Below are positions 1-64,000 of a stretch of DNA of 64,000 nt, in pieces. Made by a program: the position numbers and the translations under genes. How positions within the stretch are numbered: position 1 is the first letter of the stretch; each line of letters begins with the position of its first letter. This DNA is from an uncultured virus (IMG/VR IMGVR_UViG_3300021256_000060) (lineage: Duplodnaviria > Heunggongvirae > Uroviricota > Caudoviricetes): IMG/VR virus record IMGVR_UViG_3300021256_000060; one strand, given 5' to 3'. Below the pieces are notes generated by a model. That model ran no database searches, had not been told where the DNA came from, and worked only from the letters and a program-made list of their open reading frames with translations.

Positions 1-72
1 TGCAGGAACTCTCTGTCCGTTATAGGTATCTTTACGACTCTCTACTCCGAAAGTGAATGCTTTAAATTCCAT
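1..72 (-). CDS. 5' end of hypothetical protein (runs off window start)
   Basis: ATG at 72 (MEFKAFTFGVESRKDTYNGQRVPA...) preceded by GAAAGGAAAG; frame open to position 1. Confidence 0.6.
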   Translation of the reverse strand, partial: MEFKAFTFGVESRKDTYNGQRVPA

Positions 73-94
73 TAATCTTATCTTTCCTTTCTCA

Positions 95-490
95 TTATAT
101 AATAGGAGTTCTTTCCATTGTCGGTATTCGTTCCATACCAACTATCATATTATCTAATATCAATCTTAGAATATTCTCATTCTTTTTGATATCTATAGTT
201 AGGGGAGAGATTCTATTGCTCATACCCATCGTTATTAGATATAAAGCATGAGACCTATCCTCTAGATTGATATAATAATAGGTCTTGTTAGGATTATCTT
301 TATCTTCTATAGCCCTATTAATAGAAGCTATGAGAAGAATAAGACGATGCTTCAGATTAAATACCATATTACTCGTGAGAGAACATCTCACTCCCTTAGT
401 ATCTTCATCCAAAACAGTTATTGTTTTTAAACATTCGTCTTTAGTTACATCTAAGTATTTTTCAATCTGGTAATTCCAGTTGGGGATCAT
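95..490 (-). CDS. hypothetical protein
   Basis: 131-aa ORF, ATGA overlap with upstream gene. Confidence 0.7.
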   Translation of the reverse strand: MIPNWNYQIEKYLDVTKDECLKTITVLDEDTKGVRCSLTSNMVFNLKHRLILLIASINRAIEDKDNPNKTYYYINLEDRSHALYLITMGMSNRISPLTIDIKKNENILRLILDNMIVGMERIPTMERTPII

Positions 491-1014
491 GACACTTTCT
501 CCATTAACACTTGGTACGCATGAACTTCATTCTTTATTGCTAACTTTACCACGTCCAGATACGTCTCTAGACCATCAACGTATTCACTAACTTCAGACTT
601 GAGATTATCTAGTTTAGTCATTACATTAGCATTGTGAGGGTGCTTCGTATACACATCAGCATACGTCTCCATAATCTTTTTCTTCAGATCTATATAAGAA
701 TTCAGAAGAATAGAGTATCTATCTGCTATCTTCATCAATACATTACGGAATTCTTTATCCATAATAGATTTGTATAGCAGTAGTTCATCTAGCTGAGTAC
801 CGATCCTCTCTGTACGTGATATTACATTTTTGATAGAAATATTGAACCATAATCTACTATGATCACCGAATATAGGATCCGCTTTGGTTCCCAATTTTCT
901 TAGATAATAATCATGCTTCTTGTTATAAATAACGGATAGCTCTTCTATCCTAGCAGTTAACTCATTATTTCTATCTTGTGCCAGTTTGATAATAGCCTCG
1001 TTAGGTACCATCAT
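487..1014 (-). CDS. hypothetical protein (helical/coiled-coil)
   Basis: 175-aa ORF in tightly packed minus-strand operon. Confidence 0.75.
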   Translation of the reverse strand: MMVPNEAIIKLAQDRNNELTARIEELSVIYNKKHDYYLRKLGTKADPIFGDHSRLWFNISIKNVISRTERIGTQLDELLLYKSIMDKEFRNVLMKIADRYSILLNSYIDLKKKIMETYADVYTKHPHNANVMTKLDNLKSEVSEYVDGLETYLDVVKLAIKNEVHAYQVLMEKVS

Positions 1015-1028
1015 ATATCCCTTCTTCT

Positions 1029-1322
1029 TTATTCTTGGCCACTATATTTGCCGAATCTACCAATAATAGGATCTCGATATATTCCATTCACTTCGTTAGG
1101 AATATCATCAAATACTGCTATATACTTATAGGGTGTTCCTATATCATTCTTATCATTATCCTTATCATTATATGATGCCAGATAAGCGAATGCCACTCTA
1201 GGAGCCACTTCCTCCAAATGTACTATAACAGTATAAGTCATATCACTGGTGAGTTCGTCTAAAAAGCAGAACTCATCTCCGATGTGTAGTTGTAACACAT
1301 CATCAAATGGCCGGTGTATCAT
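1029..1322 (-). CDS. hypothetical protein
   Basis: 97-aa ORF with AGGAG RBS. Confidence 0.7.
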   Translation of the reverse strand: MIHRPFDDVLQLHIGDEFCFLDELTSDMTYTVIVHLEEVAPRVAFAYLASYNDKDNDKNDIGTPYKYIAVFDDIPNEVNGIYRDPIIGRFGKYSGQE

Positions 1323-1337
1323 TGGTCACTATCTCCT

Positions 1338-1673
1338 TTATATTCGTATCCTGTCCTGACAATGGACGTTGTTTAAGAAGTAATACATTGATATCTTATG
1401 GTCTCTAGAATGAGAGAATACTTCTCTACGTTTTCTAAGTCCCAATAGATTATTAATGAACTCATCTACATAGTTCATTATATCAAGCAATGGCTTTCTA
1501 ATGTAAAATACTAACTTTAATCTAGATTTAGATAATCTCAGATTAATCGTTAATCTTCTACTATTGCCATTGTCAATCAAAGCATTCATGATAGTATCTC
1601 TAAGATATAGAGCATTAGCTCTTGTTAGATACTCATCTTCTACTTTGATATTTACTTCTTTCATAGATATCAC
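1338..1673 (-). CDS. hypothetical protein
   Basis: 111-aa ORF coupled to upstream stop. Confidence 0.65.
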   Translation of the reverse strand: MISMKEVNIKVEDEYLTRANALYLRDTIMNALIDNGNSRRLTINLRLSKSRLKLVFYIRKPLLDIMNYVDEFINNLLGLRKRREVFSHSRDHKISMYYFLNNVHCQDRIRI

Positions 1674-2191
1674 CTCAATGCGTGATTTCTCTCATTATAG
1701 TTTGGCATATATTTCTTAATTCCAGACTCAGATGTGATAAATTGTTTCGCCAATACTCTAATAGTAGCACTAATACAATCTAGCGATCTATCATCTTTCT
1801 GATCAAAATAGATTAACTTCGGTTTCTTTAGCCTCGCATCTACTACCCCCAGATAATGAGTAAACTCACTATCGAATATATCCAAAGCTATAATACTATC
1901 AGTAATGAAGTGTGGGTTTATTACACTAGGATCAATACCCCTACTCTTCTTTACTAAAGCATAGAAGTCAAAAGTCATTAGGAACTGCTTCGCTAATGCC
2001 TTTTTCATCTTACGTACATTCGAGCTCAATATCTTGCAAAGCATTTCTTCCCCAAGATGCTCTACATCTGATGGAGCCATAGATTGTTCGATAACTAAGT
2101 CTCCTAGAGTTGCTTTTCTGAAGTAGCAACCACTATCTTTATTGTACTCGAACTTGTAGAAAGATAATAACTTCTTTTTATTTTCAGTCAT
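1670..2191 (-). CDS. hypothetical protein
   Basis: 173-aa ORF, AAGGGG RBS. Confidence 0.75.
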   Translation of the reverse strand: MTENKKKLLSFYKFEYNKDSGCYFRKATLGDLVIEQSMAPSDVEHLGEEMLCKILSSNVRKMKKALAKQFLMTFDFYALVKKSRGIDPSVINPHFITDSIIALDIFDSEFTHYLGVVDARLKKPKLIYFDQKDDRSLDCISATIRVLAKQFITSESGIKKYMPNYNERNHALR

Positions 2192-2208
2192 GATGCATAA
2201 CCCCTTAA

Positions 2209-2724
2209 TTATACCTCAATCTCTATCAATCCCCTGTTATTAATAAACGGTTTTTCGCTAGCACTTAATAGATGAATGTAAGTAATATCATCTATCTTTT
2301 TAAATTCCCCAGTGTAGATGATATTCTTAGGATATCCATTACGGTAATCTACCGTCATCAAGTCGATAGTCTTATCTTTTGGATTGTAGTCATATGATAC
2401 TACATTACCAATATTAACCACTCTAAACCGATTAGCACCATAATTAGTTCTTTCGATAAGCTTACCAGTATTTATACAAGACCTTATGATATTCTTCATA
2501 ACGATAGAATCATCATTCTCTTTCTTCTTGATATATCTATCAATATTTGGTTTAGGAATCTTGTCATAAATAGACGTCTCTTCTAAAGACATAGTGTCTT
2601 TATTAATTTTTCTCTTATAGCCCTTCCCATCAGTCATATGTCTGAACCGAAGGTCAATACCGTCTATTTTGGTAATGGGAGTAACTTTACACATATTGAA
2701 AATCCTTTCTCTAATAATACACAC
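2209..2724 (-). CDS. hypothetical protein (start probably ATG at 2694)
   Basis: ORF track; AAAGGA RBS precedes MCKVTP. Confidence 0.7.
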   Translation of the reverse strand: MCIIRERIFNMCKVTPITKIDGIDLRFRHMTDGKGYKRKINKDTMSLEETSIYDKIPKPNIDRYIKKKENDDSIVMKNIIRSCINTGKLIERTNYGANRFRVVNIGNVVSYDYNPKDKTIDLMTVDYRNGYPKNIIYTGEFKKIDDITYIHLLSASEKPFINNRGLIEIEV

Positions 2725-2748
2725 ACAATCCTTTTAATATTGGTCTTC

Positions 2749-2871
2749 TTATTCTCTCTTCCTCTTATTTGGCTTAGAATAGAAAACCCAATGGAATATT
2801 ATACTTAGTATAATCACGCATAAAATAGAACTTACAATATTTCCTATTAGTATCAAGTCATCAAGCGCTAT
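2749..2871 (-). CDS. putative 40-aa membrane peptide with ATA at the start position
   Basis: First frame after early promoter 2917-2933; AAAGGAGGT RBS then ATA GCG CTT GAT; one hydrophobic helix plus basic tail KPNKRKRE. Confidence 0.45.
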   Translation of the reverse strand: MALDDLILIGNIVSSILCVIILSIIFHWVFYSKPNKRKRE

Positions 2872-2916
2872 TGTTATTACCTCCTTTCTATATAGAATAT
2901 GTGGCTATCCCCATAC

Positions 2917-2933
2917 CATTATTATAGTATATA
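2917..2933 (-). promoter_or_regulatory. phage early promoter motif RTATAYTATA-N3-RTG (1 of 13)
   Basis: Other copies, all minus and intergenic: 9010, 13079, 14229, 21877, 23484, 32082, 33761, 43507, 43673, 44672, 45146, 46807 (each 17 nt; 14229 has one mismatch). Confidence 0.8.
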
Positions 2934-2966
2934 ATAAAGTATAAGTTTAGCCACATACCCACACTA

Positions 2967-3202
2967 TTATCCTACATTCTTATACTTAGCCTTCAAAACC
3001 TTGATTCTGTCTATCTGATTCTGATTATAACGACGTCTACCCATATGAATAAAGGATTCCAGATTAATTACAGTATCCTTAAACACATTTACGTCATTAT
3101 TAAACAGACCATCATTACGAGAGATACAGAATGCATTTCTCGGAGAGTAAACAGCTTCACATGCATTATCAAAGGCCTTATTGAGAAGCAACTTAATATT
3201 TA
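2967..3202 (-). CDS. non-virion RNA polymerase beta'-N subunit, exon 2
   Basis: After splicing reads ...DYDGDC-LNIKLLLNKAF...SPRNAFCISRNDGLFNND; resembles, from recall, the region after DYDGD in AR9 nvRNAP beta'-N. Confidence 0.85.
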
Positions 3203-3742
3203 ATATGAATAGGTAGAGACCATGATATTATCTCATCTCTTTCCCCTCATTCGAACGCAGCAAGCGACTTTCATCGCACTACGCTTTCCATCGAGTATTA
3301 TCCCGACTAGAGACCATTCCTCCATTCCCGTTACAGGAACTTCTTAGGTTCGATCTCCGCTTTTCAGCATAGGTTAAGATGCTTATCTCCATATGGTTTC
3401 GCCATCAATCTAAATCGACCTATACCTTTCTTTCGTTCAGATAGACCTATCATTACATACATACCCTTAGGTGCCTACTTTATCTATATATACCTAGATA
3501 GTACCTATAATACTATATGGGTGTTCTCAACTGCCACCTTACTAACCCACAATACATATAGATTTTAATAGTAGATTCGTGTCCCTCACCATAGATATCT
3601 TATTGACTCCCGGTTTGTTCAACCGACTTTACCGAGCTACTAACCCTGATCTTTACAATCAACGCTAGTCGGAGATTAGAGGAGATACTTCTAGGCGTTA
3701 CCCTATCATTTTATCTCTCGGTCTACCCACACAAAATCGCAC
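3203..3742 (-). mobile_element. ORF-less group II intron (540 nt)
   Basis: 5' GUGCG; D1 closing GGGUAGACC/GGUCUAUCU; D3-like GAAGUUCCUGUAACGGGAAUGGAG; D4 reduced to small hairpin; 34-nt D5 AAGCGUAGUGCGAUGAAAGUCGCUUGCUGCGUUC (3253-3286); D6 ending AU; removal restores the reading frame. Confidence 0.92.
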
Positions 3743-5096
3743 GGCAATCCCCATCATAATCAGCCGCCAATCCGCTAAGGACGAACTGGTCCAACGAAAG
3801 GACCGCACTGTCTGTATTGACTCCGACTACCCTCTTCCATACGATAGATTCGTAATGAATAGTAGGATTGCGGTTAATCAATACATGGATTTTATCCATC
3901 TTAATCAGGTTATTGAGAATATCTAATACCCTCTGATCAAGCTGCAATGTAGCATAGTACCACTTCTTATATGCCTCTGCATATGTGATATTATAACTAC
4001 TCTGTATGATATTGATCAATACTTGTTCTAAGAGCAATACGAGACCAGTATATGGTAACATAACCTCGTCTGATCTCAATCGACTATCCGGTACAATGAT
4101 GCTTCTCTCAGAGAATGCAGTACGTCCAGATATAGTAGAACGCATGATTCCTCTCTTATCTGCTAAAATGCGGATAATCTCATCAGAGAGTTCACTCAAC
4201 TTAACCTGCATATCCCATAGAATCTGATTCTGCAGTTTGGGATTCCTATAGATAGAGAGAGTATCATTATTGAGTTGAGCTCCTAATGATGCTAAGATAT
4301 TAAAGGTAGCATTAGTCTTCTCGAAAGTAAACCGTTTACCTTCTACCTTAGCAATACGAAGCTGAGTAGTATAGATAGGGATAGAATGAGAGAATACGCA
4401 ATCTCTATGCTGCATAATGAGATCATATACATCTTTCTTATTCTTTCTCTTCTTTAAGAAGTATGCTAGTATCTCATCAAACTTCTCATAAAAACCCATC
4501 ATACCAAGGCTCTCATATTTAGAGTCTAATTTACTCTTCTTCTTATATCTACGAGCATTCTTTCTCTTAAAGATTTTTCTATCATATGAACTCATGGGTT
4601 TACCATCAGCATCGAGTTCGATAGCTGGTTCTAATATAGACTCCAAGTTATCTTTTCCGATGATGGAGATGAGTTCTACATAGATAGCAGGATTGATTAT
4701 ATGATATTGATCCTTTAAGTGGATATACCCAAAGTAGGTGAAGTCATCACCTACTAATTTAGCGGGAGTTCCACAATAAGGACAGTAGAAGTTAGGATGG
4801 TCCATCACAGAATTAAATGCTCCTTGCAGATAACCACAAGCACATTTGTATCTATGAGAGAATGCTGCTTCATCTCCAAGCTGTCTGCCAAACTTAGTAG
4901 AGAAGATAGAGGTATCACTCTTCAAGGATTTTTGAAGAGGTTGCTTTGAATCGATAATGAATGCTTGCCCAACACTCATATCTTTCTCAAACTCATTATC
5001 AAGATTGAGTATAGACAGTTTAACGAAATAATCATATTCATTATCTCTAGGATAATGAATATTAAGCTTCACGTCTTTCAGGCTATTCTCATCCAT
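3743..5096 (-). CDS. non-virion RNA polymerase beta'-N subunit, exon 1
   Basis: Zn-binding CACG/CPYCG, beta' motifs GIMRSTISGRTAFSERSIIVP and INRNPTIH, catalytic AADYDGD; split beta' typical of AR9/phiKZ-like phages. Confidence 0.92.
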
Positions 5097-5098
5097 AA

Positions 5099-5356
5099 TT
5101 AATCCTCTCTAATAACCCAGTCATTAGCCAGCATATCAGCTTGAGAAGCCAACCAACCAAGCTGTACTCCTCTAGTACCTACGAAAGCTATAGCCTGATT
5201 ACCGATATCCTTATGATCAGTATTGACAATCTCACCACGAGCATTCATGTAAGAGATATTAGTGGCGAGTTCAATGTACTGATCTTTACCATTCCATCCC
5301 ATACGGGATACTCTCTTTCCTTCCTTCATTGCATTGATAGCTTCACCAAAATTCAT
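5099..5356 (-). CDS. tad2: DUF2829 / Tad2-family anti-defence sponge protein
   Basis: MNFGEAI.AMK.GKRV.R.GWNGK...WLASQADMLANDW signature. Confidence 0.85.
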   Translation of the reverse strand: MNFGEAINAMKEGKRVSRMGWNGKDQYIELATNISYMNARGEIVNTDHKDIGNQAIAFVGTRGVQLGWLASQADMLANDWVIRED

Positions 5357-5730
5357 TTTTTATCCTCCTCTAATTTACTTAGCTCTTCTTTAAGATAATA
5401 CTTACGATTAGACCAACATACGTGATTAATTAGATCAACCAATCCACTACGTGCCATGTCTTTATTATAACGGTAAACACAATTTATGAGATTTCCTAAA
5501 GTACACCGCACATCAGCTTTGTTAGTATAATCTATTTCGCTAGCACCCGATAAGTCATTATCTATAGGGAACTTAACGAACATATCCAAATGATTAGTCA
5601 TTAATTCTATAAACGAATATGCTATCGCATAATCACTTTCTCTAGGTATATCAGTACTAGCATAGATATTCTCATAAGCATCTAGATCCTTAAATAATAC
5701 CTGTCTTATGTCTTCAACAGTACCCTTCAC
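5353..5730 (-). CDS. hypothetical protein
   Basis: 125-aa ORF, GAGGAG RBS. Confidence 0.7.
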   Translation of the reverse strand: MKGTVEDIRQVLFKDLDAYENIYASTDIPRESDYAIAYSFIELMTNHLDMFVKFPIDNDLSGASEIDYTNKADVRCTLGNLINCVYRYNKDMARSGLVDLINHVCWSNRKYYLKEELSKLEEDKK

Positions 5731-5748
5731 AATATTCTCCTCTCTTAA

Positions 5749-6033
5749 TTATAATTCTGAGTCTTTGACTGTATAATTCTCCCACTTCTTATACACGTCA
5801 ACATAAGTCTGTTTGCGATCACCATCATGAGTAATTTCATAATACATACCATCGCTCACTTCAGTAGACACTAATGCTTTCCAGTTCTGAAGAGTTTTGC
5901 AGAACCAGACTATGAATACATTATCTTTTGTGATAATGAAGTCATCAGTCACGTCTCTATGAGCATTAAAGTAGTCTACTACTATCTGCTTAGCAGTATC
6001 CATCATCTCATCATTCCTAGTCATAATTCTCAC
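5749..6033 (-). CDS. DUF6275-like small phage protein (start likely ATG 6024)
   Basis: VFIVWFCKTLQNWKALVST...DGMYYEITHDGD..QTYVDVYKKWEN signature. Confidence 0.75.
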   Translation of the reverse strand: MRIMTRNDEMMDTAKQIVVDYFNAHRDVTDDFIITKDNVFIVWFCKTLQNWKALVSTEVSDGMYYEITHDGDRKQTYVDVYKKWENYTVKDSEL

Positions 6034-6042
6034 CTCCTTTCG

Positions 6043-6723
6043 TTAGTCAGGCATTACGTTATCGGACCAGCAATATCCGTATAACTCTTGCACCTTATCT
6101 TCTTCCTCATAGTATGTCTGATCGTATACCTTTTCTCCTCGCTCGTATATAGTATGACCTACGAGGTTAGGCATTTCGTCAGCGTATTTATGATCTATTC
6201 TCATATTGGGATTATCTTTTGCTAACTTCTCCATTACTGGAGCTGGAGCAGCCCATGCTGTATTAAAAGCAATGGTATTATCATCTACTTTATACTGATC
6301 ATACGCATCCCACTTAGTACCCCAGTTGGATATTCTCCAATCATACCAATCTGGGAATTCATATTTCTTTTCATTCTCAAAAGATTGTTTGGCAGTTTTG
6401 AGATCAACTGTTCCATCATCAATGAGTTTCTGGGCTGCTTCCTCATGAGCTAATTTGTTTTCTTTATCACCAGCCCATACGTGAATACTTCGATATTCAT
6501 AATCTGTTAGAGTTTCTCCTTTCTTCATCATTCGGTATATATCTCTAGATAATAGTGTTCGACTACCACTAACAATATCCAACTCTTCCGGCATAGGGAT
6601 GACCTTATTAAAGGAGATATATTGATTCTCCTTTTCTCCATGAATCTCTTGTAGTAATTCACTTACAGTCTTCCCCTCATCAAGCTGTTCAAACTTGACA
6701 ACGTTTCTTACATGATTTGGCAT
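6043..6723 (-). CDS. DUF1281/YubB ferredoxin-like family protein
   Basis: MPNHV.N, F.KVIPMPEEL, WYDWR..NWGTKWDA, FNTAWAAP motifs. Confidence 0.8.
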   Translation of the reverse strand: MPNHVRNVVKFEQLDEGKTVSELLQEIHGEKENQYISFNKVIPMPEELDIVSGSRTLLSRDIYRMMKKGETLTDYEYRSIHVWAGDKENKLAHEEAAQKLIDDGTVDLKTAKQSFENEKKYEFPDWYDWRISNWGTKWDAYDQYKVDDNTIAFNTAWAAPAPVMEKLAKDNPNMRIDHKYADEMPNLVGHTIYERGEKVYDQTYYEEEDKVQELYGYCWSDNVMPD

Positions 6724-6854
6724 AATTTTGTCCTCCTCTTTCTAGTTACATATGAAGTTATTGAAAAAATAAAAAATGATGCTTACAGGCTTGAATTAGG
6801 AATGTATGGAGAACCCCATTAAAGAGGTTCTCCTTTACACACCATTAAACATCA

Positions 6855-7295
6855 TTAATTATTCTTAATACTACTTGCTACTGCTCTTTCCAGATTATTG
6901 ATTTTTGAATCTAGATCATTTGCAGCATCTTCTACTTTCTGGCATCTAGCAGACAATGACTCTTGGAGATCATACAGCGCCTTCTGGAGATACTTAAGAG
7001 CTATAAGTACTACCTTACCTTTAATATCAGCAGAATGCAGACTAGTATCAGAGAGTGCATCCTTTATCCTCTTACTCAAAACTTTTCGATCATCATTAGA
7101 GAGATCGAATAAATTCGATATAAATGAGCTAATACCACCAACAGTTATATCTCTGTATGTTTCCATGAATGATTTGGCATAATCATCCTTTAGTACATTG
7201 AATGTTCTAGCTGCTTTAAGAGTGTTATCATAGATATCCAGCTGAGTACATACGATATTAACGATATCGTCTTGATTCAGATATTCGATTCTCAT
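6855..7295 (-). CDS. hypothetical helical protein
   Basis: 146-aa ORF, AAGGAGG RBS. Confidence 0.75.
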   Translation of the reverse strand: MRIEYLNQDDIVNIVCTQLDIYDNTLKAARTFNVLKDDYAKSFMETYRDITVGGISSFISNLFDLSNDDRKVLSKRIKDALSDTSLHSADIKGKVVLIALKYLQKALYDLQESLSARCQKVEDAANDLDSKINNLERAVASSIKNN

Positions 7296-7313
7296 TTATT
7301 ATCCTCCTTCTAA

Positions 7314-7733
7314 TTAGTGGTTCATGCATTGCTGTCCAATCATGATAGCCTTCTTCTCTCGAACAGCCTTAACCCTTTCATCCAGAGCTTCAGATTCCAT
7401 ATTAAGCAAATCAATATACAGATTCTGAATGAATCTGATAAGATCATCCATACCGATCTTCCCAGAGGTGAAGTCAGAGACTTTGACATCAAGATCTTCT
7501 CTCATCTCAGAATATTCTTTCTTAGAATTCGTATTTATTCCTAAGATGAGTGTTACCTGATTACAAATATTATCATGAGTCAAACCGAGCAGCATTTCCT
7601 TTATTGCAGGTTTGATATCATCTTTGAACCCGTCATCACTCATTAGCTCATCATCTAGTCTCTGCTTAAGACTGAATACAGTCTGTTTTACAAGTCCTAT
7701 CAACGCATACATATCGATATTTTCTACGTTCAT
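7314..7733 (-). CDS. hypothetical helical protein
   Basis: 139-aa ORF, AAGGAGG RBS. Confidence 0.75.
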   Translation of the reverse strand: MNVENIDMYALIGLVKQTVFSLKQRLDDELMSDDGFKDDIKPAIKEMLLGLTHDNICNQVTLILGINTNSKKEYSEMREDLDVKVSDFTSGKIGMDDLIRFIQNLYIDLLNMESEALDERVKAVREKKAIMIGQQCMNH

Positions 7734-7736
7734 TAC

Positions 7737-8096
7737 TTATTCCTCCTTTAATTTATCAATCACTTCTTGCATGTGCTTGATTCTATATTCATAGTATTTC
7801 TTGACTTCTATGATATCATTGATATAAATCGATTTTATTTTCTTTAATCCCTCATCCACCGAGATCTTCTCACTCAGTATGTCGGCTGAGAGTCTACTAT
7901 ATGTACTGCAATCATCGATAGTAAACACCAGATCACTAATAGCACTTGGACAACTTGCTATAAACTCAAGAGCTTCTTCTGATTTGGGATCTAATTTCTT
8001 ATATTCTTCTATACCTTTTATCAGCTCTTCTCTACTCTTTGCTAAGATCCCTTCTATATCATAATCTTCTATGTTTCTCTCTGCTTCATCACACAT
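7737..8096 (-). CDS. hypothetical helical protein
   Basis: 119-aa ORF, AAGGAGG RBS. Confidence 0.75.
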   Translation of the reverse strand: MCDEAERNIEDYDIEGILAKSREELIKGIEEYKKLDPKSEEALEFIASCPSAISDLVFTIDDCSTYSRLSADILSEKISVDEGLKKIKSIYINDIIEVKKYYEYRIKHMQEVIDKLKEE

Positions 8097-8112
8097 ACTA
8101 TTCCTCCTTTAA

Positions 8113-8496
8113 TTATTCCTTGCTTTTGTTGCAAAAATCTCCTAGAGGATCATTGTTATCGTACTCAAACGTACATATTTTCAGATGAACATTCATCTCC
8201 GGAAATTTTAATACAAAGGCCTTATGAAGATTATATACAAACTCTAATGTGGATACTCCTCCTTTCTCTTTAATACTGAACTGGAATATCCCAGAGTAAT
8301 ATAATCTTTCATTAGCGGTTTTCATACCTCTATAGGTACTTATTCCCAATCTTTTCATAAGAGCTTTAAAGTTTACTTTTCCATTACAACATCCAGTGTC
8401 TTTATCTTCTGGTATTATTAATGGATATATTTTTTCATCTATTTCCTCGTCCTCATCAGGAATGAACTCGATCTCTACGTCATATTCCTTATACAT
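8113..8496 (-). CDS. hypothetical protein
   Basis: 127-aa ORF, GAGGGAG RBS. Confidence 0.75.
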   Translation of the reverse strand: MYKEYDVEIEFIPDEDEEIDEKIYPLIIPEDKDTGCCNGKVNFKALMKRLGISTYRGMKTANERLYYSGIFQFSIKEKGGVSTLEFVYNLHKAFVLKFPEMNVHLKICTFEYDNNDPLGDFCNKSKE

Positions 8497-8510
8497 TTTT
8501 ACTCCCTCTA

Positions 8511-8990
8511 TTATTTCTCTACATACACTGGCTCTGGAGTCCCCTCAGTGAATAGACTATCTACCCAATCATGCATGTATACATCATCTACATCACCAAA
8601 GGCATATAATACAAATCTTCTATTGATATCTAGAATCATCTCATATGACTTTGTCGGTCTCTCCAATTCGCTCAGCTCATCAAACACATTGGCAGGAAAT
8701 TCGCCCTCATTTATATATTGAGCAAAATCATCAAACAATAATACTATTGGAGTTAGCATACTAGAGTCAAAATGGTCTACTAGCCAATGCATCTGATAGT
8801 TTATTGTTTCATTAGTACTTATATCCTCTCCTTCCTCTAATAATATCTGAATCTTATTCAAGTATTCATTCATATCATCCATCATTTCTGGATATACTTC
8901 CAGAGCACAGATTACTATTGGTTTACAAGGTTCATTTGGGTTAAAGATTTGGATTGTACTCTTTCCCCATCTAGTAGTATTACTCAACAT
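8511..8990 (-). CDS. hypothetical acidic protein
   Basis: 159-aa ORF directly downstream of early promoter 9010-9026. Confidence 0.75.
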   Translation of the reverse strand: MLSNTTRWGKSTIQIFNPNEPCKPIVICALEVYPEMMDDMNEYLNKIQILLEEGEDISTNETINYQMHWLVDHFDSSMLTPIVLLFDDFAQYINEGEFPANVFDELSELERPTKSYEMILDINRRFVLYAFGDVDDVYMHDWVDSLFTEGTPEPVYVEK

Positions 8991-9045
8991 ATATAAACAA
9001 CTCCCCTACCACTACTATAGTATATAACTGAAAGCTAATACGAGC

Positions 9046-9058
9046 GACATCGACATAA
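9046..9058 (+). promoter_or_regulatory. phage late promoter motif GACAT-N5-TAR (1 of 7)
   Basis: Other copies: 13481-13493(+), 19640-19652(-), 19721-19733(+), 38447-38459(-), 38506-38518(+), 49065-49077(-); most precede structural or virion-RNAP genes. Confidence 0.8.
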
Positions 9059-9080
9059 ATTGAAAAAGGAGGAATCAATA

Positions 9081-10352
9081 ATGGCTAAAACTGCTGTAGA
9101 AAAATACGCCGCGCAAAAGAGATATTCTAAGCGTATAACTAATAAAGAGGATCTAGATTTTCTATTTAATGCATCTATAGATGAATGTAATAGACTATCC
9201 TTTATTATGGAATGCTTCGGTGATTTCAATGGTAAACGTAGGTTCCAACCCTATGATATAATCACTGTCCCTCCCGGAGTATACGGTAAACCAGATAAAA
9301 AGAATAAGAATAGCTTCACTACTACCGTAGGACTATTCGTATTCAATAGAGCATTCATAGAAAAGGATCTGATAGATATCTGTGGCTATGTATCAGAACC
9401 AGTTACCAAAAAGTTATTCGGTAAATTAAATAAGAAGATATCCTATGCTCTTATGGAAGATGATATTGAACTAGATGCTCTCAAACGGTTTATTCTATTA
9501 ACTCAGAAGTTCCAAGCGTATGTAGATATCCTATCCCCTACCTTTACTCCAGCTATGCTGACCATGAGTAGTAAACTCCAACCTCTTAAAGATGAATTAT
9601 GGAAGAAGTATGAAAAGGAAATAGCAGCTGGCGATACTAAGATAGCTTCTATTATAGATAAGGAGTTAATTAAAAAATCTAAAGAGTTGCTTGCAGAAGA
9701 TCCCTCTACTGATATGATAAATAGCGGGGCCAAACCTAACTGGGATAATAATTACCGTCATTTGTGGGCCAGTATTGGTGCATCTCGTAACTCCGACCCC
9801 AATTTAGGTGAGTTCTCTATATTAAAGGGTAACTATATGGATGGAGTATCTAGAGAAGAGTATGCTAAATTCGCTGACTCCATGGTAGGCGGTCCTTATG
9901 CTCGTGCTAAGAAGACAGAAGTAGGGGGAGCTTGGGAGAAGATGATCGTACGTGCATTCCAGCACTGTGTCATAGATACTTCAGTAGAAGATTGTGGAAC
10001 AAAGCGTACACTTCCTGTTACTTTTAATGATAAGAATATAGACGATTGGATGTATTCTTATTATGTAGAGGGTAGTAAATTAATAGAGATAAATAGTAAA
10101 AATAAAGATAGTCTAATAGGGAAGACAAAACAAGTTAGATGGACAGGATTCTGTGAGCACACTAAAGGATTCTGTAAAACGTGCTCTGGCAATCTGTTTA
10201 CTAAGTTAGGAATAGTTAATGTAGGGGTCAGTTCATATTGCATAGCGAGCAAAATTAAGCTATTGAGCATGAAGGCTTTCCACGACAGTAGTGTTAAAAC
10301 TACCACGATGAAGGATTATGGTTATGCTAAGATATTTGGAGGAGCAAAGTAA
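9081..10352 (+). CDS. RNA polymerase beta'-C subunit (probably virion RNAP)
   Basis: TTVGLFVFN, INSGAK, bridge-helix-like GPYARAKKTEVGG, EDCGT, Zn CEHTKGFCKTCSG, MKAFH; AAGGAGG RBS before ATG 9081; late promoter upstream. Confidence 0.85.
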   Translation: MAKTAVEKYAAQKRYSKRITNKEDLDFLFNASIDECNRLSFIMECFGDFNGKRRFQPYDIITVPPGVYGKPDKKNKNSFTTTVGLFVFNRAFIEKDLIDICGYVSEPVTKKLFGKLNKKISYALMEDDIELDALKRFILLTQKFQAYVDILSPTFTPAMLTMSSKLQPLKDELWKKYEKEIAAGDTKIASIIDKELIKKSKELLAEDPSTDMINSGAKPNWDNNYRHLWASIGASRNSDPNLGEFSILKGNYMDGVSREEYAKFADSMVGGPYARAKKTEVGGAWEKMIVRAFQHCVIDTSVEDCGTKRTLPVTFNDKNIDDWMYSYYVEGSKLIEINSKNKDSLIGKTKQVRWTGFCEHTKGFCKTCSGNLFTKLGIVNVGVSSYCIASKIKLLSMKAFHDSSVKTTTMKDYGYAKIFGGAK

Positions 10353-10397
10353 AATTGCTTCCCATATAATGTATGAACACAAAAAAGAAAATATATA

Positions 10398-10429
10398 CGG
10401 GTAGACCACAATAGGTCTACCCTATTTTT
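10398..10429. terminator. bidirectional intrinsic terminator
   Basis: GGGTAGACC/GGTCTACCC hairpin with flanking T and A tracts between convergent genes. Confidence 0.7.
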
Positions 10430-10432
10430 GTA

Positions 10433-11104
10433 TCAATCCTCTAATACAAGATTTAAAGTTGATTTTCCTTGTCTGTGTCTATTTCTCTTTAAGTACACAT
10501 ATTCGTAGTTCTTATATTCCTTATAGAAGTCTTCTATAGGTTTATTAGGATTTGTATATTGTACTTCTCTAGCATCCTCTTCCTTTATACATTCTGGAGA
10601 GTCATAGGAATACGACATGTGCATATCATTTGTTTTATTACCATGAGTATGGAAATCCATCTTATCTAGATACATGTTTTGTAATACATGTCTCCATTCG
10701 TGGCGTACTATTCCTTGCACTGTTTCTTCTAATGACCATCCTTTTCGTGCAGCTGTATTTAATAACCCTACACGGAAGAAGCATATTCTAATAACTATAT
10801 CTATCAGAGTATCGTCAAAGTACTTAAGATATACAATATCATTCATATATCCAGGCATGTCATCAGGATCATATTTAGGACATAGAGCCTTTACTGTTAC
10901 ACCACAACATGTAATCTGGTTATTTACGTCTTTTGAAGAATTTGTTGGATACCATATTATTTTAGGAGGTACTACAAGAATGTCTGATTTAGTATCCTTG
11001 GTCCACTCTGGTAATACACACCACTCATTGTAATAGTCTAATATGATAGAGTCTATATGTTCCTCGCTATATTTAGATAAATCAATCAATATATTCACCT
11101 CCAA
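10433..11104 (-). CDS. HExxH zincin-like putative metallopeptidase
   Basis: VRHEWRHVLQ ... EEDA. Confidence 0.6.
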   Translation of the reverse strand: MEVNILIDLSKYSEEHIDSIILDYYNEWCVLPEWTKDTKSDILVVPPKIIWYPTNSSKDVNNQITCCGVTVKALCPKYDPDDMPGYMNDIVYLKYFDDTLIDIVIRICFFRVGLLNTAARKGWSLEETVQGIVRHEWRHVLQNMYLDKMDFHTHGNKTNDMHMSYSYDSPECIKEEDAREVQYTNPNKPIEDFYKEYKNYEYVYLKRNRHRQGKSTLNLVLED

Positions 11105-11139
11105 AAAATATAGGGATGGAATTAACCACCCCTACTATA

Positions 11140-11607
11140 TTAAGCTTCGGCTTCCTTTTTTCTATCGTCTAACATCTCACGGATAGACTTTTCTAATTCC
11201 TTTACGCTTATATCTTCACGTATCTCGTTTTTAAACTTTTCTCCCATTTTGTCCATATCAAGACCGCCAGAGAGTAATTCAAATACTGCTGCTGTTTGAT
11301 TTGCTAATACCTTGGGAGCAGAAACGTATATGAATGGAGAGAGAAAAATCACAAAAGAGAGATACTTAATGTAGTAATATACTACCTTAAGAAAGGATTT
11401 AAGTGATTTAAATGATGCTGCAAGTCCTTTCTTATTGTATTTATTATACAAATATGGGCCCATGTCTAATGTAGCAGTTGTTAAAGCCACCAATGTGAAG
11501 CTCACTAAAGAATAATTAAGCAGTATTGCTTTAGTTCTATGACCATCTCCTACAAGTGTTATAATTTTTTCGATATATCTCATGTTAATACTAATAGAAT
11601 CTCTCAT
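11140..11607 (-). CDS. membrane protein
   Basis: Two hydrophobic segments. Confidence 0.65.
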   Translation of the reverse strand: MRDSISINMRYIEKIITLVGDGHRTKAILLNYSLVSFTLVALTTATLDMGPYLYNKYNKKGLAASFKSLKSFLKVVYYYIKYLSFVIFLSPFIYVSAPKVLANQTAAVFELLSGGLDMDKMGEKFKNEIREDISVKELEKSIREMLDDRKKEAEA

Positions 11608-11954
11608 TATACTTCTTCAATAGCCTCCTCTAATCCATGGATACGTCTAACCCTATCTCCATTGAATTCAACATCTACGACTTCTCCTAACAAACCATTA
11701 TGCAAAAGCTGGATTCTCTTTTCAGTGAGTCTCTTCCAATCTTTAAGATGCTTGGCAAGCTCAGTAATATCATAGAAGAAGATATCTCCATTTTCCAATT
11801 CAATATCTACACTAATCTGATTAGAACCAGCACATATAAATGAACCATTAGATCCAGCAACCGCATGATCAGGAATAGCCATGTATTTGATTCCTTGTTC
11901 TAACCTACCATTCTCACCATGATCTACCTCTACTGCTATTATTGTACCTTTCAT
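11607..11954 (-). CDS. hypothetical protein, paralogue of 11951-12301
   Basis: Shared MKGTI, G.NGSF, V.VE...R.HGL.E. Confidence 0.75.
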   Translation of the reverse strand: MKGTIIAVEVDHGENGRLEQGIKYMAIPDHAVAGSNGSFICAGSNQISVDIELENGDIFFYDITELAKHLKDWKRLTEKRIQLLHNGLLGEVVDVEFNGDRVRRIHGLEEAIEEV

Positions 11955-12301
11955 AAGTTCTTTAATACCTCCTTGAGACCATGAACTTTTCTTTTATGCT
12001 CACACTGTTCCACATCTACAGATATACCGATGAGAACTTTCTTAAGTTTCTCTTTTCTTTGAGGTGAGAATCTACTCCAGCCCATGATCTTCTTTACCTT
12101 TTTAGCAACGTCTTCATATACTCCTACGCCACTTTTATCAATAATGATCTTAAGTCTCATCTCAGTATGTTCACCATCATTGGTCATAAATGAACCATTA
12201 CCACCAAGAGCAATTCCTTTGGGACGGCTACCATTCTTATGTCCCTGAGACAATCCAAATTCCGCATCGATGAAATATACATCAGTAATAGTACCTTTCA
12301 T
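11951..12301 (-). CDS. hypothetical protein, paralogue of 11607-11954
   Basis: As above. Confidence 0.75.
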   Translation of the reverse strand: MKGTITDVYFIDAEFGLSQGHKNGSRPKGIALGGNGSFMTNDGEHTEMRLKIIIDKSGVGVYEDVAKKVKKIMGWSRFSPQRKEKLKKVLIGISVDVEQCEHKRKVHGLKEVLKNL

Positions 12302-12305
12302 AATA

Positions 12306-12614
12306 TCATTCCTCTTCTACTACCTTCTTTACATATTCAGAGTATTTCTTTTTAAACTCATCTTCATTAGGACTGTCCATAGCGATCTTATAAGCCTCAG
12401 ATTTGGCTAAGAGAAGACATTTCTTATCAAACTTACCAGGTATTCCACTCATTGCCAAAATATCTTTTTCATCGAGACCAATAATGAATGGAAGCATTAT
12501 TACAGTACTGAGTCTGACTAACTCATCTTTACTTAATTTACTCAATTCCCTTTTAAGTGGATGCATATTCATTCCTCCATTTAAAAAAGGAATGGGACTA
12601 TATCCCATTCCCAC
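12306..12614 (-). CDS. hypothetical protein (true start probably near 12573, after terminator hairpin)
   Basis: GGAGG RBS before MNMHPL. Confidence 0.65.
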   Translation of the reverse strand: MGMGYSPIPFLNGGMNMHPLKRELSKLSKDELVRLSTVIMLPFIIGLDEKDILAMSGIPGKFDKKCLLLAKSEAYKIAMDSPNEDEFKKKYSEYVKKVVEEE

Positions 12615-12625
12615 ATTTACCCTAA

Positions 12626-13021
12626 TTAAATATTATTCACAAACTCTTCAACTTCTTCGTCATTCATAGTACGAAGTTTCCATCCATCTGGATGCTCATG
12701 GTCAAGTACAGTTGTACCAGAGTCATACACAAACATAACATCAAAACTGATGCGGTTAGGAATGAAACACCTATTCTTTGGATGCTGAGTGACTGGCAGC
12801 GGGCCATATACGAATATGAGTTCGTTTTCTTCAAGTGGCTCGAACCCATCATATTCTTCTTCTGTCAGCTCAATCATATCAACCGTTTCTGAATTGATAC
12901 CTTTGTTTTCTTCCAGGTAGTCTAAAATGCTATTCTGAATCTCGTCATGCAGGAAATCATCCATTTCATGTTCAGGATCGTAATTTTTAGCTACCCAAAA
13001 TACTTTCTTTTCTTCAGCCAT
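12626..13021 (-). CDS. acidic hypothetical early protein
   Basis: 131 aa, very D/E-rich; own early promoter (13079) and terminator (12582-12613). Confidence 0.75.
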   Translation of the reverse strand: MAEEKKVFWVAKNYDPEHEMDDFLHDEIQNSILDYLEENKGINSETVDMIELTEEEYDGFEPLEENELIFVYGPLPVTQHPKNRCFIPNRISFDVMFVYDSGTTVLDHEHPDGWKLRTMNDEEVEEFVNNI

Positions 13022-13114
13022 ACTATATACTTCCTTTCGATTGAGGACATTTACTCACCCCTATGGTGATACCTCATACACCTATATAGTATATAGTTGA
13101 CAGATCATTTAGCA

Positions 13115-13432
13115 TTAATTATCATCAATTAATTCCTTGACCTCATCAAGTGCAAGATCATTAAGTATTTTCTTGATTTCATGATGATAGACTACTATAC
13201 AATAACCATCACGCTCATCGTTCTTATCATTGATCATATCCATCACTTTCATATACACTTTTCCAATATCTAGTAATTCGTAAATATTAGATTCGAACGT
13301 ATCACACACTCTAAGTTTCTCATTCATGAAAGAGAAACCAACTTTATTTCCTGTGATATCAATACCCTCCAATTCAGCTCTTGGTAATAGAGTATTCCTA
13401 GTGCTAACATATGCAAATTTCATAACTATCAT
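13115..13432 (-). CDS. hypothetical protein
   Basis: 105-aa ORF with AAGGAG RBS. Confidence 0.7.
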   Translation of the reverse strand: MIVMKFAYVSTRNTLLPRAELEGIDITGNKVGFSFMNEKLRVCDTFESNIYELLDIGKVYMKVMDMINDKNDERDGYCIVVYHHEIKKILNDLALDEVKELIDDN

Positions 13433-13491
13433 CTCCTTTAATGAGATGATAACAAGAATATATAATTTAAATGATAGGTAGACATAATAAT

Positions 13492-13610
13492 AGGTGGAAG
13501 ACGATACGTAATCTTGCCAGCGTGTCTGTTGTTTCTCCTATTTCAATTTTCATTTCTTAACCCCATCTATTTAAGAGGTAGAGCGTCGCTGCTCTACCTC
13601 CTCTCTTTTC
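13492..13610 (+). ncRNA. candidate late small RNA (~120 nt)
   Basis: Late promoter 13481-13493, long 5' hairpin, U/C-rich linker, terminator GAGGTAGAGC/GCTCTACCTC plus T tract; no RBS-led + ORF. Confidence 0.5.
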
Positions 13611-13666
13611 AAAAAAATACAAGCCCCTCAAAGAGAGACTTGTATATAGTAGTGATACCTAGGATA

Positions 13667-13834
13667 TTAGAATTCGATTTCTACGATGCGAAGCTGTACC
13701 TTTTCTCCGTATTTAGGGCGGTACACTTTCTCAATATCCTCTTCTGCCCAGTCCCGCTCGTCTAACTCGTAGCGAGCAAACGGTACTCGATTACCGTACT
13801 GGTCTTCGATTGCTAACATCTTCCTCTTATTCAT
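13667..13834 (-). CDS. 55-aa hypothetical protein (below ORF-track cutoff)
   Basis: GAGGAGG RBS, MNKRKMLAIEDQYGNRVPFARY...; terminator downstream at about 13611-13645. Confidence 0.7.
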   Translation of the reverse strand: MNKRKMLAIEDQYGNRVPFARYELDERDWAEEDIEKVYRPKYGEKVQLRIVEIEF

Positions 13835-13846
13835 GATAATTCCTCC

Positions 13847-14146
13847 TCACACTTTGTAAACAACATCATACTTAGCATCATCCCATACAGGAATGTATGC
13901 TTTCACCTGGCCATCTTTGCTTTCGCAGCAGAGGCCGTTTTTATCTTTGAAGATGGTAGTGAAGCTACGAGTGGGATATGCCTTTTCCATATATTCGGCG
14001 ATGCGATGGATCTGATCCTTCACCCCACCCTCAATAGAATAGCAGTTATAATAACCGAACAGCTTAGCTTGAGCACCATTAACAACAATCTTGAAATCAA
14101 ATTCTACGTTAACAAATTCGGATTTTTCATTGATGTAAGTCGACAT
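13847..14146 (-). CDS. hypothetical early protein
   Basis: 99 aa, downstream of early promoter 14229. Confidence 0.75.
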   Translation of the reverse strand: MSTYINEKSEFVNVEFDFKIVVNGAQAKLFGYYNCYSIEGGVKDQIHRIAEYMEKAYPTRSFTTIFKDKNGLCCESKDGQVKAYIPVWDDAKYDVVYKV

Positions 14147-14299
14147 TTTAATTACCCCTTTCTTTAGGTAACTGATAGAGGATCATAGCTATTTTACACC
14201 TAGATCTATATCTAAGTAACCTCCTATTCACCTCGATAATATACAATTGAAAATATGCATTTTTACGGGAGTAGGCTGTTGTTGCCTACTCCCTTTATA

Positions 14300-15145
14300 T
14301 TAGAAATATAGATCGTATTTAATTGTCCAAGAAGCTCCTTGTTCTGATAGCTCTCTATCAGGGAAATTGAGCCTGGTCAATGGTCTAACGTCCTGATAGT
14401 ATGTGTATCCATCAACCTCACTGGCCCAACCAATCAAAAGAGATATAGTATTGAATACAGCATCATTGATACCACTAGTATTATCAAACCAATCTCTTCC
14501 GTCTTCTTCATCTACCGTAGCAGTGAGACCTACCTTAACTCTAGCTCCTAGAGTAGTATGGTCATCATATACACTAGAAGTCCAAGGAGTACCATCATCA
14601 TATACCTTACTAACAATGGGATCACTATCGAACTTCTTGAAGTAGTATCCTATATATCCTCTATCATTATAGGTCTTTCTACCATTATAGATGCCTCTTA
14701 ATGTATCATCAAGATCGTCACCAATTGGCTGATAGCGGAAAGGAATAATATCGTTATTAGGAGATATCCATATCTTATTAGATACCTCATTCTTGATTCT
14801 ACTACCACGATTACAACCAGACGTACCCATACAGAATCCGAATACTGTATATTCCAATCCAAGATCTTCGTCAGAATGTGATTGGGTATTATCAAGATCC
14901 ATCTGGCTGTTATAAGTAGGAGTAATGAACTTATCCCCTTCTGCTCTAAATAAATGAAGAGCTATAAACTCACTAGCAGATAGCATAGCTTTATTAAAAT
15001 CCTCATGTACTATCTTACCATTCCGTCTATCAATAATCCGTACATGACCTATGGGAGTAAAGTGTTCTCCTTCAGAAATGACTACCTCATTATTTATCTT
15101 TAGTAGTTCACTAAAGGATATCTTATCAGTAAACTTACTGTACAT
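14300..15145 (-). CDS. putative baseplate/tail structural protein
   Basis: Co-transcribed with large baseplate gene; beta-rich; ends LNFPD..L......IKYDLYF as in myovirus baseplate/fibre-attachment proteins. Confidence 0.55.
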   Translation of the reverse strand: MYSKFTDKISFSELLKINNEVVISEGEHFTPIGHVRIIDRRNGKIVHEDFNKAMLSASEFIALHLFRAEGDKFITPTYNSQMDLDNTQSHSDEDLGLEYTVFGFCMGTSGCNRGSRIKNEVSNKIWISPNNDIIPFRYQPIGDDLDDTLRGIYNGRKTYNDRGYIGYYFKKFDSDPIVSKVYDDGTPWTSSVYDDHTTLGARVKVGLTATVDEEDGRDWFDNTSGINDAVFNTISLLIGWASEVDGYTYYQDVRPLTRLNFPDRELSEQGASWTIKYDLYF

Positions 15146-18100
15146 CAATAATCTCCTCCTTACCATCAGCATGATGGGTGACAATCTGACAGTCTTCTTT
15201 TAACCATCTATTCCCTTGAGAATTCTCTTCTTCGAATTCAGATACTTTAGAGATACAATTAGTATGGACTACCTCTTCTATCTCTATATAGTCTTTGACT
15301 TTATTGACTTCCTTAAATGAAGCCTTGTCATAGAAGTTTATAAAACCATCTTCATTCATGGTTCTATTTCCACTCCCTCCTATATTGACTTGTTCTCCTC
15401 TTTCGTTAAAGATAATCTTATAACTCTTAAAGAACTCAATTATCTTAACCATGTATTTCAAGATAGCATCAGTGCTGTAACCTGCAAATCCTGAGAATAT
15501 ACTAGATTCTAATTCTCCACTAATATATTCTTCTAGTACATAGCAGATATCATCTACAGCAGTAGTGATAGCATCTATACGAGTTTCTCTATCAGAGATA
15601 GAACGAATCTGAACCAATCTAGAATAGAGTATATCGTCTTTCTCTTTTAAGAAATCCATATAGGTTTTGGGAATAGTACCATCATTGAGTCTATAGTATT
15701 CTAGATTAAAGTTCCAAGTCATCAGATACTTGTAAATATATTCCCAGATTAGATATTCTCTGAAATCATTAGATTTCACTATTCTATTTCTAATGTAGTA
15801 ATATACATCTAGATTATTCTTTAATATAGCCACAAACTCAGATAGATCTGTGATCTGTTCTGTCGGTACTATAAAGTTCCAGATCTTAAAATACTCTGGA
15901 TCGAAATGACGCTCTTTGATGAACTCCCTTATCTTATCCAAATCGGCTCTGAAATTGAATCCAGATGCAATTATAGGAACTGTAGGTTCCTCTATCTCTA
16001 CATCGTCCATATCATTATATGTATACGTGAGACATGTCATGAAAAGAATGAGATGAGCTACATTAAAAGAATGCACACTACTAAGAGTAGGGATATTTAC
16101 ATTCAAATTTGATTCTAAGAATACATCGTCAAATAGAGCAGCATAGAAGTATGCTAATTGAGCACTATACTCAGTGATCTGTATATTCTTTGATACTCCA
16201 TAATACTTTGTTCTAGAGTAATTGAAATCAGATTTGTATATCTCTTTCTTAATAGTATCATAATGGTTCTCTTTATAGTTTAATCCGGCCCACCATCCAT
16301 CATTATGAACCTGAATATCATAATCTTTCCACCTAGTATTATCTAATAGGTAATGAGCAGAATAATAATCATGTACTGGTATTTTGCAGAACTTCAGATT
16401 AGTGGTATACTCGTAATCTTCTCTATTCTCTTTCCATACATATGGATATCTCAATAGGTATATGAAATGGAAGGTGAGAGAATCACCAAAGTACCCTTCT
16501 TCTAATAGTTCTGGAGGATAACTACTAAATGTAGTATCTATGAGATCTATATTCTTATCTTGGAATAATTGTCTATCTCCATACTCTATGAAGTACGGCC
16601 AATTATTTGTAACGTAATTATCAAATGGGAACTTAATCTCATATGCACTCTTGCGATCAGATATATCTAGCTTTCTAGTGGTATGAATCAAATTAAAGCT
16701 ATTTCCATTCTCCACATACCAGTTGGTGTAGATATATAGAATAGTAATAGTACCATGCTTAGGACTATCAGCAGTAGCATCTAATAATCGTAGAGAGAAG
16801 TTATTTACTATCTCATACCTAGACTTATCAAGAACAGTACCACCATAGATAACTATAAAGTCATGACCCGTCTCCATGTAAGGGAAGAATGGATACATTA
16901 GAGGAATTAACTGATCTGCTCCTGCTCCAGTATCTGGAGATTGCTGAATTGCTATATTGGTTCTATACTCTACATCCCCATTATACAAGAAAGTTACATT
17001 TAGAATATCTCCTATCTTAATATCTCGAGATGTGGTAGTAAGTGTAACAGTAGCATTAACCTCATTATCATCCCAATCAATCCTATACTCTCCAGGAATT
17101 AGAGGATTATTATTGATATCCAATATAACTGCATTCTTCTTATCAACATAATTCTTTACAGGAGCTGTGAACTTAAATGTTCTTTGATGATTCTCTGTAG
17201 CAGTATCCTCAGTATAATCCATAGATAGACAATAATTATCAGGAAGGGTTCTATCAGCATTATGATATGCTAATATCACTTTGACAATATCTGTCTTCTT
17301 GATAGCCAATCCAGTATCCAATATGATTATACTATTATTGGTACAGGTATAGGATTCTGGAGGTAACCAAGTATTGAATACATTGAGATATACCTTATAA
17401 TCACTTCCAACATAATTACTTACTGGGAAGGTGAATGGAAATTCAATCTGATAGTTCTGAGTCGGTTTAAAGGTATAGATATCGTAGATAATATCCAAGT
17501 CTCTAGCACGAGTATTGAGAGAGTAAATGAAGTTAAAGGTTATACTCCTACCTTTACGTACTGTTGTACCATCAATGAACTTGAGATTAGCAGTCCCATC
17601 ATCATTATAAGTTACTGTATATCTTAATGGATCAATGAATAAGGTTCCTATATTAACAAAGAAACCATTCCCACTCTTAACGTAGTACTCAAATGGTTCA
17701 GGAATTTTAAACTCATCTGCATCATCGCTAGGAGACGTAATTACTTTTTTATCAAAAGCAGTTCTCATATAATCCGAATGCAGTAAGATTAGAGTAACGT
17801 TCCTATGGTTCAATTCTACTTCTGGATCTATGATTACCTTGTCTTCAACTCTATGATATAAGCACTTGGGTAAGAATATACTACCAACTAATACTAGCAT
17901 ATCATCAGTAGATTTGAAGAACTCACTAGGAACATCTGAATCCAATGATAGATCAATAGTATTGTTTGGATAGTAACTGGTAGTGTAGGTATACATATTG
18001 ATGGCATGGAATGTATCTCCATTAAACACATCATTCCTACTATCACGATCATAATAGAAATCATACCTAATCTTAGTTCCAGAATCTATTATAGATTTCT

Positions 18101-19616
18101 TGAATCGAATTATATCATATCCAAGCCTTCTATAATCTACTCCTTCAGTAAGTATCCGATTATCTACAGATACTATAGTGATATTGCCTTTCTGAGTATA
18201 GTAATGGAATGGGTAAGGAATGTATCTATCAACATAGTCATCCCCAAATACTGGATCATTATCTCCAATTTCTTCCGTATAGTCATCTTCTAATTCCTTA
18301 TTAAATTCTTGAGCAGATAGAATATTGCCAGTAGTATCAAATTCTGGATAAGATAATACTCTCAAAATAGTATCTTCATCCATGTCTTCAGTATACCACT
18401 TATATTCGGTTGGTAATCCCTTAGAGTGAGATTCACTAGTAGTCAATTCTTCAATACTATTGACTCCAACTACATTGTTGTAGTTACTAGTTAATACCTC
18501 ATCAGCTTTCCATAAGAAATTGCCATATTCATCTCTCTTACGTTCTTTAAATATGTAATACTTAAAGAACTCAACGTCATCTAATCCAAATATCTTTGCT
18601 ATTTCTAATAACTCATTAGAACAGCTCTTATACTTAATTAGATTATATAGATTATACACCATTCTCTCTTGGTACTTATATGGGATATCCCTATAATATG
18701 GAATACCGTACATAGAAAAGATGTATTCGATGCAGCGTCTATCTAATATATCTCTTTTTACTATATTAGATTGTACTTCTGTCAGCATATCTACCATTAC
18801 AGATATTAGCAGATATATCTGCATAAATGCATGGTAATGAGGATTCTCCAGCTCCATTGCACTAGTATAAACAGACTTGAGTAAGAAGTCTCGTCTATCC
18901 TCATATTTACGTTCCCAAGTTTCCTTGATAAATTGATCAACATCACTTGGAGTGGTAAGTATCATAAAATCATATGCTTTGCGAGCATCATAGAGTTTTA
19001 TTCCATGAGTAATATAATCTAAATATCTCACATCGCATTTGTCTGCATAGTCGTTCTTCATCATCTCAATAACGCCATAAGAGTCTAATTCTCTAATAGC
19101 ATTGATACCGATTTCATGAACGAATTCGCCATGGTAAGTAAAACTCTCAGGAAGATACATAGCATAGTCTCTTACTGGAATTCCCCATTCACTACGAGGT
19201 GGTTTACCAGTAATGCGTCTATAGTATTCATTCTTTTCATCAAAATTATTTACATACCAAGGAATCAATAAAGCCAATAAATCCTTACGATAATGAGTTC
19301 CTGTTTCCTCATTATCAGTTGGAATTACTCTCTGTAAATGATTAAAGTTCTTATATATTGTTATAGTATCTTCGGGTAATCCTACTTGTCTCATAAACTG
19401 TTCAGGTATATCTGTAAACATACCCAAAGTAGCCGTTCCTTCGATACAAGCAAAATAGACTTCTGCTTCTCTAAGAGACTCTTCAGTTTCTGCTGCGTTG
19501 GCAGCTTGTTCATCCTTAATTACAGTATTATAGGTTAAGATCTTTAAATTCTTAACCAGCTTATCTATAAAAGGATTATCGGTCTGATATGAATCATCTG
19601 CATAAGTAGATGCCAT
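15135..19616 (-). CDS. large putative baseplate wedge protein with internal beta-rich repeats
   Basis: 1493 aa; IFSMYGIPYY...NLYNLIKYKS wedge-like motif; late promoter 19640-19652. Confidence 0.6.
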   Translation of the reverse strand: MASTYADDSYQTDNPFIDKLVKNLKILTYNTVIKDEQAANAAETEESLREAEVYFACIEGTATLGMFTDIPEQFMRQVGLPEDTITIYKNFNHLQRVIPTDNEETGTHYRKDLLALLIPWYVNNFDEKNEYYRRITGKPPRSEWGIPVRDYAMYLPESFTYHGEFVHEIGINAIRELDSYGVIEMMKNDYADKCDVRYLDYITHGIKLYDARKAYDFMILTTPSDVDQFIKETWERKYEDRRDFLLKSVYTSAMELENPHYHAFMQIYLLISVMVDMLTEVQSNIVKRDILDRRCIEYIFSMYGIPYYRDIPYKYQERMVYNLYNLIKYKSCSNELLEIAKIFGLDDVEFFKYYIFKERKRDEYGNFLWKADEVLTSNYNNVVGVNSIEELTTSESHSKGLPTEYKWYTEDMDEDTILRVLSYPEFDTTGNILSAQEFNKELEDDYTEEIGDNDPVFGDDYVDRYIPYPFHYYTQKGNITIVSVDNRILTEGVDYRRLGYDIIRFKKSIIDSGTKIRYDFYYDRDSRNDVFNGDTFHAINMYTYTTSYYPNNTIDLSLDSDVPSEFFKSTDDMLVLVGSIFLPKCLYHRVEDKVIIDPEVELNHRNVTLILLHSDYMRTAFDKKVITSPSDDADEFKIPEPFEYYVKSGNGFFVNIGTLFIDPLRYTVTYNDDGTANLKFIDGTTVRKGRSITFNFIYSLNTRARDLDIIYDIYTFKPTQNYQIEFPFTFPVSNYVGSDYKVYLNVFNTWLPPESYTCTNNSIIILDTGLAIKKTDIVKVILAYHNADRTLPDNYCLSMDYTEDTATENHQRTFKFTAPVKNYVDKKNAVILDINNNPLIPGEYRIDWDDNEVNATVTLTTTSRDIKIGDILNVTFLYNGDVEYRTNIAIQQSPDTGAGADQLIPLMYPFFPYMETGHDFIVIYGGTVLDKSRYEIVNNFSLRLLDATADSPKHGTITILYIYTNWYVENGNSFNLIHTTRKLDISDRKSAYEIKFPFDNYVTNNWPYFIEYGDRQLFQDKNIDLIDTTFSSYPPELLEEGYFGDSLTFHFIYLLRYPYVWKENREDYEYTTNLKFCKIPVHDYYSAHYLLDNTRWKDYDIQVHNDGWWAGLNYKENHYDTIKKEIYKSDFNYSRTKYYGVSKNIQITEYSAQLAYFYAALFDDVFLESNLNVNIPTLSSVHSFNVAHLILFMTCLTYTYNDMDDVEIEEPTVPIIASGFNFRADLDKIREFIKERHFDPEYFKIWNFIVPTEQITDLSEFVAILKNNLDVYYYIRNRIVKSNDFREYLIWEYIYKYLMTWNFNLEYYRLNDGTIPKTYMDFLKEKDDILYSRLVQIRSISDRETRIDAITTAVDDICYVLEEYISGELESSIFSGFAGYSTDAILKYMVKIIEFFKSYKIIFNERGEQVNIGGSGNRTMNEDGFINFYDKASFKEVNKVKDYIEIEEVVHTNCISKVSEFEEENSQGNRWLKEDCQIVTHHADGKEEIIDVQ

Positions 19617-19754
19617 TTACCTCACTCCTTTCTTCCAAATTATGTGAATGTCGTGGCTATCATATTATAGCAGACTATAACAGAACTACCTAGAGTTAGG
19701 TAGTTCTTTTTAAGGCCTTCGACATTTGATTAATATAGGAGAGGAGGGAGAATT

Positions 19755-20504
19755 ATGTATTTTAGTGCTAATTATCCGGATATATTGATTAGTGATATGG
19801 ATTCTAATCCTAGGATTAGTAACGCGACTGGTGAGTATTCGATTACGATGTGTCTCAGTAAAGAGAATAGATATGATTATGATGAGTATGAGAAGTTCTT
19901 AAAAAAGGCTGTTGCCAATTTCCGTTCATCTCCTACTTATAAACACTATAAGAGTTATCTATATAGCTTAGGAATTAATTGTTGCCAATTCCACCCATAT
20001 ATCCAGAATACAGAAGAATATGAGATGGCTTCTTTAGAAATGCATCACTGCATGTTTAATATATTCGATATAGCCATTATGATTACTGAGAATGCTCTCA
20101 ATACTGTTGGATTCATTACCGAATTCCAGCTTGTAAAATTAATAAAGCAGGAACACATCAATAACCGGGTACCTGTAGTTATGCTATGTAAATCGTGTCA
20201 CCAAAAATATCATCATAAAGGATTATATGTTCATCCTGAACAGATCTTTGGTAAGTGGTGGGAAATGATTGAGAAGTATCAAGCAGGTATGACTGGTGAG
20301 ATAATGGAGAAAATAATCCGTTATCTAAATCGTGGTCTTGGAGAGAAATTCAAATATAGACTAGAAGATAGAGATCGTCTATTAGCTCTCCGAGATAATA
20401 TTAATATACTTGCTGGAACTGGAGGGTTATTATTAGATGGGCACTCGAATCCTTACGAAATGGAAGAATACGCTAACGACGTCGATCCGCCAACTACCAT
20501 CTAA
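19755..20504 (+). CDS. HNH-like zinc-binding protein
   Basis: CCQFH...LEMHH...VMLCKSCHQKYH; late promoter 19721. Confidence 0.6.
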   Translation: MYFSANYPDILISDMDSNPRISNATGEYSITMCLSKENRYDYDEYEKFLKKAVANFRSSPTYKHYKSYLYSLGINCCQFHPYIQNTEEYEMASLEMHHCMFNIFDIAIMITENALNTVGFITEFQLVKLIKQEHINNRVPVVMLCKSCHQKYHHKGLYVHPEQIFGKWWEMIEKYQAGMTGEIMEKIIRYLNRGLGEKFKYRLEDRDRLLALRDNINILAGTGGLLLDGHSNPYEMEEYANDVDPPTTI

Positions 20505-21006
20505 CGTAGAAAATCATATTGGATGGTATACTGGAGTAGTATCTCTAATTACTGGTATTGCTCTTAAGATGCCTATGGAAACTGCAGTAGCTGGAGGTAT
20601 ATTATACTCCATGGTGCTAGCAAAAAAATATATAGACCATAGGATTGTGAAAGAAAGGCTAGATACTATAGAGATAGATAGACTCATGTTACCAGACGAT
20701 AATCCTCTGAGAACACAAAAGTCTGTATCTGATATTATCGGTAACTATGTAGAAGATTGTTTTGATAGGGACGTTCTCTTCTTCAATGTGTTAAAGGATG
20801 ATGATTATGTAGATTCTCCTACAGAGAAGAGGTTGTTAAATGAACTAATAGAGAGTGTCTCTTCTAATATGAGTAGAGAGTTAAGAGATAAGTTATCACT
20901 GTACTATGGTAACAGCCTAGACAAAGTCATAGGAAGAAAGTGTCTAGCTACTGTATCTCTCTATGTTGCCAAGCATAATCATAGATTATATGACGGAAGT
21001 AAATAA
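20437..21006 (+). CDS. membrane-anchored late protein
   Basis: N-terminal hydrophobic hairpin; terminator 21008-21038. Confidence 0.65.
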   Translation: MGTRILTKWKNTLTTSIRQLPSNVENHIGWYTGVVSLITGIALKMPMETAVAGGILYSMVLAKKYIDHRIVKERLDTIEIDRLMLPDDNPLRTQKSVSDIIGNYVEDCFDRDVLFFNVLKDDDYVDSPTEKRLLNELIESVSSNMSRELRDKLSLYYGNSLDKVIGRKCLATVSLYVAKHNHRLYDGSK

Positions 21007-21053
21007 AAAAAGAGTGGGGTTATTATAACCCCACTCTTAAATGTGCGTAAATA

Positions 21054-21251
21054 TTACTTCTGTCTAGACGTATACCATGAGTTGATGTTCTTCATCAGTC
21101 CATCTGCGCTGATAATAACACCGCAGGTCATACCTATGAGGCCTACGACTTGGATTCCCTTATTGTATCCAGAATTGGGATCCATCACCCAATTCGGCAT
21201 AAGGTTTTTGACCTTTACCTGCGGTACCTGCTGATTGTTGTTACCAAACAT
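21054..21251 (-). CDS. small N/Q-rich membrane protein
   Basis: MFGNNNQQVPQ... plus one TM segment; AAGGTGG RBS. Confidence 0.65.
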   Translation of the reverse strand: MFGNNNQQVPQVKVKNLMPNWVMDPNSGYNKGIQVVGLIGMTCGVIISADGLMKNINSWYTSRQK

Positions 21252-21252
21252 A

Positions 21253-21396
21253 TTATTTACCACCTTTCATTATATCCTGGGTATATACCCAGAAATCGTC
21301 TTGCAACGCCTTTTCAGCGTCCTGAATCCGCTGAATCAGTTGCTCGATTAGTAACTTTCTCTCGTAGTCGTAGAGATCGGTTCCAGCCTTACCCAT
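21253..21396 (-). CDS. 47-aa hypothetical protein (or 3' half of a frameshifted gene starting 21463)
   Basis: MGKAGTDLYDYERKLLIEQLIQ...; overlaps stop of 24-aa RBS-led ORF 21389-21463. Confidence 0.5.
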   Translation of the reverse strand: MGKAGTDLYDYERKLLIEQLIQRIQDAEKALQDDFWVYTQDIMKGGK

Positions 21397-21465
21397 CTTG
21401 AATAAGCTGTATCCTCTTCTCTATATTACTTATTAGCTCCTTATAGAACTCCCTATTGACCATAA

Positions 21466-21819
21466 TCATACCTCCTCAGTATACACATATACACCCTTTC
21501 CCAACTTCCAGGTGTATTGATATCCTTCTCTTATCCTCCTTTTAAGATCTTCTAAGTCTTCCTTTACATGTTCCTCAATTGCCTTCTTCGTCATTTCAGA
21601 GAATCCATGTAGTATTGAATGTTTATATATAGTAACTAACTTTGGACCATTCTTCTCAAATAGCTCATCATCAGTTTCTACCACCCAATACATCCGTTTT
21701 CCTACATATAACTTCTTCCCATTAAACATCCCCTTATTTAAGAATTCTTTCATTTTGTATTGAGCATTCATGTAGTCTATACCCAATTTGGTACATGCAT
21801 CTTTGACTGTCAATAACAT
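21466..21819 (-). CDS. putative DNA-binding protein (N-terminal excisionase/HTH-like)
   Basis: MLLTVKDACTKLGI...; early promoter 21877. Confidence 0.5.
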   Translation of the reverse strand: MLLTVKDACTKLGIDYMNAQYKMKEFLNKGMFNGKKLYVGKRMYWVVETDDELFEKNGPKLVTIYKHSILHGFSEMTKKAIEEHVKEDLEDLKRRIREGYQYTWKLGKGVYVYTEEV

Positions 21820-21935
21820 AAAATTACCTCCTTTTGCTATTACCTAAACCAATAGTAGCTATATTTACTACTATCTCATCTATATAATATATTAATAAAA
21901 AAGAACCGATTAACAAACAGATACCCTAGGACCTA

Positions 21936-22769
21936 TTATGTCCTAGGGTTCTTTATTTGTCTAAAATACTCTTTCATTAAAATCTTATAAAATAGCCGTA
22001 TTATAGAGCTATTGTGATATATATCTACAGTGTTGATATCAGCTCCTATATCACTATAGTATATATAATTTGGTGTAGATGCTACCTTATATCTATTACC
22101 ACTATTGAACTCTCTATAATACTGTAATGGTAATTCCCTATTAATGTATTTTATATAGGTTTCTTTAATCATATTTAAGCTATCTAATATACCATATCTC
22201 TGAATGGAATATGCTATTGCTAACAAGAAGTCTAGAAAATATCCACTATGAGTAGCTTCTATTTTCTCTTGATTGATATTCTTCAATCTATATTTTTCTT
22301 GTATCCCATCAGAATAATACAGGAAGTCTATTTCATTTATTCTATATAGGGAAGTATATCTATTTTTTATTCTGAAATTGAGATATGGGTTTATCTTCCC
22401 ACTAATATATCCAGCTCTTTTATCATTCCAAGAGTGTACTGTAGTTATAGAGTCATTATCTATATACAATACATTCTCTTTGTCTATACTATTGATATCA
22501 AAAAATAGTTGTCTAGCTCTAACAATTCCTTCTTGATACCCAGCCTCTATATTAGGATTGTCTCTTCTCAGACAACCAATAGACACTTCTCTTTCCTGTT
22601 TGGGCATAACTAGATATTTCTGATATTGATCTTCTGTAATCAGGTTTAGGGATCTTAGTATACTAATATTAGCCTTGGCTAGATCCCATTCCTGAATATT
22701 CATATTAATTAACCATTCATAGGGAGCTACGTAACGGGCTTTCTCATATATATTAGTCATAAGAGCCAT
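21936..22769 (-). CDS. family-B DNA polymerase palm-like protein (split polymerase subunit)
   Basis: Motif A-like IQEWDLAKANISIL and motif C-like VLYIDNDSI. Confidence 0.55.
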   Translation of the reverse strand: MALMTNIYEKARYVAPYEWLINMNIQEWDLAKANISILRSLNLITEDQYQKYLVMPKQEREVSIGCLRRDNPNIEAGYQEGIVRARQLFFDINSIDKENVLYIDNDSITTVHSWNDKRAGYISGKINPYLNFRIKNRYTSLYRINEIDFLYYSDGIQEKYRLKNINQEKIEATHSGYFLDFLLAIAYSIQRYGILDSLNMIKETYIKYINRELPLQYYREFNSGNRYKVASTPNYIYYSDIGADINTVDIYHNSSIIRLFYKILMKEYFRQIKNPRT

Positions 22770-22792
22770 TACTACTCACCTACCCATATAGA

Positions 22793-23407
22793 TTAGTTTG
22801 GAACTTGTTGTGTTACCAATGGAGCTTCACTCTGCATACTCTCATACATACACTCCATATCTTCTTTAATCTCTTCTTGAGTTGCTCCACCAATATTCTG
22901 TTTAGTAAGCTTAGCAAATCTCTCTACATCGCTAGCATATGTTAACTGATGGGCATAACTACCAAACTCGTTATATTTCAGATGAATAGATTCCAAATCT
23001 TCTACAGTATTTACTATAAAGGCATTGATCCCATATCTTTGTTGTATTAGTTTCAATAGACTATCTATAATGGGCATAAGAGTAGGAGAGTTGTAATTAC
23101 TAATAACTATAGTATCCTCTTCATCAATCACTTTACTCATAATACTCATAAAGGCAATGAATGCTTCATCATTCCCTAAGATGTACTGAGCATATTTCTG
23201 ATCAAACTGAATACTATTAGTATCTCCAGTCTCATCTTCTTTCAGATATTCTAAAAAGTCATTCAATGGTGCCAACTTATCCAATCTATATCCATAGTCC
23301 AGTATGCTGAACACATTGAATGGTTTCTTATCGTCTGCTACTGCTTTAGTAGTAATCCATTCAACCAATCTAGGGTCATTTTGTGGGTCCACAATAATTA
23401 ATCTCAT
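22793..23407 (-). CDS. hypothetical protein, possibly DUF488-like fold
   Basis: LAP...FDQKYAQYI pattern; resembles 26017-26877. Confidence 0.6.
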   Translation of the reverse strand: MRLIIVDPQNDPRLVEWITTKAVADDKKPFNVFSILDYGYRLDKLAPLNDFLEYLKEDETGDTNSIQFDQKYAQYILGNDEAFIAFMSIMSKVIDEEDTIVISNYNSPTLMPIIDSLLKLIQQRYGINAFIVNTVEDLESIHLKYNEFGSYAHQLTYASDVERFAKLTKQNIGGATQEEIKEDMECMYESMQSEAPLVTQQVPN

Positions 23408-23512
23408 TTACTTATCCCTCCTAAAAATAAATAACGATAGATAGTAGAGTTCATATTAACAGTTTATTATTTCCTCTCCCTATCATTTCTATAATATATG
23501 GTTGAAAGTTAT

Positions 23513-24205
23513 TTAAGAATCTATTAAATATGGATTAGATACTACGACACAATCTCCAGTGACTATATTGGAATACACATCTTCTATCTCTTTAGTTACA
23601 TCGAATCTAACTCCATAAATATATATCTTATCATTTGTATACGTTCTAATTGGAGTATGTTCGCTTGTTTTAAATAACTCATATGCTTCTTTATTATTGG
23701 TGCTTAAGACAATACAAGAGGTCCTATCTACATTATTGACTTCGATAAATTTATTATCTTTATTTAGTTTAATAACAAAGGAAGCATTAGCATTAAAATC
23801 TATACAGTATAACTCATCGTTCTGTTTTTCATGTAATAACCTCATCATCTCATCCATCTCTTCACTACGAGTGTCTACACTATCTTTAAGATTATCAAAG
23901 AATCCAAGTTCTCTAGACTTCTTAAAGCAGTTTATATAGTTGAAGAAACATTGCATGCATGATCCTAAATGGTTCTTACTCTTATTATCTCTAATACCAT
24001 CCATAGCATTTATGAGAAAAGGGAATTCTTCTCTTATTACTTTACTATTATGAATATATTCATTAAACTGATCAAAGTCTTTAGTTTGGCTATGAAGATT
24101 ATTATATATCCATATCAATGAAAATGATAAACTGTTATTGATCAGCCTACCTATTATCTCCCTTTCTATTCTAGGATCCATAGAGATAACTTTCTTATTG
24201 CTCAT
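23513..24205 (-). CDS. hypothetical protein
   Basis: GGGAGGGG RBS before MSNKK at 24205; ORF-track extension crosses a terminator. Confidence 0.7.
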   Translation of the reverse strand: MSNKKVISMDPRIEREIIGRLINNSLSFSLIWIYNNLHSQTKDFDQFNEYIHNSKVIREEFPFLINAMDGIRDNKSKNHLGSCMQCFFNYINCFKKSRELGFFDNLKDSVDTRSEEMDEMMRLLHEKQNDELYCIDFNANASFVIKLNKDNKFIEVNNVDRTSCIVLSTNNKEAYELFKTSEHTPIRTYTNDKIYIYGVRFDVTKEIEDVYSNIVTGDCVVVSNPYLIDS

Positions 24206-24290
24206 ATTATCCCCTCCCAACTTAATACTTATTAAGTTGTTTAGGACAAAAAAGAAAGGTAGGTCCACATAAGGACCTACCCCTCTTATA

Positions 24291-25280
24291 TTATTCATCA
24301 TACAGTATAGGAATAATATCCCCAGTTCTAGGATTCTTATATTCTATCACTATACCATTACCAGTATTATAAGCAGCTTCAGGGATACAATCAATCCCAT
24401 CATGATCAGTTACTGGAGGTACCTTCTTAAGTATAGCAGGACTAGTAGTCTTACCTACTGGAATACCAGTACGTTCTGCTGGAGATTCCTGTAACATCTC
24501 TTCATTTACTTCTCTAGGAGAGATCTTCTTATCATTTCTTACCCAATTCCAGGTCTCATCAAAGTATCCTCTATTCTCAGTAGAATAGTATTGTCTGGGG
24601 TTAGCTTCCATACTTAGTATACCATTCTTCTGGTCTTCTTCTGGAATAGTATCCTGCATAAAACCAGTATGATGAATGAGATAATCATTCTCAAACGGTC
24701 TTCTCATAGCATTAAGAGCTCTCTCTTGGTTAACTTTAGAATCACCAATAAGAGTATCAGCATAGTTGGGAGGAAATGCCTGGATGGAAGTTACATTAGC
24801 TCCTGCCCATCTCTGGATATTATTATACTCATTAATACCATAGTAGCAGAGAACATCTACTTCTCTTCTGCTGGTTGGTAATCTAAGGGCATTCATATCC
24901 TCAGTATCTGTCTTTCTACCAGCAAAGTCATAGAACTGGTCCATTATATACGAATCGGGATATTTATAAGACATAGAGTATACCAACACATAGTCATCCA
25001 TTGCTACGATCTCACAGATCATGAAGTTGCTCTCTGGATCAAAGGTATCTGGCATTCCGCTAATTCTAGGTCTCAGATGAGAGATGAATCTCATGGTGTT
25101 ATTCAGCATAACGTGATTTCCAACTATTGCTAATACTCCTACGACTGGTACGAATTGAGGAGCTGGATTCTGCTCAATCAAACCATTTCTGTTAATATGA
25201 TATGTAGGGCTAACTACATATAACCCACTATTTTTCTTCAATAGTTGTACTGCTCTCTCACTAGCATTTACTAATATCAT
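24291..25280 (-). CDS. hypothetical protein
   Basis: 329-aa ORF with RBS. Confidence 0.8.
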   Translation of the reverse strand: MILVNASERAVQLLKKNSGLYVVSPTYHINRNGLIEQNPAPQFVPVVGVLAIVGNHVMLNNTMRFISHLRPRISGMPDTFDPESNFMICEIVAMDDYVLVYSMSYKYPDSYIMDQFYDFAGRKTDTEDMNALRLPTSRREVDVLCYYGINEYNNIQRWAGANVTSIQAFPPNYADTLIGDSKVNQERALNAMRRPFENDYLIHHTGFMQDTIPEEDQKNGILSMEANPRQYYSTENRGYFDETWNWVRNDKKISPREVNEEMLQESPAERTGIPVGKTTSPAILKKVPPVTDHDGIDCIPEAAYNTGNGIVIEYKNPRTGDIIPILYDE

Positions 25281-25438
25281 TTTCTACACTCCTTTATAGC
25301 CTTTTCCAATTTAACCTTAACTATTTCAATAGAGTCATTCATCCAATCAATCTGACCACTATTAGGAATCTTATCCCAATCTACTTTACGTGCTTGATAA
25401 CGAAGCTCTTCCAGCTTCATGTCCTTAATGGGTTTCAT
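25277..25438 (-). CDS. 53-aa hypothetical protein (below ORF-track cutoff)
   Basis: MKPIKDMKLEELRYQARKVDWDKIP...; ATGA overlap with next gene. Confidence 0.65.
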   Translation of the reverse strand: MKPIKDMKLEELRYQARKVDWDKIPNSGQIDWMNDSIEIVKVKLEKAIKECRK

Positions 25439-25985
25439 TAGAATTTCCTTCTTCCTTATCTACTGTATTTTTCTTAAGAGCTTTATTGAAGTCTGTAGAC
25501 TTTATCTCAGCTATCTCGTTTCTTACAAGAGTGAGCTGTTTGATCATATCTTGAAGAGAAGTGAAAAGATAACCAGTGTCTTTATGAACTTGCTTATCAT
25601 AATCCTCTAGGAATATCTTATATGCTTCAACCATCTTAGGACTCTTATTCAATAAGTCTATAACCGAGTTTAGATAGTTTATACAACCAGCATGATCATA
25701 CACTTCTGCTTTGCAATGAGAACATCTAGCATAGTAATCATTAATACTATTTCCTCCCTTAGATTTAATCAGACCTAAATGAGGACACTCATGCTGATAA
25801 CATGCCTTGATACATACCTTTTCTCTCTTCTTATCTACCAATTCATGTTCTAGTGTCTTCTCTTTAGAACACGCTAACTCATAATCCTTACGAAGCTTTT
25901 TCATCTTGTCAGATTCTGTAAAGCCCATAGTCTTCCATATATTACTCACCTTATTAAAGAAACTCATAACCTCTCCTCCTAACAA
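25425..25985 (-). CDS. coiled-coil protein with zinc-binding insert
   Basis: ECPH...RCSHC; start likely MSFFNK. Confidence 0.7.
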   Translation of the reverse strand: MLGGEVMSFFNKVSNIWKTMGFTESDKMKKLRKDYELACSKEKTLEHELVDKKREKVCIKACYQHECPHLGLIKSKGGNSINDYYARCSHCKAEVYDHAGCINYLNSVIDLLNKSPKMVEAYKIFLEDYDKQVHKDTGYLFTSLQDMIKQLTLVRNEIAEIKSTDFNKALKKNTVDKEEGNSNETH

Positions 25986-26016
25986 GAAAAAAGAGAGACC
26001 GGAGTCTCTCTTTTAT

Positions 26017-26877
26017 TTATTTTGCTGCAGGTAATTGACCTGCAAACTGTGGAGCTGATATCTCTGCCATGGTCTTCTTACCGAACCTAGCATTACTATC
26101 TTCCACTATAGCTCTAACCTGCTTCTGTCGAGCTTCATCCAGCTTAGCTGTCATATTCACTACTGGGCATATTCTGCCTGTCTGCGCTTGGAATCTATAA
26201 GTAGCGATAATATTACAAGCAGCTGTGATTGCTGCTTGCATAGTAGGAAATACACAGTTATAGTCAGACAATAGTATGCTTACTGATCTGCTGGATGGTA
26301 TTGCATTTTCAGGGAGTATAGTTGCATACTCCTCTTTGCTAATATAGGCATTGGTGAACAACATTTCAGCTATTCTCCAAATGAACCTAGGCTCAGGAAT
26401 AAAGCCAGGTTGTACACTAGGATCATCCATGAAGAGATTGGAATAGTTGGCTACAATAATCCCAAATTCGTTAGCCATTAGTTTGACCAACACCTCTAGT
26501 GGATAGAACTGCTGCTCAACGTCTGATTCAGCAAAGAATAGAATCGGCTTATTAGTCTTATACAGACTAGCCAATATATTCACTACGCTGTCCTCTTTCT
26601 CTGGAGATCTTAGATAATCGTAATATACTGCTAGATATTGGTTCTGTATAGCTGGGAAATTAGGATCATTCAGTTCTGTATTGAGGATGGAATAACATAA
26701 GCTAACAGGTGGCATTAAACCAGACATGACAACACAGCCCTGGTAGAGCTGTGAGTCACATACGTCTGCTATTACTACTACATTAAACCCTCTCATCATT
26801 GCGTCTGGAATTGCATTCGTGTCAGTGGTCCAATACGCATAACTCTTCAGAAATGATCCTTTATTTGGCTGTGCCAT
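26017..26877 (-). CDS. hypothetical protein
   Basis: 286 aa, GAGGAGG RBS. Confidence 0.8.
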   Translation of the reverse strand: MAQPNKGSFLKSYAYWTTDTNAIPDAMMRGFNVVVIADVCDSQLYQGCVVMSGLMPPVSLCYSILNTELNDPNFPAIQNQYLAVYYDYLRSPEKEDSVVNILASLYKTNKPILFFAESDVEQQFYPLEVLVKLMANEFGIIVANYSNLFMDDPSVQPGFIPEPRFIWRIAEMLFTNAYISKEEYATILPENAIPSSRSVSILLSDYNCVFPTMQAAITAACNIIATYRFQAQTGRICPVVNMTAKLDEARQKQVRAIVEDSNARFGKKTMAEISAPQFAGQLPAAK

Positions 26878-26891
26878 TTTGGATCCTCCTC

Positions 26892-29393
26892 TTACAACTG
26901 AGACTCTACCGTCTCTTCCTTACTATCTTCTTTTTCAGTATTCGGATTTATAGTAATATGGTCATTGACGTACTCTGTCAATATATTGAACATTAGTGCT
27001 ACATTGATTTTGTCCTTATAACGATCCCTCAGTCTACAATACAAGAACGCGTGAACTGAAGAGGATACGTCCTCTACAGTTTTGCACTGAGATGCATCGA
27101 AATCCTTAACAGACTCATTCAGATAATCGAGAATCTCTTTTCTGAATTCATCGGTGATCTCTGTTGGAACTTCATTAGCTACTTCCTCTGTGGAAATATC
27201 CTTCTCAATCATCTCATCTACTCCTTTATTATCAGGATAGATGATGGTACTAAATACCGGAGACTGATTATTGGTTACAGATATCTTGAAGCAATCAGCA
27301 TTCTTGTGGTCAGCGGTTCTCTGAATGCTTACTTCGATACCCTCTGTTCCAGTTCCCATGATCTCAGCGACTTCCTCTTGGCACCACTCTTTGACATCTT
27401 TCTCCATCTTCTTAATCTGAGATTCTGTATCCTTGATATCGAGACGGAATTTATCAAAGCGAGCAGTAACCATACTTTTGATCTTCGGGATTTCCTGCTT
27501 GAAACGGATAGTCTCTACTACAGGAACTCCTGGGAAACCTAATACAGCAGACTCATTATTTTTCTTAGCCTCTTCTGCTTCTATTTCCTCCGGAGTTTTA
27601 GGCCTCATAGGAAATAATCCTGTTTTCTGGACCTCTGCCTCCTTTATAGGTACGTCCTCCTTGGTTTCAGTTTCGACACTTCCTTCTATAGGAGTACGGG
27701 ACATCCACTTCTCTGGAGATACGCTCTTATTAGATGGAGGAGGGATAATAATATCCACAGGATCTTTTCTAGCCATTGTACTAATAGTAGGATTATCCAT
27801 GTGCTGTTTAATGATATCTTCCTTATGGATAATCTTAGGTTCTACGATTGGTGCTACACTATCTGCTTTCTTAAGAATCTCTTTAGCAGTGGCTTCCCTT
27901 TCAGCCTTTTCTTTAGCTTGAGCCTCCATTTTATTTATATGATTGACTTGAGCTACTTCTTTCTTTTTCAACCACTCTTCTCTTGGAAGATATTCTACTT
28001 CTATTTTATCTGCCAAAAGAAGGGCAGTAGAAGCACCAAACTTCTCTTCCATTGAAGACAACCACTGCATGATATGATTCTTTATCAGCGATGGATAGCT
28101 ACAGTACCTTTTACCATTTTTGAAGAAGTGCTCAAACTCCTTAACAGCGCCAACAGTATTGATCGGAGTAGAATCTTTTTTCCCACTCTTTACGATCTCC
28201 ATAAACTTTTCTTTAGAGATCTGGATCCGCTTTCTACCATTGGCATCTATTTGGAGAGCTGGTTCGTATGGTTCATCTGCTACCACTTCCTTCTTAGGAG
28301 GTACTGTATTTATTATAGGCTCCTTTTTAGGAACTTCAGGTCTTTGAATATTATCATACATCTTTACTGCATCATTCTCAACCTGAGGAGGAAGAACTAT
28401 TCCAGTAGCTTTTGCTTCTTCTACGATACGATTATGAGAGGTTACTATGGTCTCCTTCTTTGTTATCGGCTCTTGTACTTTAGTCTCTTCCGCATATAGT
28501 CTATCAACTATAGTATTACCTCTCTTGATATTCACCTTAAAATTAGTATTAATCATGCCCATTATTCTACCCCTTTCTGTTTCTATAGGCGTAATTGCGT
28601 GTACAGGATCTTTGTCCTCTAGATACTTGGCTGAATATCGTACTCCACATTTAGTACAAATCAGCTCGTTCATTCCCTTATTGTAATTATAGTCTATCTC
28701 TCCTCCACAGATCTCATGAGTAATCGGATCTGGATGGCAGCATTTTAGTTTATGATAGTCTACTTTACACACATATGGGAAATCCCAAATTATAGGACCA
28801 AATCCCATCCTGATACCAAAGTTCTTATAATAATTGCTACCAGCATCTTCCATGACATATCCTCTTTGGAGAAGGATCATGAATATCTCAAAGATGTCTT
28901 TATAATACACCTTCTTATATTCATGCTCAGTCATTGGTTCTCCTCTCTCCATAAGAGATACGACACCATCACCATCTATCCAAAATACTTTTGGACAAAA
29001 TGGCTTCAGTATATGCTGAGTATATTCAAACTCACTTTTGTTATCTTTGATACCAACGTCATCAGAACCTATTTTTAATACTATATTAGGATCGTAATCA
29101 TAATAGAATGTTCTTCGATTGGTACCACTAGCCAATTCTTTGAATCCAAATGGTTTCAATAATTCATTAGTGAGTTCAAACTTTTTGACTGGATTATTCG
29201 CTAATCTTGGAGATCTAGCATAATCCCACAATCTTTGAATAACCCAGTCTGGGATATAAGATCTTATAGGTGGTCTACTCAATAAATTCCAATACTTAGT
29301 AGGATCAGTAGATTGGTTGGCAGCTATTCTACCACTAATCCTGAAGATATCGGATTGTTGGTTTATTACGCCGTTCCTCTCTTTAATATTCAC
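26892..29393 (-). CDS. protein kinase-like domain, Zn ribbon and long charged region
   Basis: Gly-loop ASGTNR, VLKIG, DNKSE, ED...KNFG, IIWDF; CGG...CTKCG. Confidence 0.65.
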   Translation of the reverse strand: MNIKERNGVINQQSDIFRISGRIAANQSTDPTKYWNLLSRPPIRSYIPDWVIQRLWDYARSPRLANNPVKKFELTNELLKPFGFKELASGTNRRTFYYDYDPNIVLKIGSDDVGIKDNKSEFEYTQHILKPFCPKVFWIDGDGVVSLMERGEPMTEHEYKKVYYKDIFEIFMILLQRGYVMEDAGSNYYKNFGIRMGFGPIIWDFPYVCKVDYHKLKCCHPDPITHEICGGEIDYNYNKGMNELICTKCGVRYSAKYLEDKDPVHAITPIETERGRIMGMINTNFKVNIKRGNTIVDRLYAEETKVQEPITKKETIVTSHNRIVEEAKATGIVLPPQVENDAVKMYDNIQRPEVPKKEPIINTVPPKKEVVADEPYEPALQIDANGRKRIQISKEKFMEIVKSGKKDSTPINTVGAVKEFEHFFKNGKRYCSYPSLIKNHIMQWLSSMEEKFGASTALLLADKIEVEYLPREEWLKKKEVAQVNHINKMEAQAKEKAEREATAKEILKKADSVAPIVEPKIIHKEDIIKQHMDNPTISTMARKDPVDIIIPPPSNKSVSPEKWMSRTPIEGSVETETKEDVPIKEAEVQKTGLFPMRPKTPEEIEAEEAKKNNESAVLGFPGVPVVETIRFKQEIPKIKSMVTARFDKFRLDIKDTESQIKKMEKDVKEWCQEEVAEIMGTGTEGIEVSIQRTADHKNADCFKISVTNNQSPVFSTIIYPDNKGVDEMIEKDISTEEVANEVPTEITDEFRKEILDYLNESVKDFDASQCKTVEDVSSSVHAFLYCRLRDRYKDKINVALMFNILTEYVNDHITINPNTEKEDSKEETVESQL

Positions 29394-29407
29394 TAGTATT
29401 CACCTAC

Positions 29408-31348
29408 TTATTTATAGATTGCTGATAACTGCACATGTCCTTGACTATTCAAACAATGATTTTCAAACTGTTTGAACTGATCAGTCTGTAACATATTATT
29501 CAGATCTATAACTTGGCCATTAGATGGTGTTCTAGGATCTTGAGTACCCATCCAAGTAGGACCACATGGACCATAGTTAGCAAAGTTCTGAAGAGCGTTT
29601 TGATACGTCTGTCTATTACTCATAAACATAGCTTGTCTAGCTCCCTCAGCTTGCTGTCTCTCTACTTCCATTACATGAATTCTATTATTCAGGAAATAGA
29701 GATTCTCCATCATTTCCATTGCACTCATATCTCTTCTTACAGTTCCTTGAGTGAATTGATTAATTGCATTATACATAACTGCATTTGCCCATTCTCTTTC
29801 CTTAATAGGATCGAATGGTACATAATGATCTAAATACTGTATATTTCTAGCTGTCATCTGTTGAATCCATATGTCACGAGAATATGCTTGTCTCTGATCT
29901 ACCATTTGTGGGTTGTTATTCACAGTATGGTTCATAGGAGTTCCAAACCACCAAGCATTAAATTCCTCATCATTCATCTTATGTCTTAAGGCATATTTGA
30001 AGAATTCCATATTAGTATTATAGGCTTTCTTCTCTTCCTTCATTTGATGAAGACGAGTAGCCAACGGATCATAGGGATTATACTTCTCTTCAACCTCTTT
30101 AGGTTTCTCAGGCTGAGCTAGATCTTTATTAAGTTCAGCTAGATCAATACCCATGAGTCGTTTGGCACCATCCATCATTTCAAAATAAGCTCTATCTACG
30201 AAGATATCCCATTCCTCTTGAGTCAATTCCCTACCACGATCATATTCATAATCAGGTTTACCTCCTAATCCTATTCTTTTAAGGACTATAGGGACTGGCT
30301 GACTCATATCTGGTCTTACACCAGATGGGGAAGATGGATCTTCAATTACTGGAGGCAGTGGTCTATTTCTATAAGGAGCACGATAATCTATTTTAGGATT
30401 CATCATCTCCTTTTGTCTATATTCTTGTACTATATTTATTAGATAGAGCTTAAAGTATTCATAATCCTCTCTGGTACATCCTTTAAACGTAGGAATGTTC
30501 CATCCACAATGAGCCAATGCCTTATCATAGATTGCTACATCTTTGCATATCTTTTCTAGCTCTACATCATCCTCTTGTGTCCAATTCAGAGGTGTTTCAG
30601 ATATCATCTTGATATAAGTTCTATCTGGAACCAACTCATCATCAGTATATGGAGTTCCTGGTTCGTGTTTAGGAACTGGAGGTTTATAAATTTTATAATG
30701 GATCTTTCTATTCTGAGAGTTCAGAATAGGAGGTTGTTCTTTCTTCTCCTCTTCTTTCTTAGAGGATCCTTTTACTATCCTCACAGTAGTAGTTATACCA
30801 TGAATGATCTTATCTAAATAAGCTATACCAGTCACCTTAGGAATATCTTCTTTTGGTTTAGGTTCTGGTTTCTTTCTAGGACCTCTAGTGATTTTAACCT
30901 TGACCTCAAACCTAGATCCAGGTCCTGGAATCATAAAGCTGTCTAGATTATCATCCATGGCATTTACTACCATAGGAGCACCACCATACCAAGTACCACC
31001 ATATGCAGGTCTGTTAAACATAGATGGATTCATCCATTGGTTCTGCTGAATCAAATTTGGATTGTTATATGGATTGGTATATCCATATGGATTTAGTATG
31101 GTAGTATTAGCCATATTAGGTACCGCACCCATCATCTGAGGAGGAGGTATCTGTGGCTGTTGATAAAACTGTTGTGGTTGTTGCATCTGAGCTACTTGCT
31201 CAGGATTGCTGAAGTCTACATATGGTTCTAACATTGTTGGATTATCCTTTCTAGCCTGCTGGTATATTTGGCTGGCTCTATATTGATTTAAGGCTTCTTG
31301 CCTGTCTCGTTCAGCCAGCGATTCTGGGCTAAACATACTCTCAAACAA
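29408..31348 (-). CDS. hypothetical protein with Q/N/P-rich low-complexity N-terminus
   Basis: 646 aa; QMQQPQQFYQQPQIPPPQ...NPYGYTNPYNNPN. Confidence 0.8.
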   Translation of the reverse strand: MFESMFSPESLAERDRQEALNQYRASQIYQQARKDNPTMLEPYVDFSNPEQVAQMQQPQQFYQQPQIPPPQMMGAVPNMANTTILNPYGYTNPYNNPNLIQQNQWMNPSMFNRPAYGGTWYGGAPMVVNAMDDNLDSFMIPGPGSRFEVKVKITRGPRKKPEPKPKEDIPKVTGIAYLDKIIHGITTTVRIVKGSSKKEEEKKEQPPILNSQNRKIHYKIYKPPVPKHEPGTPYTDDELVPDRTYIKMISETPLNWTQEDDVELEKICKDVAIYDKALAHCGWNIPTFKGCTREDYEYFKLYLINIVQEYRQKEMMNPKIDYRAPYRNRPLPPVIEDPSSPSGVRPDMSQPVPIVLKRIGLGGKPDYEYDRGRELTQEEWDIFVDRAYFEMMDGAKRLMGIDLAELNKDLAQPEKPKEVEEKYNPYDPLATRLHQMKEEKKAYNTNMEFFKYALRHKMNDEEFNAWWFGTPMNHTVNNNPQMVDQRQAYSRDIWIQQMTARNIQYLDHYVPFDPIKEREWANAVMYNAINQFTQGTVRRDMSAMEMMENLYFLNNRIHVMEVERQQAEGARQAMFMSNRQTYQNALQNFANYGPCGPTWMGTQDPRTPSNGQVIDLNNMLQTDQFKQFENHCLNSQGHVQLSAIYK

Positions 31349-31390
31349 CTACTCTTTCCTCCCTTCGCAATTATAGTATGCAACCATAGA

Positions 31391-32050
31391 TTAGAATGGA
31401 TATCCGTCCTTATACCTAGGGAGATTACTATTGTAATTCCATGGGTATGCGGTATAAGAATATGGATTTGGAGTACCGATATAACCGCCTCCGCCATAGT
31501 AATATGGATTATATCCATAATTGTAACCACCATAGCCATATCCATTATACTGATTAGGACTCATATAGAATCCTCTAGAGTCTTTGTTTGGATGCCACCC
31601 ATGAGGATACTGTATATTAATAACCTCCGGTAGCTTATCTAGTTTAAGTTCATACCCATCCTTCTCATCCCAAATTAGTCTTTCACCACCAATTGATATA
31701 TTCCTTACTTCTGGAGTATCCTTTTCTGGAACATATTCGGTAGGTTTCCAACCAAAATACTGCTGATTAGGATCGATAGGTTTGTAATCAGATCTGAATT
31801 TATCTTGCCACTTTGCATATATCACATGAAACATATTTGTTATTTTGCCCATATGAGACACACCATCTACAGGAACTAGATTTCCTTCTGGATCTGATTT
31901 GAGATTTACATATGGGAATAAGATAACGAGATCTTTCAGCTCATTGCTTCTAATCATAGATTGGAACCATTGTTCATATCCATAATCAGATGGGTTTACA
32001 GCTATAAATCTTCTCCCTAGCTTATCCACATATTCTTCATATTTTTCCAT
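31391..32050 (-). CDS. hypothetical protein with Y/G/N-rich prion-like C-terminus
   Basis: NQYNGYGYGGYNYGYNPYYYGGGGY; first gene after early promoter 32082. Confidence 0.8.
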   Translation of the reverse strand: MEKYEEYVDKLGRRFIAVNPSDYGYEQWFQSMIRSNELKDLVILFPYVNLKSDPEGNLVPVDGVSHMGKITNMFHVIYAKWQDKFRSDYKPIDPNQQYFGWKPTEYVPEKDTPEVRNISIGGERLIWDEKDGYELKLDKLPEVINIQYPHGWHPNKDSRGFYMSPNQYNGYGYGGYNYGYNPYYYGGGGYIGTPNPYSYTAYPWNYNSNLPRYKDGYPF

Positions 32051-32100
32051 TTTCTACCTCCTTCTTAATTTATTCCCCTTACATCTTTATAGTATATCAT

Positions 32101-32919
32101 TTAAGACACTTTTGGTCTTTGAATAGATATTGTTCCTGGTTTTACCATTAGCATCTCTGCTGCGTTAGGTCTCTGATACATGGGGATACATACCAGACTA
32201 AACCCAGGTTGCCATCTGATAGGAAATTGTTTATCAGGGCCTAGAATTAGAGTAGAACTAGCATAATTGATATCATCTACTATGCTCTTCTCATAACCAT
32301 GAATCCAGTTTCTAGTATAGATATCTATAACAGTATTGAAAGTAGAAGCATCAGCTATTACTCTACTAACCTCATCACTATGGATATCTGGATGATAAGA
32401 CTGATTGATCTGTACCATAGTATTAGCCTTCTTAGAGAGATGATTCTTATCTCTTAGATTCACATGCCCAGGAGTATAGAATACTCGTATTGGACAGAAG
32501 TTCTTGAAGATCATTAGAGCTACATTATAGCAGATAGATCTCCAATCACTAGGAATCATAAAAGGCTGATTTGCTATGGCATTAAGTTGATCTGGAGTAC
32601 GATTGGTAGCCAACCAATCTCTCAAATACTTGTATATATTACAAACTACAGTCTTACTATCAGTGAAGACATTAAAGACTGGGACTTGTTTTGTGTAATT
32701 GCAACAAGCCCATTGTACTGCCATATATACTCCCATAGCTTCTCCGAATAATACATCCTCGTCGATATATACTGCTAGATTACTCTCACCAGTCATCGCA
32801 GACCTATAAGTCACAACGTAACCAGGGCAAGCGACACGTAGCTTGCCCCTAGTTGTTTCTATATCCATCGTTGATGTATCTGTGAAAATATTGATACATT
32901 GATCATAGTGGATTCCCAT
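32101..32919 (-). CDS. RNase HI-like protein
   Basis: IFTDTS...GEAMGV...VFTDSK...YTPGH...FNTVID. Confidence 0.65.
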   Translation of the reverse strand: MGIHYDQCINIFTDTSTMDIETTRGKLRVACPGYVVTYRSAMTGESNLAVYIDEDVLFGEAMGVYMAVQWACCNYTKQVPVFNVFTDSKTVVCNIYKYLRDWLATNRTPDQLNAIANQPFMIPSDWRSICYNVALMIFKNFCPIRVFYTPGHVNLRDKNHLSKKANTMVQINQSYHPDIHSDEVSRVIADASTFNTVIDIYTRNWIHGYEKSIVDDINYASSTLILGPDKQFPIRWQPGFSLVCIPMYQRPNAAEMLMVKPGTISIQRPKVS

Positions 32920-33730
32920 TAAGTTTCACTCCTTCTATCATTGGTTTATTCTTTATATGAAAAGCAGGTTGTATTACCTCAGGACGGATTCCTAATACAG
33001 ATGACTTATCTTCCCTATAGCAAATAGGAGTTAGAGACTGTATTTCATTTGCATAGAATCGTATTGGGAAATAACGTGATTTTCTATCAGGAATAGATTC
33101 CATATTATTTATCACTTCTCTGATTCCCTTGATTTTATTAAATAGAATACAGTTGGATATTCTATCACTCATCTGATTACCAAATGATGGTTGCCTTATA
33201 GATTTGCATCCATTATCCATATTAGTAGCAACTAATCCTAACTTATCATTCTCATGTGCTGCCTTAAGAGATATATCTTTATAGTTATAACTCATCTTCT
33301 CTGGGTGAGCAGGTTGATATCTAAATTGTAATGGGTAAAAAGAAGTGTATGCTAATAGAGCATTATTGTAACATAAATGTTTGAAACCATTTGCTGGCTT
33401 CAAACCCTTTGGTCTTTTTTCTCCAGACATAAATTGACTCAAGATATCAAGAGTTTCTCCTAAAGCATAAGTAGAATCAGAGTAGATTATAGCTCCTCTA
33501 TTCTCTGGGATGGCTGGATTGGTAAAATCAAAAAGAGCCATATTAATGGCAAATGCTTCTGCAAAATTGATTGCCTCGTCCACTAATATATATGATTTGG
33601 TTCCAAGAAGTTCATTAGTATCATAATCTATTACAGTAACAGATGAACATGATACCCATATCGCACCATGCTTTGTATTAGGTTGATAACTACTAGCATC
33701 AGTGGCTATTATATACATCTTTTCATTCAT
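32903..33730 (-). CDS. RNase HI-like protein (tandem paralogue)
   Basis: IATDAS...NFAEAFAI...IYSDSTY...YQPAH...GNQMSD. Confidence 0.7.
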   Translation of the reverse strand: MNEKMYIIATDASSYQPNTKHGAIWVSCSSVTVIDYDTNELLGTKSYILVDEAINFAEAFAINMALFDFTNPAIPENRGAIIYSDSTYALGETLDILSQFMSGEKRPKGLKPANGFKHLCYNNALLAYTSFYPLQFRYQPAHPEKMSYNYKDISLKAAHENDKLGLVATNMDNGCKSIRQPSFGNQMSDRISNCILFNKIKGIREVINNMESIPDRKSRYFPIRFYANEIQSLTPICYREDKSSVLGIRPEVIQPAFHIKNKPMIEGVKLNGNPL

Positions 33731-33848
33731 TTATTTTATTCCTCCCTATAGTCTCATTATCATAAATATAGTATATGATTGACAAAAAAATTACCACTGC
33801 TCCATAGAGAAGCAGTGGCTATGGCTTATTTTAAGGTCTTTTTGTATC

Positions 33849-34460
33849 TCATTTTTTAAATATCTTAGGATCTACCTTTAATGGGAAAGATCTAATCTTC
33901 CCATTAATATCATACTGGTTAGCAGAGCAGAGAACTAGTACCTTATATACTTTCTTCTCATCAAACACTATCCAGCAGATATATTTATTATCAAGATATA
34001 CGGGCAAGAAGTATCTAGTAGTCCAGTCTTTAAAGTACTCTAGATTTACTGCTTTAACCTTCATATATACTAGATAGAACAAGAGTAAATCATCTCTAGA
34101 TGATCTCTCATCTTTAGCAAGTTCTTCTTTATATTTCAAAAGAAGATCTCCACCATTAGCAGCCCAGTTACGATCCATGAGTCTCATAGTATCATCAAAC
34201 CTAGGAAGATCTAATGGTTGGAAGATATGATTGCTCTTAATCCTCTCTTCTACTGCATCTCTCATTGCATCTATCTGTTTATCTCCTAGAGTATAGTAGT
34301 TCAAGAACTCACTAATCACTCTATGGAACTTGTCTTGATATGCTTCAAAGTCTCCCTTCTTATTACTACTAATAAAGTCTTTGAAGTTCTTTATAGTATA
34401 TCCAAGGGATTCATTCACCGATACAGTATTCGGGTCTGAAAATGAGCTTAGATAACTCAT
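33849..34460 (-). CDS. hypothetical late protein
   Basis: 203 aa at end of structural operon. Confidence 0.7.
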   Translation of the reverse strand: MSYLSSFSDPNTVSVNESLGYTIKNFKDFISSNKKGDFEAYQDKFHRVISEFLNYYTLGDKQIDAMRDAVEERIKSNHIFQPLDLPRFDDTMRLMDRNWAANGGDLLLKYKEELAKDERSSRDDLLLFYLVYMKVKAVNLEYFKDWTTRYFLPVYLDNKYICWIVFDEKKVYKVLVLCSANQYDINGKIRSFPLKVDPKIFKK

Positions 34461-34471
34461 CTCTATACCTC

Positions 34472-37159
34472 CTATTCTACTACATTGAATGTTATATCCG
34501 GATCACCAGTAGTCAGAGTATGCACGTTAATAAACTCAGGCACTGTCTGAGTATAAGCAAAGTAATCATTTTTCAATACTGGATTCTGATAAATAGACTG
34601 CCAGAGAATATTGGAGTAACTGTTAAGACCAATGAACTTAATATACTCAATAGAATCAGTGTATAGATTCTTTACATACGTAATCAGGTTAGGCATATGG
34701 AGAGCCTTATCTGTAGAGTTGAAGTCTTCAATGTATGCCTTAATAACCTGAGTAATCTCAGGAATGAGCACAACTTCATTTCTAGTAGCAAACTTGATTT
34801 CAAACTTGAGACTAATATTAACCCTATCAATATTTTCATATTTATCAATATTCCAGCTAGAGGAGGGTCCATAAGTGTTATATAGTTTGAAATTGATACC
34901 AAAAGAATCTTCTAGTAAATACAAAGACTCTTGAATGTATCTACGTCTATAATCTACTAGATAGAAGAATGTTTGTACCTTATCTTCACTATCTAACCAA
35001 AGAGTACGAACAACAGGAATGCTATGGATATTATATATGAACTTACTCTTGTTTCTATTCAGTTGGATATAAGATGTCATAAGATCAGTATAATCATAGA
35101 AGAAATCAATACCAGTAGTAGTTGCTTCATAGATATTAGTCAGAGTATATCCTTCTAAACCAGGAACTAGATCATCTACACTATACTGACTCTTATCTCC
35201 ATACTTTCTTCCATGTTCAGCATCCTCTTTTACGAGGATAAACAATTTAGCAGGCATATTAGCCATGAGATAGCTAGGAGTCTCATCAGTAGTACCTATA
35301 TTATATAGACCAGAATTAAACATCATATGAGTAGTACGACCACCCATTACATTGCTAGTAGTAATAACAAAATCAAAGAGATATGTAGATGTATTAGCGT
35401 CATACTCTATTAGGTTTCCTGCAATATAACGGTATTCGTACATGTCTCTATCTTCATCACTATTATAGAGAACTATGATTGGTTTGATGGCACATTCAAT
35501 CAATTCACCACTCTCATCGAAAGTCAAGATATCATAATCAGTTTCTATATTTTGAGCCATAGCTATCTGAATATGGAGTTCGCCTTTCTCATTATCAAAG
35601 TAGTTTCTATATACCCTCATATTATCTACAACGAACTGTAGGTCAGACTCCTCATTGATATAATCAAAGAATAGAGTGCGAGTATAGTTGACGAAGATAT
35701 TATAATATGACAGATAGAATGGATTCTTATTAATCACCATTAGATATGGACAAGTATAGACAAACCCATGCTTGTTCTCCAATCTCTCATAATCCGTTTC
35801 CTCATCAGTTATAGGAACTGCATATTCACTGCCAGCCGCTAAATGGAATGGTATACCAGGGCTGATAACATAATTATCTTTGCTAGTAGAAGTAAATATA
35901 TTACTATCAACTTGAACGTCTATAGTGTTGGTTGGAATTACATTACCATCCATCTTCATCAATAAGTATGAGAAGAATATATGTTCAATCTGATTATATA
36001 CTCGCTCTAATACTGTCATCTTACAATCTTCAGTCTGAATGATATTGAAGAAAGTCATTAGATCTGTATAAGTAGAGTAAGATCCTCTTGCAAATGCTTC
36101 TCTAGGAATGAGTTGCTTTAGTTGCTCAAGATTAGCCCTATCTTCACCATACATAGATGATGAATTAGTAATAACCGACACATAGAATCCATTATACGTA
36201 AACCGATCACTAGTAAGAATTCTAAGTACCTGAACTGGTGAGGTGAGTTCATAGTTGCAAGTGGTTCCTAGAGTAGTATATACATGAATCTCTATTTCAG
36301 AATTATATCTAGGCTGATAGGAAGATTTATTGAACTTAAGTCTTATATTCTTCTCATCAATATACGTGTAGTTAATAAACTCATCATCAGATTGGTAATC
36401 ATATAATCCTTCATAAATAGGCTTTAGAACGTGTTCTACTATATTGCCATCATTATCAGTCTCTTTTACTTTAACGTAGAAATATGCTAGTTGATCCTCA
36501 AAAGAGAAACTCATAGTCTTAGTTTGAATAATATTATCACTAGCATATGAATCATAGAGGATTGTATGCGAGAGCTGTCTCAATGTAGTTTTAATACTAA
36601 TAAGACGTTGGTTATTGGATTGAATAGTTCCAAGAGATGGTAAATAAGGATTGGTTTTCGAAGCATATGGATTAGTATCATCCAATTCATACATAGCTGT
36701 GTATACTATCTTACCATTAGGAAGTATATTCCTCTTGATAGTAATATCATAATCTAAACGATATGGATATTCATTCCTATCACCGATCAAGAATGTATAA
36801 TCCTTGTCTATCGTAACCTTATCATCTACCATATTTTGAATAAGGTTCTCTTCTGGAAAAGCTAGTATTACATCAAGCTGTGCTGGAGTAGCAGTAATTT
36901 TATTTATACCAAGAGCCAATGCATGGGATATTACATTCCTCTCATACTTAGCTTTAGTAGGAATAGCCTCTAGACTGTATTCACTAGCCATTATTGCAGT
37001 ATTTTGAGTTAGGTTAGATAGTACAGAACTAAGGTAACCATATACACCAAGATACAGAGTATCTTCAGATATATCTATATATTTCTGTTTTATTGCCTCT
37101 AAGAAATTGGAGACTTGAAATATGTCTTGAGACAAGACATTGGTTGTTTCTGAAGCCAT
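34472..37159 (-). CDS. putative baseplate wedge protein (T4 gp6/baseplate J-like)
   Basis: N-term EYSLEAIPTKAKYERNVISHA..LG, YTTLG, GEDRANLEQLK patterns; late operon. Confidence 0.6.
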   Translation of the reverse strand: MASETTNVLSQDIFQVSNFLEAIKQKYIDISEDTLYLGVYGYLSSVLSNLTQNTAIMASEYSLEAIPTKAKYERNVISHALALGINKITATPAQLDVILAFPEENLIQNMVDDKVTIDKDYTFLIGDRNEYPYRLDYDITIKRNILPNGKIVYTAMYELDDTNPYASKTNPYLPSLGTIQSNNQRLISIKTTLRQLSHTILYDSYASDNIIQTKTMSFSFEDQLAYFYVKVKETDNDGNIVEHVLKPIYEGLYDYQSDDEFINYTYIDEKNIRLKFNKSSYQPRYNSEIEIHVYTTLGTTCNYELTSPVQVLRILTSDRFTYNGFYVSVITNSSSMYGEDRANLEQLKQLIPREAFARGSYSTYTDLMTFFNIIQTEDCKMTVLERVYNQIEHIFFSYLLMKMDGNVIPTNTIDVQVDSNIFTSTSKDNYVISPGIPFHLAAGSEYAVPITDEETDYERLENKHGFVYTCPYLMVINKNPFYLSYYNIFVNYTRTLFFDYINEESDLQFVVDNMRVYRNYFDNEKGELHIQIAMAQNIETDYDILTFDESGELIECAIKPIIVLYNSDEDRDMYEYRYIAGNLIEYDANTSTYLFDFVITTSNVMGGRTTHMMFNSGLYNIGTTDETPSYLMANMPAKLFILVKEDAEHGRKYGDKSQYSVDDLVPGLEGYTLTNIYEATTTGIDFFYDYTDLMTSYIQLNRNKSKFIYNIHSIPVVRTLWLDSEDKVQTFFYLVDYRRRYIQESLYLLEDSFGINFKLYNTYGPSSSWNIDKYENIDRVNISLKFEIKFATRNEVVLIPEITQVIKAYIEDFNSTDKALHMPNLITYVKNLYTDSIEYIKFIGLNSYSNILWQSIYQNPVLKNDYFAYTQTVPEFINVHTLTTGDPDITFNVVE

Positions 37160-37170
37160 ATCAAAACCTC

Positions 37171-38430
37171 CTAGTTAGTTTTAGTTGTGGTTGCAGACTG
37201 AGTATTTGCTGTAGCTGTTGGGATCGGTACCCACAATAATTTAAATTGTCTAAACTGACCATATCTATTGGCCCCTGTTTCATTATTACTATCAGCCTTA
37301 TCGTAATATATGAATGGATAGTCCATCAATTCTTGAGATACCATCCCTATTTCATCATCCCATAAAGCAGCAGCATTGTTACCCTTCCATGGTTGAGAAC
37401 CTATCCAAGCCTCTATAAGAGTATTGAAGTCAGCTACTATATTAGGAGTAGAGTCTTCAAGCCAACCAGATACTTTAAATCCTACAGTTATTTTAAGAGG
37501 ACCTTTATCTTGAATCTCACTAAATGATGATCTGGATATACTCTTAGGATATACACCGATTGCTTTACTCATATACAAAATAGTGTTACCATCGGTAGAT
37601 ACTAAGAACTTATATACAGAAATGTGATCATAGAGGATCTTATAATAACAATAGTCGGCATAATGAGCATAAGGGATATTATTAATCTCAGAAATGTTTG
37701 ATCCTGGACCTAGCATTCCTAGCCATTTGAGTTGTCTATAATAATCCCAAGTTTTGAATAAATGATAGATCTCTAAATATTTAGTATCCTCAAATTCAAT
37801 AGAAAAATCCACATTCTCATCACTAGACATAGAACTCTTTGGATAAAAAATCTTAGACCCAAACATATTTACTGCCGTTTCCATCTCTTCTACGTTAATA
37901 TCAGGCATATCCATATTAGAGGTCTTTCTATTTGAAAGTATTCTCATAAATGGACAGCCATCTATACCAACGGCTGGATTGGCATTACCATAGGCAGAGC
38001 ATAAATTCCAAAATACACTCTTTCTATATCCAGGAGAATCTGCTAAATTATTGAAATAAGATACTTTTTTAGCATCCGGTAATAAATCACCTTTATCATC
38101 TAATAAAGGTAGATCTGGTTTAGTGAAGAATAAATATTCTCTTGCTCCATCTACATAGTTAAATGGGTCATTTCTAGGAAATCTATAGAATCCCCTATTG
38201 AAATCCATATCTCTAGGTTCAAATATACCATTAGCTCTTAGTGTCCGTCTCAATAATGAATCAGACTTATCTAGATCTTCTATTAGTTTATTCTTATCAG
38301 TATCTTTTTTGCCACCATCGGCTCCATCAGTAATAGTAGATGTATATGGAGATTTGAACTCAGCCGGTCCGTCTAAGACTTCTGAGACATTCCCATTCTT
38401 ATCATACATAAGAGATGCCATTAATTCCAT
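37171..38430 (-). CDS. putative tail tube/baseplate structural protein
   Basis: YLFFTKPDL, FSIEFED, GVYPKSI...ITVGF tube-like fold pattern; late promoter 38447. Confidence 0.5.
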   Translation of the reverse strand: MELMASLMYDKNGNVSEVLDGPAEFKSPYTSTITDGADGGKKDTDKNKLIEDLDKSDSLLRRTLRANGIFEPRDMDFNRGFYRFPRNDPFNYVDGAREYLFFTKPDLPLLDDKGDLLPDAKKVSYFNNLADSPGYRKSVFWNLCSAYGNANPAVGIDGCPFMRILSNRKTSNMDMPDINVEEMETAVNMFGSKIFYPKSSMSSDENVDFSIEFEDTKYLEIYHLFKTWDYYRQLKWLGMLGPGSNISEINNIPYAHYADYCYYKILYDHISVYKFLVSTDGNTILYMSKAIGVYPKSISRSSFSEIQDKGPLKITVGFKVSGWLEDSTPNIVADFNTLIEAWIGSQPWKGNNAAALWDDEIGMVSQELMDYPFIYYDKADSNNETGANRYGQFRQFKLLWVPIPTATANTQSATTTKTN

Positions 38431-38564
38431 CTCCTTTCTTATTCGATTACCACGATGTCTCGGGCTGCATTTTTAAGCCTACCTCCTATAATAAATAGCT
38501 GGTAAGACATCCACATAATGTCCCTAAACGGATAGAGCTAAAAAATATAGAGGAGGAATATACT

Positions 38565-39989
38565 ATGCAGCAGGACTTCAGAACTGTTCATGAAGCAGGT
38601 CTATTACAAGATATTCTAAGTCTGATGTCTGGGTCTGAAATTCCATATATCTCTGATATCGGGAATAGGATCCTCGGTAGAAAATCCGATAATATAAATA
38701 TCAGTCGGAATATCGCTAAAAGTGCTTCTGCTCTTACTGCTACCTTCCCAGTTATTGTAACTGAGGCAACTGAATTGGAACATGCAGTAATGGTTAGTAA
38801 AGCTATCGAGAGAAAGGCAGTAGAGATGTTGCGTATGCTCTTCGCTGCTAATCAGATTACTAACGTAACTGGAGCACAGGATTATCTCAATAAATTCCAT
38901 AACAATATCGACACTGGTATCGATTATAGTAAGATGGATGTAGATGATGTTATTGATGTAATGAATAACTTCACAGAAGCTACTGACTCCGTTCATGATG
39001 CTGCTATAGCTGAGGCTATTAAAGCAGTATGTGAGGATACTAAGAATAACATCCATCATGTACTTGAGACCGGTATTAGACAGACTAGCATTCGAGACTT
39101 CCGAGTTCGTGGAAGTCTGCAAGAAGCGGATGTTTGGAATGGAGAAGGTAGTGTACTCAACGAGTATGAGGTAGGTTCCAATCAAAAAACAAGTACTAAA
39201 ATGGAATGGCGTGGCGGTAGAAATCCGAGCATCTTTAATACTAGTCATAGCCGTACTGTAGAAGAGATCGATCCAAACGATCCAGACCGCATGAAGAATG
39301 CTTATGAACTCATGAACAAATCAGTTATTAAGACTGACGTTCAGAAAGCTAATGAAGCTGTTCCTAGTATGGTTATCATCAATTTCGTATCTACTCTTGA
39401 GGGTGGACGTACAGTAAGCAGCTCAGCAGTTATTGGAGTAAAGGCAGTCCTTCATTATGTATCTAGTGAAGATATGGTTAATCGTATCATCCTAAAGAAT
39501 GGTGATAAGAGTGGTTTGTTCAATCTTATCCGTGCTACTACTAGAGAGATTAGCTTCTTTAAAGACTTCTTATTCGCAGTTAAGAGAGCTAAGATTGATG
39601 CTATTGCCAAATCAGGTAGAGGAAGTAATAGCAAGATCTGGAAGGTATTGGAATTGAGAGCTCATAAGAGTGATCTTAACCGTGCTAGTGGTAAGAACAA
39701 TACTGATTGTGCAGCTATCACTAGTATTATTATCTCTAAGGCAGAGGTAGAATTGATTAAGAAAGAACACCGTATTGATCTGATGAAGGTTGGTACTCTC
39801 ATTGGTATCATGCGTGGATATAATTTGATGTGTGCTGTTATTGTTGATGACGTAGCTGAACGTGTAGACTTCTTGTATGATGATGGCGAGAAACAGTTCG
39901 AAACCCTGTCATTCATGAGCCTTGAGAGAGAAGACTCTAATGGTCAGCTTAAGAAAGTTATCAATGTTCTAGCCGCTCGGGGGAGGTAA
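38565..39989 (+). CDS. putative virion (head) structural protein
   Basis: 474 aa, late promoter 38506, repeated xxEA sites. Confidence 0.55.
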   Translation: MQQDFRTVHEAGLLQDILSLMSGSEIPYISDIGNRILGRKSDNINISRNIAKSASALTATFPVIVTEATELEHAVMVSKAIERKAVEMLRMLFAANQITNVTGAQDYLNKFHNNIDTGIDYSKMDVDDVIDVMNNFTEATDSVHDAAIAEAIKAVCEDTKNNIHHVLETGIRQTSIRDFRVRGSLQEADVWNGEGSVLNEYEVGSNQKTSTKMEWRGGRNPSIFNTSHSRTVEEIDPNDPDRMKNAYELMNKSVIKTDVQKANEAVPSMVIINFVSTLEGGRTVSSSAVIGVKAVLHYVSSEDMVNRIILKNGDKSGLFNLIRATTREISFFKDFLFAVKRAKIDAIAKSGRGSNSKIWKVLELRAHKSDLNRASGKNNTDCAAITSIIISKAEVELIKKEHRIDLMKVGTLIGIMRGYNLMCAVIVDDVAERVDFLYDDGEKQFETLSFMSLEREDSNGQLKKVINVLAARGR

Positions 39990-39994
39990 ATATT

Positions 39995-41185
39995 ATGCCA
40001 TTTACTAGCATCACAGACCCGAAAGACTTTGTATTGAAAACTAAATTGAATGAGTCTGAAGCATTGGCTAATGATAGTATCAATACTCCAGTTCCTGATT
40101 CTAATAAACCTGATACTGATACAAAAGAGAAGCCGTTAATCATCAACCAGTATGATCCTAACGCTAAGAAAAACATTCGTATGAATGAAGCTACTAAAAA
40201 ATTGATCTGGGAATATATGGATATGACTGATATTCCTACAGTCAATACTGTATGTGCTATGAATGAGGCTGAACATAACACTATGCTTGTTAGTCTCACT
40301 AATAAGCTGTACGAGATGATTGTAGACAAGGTCGATTCAATTGATTTCGGCGAGATCCCTCAGACTAAGGGTGATATTTCTAAGTTGAGTAAATTTGAAC
40401 AGCTCAATGAATGTCATAGAGTATTGCGGGAAATCTTTGAACAGTATCATGAGAATACTAAACCTATCTTGGAACTCGAAAATGCAGTTACCAATATTGA
40501 GAGCATGAAAGATATCTTTATTGGGGCTTATCTCTGTAAAGCTAACTTCCCTATCACTGTATATCAGACTATGACTCTTGCTGTTCTTAATGCTACTAGC
40601 TTTATGATCGCTAGCTGCATTGAATACATTAAGAATCCTAAGGCTGAAGGTCTTACCATTGTTCTTAATAAGACTGGTGTGGCTAAAGCAAAAGACCATC
40701 TTGTATATGAAACATTAGTTGACTTCAATGAAGCTTGCCGCAAGGGTGATGTACAAAATGCATTGAAACCATTTGTTCAGCATAAGATTCGTGGCTTTGC
40801 TATGACTGCTGCTCTTGGTATCAAAGCAGTACTGGTTATTGGTGCAGTGGTTTTGGCTATTCTCCCAATGATTAAAGACTTGGTATACTTCTACTACAGT
40901 GCTCGTGCTAGAGTATCTCAGTACTTTGATATTCAAGCTAAGCTGTTGGAGATGAATGCTCAGGAGCTCAAAGATAATCCTGATATTCAGACTGTAGATG
41001 ATCGTAAATCGGTTATTAGTCGTCAGCTCAGTATTGCTAGAAACTTCCATGACCTTGCTAACTTCATTGGAGTAGACGCTAAGACTAGTGAAGTTAAAGC
41101 AACTAAAGAGATCAAGAATGATTCTCGCAAATATAAGATCGATGATGTAGAGACTAATCCCTCTACAGATGGTCCCCTATTCTAA
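39995..41185 (+). CDS. putative virion structural protein with hydrophobic helix
   Basis: 396 aa; LNES/MNEA sites; C-terminal hydrophobic segment. Confidence 0.55.
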   Translation: MPFTSITDPKDFVLKTKLNESEALANDSINTPVPDSNKPDTDTKEKPLIINQYDPNAKKNIRMNEATKKLIWEYMDMTDIPTVNTVCAMNEAEHNTMLVSLTNKLYEMIVDKVDSIDFGEIPQTKGDISKLSKFEQLNECHRVLREIFEQYHENTKPILELENAVTNIESMKDIFIGAYLCKANFPITVYQTMTLAVLNATSFMIASCIEYIKNPKAEGLTIVLNKTGVAKAKDHLVYETLVDFNEACRKGDVQNALKPFVQHKIRGFAMTAALGIKAVLVIGAVVLAILPMIKDLVYFYYSARARVSQYFDIQAKLLEMNAQELKDNPDIQTVDDRKSVISRQLSIARNFHDLANFIGVDAKTSEVKATKEIKNDSRKYKIDDVETNPSTDGPLF

Positions 41186-41200
41186 GAAGGAGGGTATACA

Positions 41201-42316
41201 ATGATTATGGATTTAAATTCTCCCTCTAATGCAAGTCTTATTTTGGAGAAACTGAAAGAGGAAGAAGCAATTCAGTTATATCCTAAACAGAAACCTCTTA
41301 CTGAGGCTGAAGAATATATCAAAAATATGCAGGAACTCTATGAAAGCACTCAGGAAGGTATTGATGCTAATAATGAGTATCATCGCAATATTGAAATAGC
41401 TAAAGAGGCTACTAAAGCAGAACTGCTAACTGCTGGCCTGTATAATACCTTCGTAGAACCTGTATGTGAATCTCTTTTGGCTACCAGTCGTGAAAAAGAC
41501 GTAGCTTATAGCATTATCAGAGATATGGTTCAAGAAGAGGGTACTGATAATCTGCTATACAAGATGAGATATACTAATCAGTATCTTGCTGAAGCGGCAC
41601 ATAGGCTGGATCTCATGTATGACTCCTATTGTGAAGGAGTAGAATGTAAGATCAAAGAAGGGTTGTCTGAAAAGGACGTTTGTGATATTGAGGATAAAGA
41701 TATCAAAAAATATATCGACGACTGCAAAGATAACTCTAATAAGGATCTTACTAATATAATCTTCCGCAGAGTTGAAGGAGCTGTATCTGACTTCATTGAT
41801 GATAAGAAGAAATCACAGTTCCGCATCAAACAGATCTATGATGATGCTAAAAAGAAGATTGAAGATTACAATCAGGCTAGCAATGCTGTAAATGCCGTTA
41901 AGCAGACTGATGGAGAAACGATGGATGGTATGGATCCTGATGCAATGGCTGGTGATACTCTGAATGCTAAATTGGATAACCAACAAAATCAGGAGATTGT
42001 AGGTGCTGGTATGGATCCTGCTCAGGAAGCTATGGCTTGGGCTAAGGGTCAAGAGAGTGATATCTTAGATGAACACTATAATGTGTTCGATGCTATGGTA
42101 CGTGTGTTGGTAGAATCCACCCATCGTAATGATAAGATCAAATCGCAATACATTAATGAATCAAATAAATTGAACTTCAATAAGATTATCGGAGACGTCC
42201 GTGGTATGTATACTGTATTGGAAGCATTCAATACTGTATGTCTCATTGATGCCAACGAGGATTATGTGAAGAATATGATTCATGAAATGTATGAAAATGC
42301 AAAATCCTCTATATAA
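41201..42316 (+). CDS. putative virion structural protein
   Basis: 371 aa acidic helical; terminator GGCGTGTGT/ACACACGCC at 42332-42353. Confidence 0.55.
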   Translation: MIMDLNSPSNASLILEKLKEEEAIQLYPKQKPLTEAEEYIKNMQELYESTQEGIDANNEYHRNIEIAKEATKAELLTAGLYNTFVEPVCESLLATSREKDVAYSIIRDMVQEEGTDNLLYKMRYTNQYLAEAAHRLDLMYDSYCEGVECKIKEGLSEKDVCDIEDKDIKKYIDDCKDNSNKDLTNIIFRRVEGAVSDFIDDKKKSQFRIKQIYDDAKKKIEDYNQASNAVNAVKQTDGETMDGMDPDAMAGDTLNAKLDNQQNQEIVGAGMDPAQEAMAWAKGQESDILDEHYNVFDAMVRVLVESTHRNDKIKSQYINESNKLNFNKIIGDVRGMYTVLEAFNTVCLIDANEDYVKNMIHEMYENAKSSI

Positions 42317-42468
42317 GCTCTAAAAAGGGTTGGCGTGTGTAGGAACACACGCCGCTCTATTTTGCGTGTAATTTACAAAAAATAAAGAATCTAATTCAAG
42401 CTCACTCCCTATAATTAAAAAAAGAGATACCCCAATGAGGGGGTATCTCTAAAATGTTGGATAATAGT

Positions 42469-43434
42469 TTATCCACGAAGAGCCTCAACAACTTCGCCGA
42501 GTGCTGCTGCATCTTCTTCGTTGAATTCGGGATCTCCACCAAGGGTCTTCTTCCAGACCCATTTTCCGCCTACGAATAACAGTACGCCAGTTCCTGCTGC
42601 TGCAGCCAAGCTCGTTTTCGGATGCTGGAACATCCACAGCTTCATGCTGTCAGTCCAACCAAACTGACCATTCTGATTCGGCTGTATACCCATCATCATA
42701 GCTGCCTGATTCGCCAACTGCTGACCAGTCACCTGAGCCTGAGGCTGAATTACCTGCTGATTAACAGGCTGCTGAACTGTCTGCTGTTGTGCCTGAGCCT
42801 GCTGCTGAGGAATAGCCTGCTGTACCGGCTGCTGATACTGACCCATCATCTGTGCCTGTGCTGCTGCATTGTTATTCATTTCCATGATATATCGCTCCTT
42901 TACTTTCTGACCTAAGTCGGTCACCTTCTGAAATAAACTTCTGTTTTGTTCCATTTGAGGAACCTCCCCATTTGCCATTCTTGGTAACAGACGTGCATCA
43001 TAGGAGGGGAACCTATTCTGCATATCTACTAATTGTTCCCATCTAATATATCTTTCAATATCTATAGGATGTGCTCCCATAGGTAATGAAGGATCATAGT
43101 CAGGAACCATGATTGGTGGTATTTGAATACCTTTTTGCTGTGCGGTTGAAAGTACCCAAGCTACCTTTTGCCGAGCTTGCTCTGCAAGTTCTGGTGTCCA
43201 TTGAGGAAGGCTACCAATAGGTACTCTGGTTACCACATCCATCAATGGACCTTTGTACACACCTTGGTTTTTCAATTCAGCTAATCCCTCCTCAATACTA
43301 TTTGGTTGAGTTACTGTAGCATAGTACCACGGAACTATTCCCGCATACTTAAATACATTCTCCCAACCATGCATGGATGACTGTCCAGCTGTCGCAGTCA
43401 TATGTGGGACAGCTTCGTAGTTTTTACTCATCAT
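42469..43434 (-). CDS. Q-rich early protein with C-terminal membrane anchor
   Basis: QQPVQQAIPQQQAQAQQQ...; TM SLAAAAGTGVLLFVGGKWVW; own early promoter 43507 and terminator 42420-42450. Confidence 0.8.
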   Translation of the reverse strand: MMSKNYEAVPHMTATAGQSSMHGWENVFKYAGIVPWYYATVTQPNSIEEGLAELKNQGVYKGPLMDVVTRVPIGSLPQWTPELAEQARQKVAWVLSTAQQKGIQIPPIMVPDYDPSLPMGAHPIDIERYIRWEQLVDMQNRFPSYDARLLPRMANGEVPQMEQNRSLFQKVTDLGQKVKERYIMEMNNNAAAQAQMMGQYQQPVQQAIPQQQAQAQQQTVQQPVNQQVIQPQAQVTGQQLANQAAMMMGIQPNQNGQFGWTDSMKLWMFQHPKTSLAAAAGTGVLLFVGGKWVWKKTLGGDPEFNEEDAAALGEVVEALRG

Positions 43435-43545
43435 TATACCTCCTTTCTTCTATGAGTAAAAAATCCAAGGTTAAGATTGTCGAATAGAAGCATTCCTGCT
43501 TCTATTCACTTCTATAATATACAATCATATTTTCGTTTACCAAGC

Positions 43546-43675
43546 AAAAAATTAAGTAGGTAATAACACGGCAATATTATTTCTCTACTTAATTCTTTCG
43601 TTGATAAGGTTAGCCTAGATACCAAAATATAATATTTAATTTAATGAGGTTCCCTATTCCTCGTATCCTTATCAC
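43546..43675 (-). ncRNA. candidate early small RNA (~130 nt)
   Basis: Consensus early promoter 43673-43689, structured body, terminator AATTAAGTAG/CTACTTAATT plus T tract; no RBS-led ORF. Confidence 0.5.
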
Positions 43676-43747
43676 TACTATAGTATATAGCTGTAATTTT
43701 CTTTACAAAAAAATACCTCCCAAGTGGGAGGCAAATTATTATCACAA

Positions 43748-44341
43748 TTAGGCGAGCATGGCATCAAACCATGTCCAATCTTTCTTATAGTATTTCTTAT
43801 CTGCGAATACTTCTTCGATTGGTTTGATCTTACCTTCTGAGTAAGCAATGGCATCTGACTCTAATCTGCCTAATCCATAAATCCCCCATTTCTCATCTTT
43901 GTGATATGCACCCATATCCAATCCATTATCTATAATATATTGAAATTGAATACAATGTCTAAATTCATGTGCTATAGTTCTGTGAATACATTCTCTCAGC
44001 TTATCCGCAGAAATTCCAACACCAAGTGTAGTAGCCATCCATATAATGCTATTAGCTACTGTTTTTGGTATATTATTTGATTCTGAAATATCTTTTTGAA
44101 AATTGTAAATAATACTTTCTGGATAAAATGAAACACCACATAACTCATCTGGGATATTTCTTCTATATGTTACCTTTGTATGTGTCATACCCATAGCTTT
44201 ATAATCTCCAAAACAGAACCCAGATGAACTATGTTTATTATCTGGTAATCCTTCTCTAATCTCCACTTTGCATGGGAAATCAAAGTCTCTCAATTCCTCT
44301 GCAAAAATCTTTGCGATGTTTCTCTCATTTAATCTAAACAT
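43748..44341 (-). CDS. HExxH zincin-like putative metallopeptidase
   Basis: IAHEFRHCIQ ... LESDA. Confidence 0.6.
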   Translation of the reverse strand: MFRLNERNIAKIFAEELRDFDFPCKVEIREGLPDNKHSSSGFCFGDYKAMGMTHTKVTYRRNIPDELCGVSFYPESIIYNFQKDISESNNIPKTVANSIIWMATTLGVGISADKLRECIHRTIAHEFRHCIQFQYIIDNGLDMGAYHKDEKWGIYGLGRLESDAIAYSEGKIKPIEEVFADKKYYKKDWTWFDAMLA

Positions 44342-44343
44342 GA

Positions 44344-44652
44344 TTACTCCTCCTCCATTAAACTATCAATGACTATTGACATGTGTTTACTATCATTTGG
44401 GTTATAGTTTTTTATGAACTTATACGGGTCTTCATATGGCGGTAAATAACATTGTTTTTTATTCACCCTCATATGGTATGGTATCCATCCCCTAACGTTC
44501 CATGGACCAACACATATAGATATTTCCCTATGTTGGAAATGGTCATCAATCTCATGCTTGAGATCTAAGAATACGGTTGGTCCTCCTAAAATTATTGCTA
44601 CAACTATTAGGAATATACTTCTAGGAATAAATTTGCTGTCCATCTTACTCAC
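44344..44652 (-). CDS. small protein with N-terminal TM segment
   Basis: SIFLIVVAIILGG; early promoter 44672. Confidence 0.65.
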   Translation of the reverse strand: MSKMDSKFIPRSIFLIVVAIILGGPTVFLDLKHEIDDHFQHREISICVGPWNVRGWIPYHMRVNKKQCYLPPYEDPYKFIKNYNPNDSKHMSIVIDSLMEEE

Positions 44653-44749
44653 CTCCTAATATGGACTTATTCACTACTATAATATATTAATAAAAAATAA
44701 GCAAGTTACAAAAATAAGAAGAGGCCAATTAAGGCCTCTCCAATTGATA

Positions 44750-45109
44750 TCATTTAGCTTCTCTCTCCATTATTTCTTTAAGAATAGCTTCCTGAATATT
44801 ATTATAATCATTGGTCTCTTCAAATATAGTACCAATAACAGCCTTATGATCTGGTTTAGATACATCAATTAAATTCTCAAATCCATCTAAAATTGGACCT
44901 ATATCTGCCCATGTTAGTTTGTCATTACATCCCTTATTTATCTCATTTATGATATTAAGTATACGAGCTGCATACTCACTCATAATCTGATGATATTTTA
45001 GGCTATGTTTCACATCGTTCATTATAGACAGCAATTCTTCTTTTGGGGTTGGTACTAGTTCTTCTACATTCAACTCCTTTTTACTAAATAGATCGAACAC
45101 TTTAGACAA
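44750..45109 (-). CDS. hypothetical early protein
   Basis: 119 aa; early promoter 45146. Confidence 0.7.
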   Translation of the reverse strand: MSKVFDLFSKKELNVEELVPTPKEELLSIMNDVKHSLKYHQIMSEYAARILNIINEINKGCNDKLTWADIGPILDGFENLIDVSKPDHKAVIGTIFEETNDYNNIQEAILKEIMEREAK

Positions 45110-45213
45110 TTCTCATTTCCTCCTAATAATATATTTTTAGTATACCACTTCTATAGTATATAACTGACAAAGGATTACCCTAGGGATTTGATTCCCTAGG
45201 GTAATATACAACC

Positions 45214-45630
45214 TCATACACGAATGACGTATTCTCCAGGACCATAAGATTCTAGGGATGCAAATATTGGTAGATAGCTATAATGAGAGATTCGATTTAG
45301 AACAAAGCATTGTTCTTCATCAGTCAATAGATGGCGATACGTATTAAATTGATTTAATACATAATGAGTCCATACTGATGCTAGATCTCTAAACTCACGT
45401 ACCTTATCACTACTATTAATAGTAGATAGGATATGAATAGCTCGATCTACTCCAATATCTATACCCTTAAGAATATACTGACTTCCTAATGTGAATCTAG
45501 ATAAACTATCATTACTGAACATACCAGCTCTTAATAGCTTAATCTTAATAGTGCTCAGCATGTTTAAATCATTTCTCATGATATCCGGAGTTTCATTAAC
45601 GTAAGGTAAGTTTGTATACAACGTACTCAT
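45214..45630 (-). CDS. hypothetical protein
   Basis: 138 aa, ATGA-coupled to rusA-like gene. Confidence 0.7.
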   Translation of the reverse strand: MSTLYTNLPYVNETPDIMRNDLNMLSTIKIKLLRAGMFSNDSLSRFTLGSQYILKGIDIGVDRAIHILSTINSSDKVREFRDLASVWTHYVLNQFNTYRHLLTDEEQCFVLNRISHYSYLPIFASLESYGPGEYVIRV

Positions 45631-46346
45631 TCCTTCCTGAAATAGGTTACGTTGTCCGCATTTTCTACTCTTTTTACTACTGAATCATACTGTATTCTGT
45701 TGTAGAGCATATTGAGGTATCTTAATGATATCTCAACTCTTGGTAGAATAGAATAGTATTTAGCCATACTAGATTCTATAACTAGAGCATCGTCTAGCCA
45801 TACATTACCATTATACATATCACTATACTTCTTCTCTAAGTTATCAAAATCTGGTTTGGTAATTGGTCTAATTATTCCCAATTCTGCCAAGTAAGTATCA
45901 ATCGCATTAAATTGACTAGGGGTGTGGATATATGCTTCGTAGTGTACAATACAAGGAGTATTAATCAGGTAGTCGGCCTCTAATAGTTCTTGTTCAGATA
46001 ATAACCGTTTCATAAAAGTTCTATCAGCATCACCAGTAATAGAATAAATCTGTATAAATCCAGGATTGGCTTTAGCTGCTGCCACGGCATTACTACGCTT
46101 TATATATCTTGCTCTTGGTCTTGGTGCTCCTTCTGGTTCTTCGTATAAAATTATTTTTAGCTCCTTAGAGAATCGTAATGCACCCATCATTTCGTTTCTC
46201 ATTTTAAAAATAGTATCGGCCTTGGCTGGAGTTAGGTGTAGATGCTCATACATCCAATCTAGCCTTTGTTGATAGTCTCTAGGGATCTCGCTATACTTTT
46301 TAGCATAGATCTCTTCTTTTTGTTTTCTTGATTTAGATACTGCCAT
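45627..46346 (-). CDS. rusA: RusA-family Holliday junction resolvase
   Basis: PRPR, KPDFDNLEK..SD...G.VWLDD..V, PRVEI motifs. Confidence 0.85.
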   Translation of the reverse strand: MAVSKSRKQKEEIYAKKYSEIPRDYQQRLDWMYEHLHLTPAKADTIFKMRNEMMGALRFSKELKIILYEEPEGAPRPRARYIKRSNAVAAAKANPGFIQIYSITGDADRTFMKRLLSEQELLEADYLINTPCIVHYEAYIHTPSQFNAIDTYLAELGIIRPITKPDFDNLEKKYSDMYNGNVWLDDALVIESSMAKYYSILPRVEISLRYLNMLYNRIQYDSVVKRVENADNVTYFRKE

Positions 46347-46460
46347 ATATAGCTCCCTTTTTTAATATATTGATACGTATATCGAAACGCATCTTTACTA
46401 TCCAGTATAATAAAAAATAAAAAATAGCAGCCCCAATACGAGGCTGCTACCCTTTCTCTC

Positions 46461-46754
46461 TTAACGAGAAGCATAAGAGGAGTTCAACATCATTGCATCC
46501 TGCCAGATCTGAGGGCTCAGTTCCTCATGATAGATAATCCTAAGACGTGCTTCATACAGCTTCAAGTTCTCGATAAGTGTTCCTTCATGGATCCACTTAA
46601 TCAGTAACTCCTGTGTCTGCTGCTGAATGTGCTGTTTGGACTGCTCTTGCTGTCTCAGCATCTGAGTAGTGGCCTCGACATTCTCCCTCACCTTATCACT
46701 TCCAAAATACATTCCTGTAGCTCCTACAGCTACACCAAACAGAAATCCAAACAT
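46461..46754 (-). CDS. small protein with N-terminal hydrophobic helix and Q-rich coiled coil
   Basis: MFGFLFGVAVGATGMYF...QQEQSKQHIQQQTQ; early promoter 46807. Confidence 0.7.
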   Translation of the reverse strand: MFGFLFGVAVGATGMYFGSDKVRENVEATTQMLRQQEQSKQHIQQQTQELLIKWIHEGTLIENLKLYEARLRIIYHEELSPQIWQDAMMLNSSYASR

Positions 46755-46844
46755 AAAAAATACCTCCTTTGATTATACGTATAGAGACATCCTAATTGTC
46801 TCTATTCACTATTATAGTATATAATCAAAGAGAGGATTGACTTA

Positions 46845-49037
46845 TCACATTTTGTTTCTGCTGAAGTTCCAGAAATTCTGAACTAATGAGAATGTATTCT
46901 TAACTATATCTACTGGTACACTTACTATAGCATCTTGAATTCTATTAGCACCTTTAATCATCCACCACAATTCTAGTGTACGGCTCAAGCTGGCTGGTGC
47001 TACGTTAACTCCGCATAGGTTGGCCAGATAATCTAATTGAGCAGGATTGGAGAGAATAGTATTATTACTCTTACCCATAGATTGTGTCATAACAGAATAC
47101 AAGTCTTTTATAGATAGTTGTACTGTTATCTGAGTAGGTAGTCCTTCTTGAGTCCAGCATCCCTGATCGCCTTTAACTATTTCACAAGAGGTTACTATAC
47201 CCATATCTATATGGAACATTGATTTATAGAATGCGCGAACTAGGAATGGAGAAATATAAGTATTGTCACCTGCACAACGAGGTAGACAGAATCCCATAAT
47301 ATGAATTAGGGGAACTAGTATATTTAGGTATATTGATAATGGATCACAATCTGGGGAGTCTAATTTGATAGTAACATTATAACTTCTACCAAATTGGGAA
47401 TCTGCCCAAATCTCTGGGAAGTACATTCTACCACCAGCTAGCAGTGAAGTAATATTACCTACAATTGAATTGAATAACCCTTTACCATTACCTATTTTAC
47501 TATCTTCTCCTGATAATTTGGAAGTAGCACTAGTGGTATCAGTCTTAGATCCTATTCCAGTGAGATCAGTCATTGATGATTGTAACCCACCCATTATAAA
47601 CATTGCTTCCATAGCCTTATCAGAAATACCATTGATTTGTCCAGCTATACCTGATTGTCTGGTTTGAGTTCCTAAACTTTCTTGTACTTGAGCTTCTGAG
47701 TTTATATAGAATTGTACTGCTCCATGGTAGTACGAGGCTATATTGAATCCTGAATTGAATGCCCAATTAAATGATCCTAGTTTATCACCACTACCAACTT
47801 TCATAGCTTCATTATACGCTGAACCAAAAATTTCTCCAGATGAATTATCTCTAGATGCCGCATTAATACTAGGAACGCTTACTTTATCTAGGCCTAAGAA
47901 TGTAGCAACAGCTCTACAAGCAGAATTAACGGTATAATAGTATTCTGATGATGCTAATTTGAAGGAATAGTACTCTCCTCCATTACCATTGATAATTTTT
48001 TCTAACTCATCACTACCAGTTATACCAACTATTGCTTCCCCTATCTTTTCTTTTGCACTATTAGTATATCCTCGTAGAAATATAGCCTCACCAGGCTGCA
48101 TAATCATAATAGGAGCTCTACTAACTATCTTCTCTCTATATTTTCTTCCAAACATCGTTAAATCGCTAGTAGCTTTTCTAACATCTTGTGCCGGGCGAAG
48201 ATCTGTACTTGGTAAGAATTGATATGGCATACCAAATACATGTCTGATATCACCATCTTTAAGATCCAAAGCTGCTTGTCTATATGCAGCAGTGGATCTA
48301 TTTTTTAGCATATCCAATTCTTCCATTATAGAATTACTATATTTCTCTCGTTCCTCCATATCTTGTCTTTCAAACTCATTATAAGTTATTCCACTAGCGC
48401 TTCCATTGCTAACAGCAGTACCTATCTTACATTGAGTAGAATTACATGTATAATACTTACCATCTTTTCCCTGTACTGTTACTGTACCAGTAGATGGGTC
48501 ACTAACGATTATTGATCCATTATTAGGTTTATCTAATCCAACTTCGCTAGCCTTTACTTGCATTGGATCTCCATATTCATCAGTAGTCTCTAAAATTACG
48601 TCAGGATCGTTAGTTATAATTTCTGATCCATTGATAGAATCTGAACTATTTGCTTCGGCTTGCCTAGCAGTATCACTGTCTGCTGGAATACCATCTGAGG
48701 TTGATGATGTATCAACAGTAGCTATACCAACCTCTTCTATATCTGGAATTGAGTCTCCATTATATATTGGGTTACCATCATCATCTAATATAGGTTCTGA
48801 AGTAAATCTCATCATTCTTATTTTAGGGATTGCTTCTCTATAGTTAGATATGTCTCTATCTATACTTAGGTCATTAGTCTTAAATATATAATTACCAGCA
48901 GAGGTTCTCAACCAACCTGCTTCTTCTGCTGCTACATATACTAGCTTATTCTTGCCTATTACATTTATTACTCTAGCGTCACCACTAGGTGTTTGTCTAA
49001 CTAGCACCGGTGCACCAGTAACCTTATATATTACCAT
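46845..49037 (-). CDS. putative tail/baseplate protein with N-terminal SH3b-like domain
   Basis: VLVRQTPS..ARVINVI.KN..V.V..EEAGWLR; C-terminal FPEIWADS.F.RSY; late promoter 49065. Confidence 0.6.
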   Translation of the reverse strand: MVIYKVTGAPVLVRQTPSGDARVINVIGKNKLVYVAAEEAGWLRTSAGNYIFKTNDLSIDRDISNYREAIPKIRMMRFTSEPILDDDGNPIYNGDSIPDIEEVGIATVDTSSTSDGIPADSDTARQAEANSSDSINGSEIITNDPDVILETTDEYGDPMQVKASEVGLDKPNNGSIIVSDPSTGTVTVQGKDGKYYTCNSTQCKIGTAVSNGSASGITYNEFERQDMEEREKYSNSIMEELDMLKNRSTAAYRQAALDLKDGDIRHVFGMPYQFLPSTDLRPAQDVRKATSDLTMFGRKYREKIVSRAPIMIMQPGEAIFLRGYTNSAKEKIGEAIVGITGSDELEKIINGNGGEYYSFKLASSEYYYTVNSACRAVATFLGLDKVSVPSINAASRDNSSGEIFGSAYNEAMKVGSGDKLGSFNWAFNSGFNIASYYHGAVQFYINSEAQVQESLGTQTRQSGIAGQINGISDKAMEAMFIMGGLQSSMTDLTGIGSKTDTTSATSKLSGEDSKIGNGKGLFNSIVGNITSLLAGGRMYFPEIWADSQFGRSYNVTIKLDSPDCDPLSIYLNILVPLIHIMGFCLPRCAGDNTYISPFLVRAFYKSMFHIDMGIVTSCEIVKGDQGCWTQEGLPTQITVQLSIKDLYSVMTQSMGKSNNTILSNPAQLDYLANLCGVNVAPASLSRTLELWWMIKGANRIQDAIVSVPVDIVKNTFSLVQNFWNFSRNKM

Positions 49038-49078
49038 TGGGATCCTCCTCCCTATCTATTTCAATTACAGCAATGTCA

Positions 49079-49104
49079 GGGGTAGCGGAATTTACCGCTA
49101 CCCC
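49079..49104 (-). terminator. hairpin after giant gene
   Basis: GGGGTAGCGG/CCGCTACCCC inverted repeat. Confidence 0.6.
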
Positions 49105-49119
49105 CAACTAATTTGTGTG

Positions 49120-52100
49120 TTATTTAGGTTCTGATATCCAATCTAATGATTTTGCAATAGGAGTATAGGACTTGCCGTTCAGCTCAGACATATACCCACT
49201 ATTACCACCAAACACACTCATTCCAGGAACACTGGGAGTGGTTTGTTTAGTAGTTCCTTGTCCATTAGCAACGATAGCCTTAAGGATACCTTCTAATAGA
49301 CTATTGGTTTTCTTCTGTTCTTCTAGTAACTCAGTAAAGTTAGTAGGAGCTTCTGCTACCTTCTGGGTAGCTGTAGTTCTCACAGGAACTCTGCTTGCTC
49401 CAGTAACCTTGTTTACTGTTGTAGAAGTATTAGTAGTGTCTTCTTCACTAGTTCCGCTAGATTCATCTCCTATAATCATCGATGTATTAGACGTTTGACT
49501 CTTAGCTGTATTGCCAAGATTTATAGCCTCCTGCATAGATGCTCTAGTAGGATTGAAAATGTTAGCAATATTATTGAAGATTTGAGAGAATGGATCCATA
49601 GGTCTACCAGTCTTTGCTGTAACTTTGGCTTTCTCTCTTGGAGTTAGTTTCTTGGTATACCTCTTATCTTTAGATAGAATATCGATAGCTTGCTCTTTGG
49701 TATAACCTTGTTTGAGTAGATAATCTACATCGTTCTTTGTGTATGGTAAACCATTAGGACCTACTCCATATGGAGCAGTCTTGTCACCATCTTTTGAAGT
49801 TTTCTGAGTATACCTCTTATCTTTAGATAGAATATCGATAGCTTGCTCTTTGGTATAACCTTGTTTGAGTAAGTAATCAACATCATTCTTTGTGTATGGT
49901 AAACCATTAGGACCTACTCCATATGGAGCTTCGGTCTCAGTAACCTTGGCATTCCGATTAGCGCCAGAGAATATATCTCTTACAGTACCAGCAATCCTAT
50001 TGAACCATCCACCAATTCCTCTTTGCTTTTTGGCATCAGATTTTGAAGTTTTCTGAGTATACCTCTTATCTTTAGATAGAATATCGATAGCTTGCTCTTT
50101 GGTATAACCTTGTTTGAGTAGATAATCTACATCGTTCTTTGTGTATGGTAAACCATTAGGACCTACTCCATATGGTGCCTGAGTAGTAGATTCTTCTCTC
50201 TTACCACCAGAGAAGAAGTCTCTTACAGTACCCGCAATTCTATTGAACCATCCACCAATCCCTCTTTGCTTTTTGGCATCAGATTTTGGTTTGTCTTTAA
50301 CAGCTTCTTCCTTCTTCTGTTCTGCATTAGCATGATTTGGAGTAGGACCAGCCGCTTTCCCTAAGATTGTAGGATCAGAGAACTCTGTTGCCTTCTTCGC
50401 TTCTGGTTTGATAACCTGAGAAGGAGGAACAGGTTCTGCTTTTGGTACCGGAGGCACTACAGCAGCAGTCTTAACTGGTTCTTGTACAGGAGTAGCCTGA
50501 GCAGCTGGAGCTTCCTTGATGAAGGCCTGTCTTCTCATCTTAGTAAGAGTAGATTCATATACTCCATTATTGGTCGGATTAGCACTAGGAACTGCAGGTT
50601 CTGCTTTGAGAACTTGAGGAACAGCAGCAGGTGTTGCTGATTTATTAATAAATACCTGTTCTCTCATCTTAGCAAGATTCGACTTATATACTCCGTTATT
50701 CGTAGTATCAGATGTTGGAGTATTAGTAGCAGGAGATGCTGTCTGAGCTTGAGCTGCTGTACTAGCTGGTGCAATTGTAGGAGATACAGTAGTTCCAGGA
50801 AGGTTGCCAGTAGAGAATTTAGTATCTACGACACTAACTCCGTGCTGAGATAGAACCTGGGCTACTTTGCCAGCCAATTCTTTAGATTCTTGCTCTCCTT
50901 TAGGACCATGCTTAAAGAAGCCTTTCCATCTACCACCTTTAACGAAAGAACTATTAGAGAGAGTTACTCCGCATTGAGATTCTACGTCTCTAGTGATAGT
51001 TATTTTAGAAGCATCTCTAGGCATACCATCAGCAAAGATAGTGAATCCAAAGTATGCACCTCCACGGCCAAACTTACCTCTACCGTATTTTCCTTGTGGA
51101 TATTCATTAGAGCTCGGATCATCATAAGAATCAGCGTTATAATCATTAACGTGATAATTACCATTCTCAATCTCTTCTTGAACCCGTTCTGCAGAATCTG
51201 CCACCATGGAAGCACCATTTACGGCAACACCTAATGGATTCGTCATACCAGCAAGAGTCATTCCGGCACTAACTAGTGGGTCATCTAAAACAGTCTCTAC
51301 TACAGGACCAGCAACAGCCTTGATTCCATTCTTTGCTTGATCCCAAGCTCCTCTACCGTATTTAGCACGGCCATATTTTCCTTGTCCTTGACTTCTCAAA
51401 TACTGTACAGCTTCTGAGGTTGAGTAACCTTGGTTGACTAGATAATCGATATCATTCTTGCTAAATACAGTTCCGTTAGCATTGTTTTGCTTAACGAAAT
51501 CATGTTCTTGGCTATAAATATCTGCATTACCATTCTTATCAACTTTTCCTTCATCTCCTCCACTACTAGTAGCTACTGCATCTTCTTTCTTAGATTCTGC
51601 AGCCGTATTGGAAGAAGCTGGGGTAGCAGGATTAGTAGTCTGAGGAACTGAAGCATTCTTTACTCCACCACTAGATGCTTTCTTAACGATATCGTCAAGT
51701 TTAGAGTATAGATTAGCTCCTGGACAAGAAGTTTCGTTTACCTCTTTATGGCCAATAATATGTTTTCTATCTACTGGTATATTATATTTCTTACAAAGGT
51801 CTCTAATCAAATTGATGAGAGAACCTATTTGAGCTTCTGTAGGTTGATACTCTTCGAAAGCACCACCTACATGAATACCAATAGAATCACTATTAGAACC
51901 TTGGGCATGAGAACCAACCATTTCTTCAGGACGTCCACGTTCAATAGAACCGTCTTTCCTTATAACGAAATGGTACCCAATCCCTGACCATCCGTTCTTT
52001 TGATGCCAACCATGAATAGTTTTAGCATCTGGATCTGTTTTATCATCTCCAGGACCGGTATGGTGTACTATGATTCTATTAGTAGCACTTCTCTTTTCCA

Positions 52101-55100
52101 ATTCACCACTGAATGTGAGTCCAGTTTCTTTTACTCCAGCTAATGATGAACCAGCAGCTGCATTCGCTCCACCACTAGATCCACTATTACCAGAGCTATT
52201 AGGCGATCCGTATACGGCTCTCCAGATGGCACCTGCAGGACTGCTGGATATTTGTTTATCCAGTTCAGTTTTGAACCATCCCATCAGCCCAGCATCTTTC
52301 TTAGCGGATGATCCAGAAGAACCATTTGTACCTCCAGAGAAGCTACTGTCTGAGCTTACACCTTGACCTTCCTTATCATAGAATTCTCTAGCAAATACTG
52401 CTCTTCTTTGTTTCTTCTGAGCATCATCAGCCGAACGTTCGAACTGATCATGGAAGGTTATAGCAGCATCTTCAGGACTCTGGCTATCCATGGTAGCAAA
52501 CATATCCTTTACGTTACCATCTTTGCCAGACAACATATAGTCTATCTGAGTCTTCCAGTCAGAGTCTTGAGTACCTTGTGATTTTGCAAAGTCTTTCAGT
52601 CTCTGCTGTCTATCATCAGAAGTCCACTGTGCTAAGCCATATCCAGTAACGCCATCAACAGGACAATTGTCGGACCCGTTGCTTGGATCATGATTCTGAA
52701 GTCTATCTGAATAGAGTGAGGATTCTGCCATGAAGTTACCAAGAATACCTGCAGTCGTCTGATTAGACAAACCTTTAGATTTCATGTAAGTCCACAGCTT
52801 ACCACCGTCATTGCCAGTAGACTTTTCTCTACCATATTTTCCTTGACCAAAAGCATATGTTCTTTCGGCTTTAGTTTCTCCGAAATTAGTAGTGGGTTTA
52901 AGTTGAGCAGAGATATCCTTGATAGGATCCATAGAATTGGCCATAGCCAAATCTTGCATCATAGTAGAATCTTGAGAACCTCTGCCATACTTTCCTTGAC
53001 CAACTCCGGCATTGGAACTACCAGCATCAGCATTCATTTCTGCTTGTGTTCTAGTTGTTGCATCATTAGATACTACACTATTACCACTACCAGTAGCAAT
53101 GTATCCTTGTACGCTAGAATAGTGACCAGAAATGGAGTCACCATGAACAATCTTGTTCTTACTTGAAGAGTTACCCCAATATCCACCTTGACCATCTGCT
53201 ATTATAACATGGCCATGATCATTACAGATACATACATCGCCTTCAGCACCGCCTTGGGATGCATCCTTGAAGTATCCCTTATCTTTTGCCCACTGTTCAA
53301 GAGTAGGAACCCACATAAGAGTTGCTGCTTTAGTACTATCTACACTGGTTGGGATATGACTTGCTGCTGCCTTTACTTCTTCCATGATAGGACTGCAGTC
53401 TTCCATATAGTCACCCAGTTTATGACCAGCCTTCTTCAGATACCTCTTAACAAATTCGGTGCAGCCATTATTTCCGTAACCAGTAGTACCTTCCATTGAT
53501 TTAGCCCATTTACTTGCTTCAGCAATGTTTCCTCCACCAAATGAGCTATAAGGTCCGCTAACGGATGAAGATCCCGTTGAACCACCATTAGAACCGAATG
53601 CATCATTTCCGAATACATATCCTACCATTGATCCAGGGAGAAGTGCCTTTACAGCATCCCAGAATGCTCCAAGTAATCCCCCATTTCCTCCTCCTCTACT
53701 GCTTCCACTAGCATTTCCTCCTTTGGAACCTGATCCTCCAGTCATACTAAGAGGTGCAGCATCGCTAGGACGATTTTCTTGTAGTCTCTTTACAGCGTCT
53801 GGATCACCTTTAATAATACCTTCAATATTAGAAGCATATTGCCCTTCATCTGCAGTATAGTATCCACCTCTCTTAAGAGCGGCAGCCCATTCTGCAGGAG
53901 ATTTAGCGTCTAATAATCCTTCATCTTTATAACGAGGATAATACCAACTCATGTAGTTTACGAAAGATTGGTCATTATCGAAGAAGCTATGATGTCTATT
54001 ATCCTCACCAGTTACAGTCCAAGTGTAATTATCTTGGGTTCTTGGATTATTAAATCCTGCATCACCCTCGGCTGATTTAACACCACCATAGTTATGCTCT
54101 TTAGCCAGATCGGATTCAAAATGACCTGTCTCTAGACTCATCTGTGCCCAAATCAATTCTGGAGGTAATTTAGTATTCTTAGAGATCTCAATAGCAATCT
54201 CTTCTGGATTCATGAAGTCTTTACCACGGCCAAACCACCATGGATATTTTCCCTTACCCTTCATGAATGCTTTTCTTCTCATCTTAGTAAGATTAGAAGT
54301 GAATACACCTCTCTTATCTTTAGTACCTTTGCTAAGGGATACAGCATTGGTCATTCCATTAGAGATATCCTTAATTGGGTATTCTCTAACTTGGCTTTCC
54401 TCAGAATCATATACCTTAGCATATCCAGGTCTTGATCCTTTTTCGAACTGCTCATAATGCATACCAGGACCCCAAGGACCACCAGGCTTATTAGACTGAC
54501 CCATACCGATTACTTTCTTACCACTATTAATGGCATTAGCAAATTCGGATTTGTTTACGTCTTTAGCCTCATATCCTCTAGAGGTTGCTGCTTTATGAAT
54601 GAATCCAGGATCTACACCATCATCCTTGTGTTTAAACCTCAAGGATTCTTTTACAAGAGAACCGATTCGTTTACCAGAAGGATCTTGGCCTTCTAGACCA
54701 TTGAATGCATTCTCCAAAGAGTATGCAGCGCATGCTGAACTACTTACAGTTTCTTTAGAAGTATCTTGAGATGTATTGAATCTTTTGTTAGCGAGAGGGC
54801 CTACGTCCTGTCTAGCTATAGGTCTTTGATCTTTAGCTATAGGAGCAGATTCCTGAGCAGATTTGAACTCAGACTTGATTTTATCTTGAGCTGCTTGTTT
54901 AGCTTTGATTACAGTCAAGGAATCATTCTGTTTATCAATCTTATTGTACTCAGGTATTGATGCTGTCGGTTTAGGTGTTTGTTCTGCTGGTTTGGATTCT
55001 GCAATCTTGGCTTGAGCTTTAGCTTTCTCTTGAGCGGCTTGTTTAGCTTTGATTACAGCAATAGAATCGTTCTGTGGATCAATCTTATTGTAATCAGGTA

Positions 55101-58100
55101 CCGCTTTGGTCTGTTTAAATATGGGTTCTGCTACAGCAGGTTTTGATTCAGGTACTACTGGGGTAGGTTTAGATACTGGTTCTGGAGTAGTTGGCTTAGG
55201 TGTTTGCTCTTCTGCAACAGGTTTAGATTCTGCAATCTTATCTTCAGCTTTGGCTTTCTCTTGTGCAGCTTGCTTAGCTTTGATTACAGCAATAGAATCG
55301 TTCTGTGGATCAATCTTATTGTAATCAGGAATTTCTTCTCCTCTACCAAACTTACCATTACCGAACTTGCCACCGTGAGTATCTTTATTCTTATCATTAC
55401 CCCAGAAGCTATCCCATTTCTCACTGGCCCAGTCTAATCCACGTCTTACAAGAGACTTACCTTGAGGCTTGTCGTTTCCTTGCATCTTATTGACTGCATC
55501 TTCGCCAGCCTTCTTAGTAATAGCTACCTGTTCAGAAATGGATTTCTTATGCATTTCCTCATACTTCTTTTTATCGAAGTTAGGATCATCCTTGTGCTTC
55601 TCTGCGGTAGTCTTGACTCTCTGATCAATATCTTTTCTTACACTGTCAGAGATATTCTTATCCCAGTCTCCATCTTTACGATGAGCAGTCTGTTGCTGTT
55701 GCAGATAATCATTCTGCTTGGCTACGAGTTTATCGTCAGCCATATCTTTGGTGAGCTTATCATCCTTCTCTTTCTGCTTTCTGAGTTTGCGAAGATCTTC
55801 TGCACCAAAGTCGAATGCATCGCATACCTTCATAGCAATATCTACCCACGTTTTAGCAGGAACTAATCCAAATATAGGAGCTGCTGTGATTACGCCAAGG
55901 ATTGCGGCAAATGCCTTCATTCCTAAAGTAGCAGTACCAGGAGGGATACTGAGTATCTCTTCAGTATGAACCAAACCTTCATACACACCAGAAGCTACGA
56001 AAGCAGCTGTAAGTACCCAACCAATAACTGGGATGAATCTTGAAGCTTGTTGAGCAACCTTCTTCTTGACAGTCTCAAAGGTTTGTTTAGAAAGAATATG
56101 CTTCTCGAATGCATCACATAATACATTAATACCTTTCTTCCACTTATCGCCACCAGGAATATATTTAGCTGCTCCATCTCTAATATATCCTATTACTTCC
56201 TTGATCTTAGTTATAAGACCTTTATTCTCCGCCACTTCTTCAGCAGCCTTTGCTGCATCTTTAATGCCGGTTTTAGCAGTAGTTGCAATATTGGATGCTT
56301 TAGACGTTATTACATCTTTAGCGTCTTTGAAAGTCTTAGATGTTTTCTCCATGAAAGAAGTACTACTCTTTGCTGCATCTGCTGCAGCCTTCTCGCCAGC
56401 TTGTACTGCTTTTGTAGCATCCTTTGCTGTTTCAGCAGCTTTAGTAGCTGTCTTTCCAGCAGCTTTTTCTGCAGCACCAATAATACTCTTAGATTTATTA
56501 GTCAATTTAGAGATATCATTATTTAAGGTCTTCATCTCTGCATTGAGCTTCCTGGCCTTAGATTTAGATGTAGCAGGATCTTTGAGTTCTTTCTCTATTT
56601 CTGCTTTTCTAAGTTCTTTTGCTTTTATCTTTTCGGTAGCCTTATCTAGTTTATCAAGTTGCTCTGGAGAAATCTTGGCTCTAACGTCATCTGGTATAGA
56701 TGAAGGAGCAGCTCCTTTCTTTCTCCAATCCATATAAGTAGATACACCAGCGATACCGGTATCAATAACCATATCGGATACTGAGAAATCTCCTCCCATG
56801 GCCATACCGCCAGCTTGACCACCAACAACTGCACCTAGGATTCTGCTCTTCCAGCCTCCTCCTAATCTAGCACCTAGCATTTCGCCTGCTTTAGCACCAA
56901 CGATGTTACCACCGAGTTGCTTAATAGAATTCTTAGCTTCGTCCTCAGCACCTTCATCAGTGTTCATAATATAGCTTCCACCGATGACACCAGTTCCTAC
57001 AGCTGCTGCTTTGCCCCAAGTACCAAGGTGACTAGCAGCCTCTCCTACTTTACGAATTCCTTTAGCAATACCTTGCTTGGAGAATACTTTAATGCCTTCT
57101 TTTTCAGCAAAGTCTTGAGCTAATTTACGTTGAGCAGCTTCAGGAGACATACCTTTCTTAACTAGGTCCTTCACTCCCTTTTGGTACTCAGGTCTTGAAC
57201 TATATTTGTTAACTAAGTCTTGAACTGCATTATCTGCATATCTATTTGCTTTGTCTATACCCCAGTTAAAGGCTTTATTAGAAGCATACGTCAAACCTAC
57301 GTTCTTGGCAAACCCAAGACCAGCATCTGCTGCTCCTTCATAGTCTCCATCAGCGAATTTATATGCTGTAGCTAAACCGCCAGATACCAATGAATGTTTA
57401 AATGAACCCTCTGGAGCTTTTGTCCACAATCTAGCAGCCTTATCAGAAGCTACGCTGATAGCTAATGATCTTCCACCAGACTTGAGAGTATCCCCAGCTG
57501 ACGACAGAGTTTCGTCATTCTTAGTCCTAGCATTACTATTACCCTTTTCGTCTTCTCCAAGACGTTTGCCATGATTGAGTCGACGTACTCGTTCCAACCA
57601 ATTGAAAATTTCTTCAGGTTTCTTACCAGCTGCCATATAAGCATCGCACTGTGCTTGCTCTTTATATGATAGATCGCCGAACTTATCATACGCTTCAGGA
57701 TATGCTCTTATATTGAATAGAGTATCTCCCTTAATATGCTGAGCTCTCTCACTATTATCATATACTGACTTAACAGCAGAACCGATACCTAAGGCACCAG
57801 CTCCATATGCTAGAGCTTTACCTATCTTACCAAACTTTGGTAATCCTTTAACAATGGCATTGCCTACACCAGTAGTACCACCTTTTCTCCAGCCATTAAG
57901 ACCAGCCAAAGCTGCACCACCAGCAGTAATACCAAGAGTGGACAGAATGGGATGATCTTTGAAGGTCTCCCAAGCTTTTCCAAATGGAGTTAAGAAGTTA
58001 TCTACAGTTTTACCAATAAAGCCTTTCTTTTCGTAGTCCTTACCAGTAACGTCGTCGTAAATTCCAGATACAGATACTGAATCATCTTTTCTCTTACCTG

Positions 58101-61100
58101 GTTTGGTTTTTTGAGCTTCCTTCTTATCCTCGTTATCGGGTTTACTGTCACTAGAAGCTGCACTTGCCTCTGCTTTGGCATCATCATATAGATTATACCC
58201 TAAAAAGGCAGCAGCAATCGCAAGAACCTTTCCAGCTTTGGAACCAAGTATGGACTTGATGACACCTTTTACTAGACCACCAGATTTGGCTCCAGCCTTA
58301 GCACCTGCTTTTGCACCAGCTTTAGCAGTATCTTCAGCCGCTTCTGCTCCAAGCTTTCCAGCTAACTTGCCAAATGTATTTTTAATCGGACCTAGAACTG
58401 CTAAGAACAATGGGCCAATAAATGGTAGTGCTCCTAACGAATCTACAAGTCCTCCTAACACTTTAAAAGGCAATCCGGCTAATCCAAGTAGGCTGTCTAA
58501 TAAACCGCCTCCAGCAGCTTTTGCTGCTCCTTTAACCTTCTTACCTGCATTACCCAACTTATTGGAGATCTTTTCTAGAGCGGTTAGAGATCTTTCTTTT
58601 CTATCTATATCCGCCTGCTCCTTGGCATCTACCTCAGAGTTGTCTTTGGTATGTGCCGACATCATCCCACCATCTGTAGAGGATGTTGTGAAAGTCTTCG
58701 GTCCATATGCTGTTGGGATAATCATGGTTTCACCACGTTTGAGTGGTGCACTCATAGCCGAACCCATGACAGTATTGCCACTATGTATAGCTCCTATGGC
58801 AGCTCCTGCAGCCGTCGCTGCGTCTGAGGAAATACCACCAGCGGTGTCCTGTTCAGCATCTGCGCTGTTGGACTCGTCTTTCTTTTCTTTCTCTTTTTCT
58901 TCTTCGTCGTCATCTCCACCAAATAGAGACCCTAATAATGTGCCACCAAATAGACCTTTGGCTACACCTTTCCAACCACCTTTTTCAAATGCTTTTGCAC
59001 CTGTAGATATAGCTTTACCCCAAGCATGTTGAGGCATACCTTTAGCTTTTCTAAGCTCTTTACGTAGACTCCTCTTTTCTTTCTTAGAAAGATTAGGATC
59101 CTTTAATTTCTCTTCTAGTTCTGATATCTTTCCAGATACATCGTTTTCTTCTAGTTCCTTGGCTCGTTTTTGAGCACTTGTCATAGAGTCTTCAGCAAGC
59201 ATTTCTCTACTGCTGCCTATTAGTTCTTTGAATTTACTTAAGCCATCTTCGATATTTAATTCTTTATTATAGATAGCCTCAGCAATTTCATATGTTTCTT
59301 CAGGGTGATACATAGCTGCTATAATCATAGACTCTACATTATCACCGAGCATAGTTGATACGTTCTCGATTATTTTATCACCAATGGTCGCATTCCATGC
59401 TTGTCTAGCATACATTGCACCAAAATCGTTAAAGAATTGAGGAGATGTAGCAATAGCATAACCAGTTCTACCAGCTGCTGCTAGATTAGAACCTATCCTC
59501 ATTCTTCCAGTAGCTTTATCTGCTCCCCAGATTCCTAGATCTAGAGCCTTATTAGCAGCCCACTTAGATAACCCTAGAGCTTTCTTTCCTACGGTTTGAG
59601 CAGCACCAACAACTCCATTATATTTACCAGTAAGAGCACCAATCTCAGCATTAGTAGTACCATTAGTAATAGCATCGAATTCTAAACCACTCATACCACC
59701 TTGTTTATACTGATTCTTAATAGAATTACGATCTTCAGTACTCTTAGTAATACTATTCTGGAATGCATGATAGTTTGGATTCTTAGGATTACTATATTCA
59801 TCAACCCAACTGAAAGAACTATCCAATCCTGCCTTATAAGTAAGACCTTCTCTATGCTCACCTTCAGTCCACAGCTTCTGAATCTCATCAGCTATCATCT
59901 GTTGACCAATAGTGGTTACACTACCATCTTCAAGAGTAACTTGGGCAGCAGCGAACTTGATCATGTTCTGAGCAACAGCAGGTTCTAGATCTTTAAAGAT
60001 GGAGAAGTCTTTTACTGGAATTTGCATCTTAACAAATTCAACAGCAGTCTTGAACCCATCGTCATTCAACTCAGCAATAGTCTTATACTGATCTGGATCT
60101 ATCTGTAAACCAAGAATAGTGAGATCAGCTATTCTACTGAATGCCTGACCAGTCGGATCTAACTTAAATAGTTTATCGAAGTCTTCAACAATAGCAGTAT
60201 TGCCTCTCTCCAAGGCTTTATTGAGCTGAATAAATGATTCACCGAATTTATTACGATGCTTACTATTAAGCACATAATCTCCAGCTTCTTCTGTAAGTCC
60301 TTGGACTGTTTGGAAGGCATTTACTCCATGCAACTTGTCGATATTGGCATTATATTCTGCATTGGTTGATTCCTGGCCTCTTCTTAGACCCTCATCTAAA
60401 TATGCAGCACTCTTCTGTTGAGCATATTTGATACCTCTCATATCTTTTACTAAATCTAGAGACTTAGCAAACTTAGTAGGATTCTCTCCTCTAAGAGTAG
60501 CAGTAAGATAATTAAGAGCATCAGTGTTCTCGGCAGTAGCCTCCATTTCCTTGACCTTCAATTCCAAATCCTTTTCAGGATCGAACATTGAAGCATCCAT
60601 TACTCCGCCAGCCTTGGCTATATCTTCGGCATATCTACCTTTTACTTTGTCTCTATTAGCATTCTCATTCTCTAATAGTTCAGCAAGGTTTGAAAGCATC
60701 TTGATGAGATCATCTTCATCAATACTATTGTTGAAGTATTTCTCTCTTACCCTTTTAAGAGATTTTTTAACTACTTCAGAGTCTCCTTCTTCTCTCCATT
60801 TTCTTCCTTCTCTGATTCCAGCAAAGGACTCATTTGAAGATTTGAAAAGTTCCTCTAATTCTTTTCTATCCTGAATACTAAAGTTGGAATTCCTCATGAT
60901 ACGTTCGAGTTCATCACCAACATTTATTTTCTCACTGTCATCTCCACTTCTCAGTTTCTCAGCGAGATCCATAAGGTCAGAATGAACTAGAGTAGCATTT
61001 TCAGTATATTCAGGATTTTCCGTTATCTTACTAATAGTGCTTTGGAGATTAGAAAAGATCTCTCCCTCTTTTCTCTTACTAGCATTACCAGTTCCTTTAT

Positions 61101-64000
61101 CATAAAACTCGGCTAAAGCTCTAAGATTCTTGGCTTCATTAGTAACTTCATCACGTCCAAGATGCGAAATTACATCATAGCCAACTCCCATCTTATTATC
61201 TTTTATACCGCGTTCTTTTAACTCAGCAGACAGTTCGGCAGCTGATTTATCAGTGATTTCAGCATTTCCTAATTGAGCACTTCTTAATCTATTACCAAAT
61301 CCTTCAACTAAGCTAGCAACTCCACCTACAGCTCTACCTACTGTATTTTGTGCTACCCATTTACCGAATCCACCTGCTTTTCTTACACCACCAAAAGTGA
61401 AGTCTAAGATCTTCTCCATAGTAGATCCACCGGAGCCTCTTAGTACTCCTTCAATAGTATCTAGTACAGATTTAGATCCCTTTTTAAGAATATTCTTTAC
61501 TTCATCAGCTACTGGTTTGAGACCTCTTCCTAATGGTTTAGTAACGTCATCTCTAAACCACTTACCGAAATCCTTCTTCATCTTATCCATATTTTTCTTG
61601 AGAGGATTAGTAATATGACGTCTAATAGCACCAGCGAGGCCACCATGACGAACACCATTCTTATCCTTAGCACCAAGAAGGGTCTTCTTGAAGAGTTCAG
61701 TAGTAGATAGTAATCCTAGACCTGCTCCAAATACAGCATTTCCTAACAGACCGAATGGGCCTAAGAAGAATGTGGATAATACACCAGCGGCAATATTCGG
61801 GAAGGCCTTCTTGATAGCTTGCTTTCTATCCTTGTTCAGCAATCCACCCTTATCACCAAAGATGAATTTATTAGCTGATTCATTATTCTTGATATAGGAG
61901 CCAGCTATACCCATCATTAACCCACCAAGTGGACCAAATCCAGTTACAGCTCCTAGTAATGTACCGGCTATACCATACTTCTTAGCGTCAGGAACATACT
62001 TCTCTAGAGACTTAACAAACTTGGCAGAGATTAGACCATTCTCTTTTCTCTCACCAGTCTTATTACCATTAGCATCTACAATTTCTTCACCAAACATATA
62101 ATCCATAAAGGATTTATTGTTAGATAAGAGAGATACAGCAGCACCAGCAGCTGCACCAAATAAAGGACCACCTAATGGGAATACAGTACCTAAGAGAGCA
62201 CCAGCCATACCACCCTTCATCAGCTCAGGGGTATTATGAATAATATACTTCTTAGTCTCCTCTAAAGCTTTAGCAGGATCAGTACCTGTAGCTTGTAGAG
62301 CAAACTGCTGCATACCATTAGCAATACCAGTCTGACGTGAGTAGTCTTGGTTAAGCATCTCTTCATTAGAATCAAGCTTACCCTCATACCCTCCAGCTCT
62401 TATTGCTTTTTCAGCAAATCTCTGAAGATTTGGATTGTTTCTTATAGCAGGAGAATGCCATACGTATTGAAGAGCATTATTAAGCATTTCCTTATCATCA
62501 GGAGTAAGGTCTAGCTTATTTATAAACCCTCCAGCTTTACCTCCAGCATAATCTGCTACAAGATCGATAGCTAGATTAGGATCTAATCCATATTTCTGCA
62601 ATAGACTTTGAACAGGACTAATAGCACCAGCCAATTCATCTGGGGAGATCTTCTTAAATAAGTACGATACAAGATTCTCTTTACCCTCTGCAAATCCAGG
62701 AAGGTTCTTACTATATCCATCTCCATTAGATCCACTTATTCTACTAGTGATTCTATTCCGTATTCTATTCTCATTCTGATAATCAGCCATAGGATTAGCA
62801 CTCATTCGGCTAGGATTCCAAGGATTTTGATCAGATGGAATAACTACAGAATCATCATCAATAGTAGTAACACCACTCTTAGTGACATTAGTTGTTCCAC
62901 TACCATCAGAATTGAATACAGCTTCTCCCTTAGATACTATTGCCGGAAATTGGCCAAATGCTCTACCAGGGATATTAGATTCTCCTTCAGCTTCAGGATT
63001 TTCTTCCTTATTCTGCTGATTGAATTTACCTTCTTTAATATCAGTATATGTACCCTTTATTGAGTTCTTTACATCATCAAGTATAGACTTAGCTGAATTT
63101 TTTGCATTGTTTCCAAAGAAGGATAGCTTATCTTTAGCCTTAGCAGCGAAGTCATCAATATCTAAGTTAAAATTGTCTTTAACAAAGCCTTTAGCTTGTC
63201 CCCACCACTTACCTTTATTATCATTAAGCTTATTAGCAATATCAGATACGGTCTCATTAAGAGTAAGACCAGCTTTATTCATCTCATACATGACTTTGCC
63301 AAAGAATCCCTTTACAGGTCTTCCTTGTGCGTCTAACTCATCAGTTTCGCGACCAAATAAGAGGTCATACATCATGTTATCAACAGAGCTTATGATACCA
63401 GTCATCATAGCTCTAGGAGATGCCAATAGCTTATTGATATTAGCGCTAATAACGCCCATTTTATTTCCAAGGGTGCCTGCAGCTGCTAACTGCTTCAAGA
63501 AACTATCTTTAGGATTAGCTCCATAGCTTTTCAATTTCTGGTTCAGTTCTTTTTCACTAAGATCAGAACCCAAAATAGAATCAGCTATGCTATGTTCCAT
63601 GTCATAATTGTTTTCTCTGGCTTCTTTTTGAGATTTATCATATAAACGAGATAGCTCTACTCTATATTTATTAGCAGCATCTTCATCGTTCATGATTCTA
63701 CCAATATCACCAGTCTGCATATCTAATCTAGTATTATTTTGGATACCGTATCTTTTACCTTCAGATACCCAATATGCATCGTTCATGACATTGGCGCCTT
63801 CGGCAGTATAATGACGTTCAAGAATCATTCTTTCTAGATCTGTCAAACCATCAGGGTCTGGATCATCATCGGACCCGCCAGATTCTCCGTCATTTCCTTC
63901 TCCAGAGTTTCCTCCGTCTCCGCCGCCATTATTAGGACCACTATATCTTTTTCCCTTTTTGTGTTTGTATTTTCTAGGCTGCCCTAGATATCTACTATCT
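49120..64000 (-). CDS. giant tape-measure-like virion protein with multiple cell-wall hydrolase domains (5' end outside window, >4950 aa)
   Basis: Frame open past 63846 to window end; G/A-rich helical TMP-like N-region; C39-like, glucosaminidase, CHAP/NlpC-like, phage tail lysozyme and Amidase_2 motifs in C-region. Confidence 0.85.
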   Translation of the reverse strand, partial: DSRYLGQPRKYKHKKGKRYSGPNNGGGDGGNSGEGNDGESGGSDDDPDPDGLTDLERMILERHYTAEGANVMNDAYWVSEGKRYGIQNNTRLDMQTGDIGRIMNDEDAANKYRVELSRLYDKSQKEARENNYDMEHSIADSILGSDLSEKELNQKLKSYGANPKDSFLKQLAAAGTLGNKMGVISANINKLLASPRAMMTGIISSVDNMMYDLLFGRETDELDAQGRPVKGFFGKVMYEMNKAGLTLNETVSDIANKLNDNKGKWWGQAKGFVKDNFNLDIDDFAAKAKDKLSFFGNNAKNSAKSILDDVKNSIKGTYTDIKEGKFNQQNKEENPEAEGESNIPGRAFGQFPAIVSKGEAVFNSDGSGTTNVTKSGVTTIDDDSVVIPSDQNPWNPSRMSANPMADYQNENRIRNRITSRISGSNGDGYSKNLPGFAEGKENLVSYLFKKISPDELAGAISPVQSLLQKYGLDPNLAIDLVADYAGGKAGGFINKLDLTPDDKEMLNNALQYVWHSPAIRNNPNLQRFAEKAIRAGGYEGKLDSNEEMLNQDYSRQTGIANGMQQFALQATGTDPAKALEETKKYIIHNTPELMKGGMAGALLGTVFPLGGPLFGAAAGAAVSLLSNNKSFMDYMFGEEIVDANGNKTGERKENGLISAKFVKSLEKYVPDAKKYGIAGTLLGAVTGFGPLGGLMMGIAGSYIKNNESANKFIFGDKGGLLNKDRKQAIKKAFPNIAAGVLSTFFLGPFGLLGNAVFGAGLGLLSTTELFKKTLLGAKDKNGVRHGGLAGAIRRHITNPLKKNMDKMKKDFGKWFRDDVTKPLGRGLKPVADEVKNILKKGSKSVLDTIEGVLRGSGGSTMEKILDFTFGGVRKAGGFGKWVAQNTVGRAVGGVASLVEGFGNRLRSAQLGNAEITDKSAAELSAELKERGIKDNKMGVGYDVISHLGRDEVTNEAKNLRALAEFYDKGTGNASKRKEGEIFSNLQSTISKITENPEYTENATLVHSDLMDLAEKLRSGDDSEKINVGDELERIMRNSNFSIQDRKELEELFKSSNESFAGIREGRKWREEGDSEVVKKSLKRVREKYFNNSIDEDDLIKMLSNLAELLENENANRDKVKGRYAEDIAKAGGVMDASMFDPEKDLELKVKEMEATAENTDALNYLTATLRGENPTKFAKSLDLVKDMRGIKYAQQKSAAYLDEGLRRGQESTNAEYNANIDKLHGVNAFQTVQGLTEEAGDYVLNSKHRNKFGESFIQLNKALERGNTAIVEDFDKLFKLDPTGQAFSRIADLTILGLQIDPDQYKTIAELNDDGFKTAVEFVKMQIPVKDFSIFKDLEPAVAQNMIKFAAAQVTLEDGSVTTIGQQMIADEIQKLWTEGEHREGLTYKAGLDSSFSWVDEYSNPKNPNYHAFQNSITKSTEDRNSIKNQYKQGGMSGLEFDAITNGTTNAEIGALTGKYNGVVGAAQTVGKKALGLSKWAANKALDLGIWGADKATGRMRIGSNLAAAGRTGYAIATSPQFFNDFGAMYARQAWNATIGDKIIENVSTMLGDNVESMIIAAMYHPEETYEIAEAIYNKELNIEDGLSKFKELIGSSREMLAEDSMTSAQKRAKELEENDVSGKISELEEKLKDPNLSKKEKRSLRKELRKAKGMPQHAWGKAISTGAKAFEKGGWKGVAKGLFGGTLLGSLFGGDDDEEEKEKEKKDESNSADAEQDTAGGISSDAATAAGAAIGAIHSGNTVMGSAMSAPLKRGETMIIPTAYGPKTFTTSSTDGGMMSAHTKDNSEVDAKEQADIDRKERSLTALEKISNKLGNAGKKVKGAAKAAGGGLLDSLLGLAGLPFKVLGGLVDSLGALPFIGPLFLAVLGPIKNTFGKLAGKLGAEAAEDTAKAGAKAGAKAGAKSGGLVKGVIKSILGSKAGKVLAIAAAFLGYNLYDDAKAEASAASSDSKPDNEDKKEAQKTKPGKRKDDSVSVSGIYDDVTGKDYEKKGFIGKTVDNFLTPFGKAWETFKDHPILSTLGITAGGAALAGLNGWRKGGTTGVGNAIVKGLPKFGKIGKALAYGAGALGIGSAVKSVYDNSERAQHIKGDTLFNIRAYPEAYDKFGDLSYKEQAQCDAYMAAGKKPEEIFNWLERVRRLNHGKRLGEDEKGNSNARTKNDETLSSAGDTLKSGGRSLAISVASDKAARLWTKAPEGSFKHSLVSGGLATAYKFADGDYEGAADAGLGFAKNVGLTYASNKAFNWGIDKANRYADNAVQDLVNKYSSRPEYQKGVKDLVKKGMSPEAAQRKLAQDFAEKEGIKVFSKQGIAKGIRKVGEAASHLGTWGKAAAVGTGVIGGSYIMNTDEGAEDEAKNSIKQLGGNIVGAKAGEMLGARLGGGWKSRILGAVVGGQAGGMAMGGDFSVSDMVIDTGIAGVSTYMDWRKKGAAPSSIPDDVRAKISPEQLDKLDKATEKIKAKELRKAEIEKELKDPATSKSKARKLNAEMKTLNNDISKLTNKSKSIIGAAEKAAGKTATKAAETAKDATKAVQAGEKAAADAAKSSTSFMEKTSKTFKDAKDVITSKASNIATTAKTGIKDAAKAAEEVAENKGLITKIKEVIGYIRDGAAKYIPGGDKWKKGINVLCDAFEKHILSKQTFETVKKKVAQQASRFIPVIGWVLTAAFVASGVYEGLVHTEEILSIPPGTATLGMKAFAAILGVITAAPIFGLVPAKTWVDIAMKVCDAFDFGAEDLRKLRKQKEKDDKLTKDMADDKLVAKQNDYLQQQQTAHRKDGDWDKNISDSVRKDIDQRVKTTAEKHKDDPNFDKKKYEEMHKKSISEQVAITKKAGEDAVNKMQGNDKPQGKSLVRRGLDWASEKWDSFWGNDKNKDTHGGKFGNGKFGRGEEIPDYNKIDPQNDSIAVIKAKQAAQEKAKAEDKIAESKPVAEEQTPKPTTPEPVSKPTPVVPESKPAVAEPIFKQTKAVPDYNKIDPQNDSIAVIKAKQAAQEKAKAQAKIAESKPAEQTPKPTASIPEYNKIDKQNDSLTVIKAKQAAQDKIKSEFKSAQESAPIAKDQRPIARQDVGPLANKRFNTSQDTSKETVSSSACAAYSLENAFNGLEGQDPSGKRIGSLVKESLRFKHKDDGVDPGFIHKAATSRGYEAKDVNKSEFANAINSGKKVIGMGQSNKPGGPWGPGMHYEQFEKGSRPGYAKVYDSEESQVREYPIKDISNGMTNAVSLSKGTKDKRGVFTSNLTKMRRKAFMKGKGKYPWWFGRGKDFMNPEEIAIEISKNTKLPPELIWAQMSLETGHFESDLAKEHNYGGVKSAEGDAGFNNPRTQDNYTWTVTGEDNRHHSFFDNDQSFVNYMSWYYPRYKDEGLLDAKSPAEWAAALKRGGYYTADEGQYASNIEGIIKGDPDAVKRLQENRPSDAAPLSMTGGSGSKGGNASGSSRGGGNGGLLGAFWDAVKALLPGSMVGYVFGNDAFGSNGGSTGSSSVSGPYSSFGGGNIAEASKWAKSMEGTTGYGNNGCTEFVKRYLKKAGHKLGDYMEDCSPIMEEVKAAASHIPTSVDSTKAATLMWVPTLEQWAKDKGYFKDASQGGAEGDVCICNDHGHVIIADGQGGYWGNSSSKNKIVHGDSISGHYSSVQGYIATGSGNSVVSNDATTRTQAEMNADAGSSNAGVGQGKYGRGSQDSTMMQDLAMANSMDPIKDISAQLKPTTNFGETKAERTYAFGQGKYGREKSTGNDGGKLWTYMKSKGLSNQTTAGILGNFMAESSLYSDRLQNHDPSNGSDNCPVDGVTGYGLAQWTSDDRQQRLKDFAKSQGTQDSDWKTQIDYMLSGKDGNVKDMFATMDSQSPEDAAITFHDQFERSADDAQKKQRRAVFAREFYDKEGQGVSSDSSFSGGTNGSSGSSAKKDAGLMGWFKTELDKQISSSPAGAIWRAVYGSPNSSGNSGSSGGANAAAGSSLAGVKETGLTFSGELEKRSATNRIIVHHTGPGDDKTDPDAKTIHGWHQKNGWSGIGYHFVIRKDGSIERGRPEEMVGSHAQGSNSDSIGIHVGGAFEEYQPTEAQIGSLINLIRDLCKKYNIPVDRKHIIGHKEVNETSCPGANLYSKLDDIVKKASSGGVKNASVPQTTNPATPASSNTAAESKKEDAVATSSGGDEGKVDKNGNADIYSQEHDFVKQNNANGTVFSKNDIDYLVNQGYSTSEAVQYLRSQGQGKYGRAKYGRGAWDQAKNGIKAVAGPVVETVLDDPLVSAGMTLAGMTNPLGVAVNGASMVADSAERVQEEIENGNYHVNDYNADSYDDPSSNEYPQGKYGRGKFGRGGAYFGFTIFADGMPRDASKITITRDVESQCGVTLSNSSFVKGGRWKGFFKHGPKGEQESKELAGKVAQVLSQHGVSVVDTKFSTGNLPGTTVSPTIAPASTAAQAQTASPATNTPTSDTTNNGVYKSNLAKMREQVFINKSATPAAVPQVLKAEPAVPSANPTNNGVYESTLTKMRRQAFIKEAPAAQATPVQEPVKTAAVVPPVPKAEPVPPSQVIKPEAKKATEFSDPTILGKAAGPTPNHANAEQKKEEAVKDKPKSDAKKQRGIGGWFNRIAGTVRDFFSGGKREESTTQAPYGVGPNGLPYTKNDVDYLLKQGYTKEQAIDILSKDKRYTQKTSKSDAKKQRGIGGWFNRIAGTVRDIFSGANRNAKVTETEAPYGVGPNGLPYTKNDVDYLLKQGYTKEQAIDILSKDKRYTQKTSKDGDKTAPYGVGPNGLPYTKNDVDYLLKQGYTKEQAIDILSKDKRYTKKLTPREKAKVTAKTGRPMDPFSQIFNNIANIFNPTRASMQEAINLGNTAKSQTSNTSMIIGDESSGTSEEDTTNTSTTVNKVTGASRVPVRTTATQKVAEAPTNFTELLEEQKKTNSLLEGILKAIVANGQGTTKQTTPSVPGMSVFGGNSGYMSELNGKSYTPIAKSLDWISEPK
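49649..50285 (-). repeat. near-identical intragenic repeats
   Basis: 3x APYGVGPNGLPYTKNDVDYLLKQGYTKEQAIDILSKDKRYT and 2x KSDAKKQRGIGGWFNRIAGTVRD.FSG, nearly identical at DNA level. Confidence 0.9.
54880..55330 (-). repeat. 3x P(D/E)YNKID.QNDS..VIKAKQAAQ repeat
   Basis: Visible in translation and DNA. Confidence 0.85.

Follow-up and report, generated by a model that had tools for sequence, protein, structure and literature searches.

The 64,000-nucleotide stretch of DNA analysed here (the window), derived from an uncultured virus of the Caudoviricetes (IMG/VR record IMGVR_UViG_3300021256_000060), carries on its minus strand, at 3742..3203, a compact, ORF-less group II intron of the IIB type, which interrupts the gene of the N-terminal part of a non-virion RNA polymerase (RNAP) β′ subunit (β′-N) and is very probably a selfish element rather than a regulator. 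The intron is 540 nt long; it starts with the 5′ splice-site consensus GUGCG, read directly at 3738..3742 immediately after the exon-1 bases GAT GGG GAT TGC C (last base 3743), and ends in ...CUACCUAUUCAUAU at 3203, exon 2 opening at 3202. Both ends (GUGCG at the 5′ side and AU at 3204..3203) conform to the 5′ GUGYG / 3′ AY rule, and all six published phage introns that were checked have a GTRYG start. The covariance-model check proposed in the earlier note on this DNA was carried out with Rfam at the gathering threshold over the whole 64-kb window, and it returned exactly two matches, both on the minus strand and in the correct order. RF02004 (group-II-D1D4-5) covers the 5′ part of D1 at 3599..3734 with 91.4 bits (cut-off 34.5, E 2.6e-18, full model 1-201), and RF00029 (D5-D6) covers 3288..3203 with 43.1 bits (E 3.9e-05), narrowly above its cut-off of 40; the end of the RF00029 model coincides exactly with the predicted 3′ splice site. 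Two such matches at this place are far beyond chance and, together with the canonical ends, the D5/D6 features and an EBS1 pairing of six out of six bases, confirm what the earlier note had read from the letters, namely that 3203..3742 is a group II intron.

The minimum-free-energy (MFE) fold of the 540 nt displays a six-domain architecture, in which D1 spans intron positions 4-312 and is followed on the minus strand by D2 (intron 317-377, window 3366..3426), D3 (385-434, 3309..3358) and D4 (436-453, 3290..3307). While D1 and D5-D6 are backed by the covariance models, D2, D3 and D4 are predictions from the fold. D4 is a hairpin of 18 nt without an ORF, and no ORF of at least 40 aa is found on the minus strand inside the intron; the RT/maturase in D4 that marks a mobile group II retroelement is thus absent, as is any nuclease ORF inside the window copy, and the earlier description of D4 as a small hairpin devoid of RT or maturase holds. 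D5, delimited by the RF00029 alignment (457-490, 3253..3286, minus strand), contains an AGC triad, a GAAA loop and a 2-nt UU bulge; D6, delimited by the family alignment (493-538, 3205..3250, minus strand), contains the predicted branch-point adenosine, bulged at 3210, that is intron position 533 and 8 nt from the 3′ end, where it lies unpaired within the motif UACCUAU. In the D5-D6 family alignment (n=8: the window, two IMG/VR relatives, AR9, PALS_2 and three LPJP1 introns), compensatory changes on both sides are seen in 15 of the 29 predicted pairs (7 of 14 for D5 taken by itself), and UACCUAU, with its unpaired A, is invariant in all eight sequences. The window copy nevertheless has an A.C basal pair in D5 and a UU bulge, the bulge of its seven relatives being A and then C or U; these two peculiarities may weaken catalysis. 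In the first D1 hairpin the Rfam alignment places a 4-nt bulge, AGAA (consensus GAAA), whose correspondence to the diagnostic IIB bulge is uncertain; in the text of Merk, Jones and Eddy (NAR 2025, PMC12350094), the hallmark of class B is a 4-nt AARC bulge at λ/ε′. RF02004 itself is also matched by 9 of the 16 class-B rows in Table S1 of these authors.

Recognition of the 5′ exon offers a line of support that is independent of the covariance models, since these are blind to the pairing between EBS1 and the exon. EBS1 (GGCAGU, intron 208-213, window 3530..3535, minus strand) is complementary at six of six positions to IBS1 (AUUGCC), the last six nucleotides of exon 1, and it is the sole 6/6 complement of AUUGCC within the first 400 nt of the intron. 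It sits in a recognisable loop context (...GGGUUAGUAA-NNN-EBS1-..UGAAC..ACCC), and the homologous loops of AR9/Internexus, PALS_2 and the LPJP1 introns a, b and c are each complementary, again 6/6, to their own exon; the EBS1 loop thus co-varies with differing exon sequences at five other insertion sites. The assignment of EBS2 is tentative: the candidate CUAUUA (intron 172-177, window 3566..3571, minus strand) could form six base pairs, including two G-U pairs, with the exon bases UGAUGG at -14..-9, and several alternatives are of similar quality. This candidate lies just 3′ of a conserved ACGAA, a place at which, judged by eye, the AR9, PALS_2 and LPJP1c introns also show complementarity to their exons. 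Another segment, CCCAU (intron 222-226), had been considered for EBS2 before it and was rejected, as it constitutes the 3′ strand of the stem closing the EBS1 loop.

Exon 1 (3743..5096, minus strand; 451 codons plus 1 nt, ending ...DYDGDC) was delimited from its ORF and from Pfam and phage matches. It matches PF00623 (RNA_pol_Rpb1_2, E 7.1e-09), and its best named relatives are g274 of phage phiR1-37 (30% identity, E 3e-38) and g270 of AR9, the latter annotated as the non-virion RNAP β′ N-terminal subunit. As the earlier note had proposed, the host gene is thus assigned, with the support of these protein matches, to the AR9 g270-like non-virion RNAP β′-N subunits. According to the available text of a published account (PMC7598289), non-virion RNAP genes are early genes whose product transcribes the late genes in AR9 and phiKZ. 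A 457-codon ORF (5096..3726, minus strand) runs across ...LSGLAADYDGDC and meets a stop six codons further; joining 3743 to 3202 instead yields a 529-aa protein containing ...AADYDGDCLNIKLLLNKAFDNACEAVYSPRNAFCISRNDG..., which around the site reads ...DYDGD-C-LNIKLLLNKAFDNACEAVYSPRNAFCISRNDG...FKDTVINL..., with the intron positioned one codon past the Mg-binding DYDGD motif. Exon 2 (2967..3202, minus strand), as defined by its translation and by alignment with homologues, contributes 78 codons and the stop (LNIKLLLNKAF...KNVG). The uninterrupted phiR1-37 g274 (DYDGDVLNF...) and gp018 of Bacillus phage BpSp (DFDGDVLNI...) pass through the same place and share a G.FN.D...KD tail.

The junction was assessed by sorting 105 database homologues of exon 1 according to how far they reach beyond D[YFW]DGD. 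Sixty-four of them continue for at least 50 residues, eight of these with exactly CLN, and exon 2 aligns with the C-terminal 50-104 residues of the 64 uninterrupted proteins; another 38 stop elsewhere. The remaining three end in DGD-CRA, which is the read-through of UGC C|GU GCG: they are the window's own product and the proteins P0005 and P0007 (68-69% identity), two proteins that, judging from their last residues, end as if GUGCG came next at the identical site. Among the IMG/VR relatives, 44 of 79 are continuous across the site according to a manual reading of the table. The boundaries and the in-frame join DYDGDC-LNIKLL that had been deduced from the window are therefore borne out by the 64 uninterrupted homologues and by an intron-less allele described below, and the outcome that would have spoken against them, homologues ending naturally after DYDGD with the downstream part as a separate gene, is not what is seen, as the homologues extend 50-104 residues further, and this part aligns with exon 2. 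In jumbo phages, β′-like RNAP subunits are described as naturally split after the DPBB domain (PMC7598289, in the part of the text available), which fits an end of β′-N some 50-100 residues past the motif and not at the motif. Nucleotide searches gave less: megablast found no match for the locus among 50,697 phage records, and tblastn of exon 2 by itself against phages found none at E <= 0.01, the homology of the exon-2 tail being visible only via the protein database. What the earlier note had called an orphan ORF (2967-3191, 74 aa, TTG start) is the tail of exon 2, and no AGGAGG-like ribosome-binding site lies 5′ of its TTG.

An allele without the intron is present in DNA run X2. A 771-nt contig of this run matches window positions 3173-3202, then the seven bases that end exon 1, then codons for G, D and F; it reads ...FDGDC codons joined directly to 3202, and as its junction falls exactly between 3202 and 3743 it represents an intron-less allele. 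Its depth is 7.2 compared with 33-35 for the intron-bearing contigs, so the intron-bearing allele is dominant in this run, which may be the window's own source sample. The upstream element of the X2 contig without the group II intron ends in an A run. RNA-library contigs from three libraries of two studies (X9, X17 and X11) fall on the intron, at 3246-3565, 3501-3721 and 3307-3565; these assembled contigs cover no exon and bridge no junction, and since contigs give no information on level, strand or ends, and may stem from carried-over DNA, they are at most a weak hint that intron RNA exists.

The nearest record to the window, the sister phage G001 (266,420 bp, rated 100% complete), has 48% of the sampled 31-mers in common with it and carries the intron at the identical site, with 537 of 540 nucleotides identical. 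Exon 1 and exon 2, by comparison, are identical at 1270 of 1337 and 228 of 236 positions (Fisher p 4e-07 relative to the intron); the two phages thus share an intron that is 99.4% identical between exons that are 95-97% identical. The difference of about 5% in the exons is nearly all synonymous, exon 1 showing one amino-acid change in 445. Such near-identity of the intron would mean either that the ribozyme is very tightly constrained or that the intron has recently moved laterally. In the flanks the differences begin at -8 and +47, and no long co-conversion tract is therefore visible around the group II intron. A search for related loci with a single protein returned only G001; a degenerate junction pattern gave 34 viral and at least 120 metagenome stretches, and among the matches listed (154 loci) the G001 copy alone resembles the intron or the protein.

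In vivo, most group II introns depend on the assistance of a protein. The search for a group II RT/maturase elsewhere in the genome, which the earlier note had recommended, came back empty: no RT/maturase Pfam match (E <= 0.001) is found among the 55 window ORFs of at least 90 aa, which cover 64 kb of the phage, and the complete genome of G001 has zero matches to RVT_1 and zero to GIIM, nor does it hold a second group II intron. As neither the intron nor the sister genome provides a maturase, splicing would be either autonomous or aided by host factors. In the proposed pathway, base pairing between EBS1 (3535..3530) and the six terminal bases of exon 1 would hold the 5′ splice site, probably with the help of EBS2, and the 2′-OH of the bulged D6 adenosine at 3210 would attack this site in the first of two transesterifications; ligation of the exons would then restore the codon C|TA and the 529-aa subunit, while RNA left unspliced would give a 457-aa product without the conserved 78-aa tail.

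The insertion site is a hot spot that the group II intron shares with group I introns. In G001 a further insertion, of 1,590 bp, has its 3′ end within the first Asp codon of DYDGD, 16 nt upstream of the 5′ splice site of the group II intron, and encodes a 336-aa HNH endonuclease (phrog_59, E 9.5e-31). Its core is similar by nhmmer both to ORF-less insertions at the same site in loci L015-L017 and to Rfam-validated group I introns in L045 and L052; Rfam itself detects none in G001, whether at E <= 0.1 or at 0.01, and the insertion is called group I because of the nhmmer similarity alone to the validated introns of its relatives. The 16-nt micro-exon left between the two elements holds all of IBS1 and the candidate IBS2. 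The site occurs in four states: empty of both introns in many relatives, with group II alone in the window, with both in G001, and with a group-I-like end but no group II in X2. Truncations of the homologues cluster at three places, 18 right after the first Asp, three inside D.DG and eight near LINRNP. Rfam finds ten group I matches in eight loci, and zero group II matches, among 17 interrupted relatives, so that group II is a rare occupant of the site.

The G001 insertion (L008 2172-3761, or about 174671-176260 of G001:C1, minus strand) lacks canonical group I ends: the exon apparently ends ...GAC and the insertion ...CCUAAAA, with neither a U at -1 nor a terminal G, and some 30 nt close to each of its ends make up an imperfect direct repeat (CCUAAUU..GGCGCG.GAGCCUAAA); normal U|...G| ends are present in the related L017 intron, which is ORF-less. 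Nine of the 67 differences between the exon-1 sequences of the window and G001 fall within 34 nt (L008 3770-3805, window 3768-3801), a cluster which adjoins the group I insertion on its upstream side and resembles the co-conversion tract that an arriving group I intron would leave. The conserved LINRNP block is a second hot spot for interruption of the same gene, where eight database homologues stop (P0072, P0073, P0083, P0086, P0088, P0090, P0093 and P0097). The β′-N gene of several IMG/VR relatives, among loci L039-L059, contains two or three group I introns, L052 giving three RF00028 matches.

Relatives of the intron are found in other genomic settings. L103, identified by nhmmer (E 5e-22), has an intron region at 561-2007 on the minus strand, which scores 116 bits with RF02004 and 65 bits with RF00029, and its D4 loop accommodates an ORF for a 273-aa GIY-YIG homing endonuclease (phrog_5123, E 8.5e-12); the nhmmer alignment breaks between intron positions 440 and 447, that is, in the D4 loop of the window copy. 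Pfam returned nothing useful for the HNH and GIY-YIG ORFs, both of which were named by PHROGs. Another relative without an ORF, L113, lies on a contig of 240 kb. At the 5′ ends of L103, L113 and L118, small hairpins and no obvious GUGYG are seen where the Rfam model start predicts one. A word search for D5 in bacterial genomes yielded one full-length relative, on a contig of a Clostridia MAG: this ORF-less copy of about 750 nt (L315 1147-1892, minus strand) apparently interrupts, as judged by eye, a phage tail-like gene. The contig is possibly a prophage, which gives a lead, limited to host range, that the intron family may circulate among phages of Firmicutes.

The ORF-less copy may be an immobile relic that is inherited vertically and owes its near-identity in the two phages to purifying selection on the ribozyme alone, and we rate this account somewhat below an even chance. 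It is consistent with the absence of any RT, maturase or nuclease from the intron and of RT or maturase from the sister genome, with an intron carried by only two lineages with accessible DNA, and with the 48% of common 31-mers, which correspond to an estimated genome identity of about 97.7% and make the 99.4% of the intron less extreme. However, 3 differences in 540 nt, loops included, amount to far less divergence than the roughly 5%, nearly all of it synonymous, in the flanking exons; one relative has a GIY-YIG nuclease gene in D4, and two database proteins at 68-69% identity end in DGD-CRA, as if GUGCG followed at the identical site. That an intron encoding no protein continues to move among co-circulating jumbo phages by means of borrowed machinery is in our view unlikely, though it deserves attention. 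Two routes could be envisaged for such movement: retrohoming with a host-supplied reverse transcriptase, which would fit a tract of high identity ending near the splice sites, or co-conversion, in which the group II intron would hitch-hike on the HNH group I intron that lies 16 nt upstream in G001. If this were true, it would follow that a 540-nt ribozyme splices efficiently in vivo without a dedicated maturase and constitutes an unusually small natural self-sufficient IIB intron.

The earlier note had further suggested that dependence on splicing could gate the switch from early to late transcription. In this reading, slow or factor-dependent splicing would time the appearance of the non-virion RNAP; the interrupted gene does encode the catalytic subunit of the non-virion RNAP, which in AR9 and phiKZ is responsible for late transcription and is itself early-encoded (PMC7598289, in the part available), and splicing could be rate-limiting as a maturase is found neither in cis nor in the sister genome. 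The idea has found no specific support, and the patchy presence of the intron among close relatives argues against it: the gene is uninterrupted here in 44 of the 79 relatives from IMG/VR and in 64 of the 105 homologues from the database, an allele without the group II intron co-occurs in X2, related phages have group I introns at neighbouring codons instead, and close relatives of the intron sit in unrelated genes, one of them with a homing nuclease, which is the signature of a mobile parasite. A regulatory gate is thus highly improbable. We give hardly any credence to a dead intron, that is, a truncated β′-N with a separate 74-aa tail or a defective copy of the gene, even though the unusual UU bulge and mismatched basal pair of D5, the RF00029 score just above its cut-off, the existence of the TTG-initiated ORF 2967-3191 and the natural splitting of jumbo-phage RNAP subunits at other places (PMC7598289, same text) could be read that way. 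No ribosome-binding site precedes the TTG, the break would come one residue past the catalytic motif and would cut a block which 64 homologues have in one piece, the intron is not decaying, given 3 differences in 540 nt where the exons differ by about 5%, and the intron-bearing allele predominates in the DNA run (33-35 against 7.2). Patchy presence, a hot spot that group I introns also occupy, and relatives with a nuclease together argue for a selfish intron at a conserved site.

Only 9 of the 55 window ORFs scanned have a Pfam match (E <= 0.001). A single 4,908-aa ORF occupies 49123-63846 on the minus strand; its C-terminal third contains glucosaminidase, phage tail lysozyme and amidase_2 domains, and it presumably encodes a giant virion or tail-associated cell-wall hydrolase. 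A 239-aa ORF at 45630-46346, also on the minus strand, has a RusA Holliday-junction resolvase domain (E 7e-13).

As a cleanly delimited example of a very small, ORF-less group II intron beside the catalytic Asp triad of an essential phage polymerase, with natural intron-plus and intron-minus alleles, the locus offers a natural system for ORF-less group II splicing in infected cells, for the spread of such introns and for the competition or cooperation of two intron classes at one target; it leaves knowledge of phage transcription control unchanged. Canonical mobile bacterial group II introns such as Ll.LtrB carry an RT/maturase in D4. The window intron shares with them the six-domain ribozyme, the EBS/IBS recognition of the 5′ exon and the bulged branch-point A, and it differs in that it encodes no protein, there being no RT/maturase in the window or in the sister genome.

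The nearer comparison is with phages, in which the earlier note had held group II introns to be rare. This view is outdated: Merk et al. report, in the text available (PMC12350094), 20 curated phage group II introns, 16 of them class IIB and six ORF-less, along with group II matches in 9,229 IMG/VR contigs. They describe there, for AR9-like jumbo phages, IIB introns that lack an ORF and interrupt RNAP genes and other core genes, as well as an endonuclease-bearing group II intron in the virion β′ gene of AR9/PBS1; their Table S2 lists the RF02004 match of the G001 copy, at 91.4 bits, without further description. By its sequence features, the window intron is a member of this published AR9-type kind of phage IIB intron, and the kind is therefore already known. 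Relative to the text and Table S1 of Merk et al. (PMC12350094), the new elements would be the host gene and codon, the size of 540 nt, the pairing of a group I with a group II intron 16 nt apart, and the near-identity of the intron across diverged exons; the relative with a GIY-YIG nuclease gene in D4 is also new. No other paper on group II introns in the β′-N gene was found in the open-access literature.

Among the named phage introns, those of Bacillus phage Internexus (594 nt), Staphylococcus phage PALS_2 (580 nt) and Listeria phage LPJP1 (690, 671 and 625 nt), all from Table S1 (PMC12350094), resemble the window intron in their RF02004 match, GTRYG...AT ends, UACCUAU motif in D6 and EBS1 loop context, and are likewise ORF-less introns of jumbo phages with a multisubunit RNAP. 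The window intron differs from them by its place in the non-virion β′-N gene, one codon past DYDGD; it is shorter than all six ORF-less introns of that table and comes from an uncultured animal-gut phage with about 30% protein identity to phiR1-37 and AR9. The intron in g270 of AR9, known here from the joined CDS and the enclosed HNH gene only, also interrupts β′-N in the catalytic motif, its exon 1 ending ...DYDG and its exon 2 beginning DVLNII, but it is about 1 kb long, contains the HNH endonuclease g271 and lies two codons upstream of the window site. The closest named relative is the intron of the AR9/PBS1 virion β′ gene (NC_031039, 120447-121998): in comparison with the window copy it is longer (1552 nt), has a nuclease ORF, a CGC triad and a GUAUG start, and resides in the gene of the virion enzyme, while it matches RF02004, has the same D6 and is 75% identical over D5-D6.

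Follow-up and report, generated by a model that had tools for sequence, protein, structure and literature searches.

A wall-hydrolase array in a giant, probable tail protein of an uncultured jumbo phage is punctuated by a conserved junction motif, a candidate processing site for an embedded C39-like peptidase

Analysis of a 64,000-nucleotide stretch of DNA from an uncultured jumbo phage (the window) revealed one giant minus-strand open reading frame (ORF) of at least 4959 amino acids (aa), its N-terminus lying past the window end, that contains five predicted enzyme domains and six sites of a short repeated motif (Table 1). We consider the motifs candidate processing sites, probably cut by the C39-like cysteine peptidase embedded in the same chain, a reading to which we assign slightly less than an even chance. 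Two features typical of polyproteins, a conserved short junction motif and a predicted protease, are both present in the one chain. A preliminary description of this DNA had proposed five such domains in this order and six motif sites. The domains are real, with order and approximate coordinates as it had them, three being backed by Pfam and two (C39-like and NlpC/P60-like) by predicted folds and invariant Cys and His residues; the six sites also lie where they had been placed, all in the one ORF.

Table 1. Features of the giant ORF in window coordinates (residue i begins at window coordinate 63999-3(i-1)).
Feature	Coordinates	Strand	Residues	Remarks
Giant ORF	49120..63999	-	1-4959	part in window
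Site 1, GGKFGNGKFGRG	55339..55374	-	2876-2887	boundary of N-terminal body and enzyme array
Small 'PDYN' repeat, 3 copies	54850..55338	-	2888-3050	between site 1 and C39-like domain
C39-like papain-fold cysteine peptidase	54265..54747	-	3085-3245	Cys3090, His3181
Site 2, GKGKYPWWFGRG	54223..54258	-	3248-3259	
Glucosaminidase (PF01832)	53809..54201	-	3267-3397	Pfam 48.2 bits, cut-off 30.2
NlpC/P60/CHAP-like cysteine peptidase	53050..53517	-	3495-3650	predicted fold and Cys/His
Site 3, GQGKYGRG	52978..53001	-	3667-3674	
Conserved 43-residue peptide	52849..52977	-	3675-3717	flanked by sites 3 and 4
Site 4, GQGKYGRE	52825..52848	-	3718-3725	8 residues ahead of lysozyme domain
Phage_lysozyme2 (PF18013)	52372..52800	-	3734-3876	Pfam 102.8 bits, cut-off 28.2
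Amidase_2 (PF01510)	51718..52083	-	3973-4094	Pfam 89 bits, cut-off 26
Site 5, tandem GQGKYGRAKYGRG	51349..51387	-	4205-4217	
Conserved segment between sites 5 and 6	51100..51348	-	4218-4300	homologous segment in P0003
Site 6, tandem QGKYGRGKFGRGG	51058..51096	-	4302-4314	
Motif-free C-terminal region	49123..51057	-	4315-4959	Pro/Thr-rich linkers, three 'DYL' repeats, conserved C-terminal tail

The orthologue of the giant protein in genome G001 is 5640 aa long and 97% identical. As the first ~680 residues are outside the window, homology of the N-terminal body was assessed on relatives, and it was found between the Staphylococcus phage protein S6_0290 and P0012 (E 6e-6, positions 176-568 and 187-571) and between S6_0300 and P0002 (E 3e-6). 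When the first 700 aa of the G001 orthologue served as query, at least 880 sequence clusters were retrieved, and a Pfam search of the N-terminal 2870 aa of the giant protein found no family. The protein is a member of a tape-measure/tail-lysin family of jumbo phages related to Bacillus phage AR9 and Staphylococcus phage S6, whose Staphylococcus orthologues were named tail lysin or tape measure protein by their depositors. From these annotations of S6-like orthologues we infer a tail location; the five-enzyme array makes up the last third of this giant virion protein. A Gram-positive host is likely.

Besides its Pfam score, the Amidase_2 domain matched the amidase phrog_822 in PHROG (E 1e-39). 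Gly/Ser-rich linkers free of the motif connect the glucosaminidase to the NlpC/P60-like peptidase, and the lysozyme to Amidase_2. The NlpC/P60-like segment of the window had no Pfam match, and among eight aligned homologues one matched NLPC_P60 (E 0.029) and one CHAP (E 0.042), both under the cut-off. Its AlphaFold2 model (pLDDT 80.1) retrieved nothing at E ≤ 0.001 with Foldseek (best E 0.16). With VIA-align the model matched the autolysin Acd24020 at Z 10.6 (rmsd 2.4 A over 111 residues) and CwlO, MepS and SagA at Z of about 10; Z was at least 8 for 63 of 138 chains, mainly NlpC/P60 or CHAP peptidoglycan peptidases. The Cys and His were unchanged in all eight aligned homologues.

The C39-like segment of the window matched no Pfam family at E ≤ 10 and no PDB sequence. 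The homologous domain exceeded the PF13529 cut-off of 24 in six relatives (P0005, P0007, P0010, P0012, P0016 and P0024; 24.8-49.1 bits), and jackhmmer ties these six to the window's segment. Foldseek returned 34 matches at E ≤ 0.001 for the AlphaFold2 model (pLDDT 77.9), the best being the C39 peptidase domains of PCAT1, ComA and LahT (E 1.2e-5 to 1.1e-4), with target-normalised TM-scores of 0.62-0.71 against the isolated domains; sequence identity to the solved domains matched was 13-19%. Cys3090 and His3181 were invariant in eight of eight aligned homologues, and the candidate third catalytic residue was Asp in seven and Asn in one. The predicted model thus agrees with the C39-like identity proposed earlier, and the domain appears to be a genuine C39-fold cysteine peptidase with catalytic Cys and His.

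A C39-like domain need not be a processing enzyme, because one is also presumed to cut the wall in mycobacteriophage Lysin A (domain N5; accessible text of PMC3314691), and a C39 protease domain is annotated in lysin A of a Gordonia phage (PMC12821328). Fold and profile searches with our domain also returned the pseudomurein endoisopeptidase PeiR. All this would suit an uncut protein in which the motif is a functional linker between units and the C39-like domain a fifth wall-cutting peptidase, a serious rival reading even if we consider it rather unlikely. Against it stands the position of the domain, which leads the catalytic domains in 113 of 116 relatives. The true wall enzymes, by contrast, change places and occur in at least 25 arrangements; module shuffling, also suspected in the preliminary description, is evident for them. 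The C39-like domain is also bracketed by the motif instead of being paired with a glycosidase like the other peptidases. In 45 of the 116 relatives a strict motif precedes the catalytic Cys by a median of 31 residues (interquartile range 30-36), which speaks for processing; this constant distance may, however, only reflect the motif abutting the domain.

The motif itself is strongly enriched in and specific to the giant protein. K[YFW]G[RK] was counted eight times in the giant ORF, whereas 200 shuffles gave 0.55 on average and never more than 4; [YFW]G[RK]G is present six times in the giant ORF and in none of the window's 57 other ORFs (15,009 aa). Over the whole 266-kb G001 genome, the giant protein has seven copies and the 275 other ORFs (73,213 aa) none. 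Each copy uses different synonymous codons, with no shared DNA identity beyond what the peptide requires; because the codons differ, selection acts on the motif peptide. The copies would accordingly not serve as recombination substrates, which argues against a functionless motif inherited only as a scar or handy joint left by module shuffling. Module swaps among relatives do end near the motif, as where the NlpC/P60-like domain of the window is replaced by M23 in P0002, with the motif and the 43-residue peptide following both; but the motif peptide is kept between proteins only ~30% identical N-terminally and occurs nowhere else in the genome, and we regard a mere scar as very improbable.

Placement in homologues was surveyed in 15 diverse proteins with 98 motif hits; many of the 15 are related, so the counts are not independent. 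Conservation at junctions had been named beforehand as one test that could overturn the proposal, and it held in these distant homologues: 8 of the 98 hits fall inside catalytic domains, against 29.5% expected (P 2.4e-7). The motif was found at 11 of 13 junctions between C39 and the next domain and at 7 of 10 between a peptidase or amidase and the next unit, yet at only 1 of 20 between a glycosidase and the following peptidase or amidase, where Gly/Ser linkers serve otherwise. Because the motif is almost absent from this last type of junction, the units it delimits seem to be mostly two-enzyme lysins. The earlier idea that the motif separates units is thereby upheld in part; it sits at unit junctions and brackets the C39-like domain, but what it delimits are mostly pairs of a glycosidase with a peptidase or amidase, not single enzymes.

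Conservation around the motif is one-sided. Upstream, Gly at -4 and Gly at -2 are each present in 46 of 98 hits and Lys at -1 in 62 of 98 (background ~10% each); downstream, no conserved residue was found among the 98. The aromatic residue is lineage-specific over all sites of a protein (chi-square p 2e-9), as expected of sites read by one co-evolving partner; it is specific to the clade, and more distant relatives retain only G-[KR]-G-[ST]. Such one-sided, lineage-specific conservation would be needless in a plain linker, and inside the units another, Gly/Ser-rich linker type does that work. There are, on the other side, 12 tandem doublets of the motif, which are a reason why avidity or binding fits as well as cleavage, and the motif is not of the Gly-Gly form. 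In the rival reading above, an uncut motif could for example be a short cationic-aromatic tag docking the units with one another, with wall polymers or with the lumen of the tail tube, or could serve as a hinge. In the C39-like and NlpC/P60-like models pLDDT stays below 50 over the motif regions, suggesting flexible and accessible segments.

Presence of the motif and of the C39-like domain was also compared among relatives with hydrolases. Strict motifs number 0, 0, 0, 1, 0, 1, 2 and 0 in eight that lack C39; at least three are present in 60 of the 105 that bear it. The aromatic motif is not required by the C39-like domain, because 17 of these 105 have no strict motif, only the degenerate G-[KR]-G-[ST]. 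Conversely, P0008, P0011 and P0132 have at least three motifs, and jackhmmer found no C39-like domain in them. A C39-like Cys...His stretch was seen in P0008 and P0011, judged by eye only. Cleavage by some other phage protease or by a host protease is a further reading, which we find improbable. A basic residue before Gly suits many trypsin-like or clostripain-like enzymes. Two small ORFs of the window have weak, sub-threshold papain-like matches, and according to PMC1796659 it is generally not known which protease processes tape measure proteins. For such an enzyme, however, the giant protein would be the sole substrate, the motif being in no other protein of the 266-kb genome, and the C39-like domain and the motif do go together among relatives, if loosely.

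We return to cleavage by the embedded peptidase. The layout would be a long N-terminal body, one C39-like cysteine peptidase and then the wall-cutting units, here the glucosaminidase with the NlpC/P60-like peptidase, the tail lysozyme with Amidase_2, the 43-residue peptide and the conserved 83-residue segment. G-x-G-K-[YFW]-G-[RK]-[GA] between units would be the proteolytic processing site, read from its N-terminal side and cut at or beside the final Gly, most likely by the C39-like peptidase acting in cis at the flanking sites and in trans elsewhere. The protein could be delivered as a single chain, with the two-enzyme lysins then freed as pieces at the cell wall. Extended to the family, hundreds of uncultured jumbo phages may carry their wall-breaching toolkit as a self-cleaving polyprotein, in which a C39-like domain cuts after [YFW]-G-[RK]-G and frees interchangeable two-enzyme lysins and a small conserved peptide at assembly or infection; we offer this broader picture tentatively, at about one chance in three.

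Our literature searches found no description of a motif-punctuated wall-cutting array. If the motif is cut, several wall-cutting enzymes could be loaded into one tail via a single gene and released separately, and catalytic Cys3090 with a 6-8 residue motif would make a defined protease/site pair. The papers searched describe no such polyprotein strategy for tailed phages, and it would bring polyprotein processing, known from RNA viruses, to structural proteins of dsDNA phages. The motif-delimited units may serve as ready-made natural two-enzyme lysins for Gram-positive walls. Even uncut, the motif remains a conserved signal at junctions, specific to this protein, in a family of at least 880 clusters.

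Among the closest known proteins are the paired tail lysin (or tail lysozyme) and tape measure paralogues found in jumbo phages of Staphylococcus (S6_0290 and S6_0300; UFVDC4_00259 and UFVDC4_00260; those of MarsHill, Madawaska and SA1). These are phages of the same kind, with split multisubunit RNA polymerase genes; the N-terminal regions are homologous to those of relatives of the giant protein, and near the C-terminus there is Phage_lysozyme2 plus an NlpC/P60 domain, or an M23 domain. The paralogues, however, are ~2000 aa each, encoded by two genes with one wall-cutting unit apiece, whereas the window's protein has all enzymes, the peptidase and the motif in one chain of ~5640 aa; in S6_0290, the paralogue scanned, neither a C39-like domain nor a [YFW]G[RK][GA] hit was found. 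Tal of the lactococcal phages Tuc2009 and TP901-1 cleaves itself, freeing an M23 wall hydrolase at a glycine-rich sequence, but has a single site and no papain-like protease domain and is much smaller. In polyproteins of RNA viruses, one chain holds an embedded papain-like cysteine protease together with short motifs at the junctions that end in Gly; these polyproteins are replication or capsid precursors, while here the chain would be a structural protein of a dsDNA phage and its cleavage is a proposal.

Wall-cutting activity within a very long tail protein is shared with gp17 of mycobacteriophage TM4, T5 pb2 (cited in the available part of PMC4870245) and lambda gpH, which differ in having a single hydrolase motif and no protease domain in the same chain. 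Processing of tape measure proteins at the ends or internally is described as common in the accessible text of PMC1796659, but they have no known repeated junction motif, and their processing sites and enzymes are mostly undefined. In Lysin A the papain-fold C39-like domain N5 lies beside a glycosidase and an amidase, as our domain does, but there it belongs to an endolysin just a few hundred residues long that lacks a junction motif (PMC3314691). ComA, PCAT1 and LahT share the Cys/His pair with our domain besides being its best fold matches. C39 peptidases read the leader or substrate from the N-terminal side and cut after Gly, and conservation of the motif is likewise one-sided; motif position -2 is Arg or Lys, however, where canonical substrates have Gly, Ala or Ser, and unlike the leader peptidases the giant protein would have many sites on one chain and no ABC transporter. 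The C39 toxin StbD-CT, in the part of its report available (10.64898/2026.05.07.723447), sits inside a giant delivered protein and cuts itself intramolecularly in a linker 25 residues before its Cys.

All five enzyme domains that the preliminary description had read in the C-terminal part of the giant protein were borne out, three by Pfam and two by invariant Cys and His residues together with predicted folds. The C39-like and NlpC-like segments of the window gave no Pfam or PDB sequence match of their own. In the C39-like segment, Cys 3090 and His 3181 were invariant in an alignment of the window sequence with seven homologues, and its AlphaFold2 model (mean pLDDT 77.9) resembled most, among solved structures, the PCAT1, ComA and LahT C39 peptidase domains (E 1.2e-5 to 1.1e-4 in Foldseek). 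The homologous domain exceeded the Pfam Peptidase_C39_2 cut-off in six relatives, and jackhmmer links these domains to the segment of the window. A profile of the C39-like alignment had as best PDB match a glutamine ABC substrate-binding protein (E 1e-4 over 46 residues), which we take as spurious; otherwise, matches were weak (dionain-1, E 0.046; PeiR, E 0.084). The segment first called CHAP/NlpC-like stands as a domain and is better named NlpC/P60-like: its Cys and His were invariant in the alignment, and its model (pLDDT 80.1) gave weak Foldseek matches (best E 0.16), whereas many peptidoglycan peptidases of the NlpC/P60 and CHAP types matched it in VIA-align with Z values near 10.

The enzyme array with all its motif sites falls within a single giant ORF, which comprises at least 4959 codons and extends past the window end, with the first ~680 residues of the protein lying outside. 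A complete orthologue of 5640 residues (N-terminus MAKMPSILEYTK) is carried by G001, a 266,420-bp viral contig that is 96-97% identical to the window. The window comes from a jumbo phage whose multisubunit RNA polymerase genes are split (phrog_2987, phrog_2962); these two genes, for pieces of a beta-type subunit, place it among the AR9/phiKZ-type jumbo phages. The nearest cultured relatives were Bacillus phages AR9, PBS1 and BpSp and Staphylococcus phage S6, at only ~30% identity in one RNA polymerase piece. Megablast of the giant ORF against cultured phages gave no match, nor did tblastn with an 851-aa and, at E 0.01, a 321-aa piece of the N-terminal body; nothing was found with the 851-aa piece in AR9, BpSp and S6, and among these three PF18013 occurred in S6 only. 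The Amidase_2 domain was closest to Clostridium phage endolysins (43-46% identity), which, together with the choice of enzymes, suggests a Gram-positive host.

A gene for a RusA-like Holliday junction resolvase follows directly downstream of the giant gene, amid genes for virion proteins; a Holliday junction resolvase is listed as a structural protein in the virion proteome of the Bacillus jumbo phage BpSp (PMC4870245). Two small ORFs had weak, sub-threshold matches to papain-like families (EDR1/CTR1/ARMC3 peptidase-like, E 7e-4; UCH, E 8e-3) and could encode additional cysteine peptidases within the block of structural genes.

Coordinates of features in the window, in the giant protein and in Staphylococcus phage S6
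Feature	Location	Strand	Match or remark
RNA polymerase beta-type subunit piece	3723-5096	-	phrog_2987, E 2e-48
RNA polymerase beta-type subunit piece, second gene	9060-10352	+	phrog_2962, E 1e-61
Small ORF	22793-23407	-
Small ORF	25425-25985	-
RusA-like resolvase gene	45627-46346	-
Giant ORF	49120-63999	-
PDYN repeats (xIPDYNKIDPxNDSxxVIKAK)	54850-55338; residues 2888-3050	-	3 copies
Glucosaminidase	residues 3267-3397	-	Pfam, above curated cut-off
Conserved 43-residue peptide	52849-52977; residues 3675-3717	-	bracketed by two motif copies
Phage_lysozyme2	residues 3734-3876	-	Pfam, above curated cut-off
Amidase_2	residues 3973-4094	-	Pfam, above curated cut-off
DYL repeats (APNGLPYTKNDVDYLLKQGYTKEQAI)	49648-49929; residues 4169-4201, 4601-4775	-	4 copies
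S6 paralogues (S6_0290, S6_0300)	L021 4722-10604 and L022 28-6006		both hypothetical proteins in the record

The six motif sites described along the enzyme array were located exactly where they had been placed. K[YFW]G[RK] occurred 8 times in the giant ORF against 0.55 expected (at most 4 in 200 shuffles), and [YFW]G[RK]G was confined to the giant protein in both sequences: 6 copies in the window, whose 57 other ORFs (15,009 aa) had none, and 7 in G001, whose 275 other ORFs (73,213 aa) had none either. This absence from all other ORFs rules out a general head-protease site. Synonymous codons differed among the eight motif copies, so the peptide is conserved and not a DNA repeat; codon usage thereby rules out a DNA repeat or recombination hotspot as the origin of the motif.

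Conservation in homologues, when checked, held: the motif recurs in 15 diverse members with a lineage-specific aromatic residue, and we regard it as highly improbable that it is a functionless scar of module shuffling. Trp was found in the homologous giant proteins P0009 and P0011, Phe in P0004 and P0012, and Tyr in P0003, P0024 and P0036 (association of residue and protein, chi-square p 2e-9). The consensus of 98 instances reads G(-4) x G(-2) K(-1) [FYW] G [RK] [GA], with no conservation on the downstream side; the strict pattern overlooks variants, among them the YGRE site in the window. Co-variation of peptidase residues with the motif aromatic was explored in 42 usable proteins and given up on their clade structure, as all proteins of the Trp class fall into one clade and Tyr and Phe interchange 11 times.

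The motif avoids the enzymes themselves: catalytic domains held 8 of the 98 instances against 29.5% expected (P 2.4e-7). A census of 47 junctions in 15 diverse proteins, whose counts are not independent because close pairs are included, found the strict motif between the C39-like and the next domain in 11/13 cases, between a peptidase or amidase and the next glycosidase or unit in 7/10, and between glucosaminidase and lysozyme in 2/2, as against 1/20 between a glycosidase and the following peptidase or amidase and 0/2 between NlpC and amidase. Junctions without a motif are Gly/Ser-rich linkers. The motif therefore marks off units that are mostly two-enzyme lysins; in the window, these combine glucosaminidase with the NlpC/P60-like domain, and lysozyme with Amidase_2.

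The conserved 43-residue peptide has homologous pieces in P0002 and P0010 (jackhmmer) and similar ones, by eye, in P0004 and P0007. If both flanking sites were cut, it would be set free as a small peptide. PDYN and DYL modules occur throughout the family in varying copy number; the latter had weak Pfam matches to DUF434 and UBA-like families, and its last two copies form a tandem DNA repeat (95% identical).

Searching with the array region retrieved 234 giant proteins at E <= 0.001 from 1069 scored candidates, and a search with the first 700 residues of the orthologue in G001 led to 880 clusters at 50% identity, of which the best 150 were analysed. Domains were mapped with jackhmmer on small sets, to which the E-values are relative. 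The C39-like domain was detected in 116 of the 131 members of at least 1900 residues; it was the first catalytic domain in 113/116 and single-copy in 108, and the order of the other enzymes varied, with at least 25 arrangements. A strict motif preceded the catalytic Cys by no more than 120 residues in 45/116 (median distance 31 residues, IQR 30-36), and the looser G[RK][GAST] was found upstream in 91/116.

Eight C39-less relatives with hydrolases (including S6_0290) had 0, 0, 0, 1, 0, 1, 2 and 0 strict motifs. Three further relatives without a detected C39-like domain had at least 3 motifs each, and in two of these a Cys...His stretch resembling C39 was recognised, by eye alone. Zero strict motifs were counted in 17/105 C39-bearing members with hydrolases; members lacking the strict form carry degenerate versions (GKGTG, GRGS etc.) at the same places (14 of 36 such proteins viewed). 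The coupling of C39-like domain and motif is real but loose. That another protease does the cutting appears improbable to us. In the C39-less P0153, P0159, P0185 and P0224 another motif recurs, [YF]-A-x-G-T (e.g., GYAGGT, GFAEGT, SYAKGT), immediately ahead of the lysozyme domain and behind the M23 domain; a similar PGFAEGK is present in the N-terminal body of the window protein.

We tentatively propose, as a plausible reading short of a probable one, that the motifs are candidate processing sites: a peptidase, most likely the embedded C39-like one, would read the N-terminal side of the motif and cut at or beside its final Gly. The proposal draws on the restriction of the motif to the very protein that bears the peptidase, on the two distinct kinds of junction, on one-sided conservation with an aromatic residue that drifts in concert over the sites of a protein, and on the fixed position of the peptidase with motifs on both sides. 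A direct precedent is StbD-CT, a C39 toxin that forms the terminal part of a giant delivered protein; a preprint describes how it cleaves its linker intramolecularly, after a Gly-Gly located 25 residues ahead of the catalytic Cys (10.64898/2026.05.07.723447). Tape measure proteins, moreover, are described as commonly processed, and full activity of T4 gp5 depends on cleavage (PMC1796659). It counts against this reading that the position of Arg/Lys in the motif is occupied by Gly, Ala or Ser in C39 substrates. The main rival, which we consider less likely but serious, is therefore that the protein stays uncut, the motif being a docking or hinge element and the C39-like domain a fifth wall enzyme: the tandem doublets (12 in 14 proteins) suit a binding motif equally, and mycobacteriophage Lysin A is reported to have C39-like domains as presumed wall peptidases (PMC3314691). 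A complex prediction of the C39-like domain (alignment residues 1-168) with an 81-residue stretch containing sites 3 and 4 gave scores of 0.01 and 0.00, the mark being 0.32; run without controls, it speaks neither for nor against binding.

Literature searches brought up no account of a protease-punctuated array of hydrolases, nor a paper carrying the strings GKYGRG, GKFGRG, GKWGRG or KYGRG for a phage protein. The present analysis adds the confinement of the motif to one protein genome-wide, the rule by which the units pair enzymes, the one-sided logo, the constant position of the peptidase and the C39-less counter-examples.

The nearest cultured counterparts are S6_0290 and S6_0300, adjacent proteins of ~2000 aa each in Staphylococcus jumbo phages. 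Depositors' names for such counterparts include tail lysin, tail lysozyme and tape measure protein (PMC10638138), and because it stems from this annotation, a location of the giant protein in the tail is put forward as probable only; it may possibly be an ejected head protein instead. A giant tape measure protein has a precedent in P23-45 (5,002 residues; PMC10770324). The two S6 proteins have the N-terminal region of the giant-protein family in common. S6_0290 combines lysozyme2 with NlpC/P60 and, in a scan of this protein, had neither a C39-like peptidase nor the motif, while S6_0300 carries M23. The wall enzymes are thus spread over two genes in these Staphylococcus phages, whereas the lineage of the window holds them in one chain.
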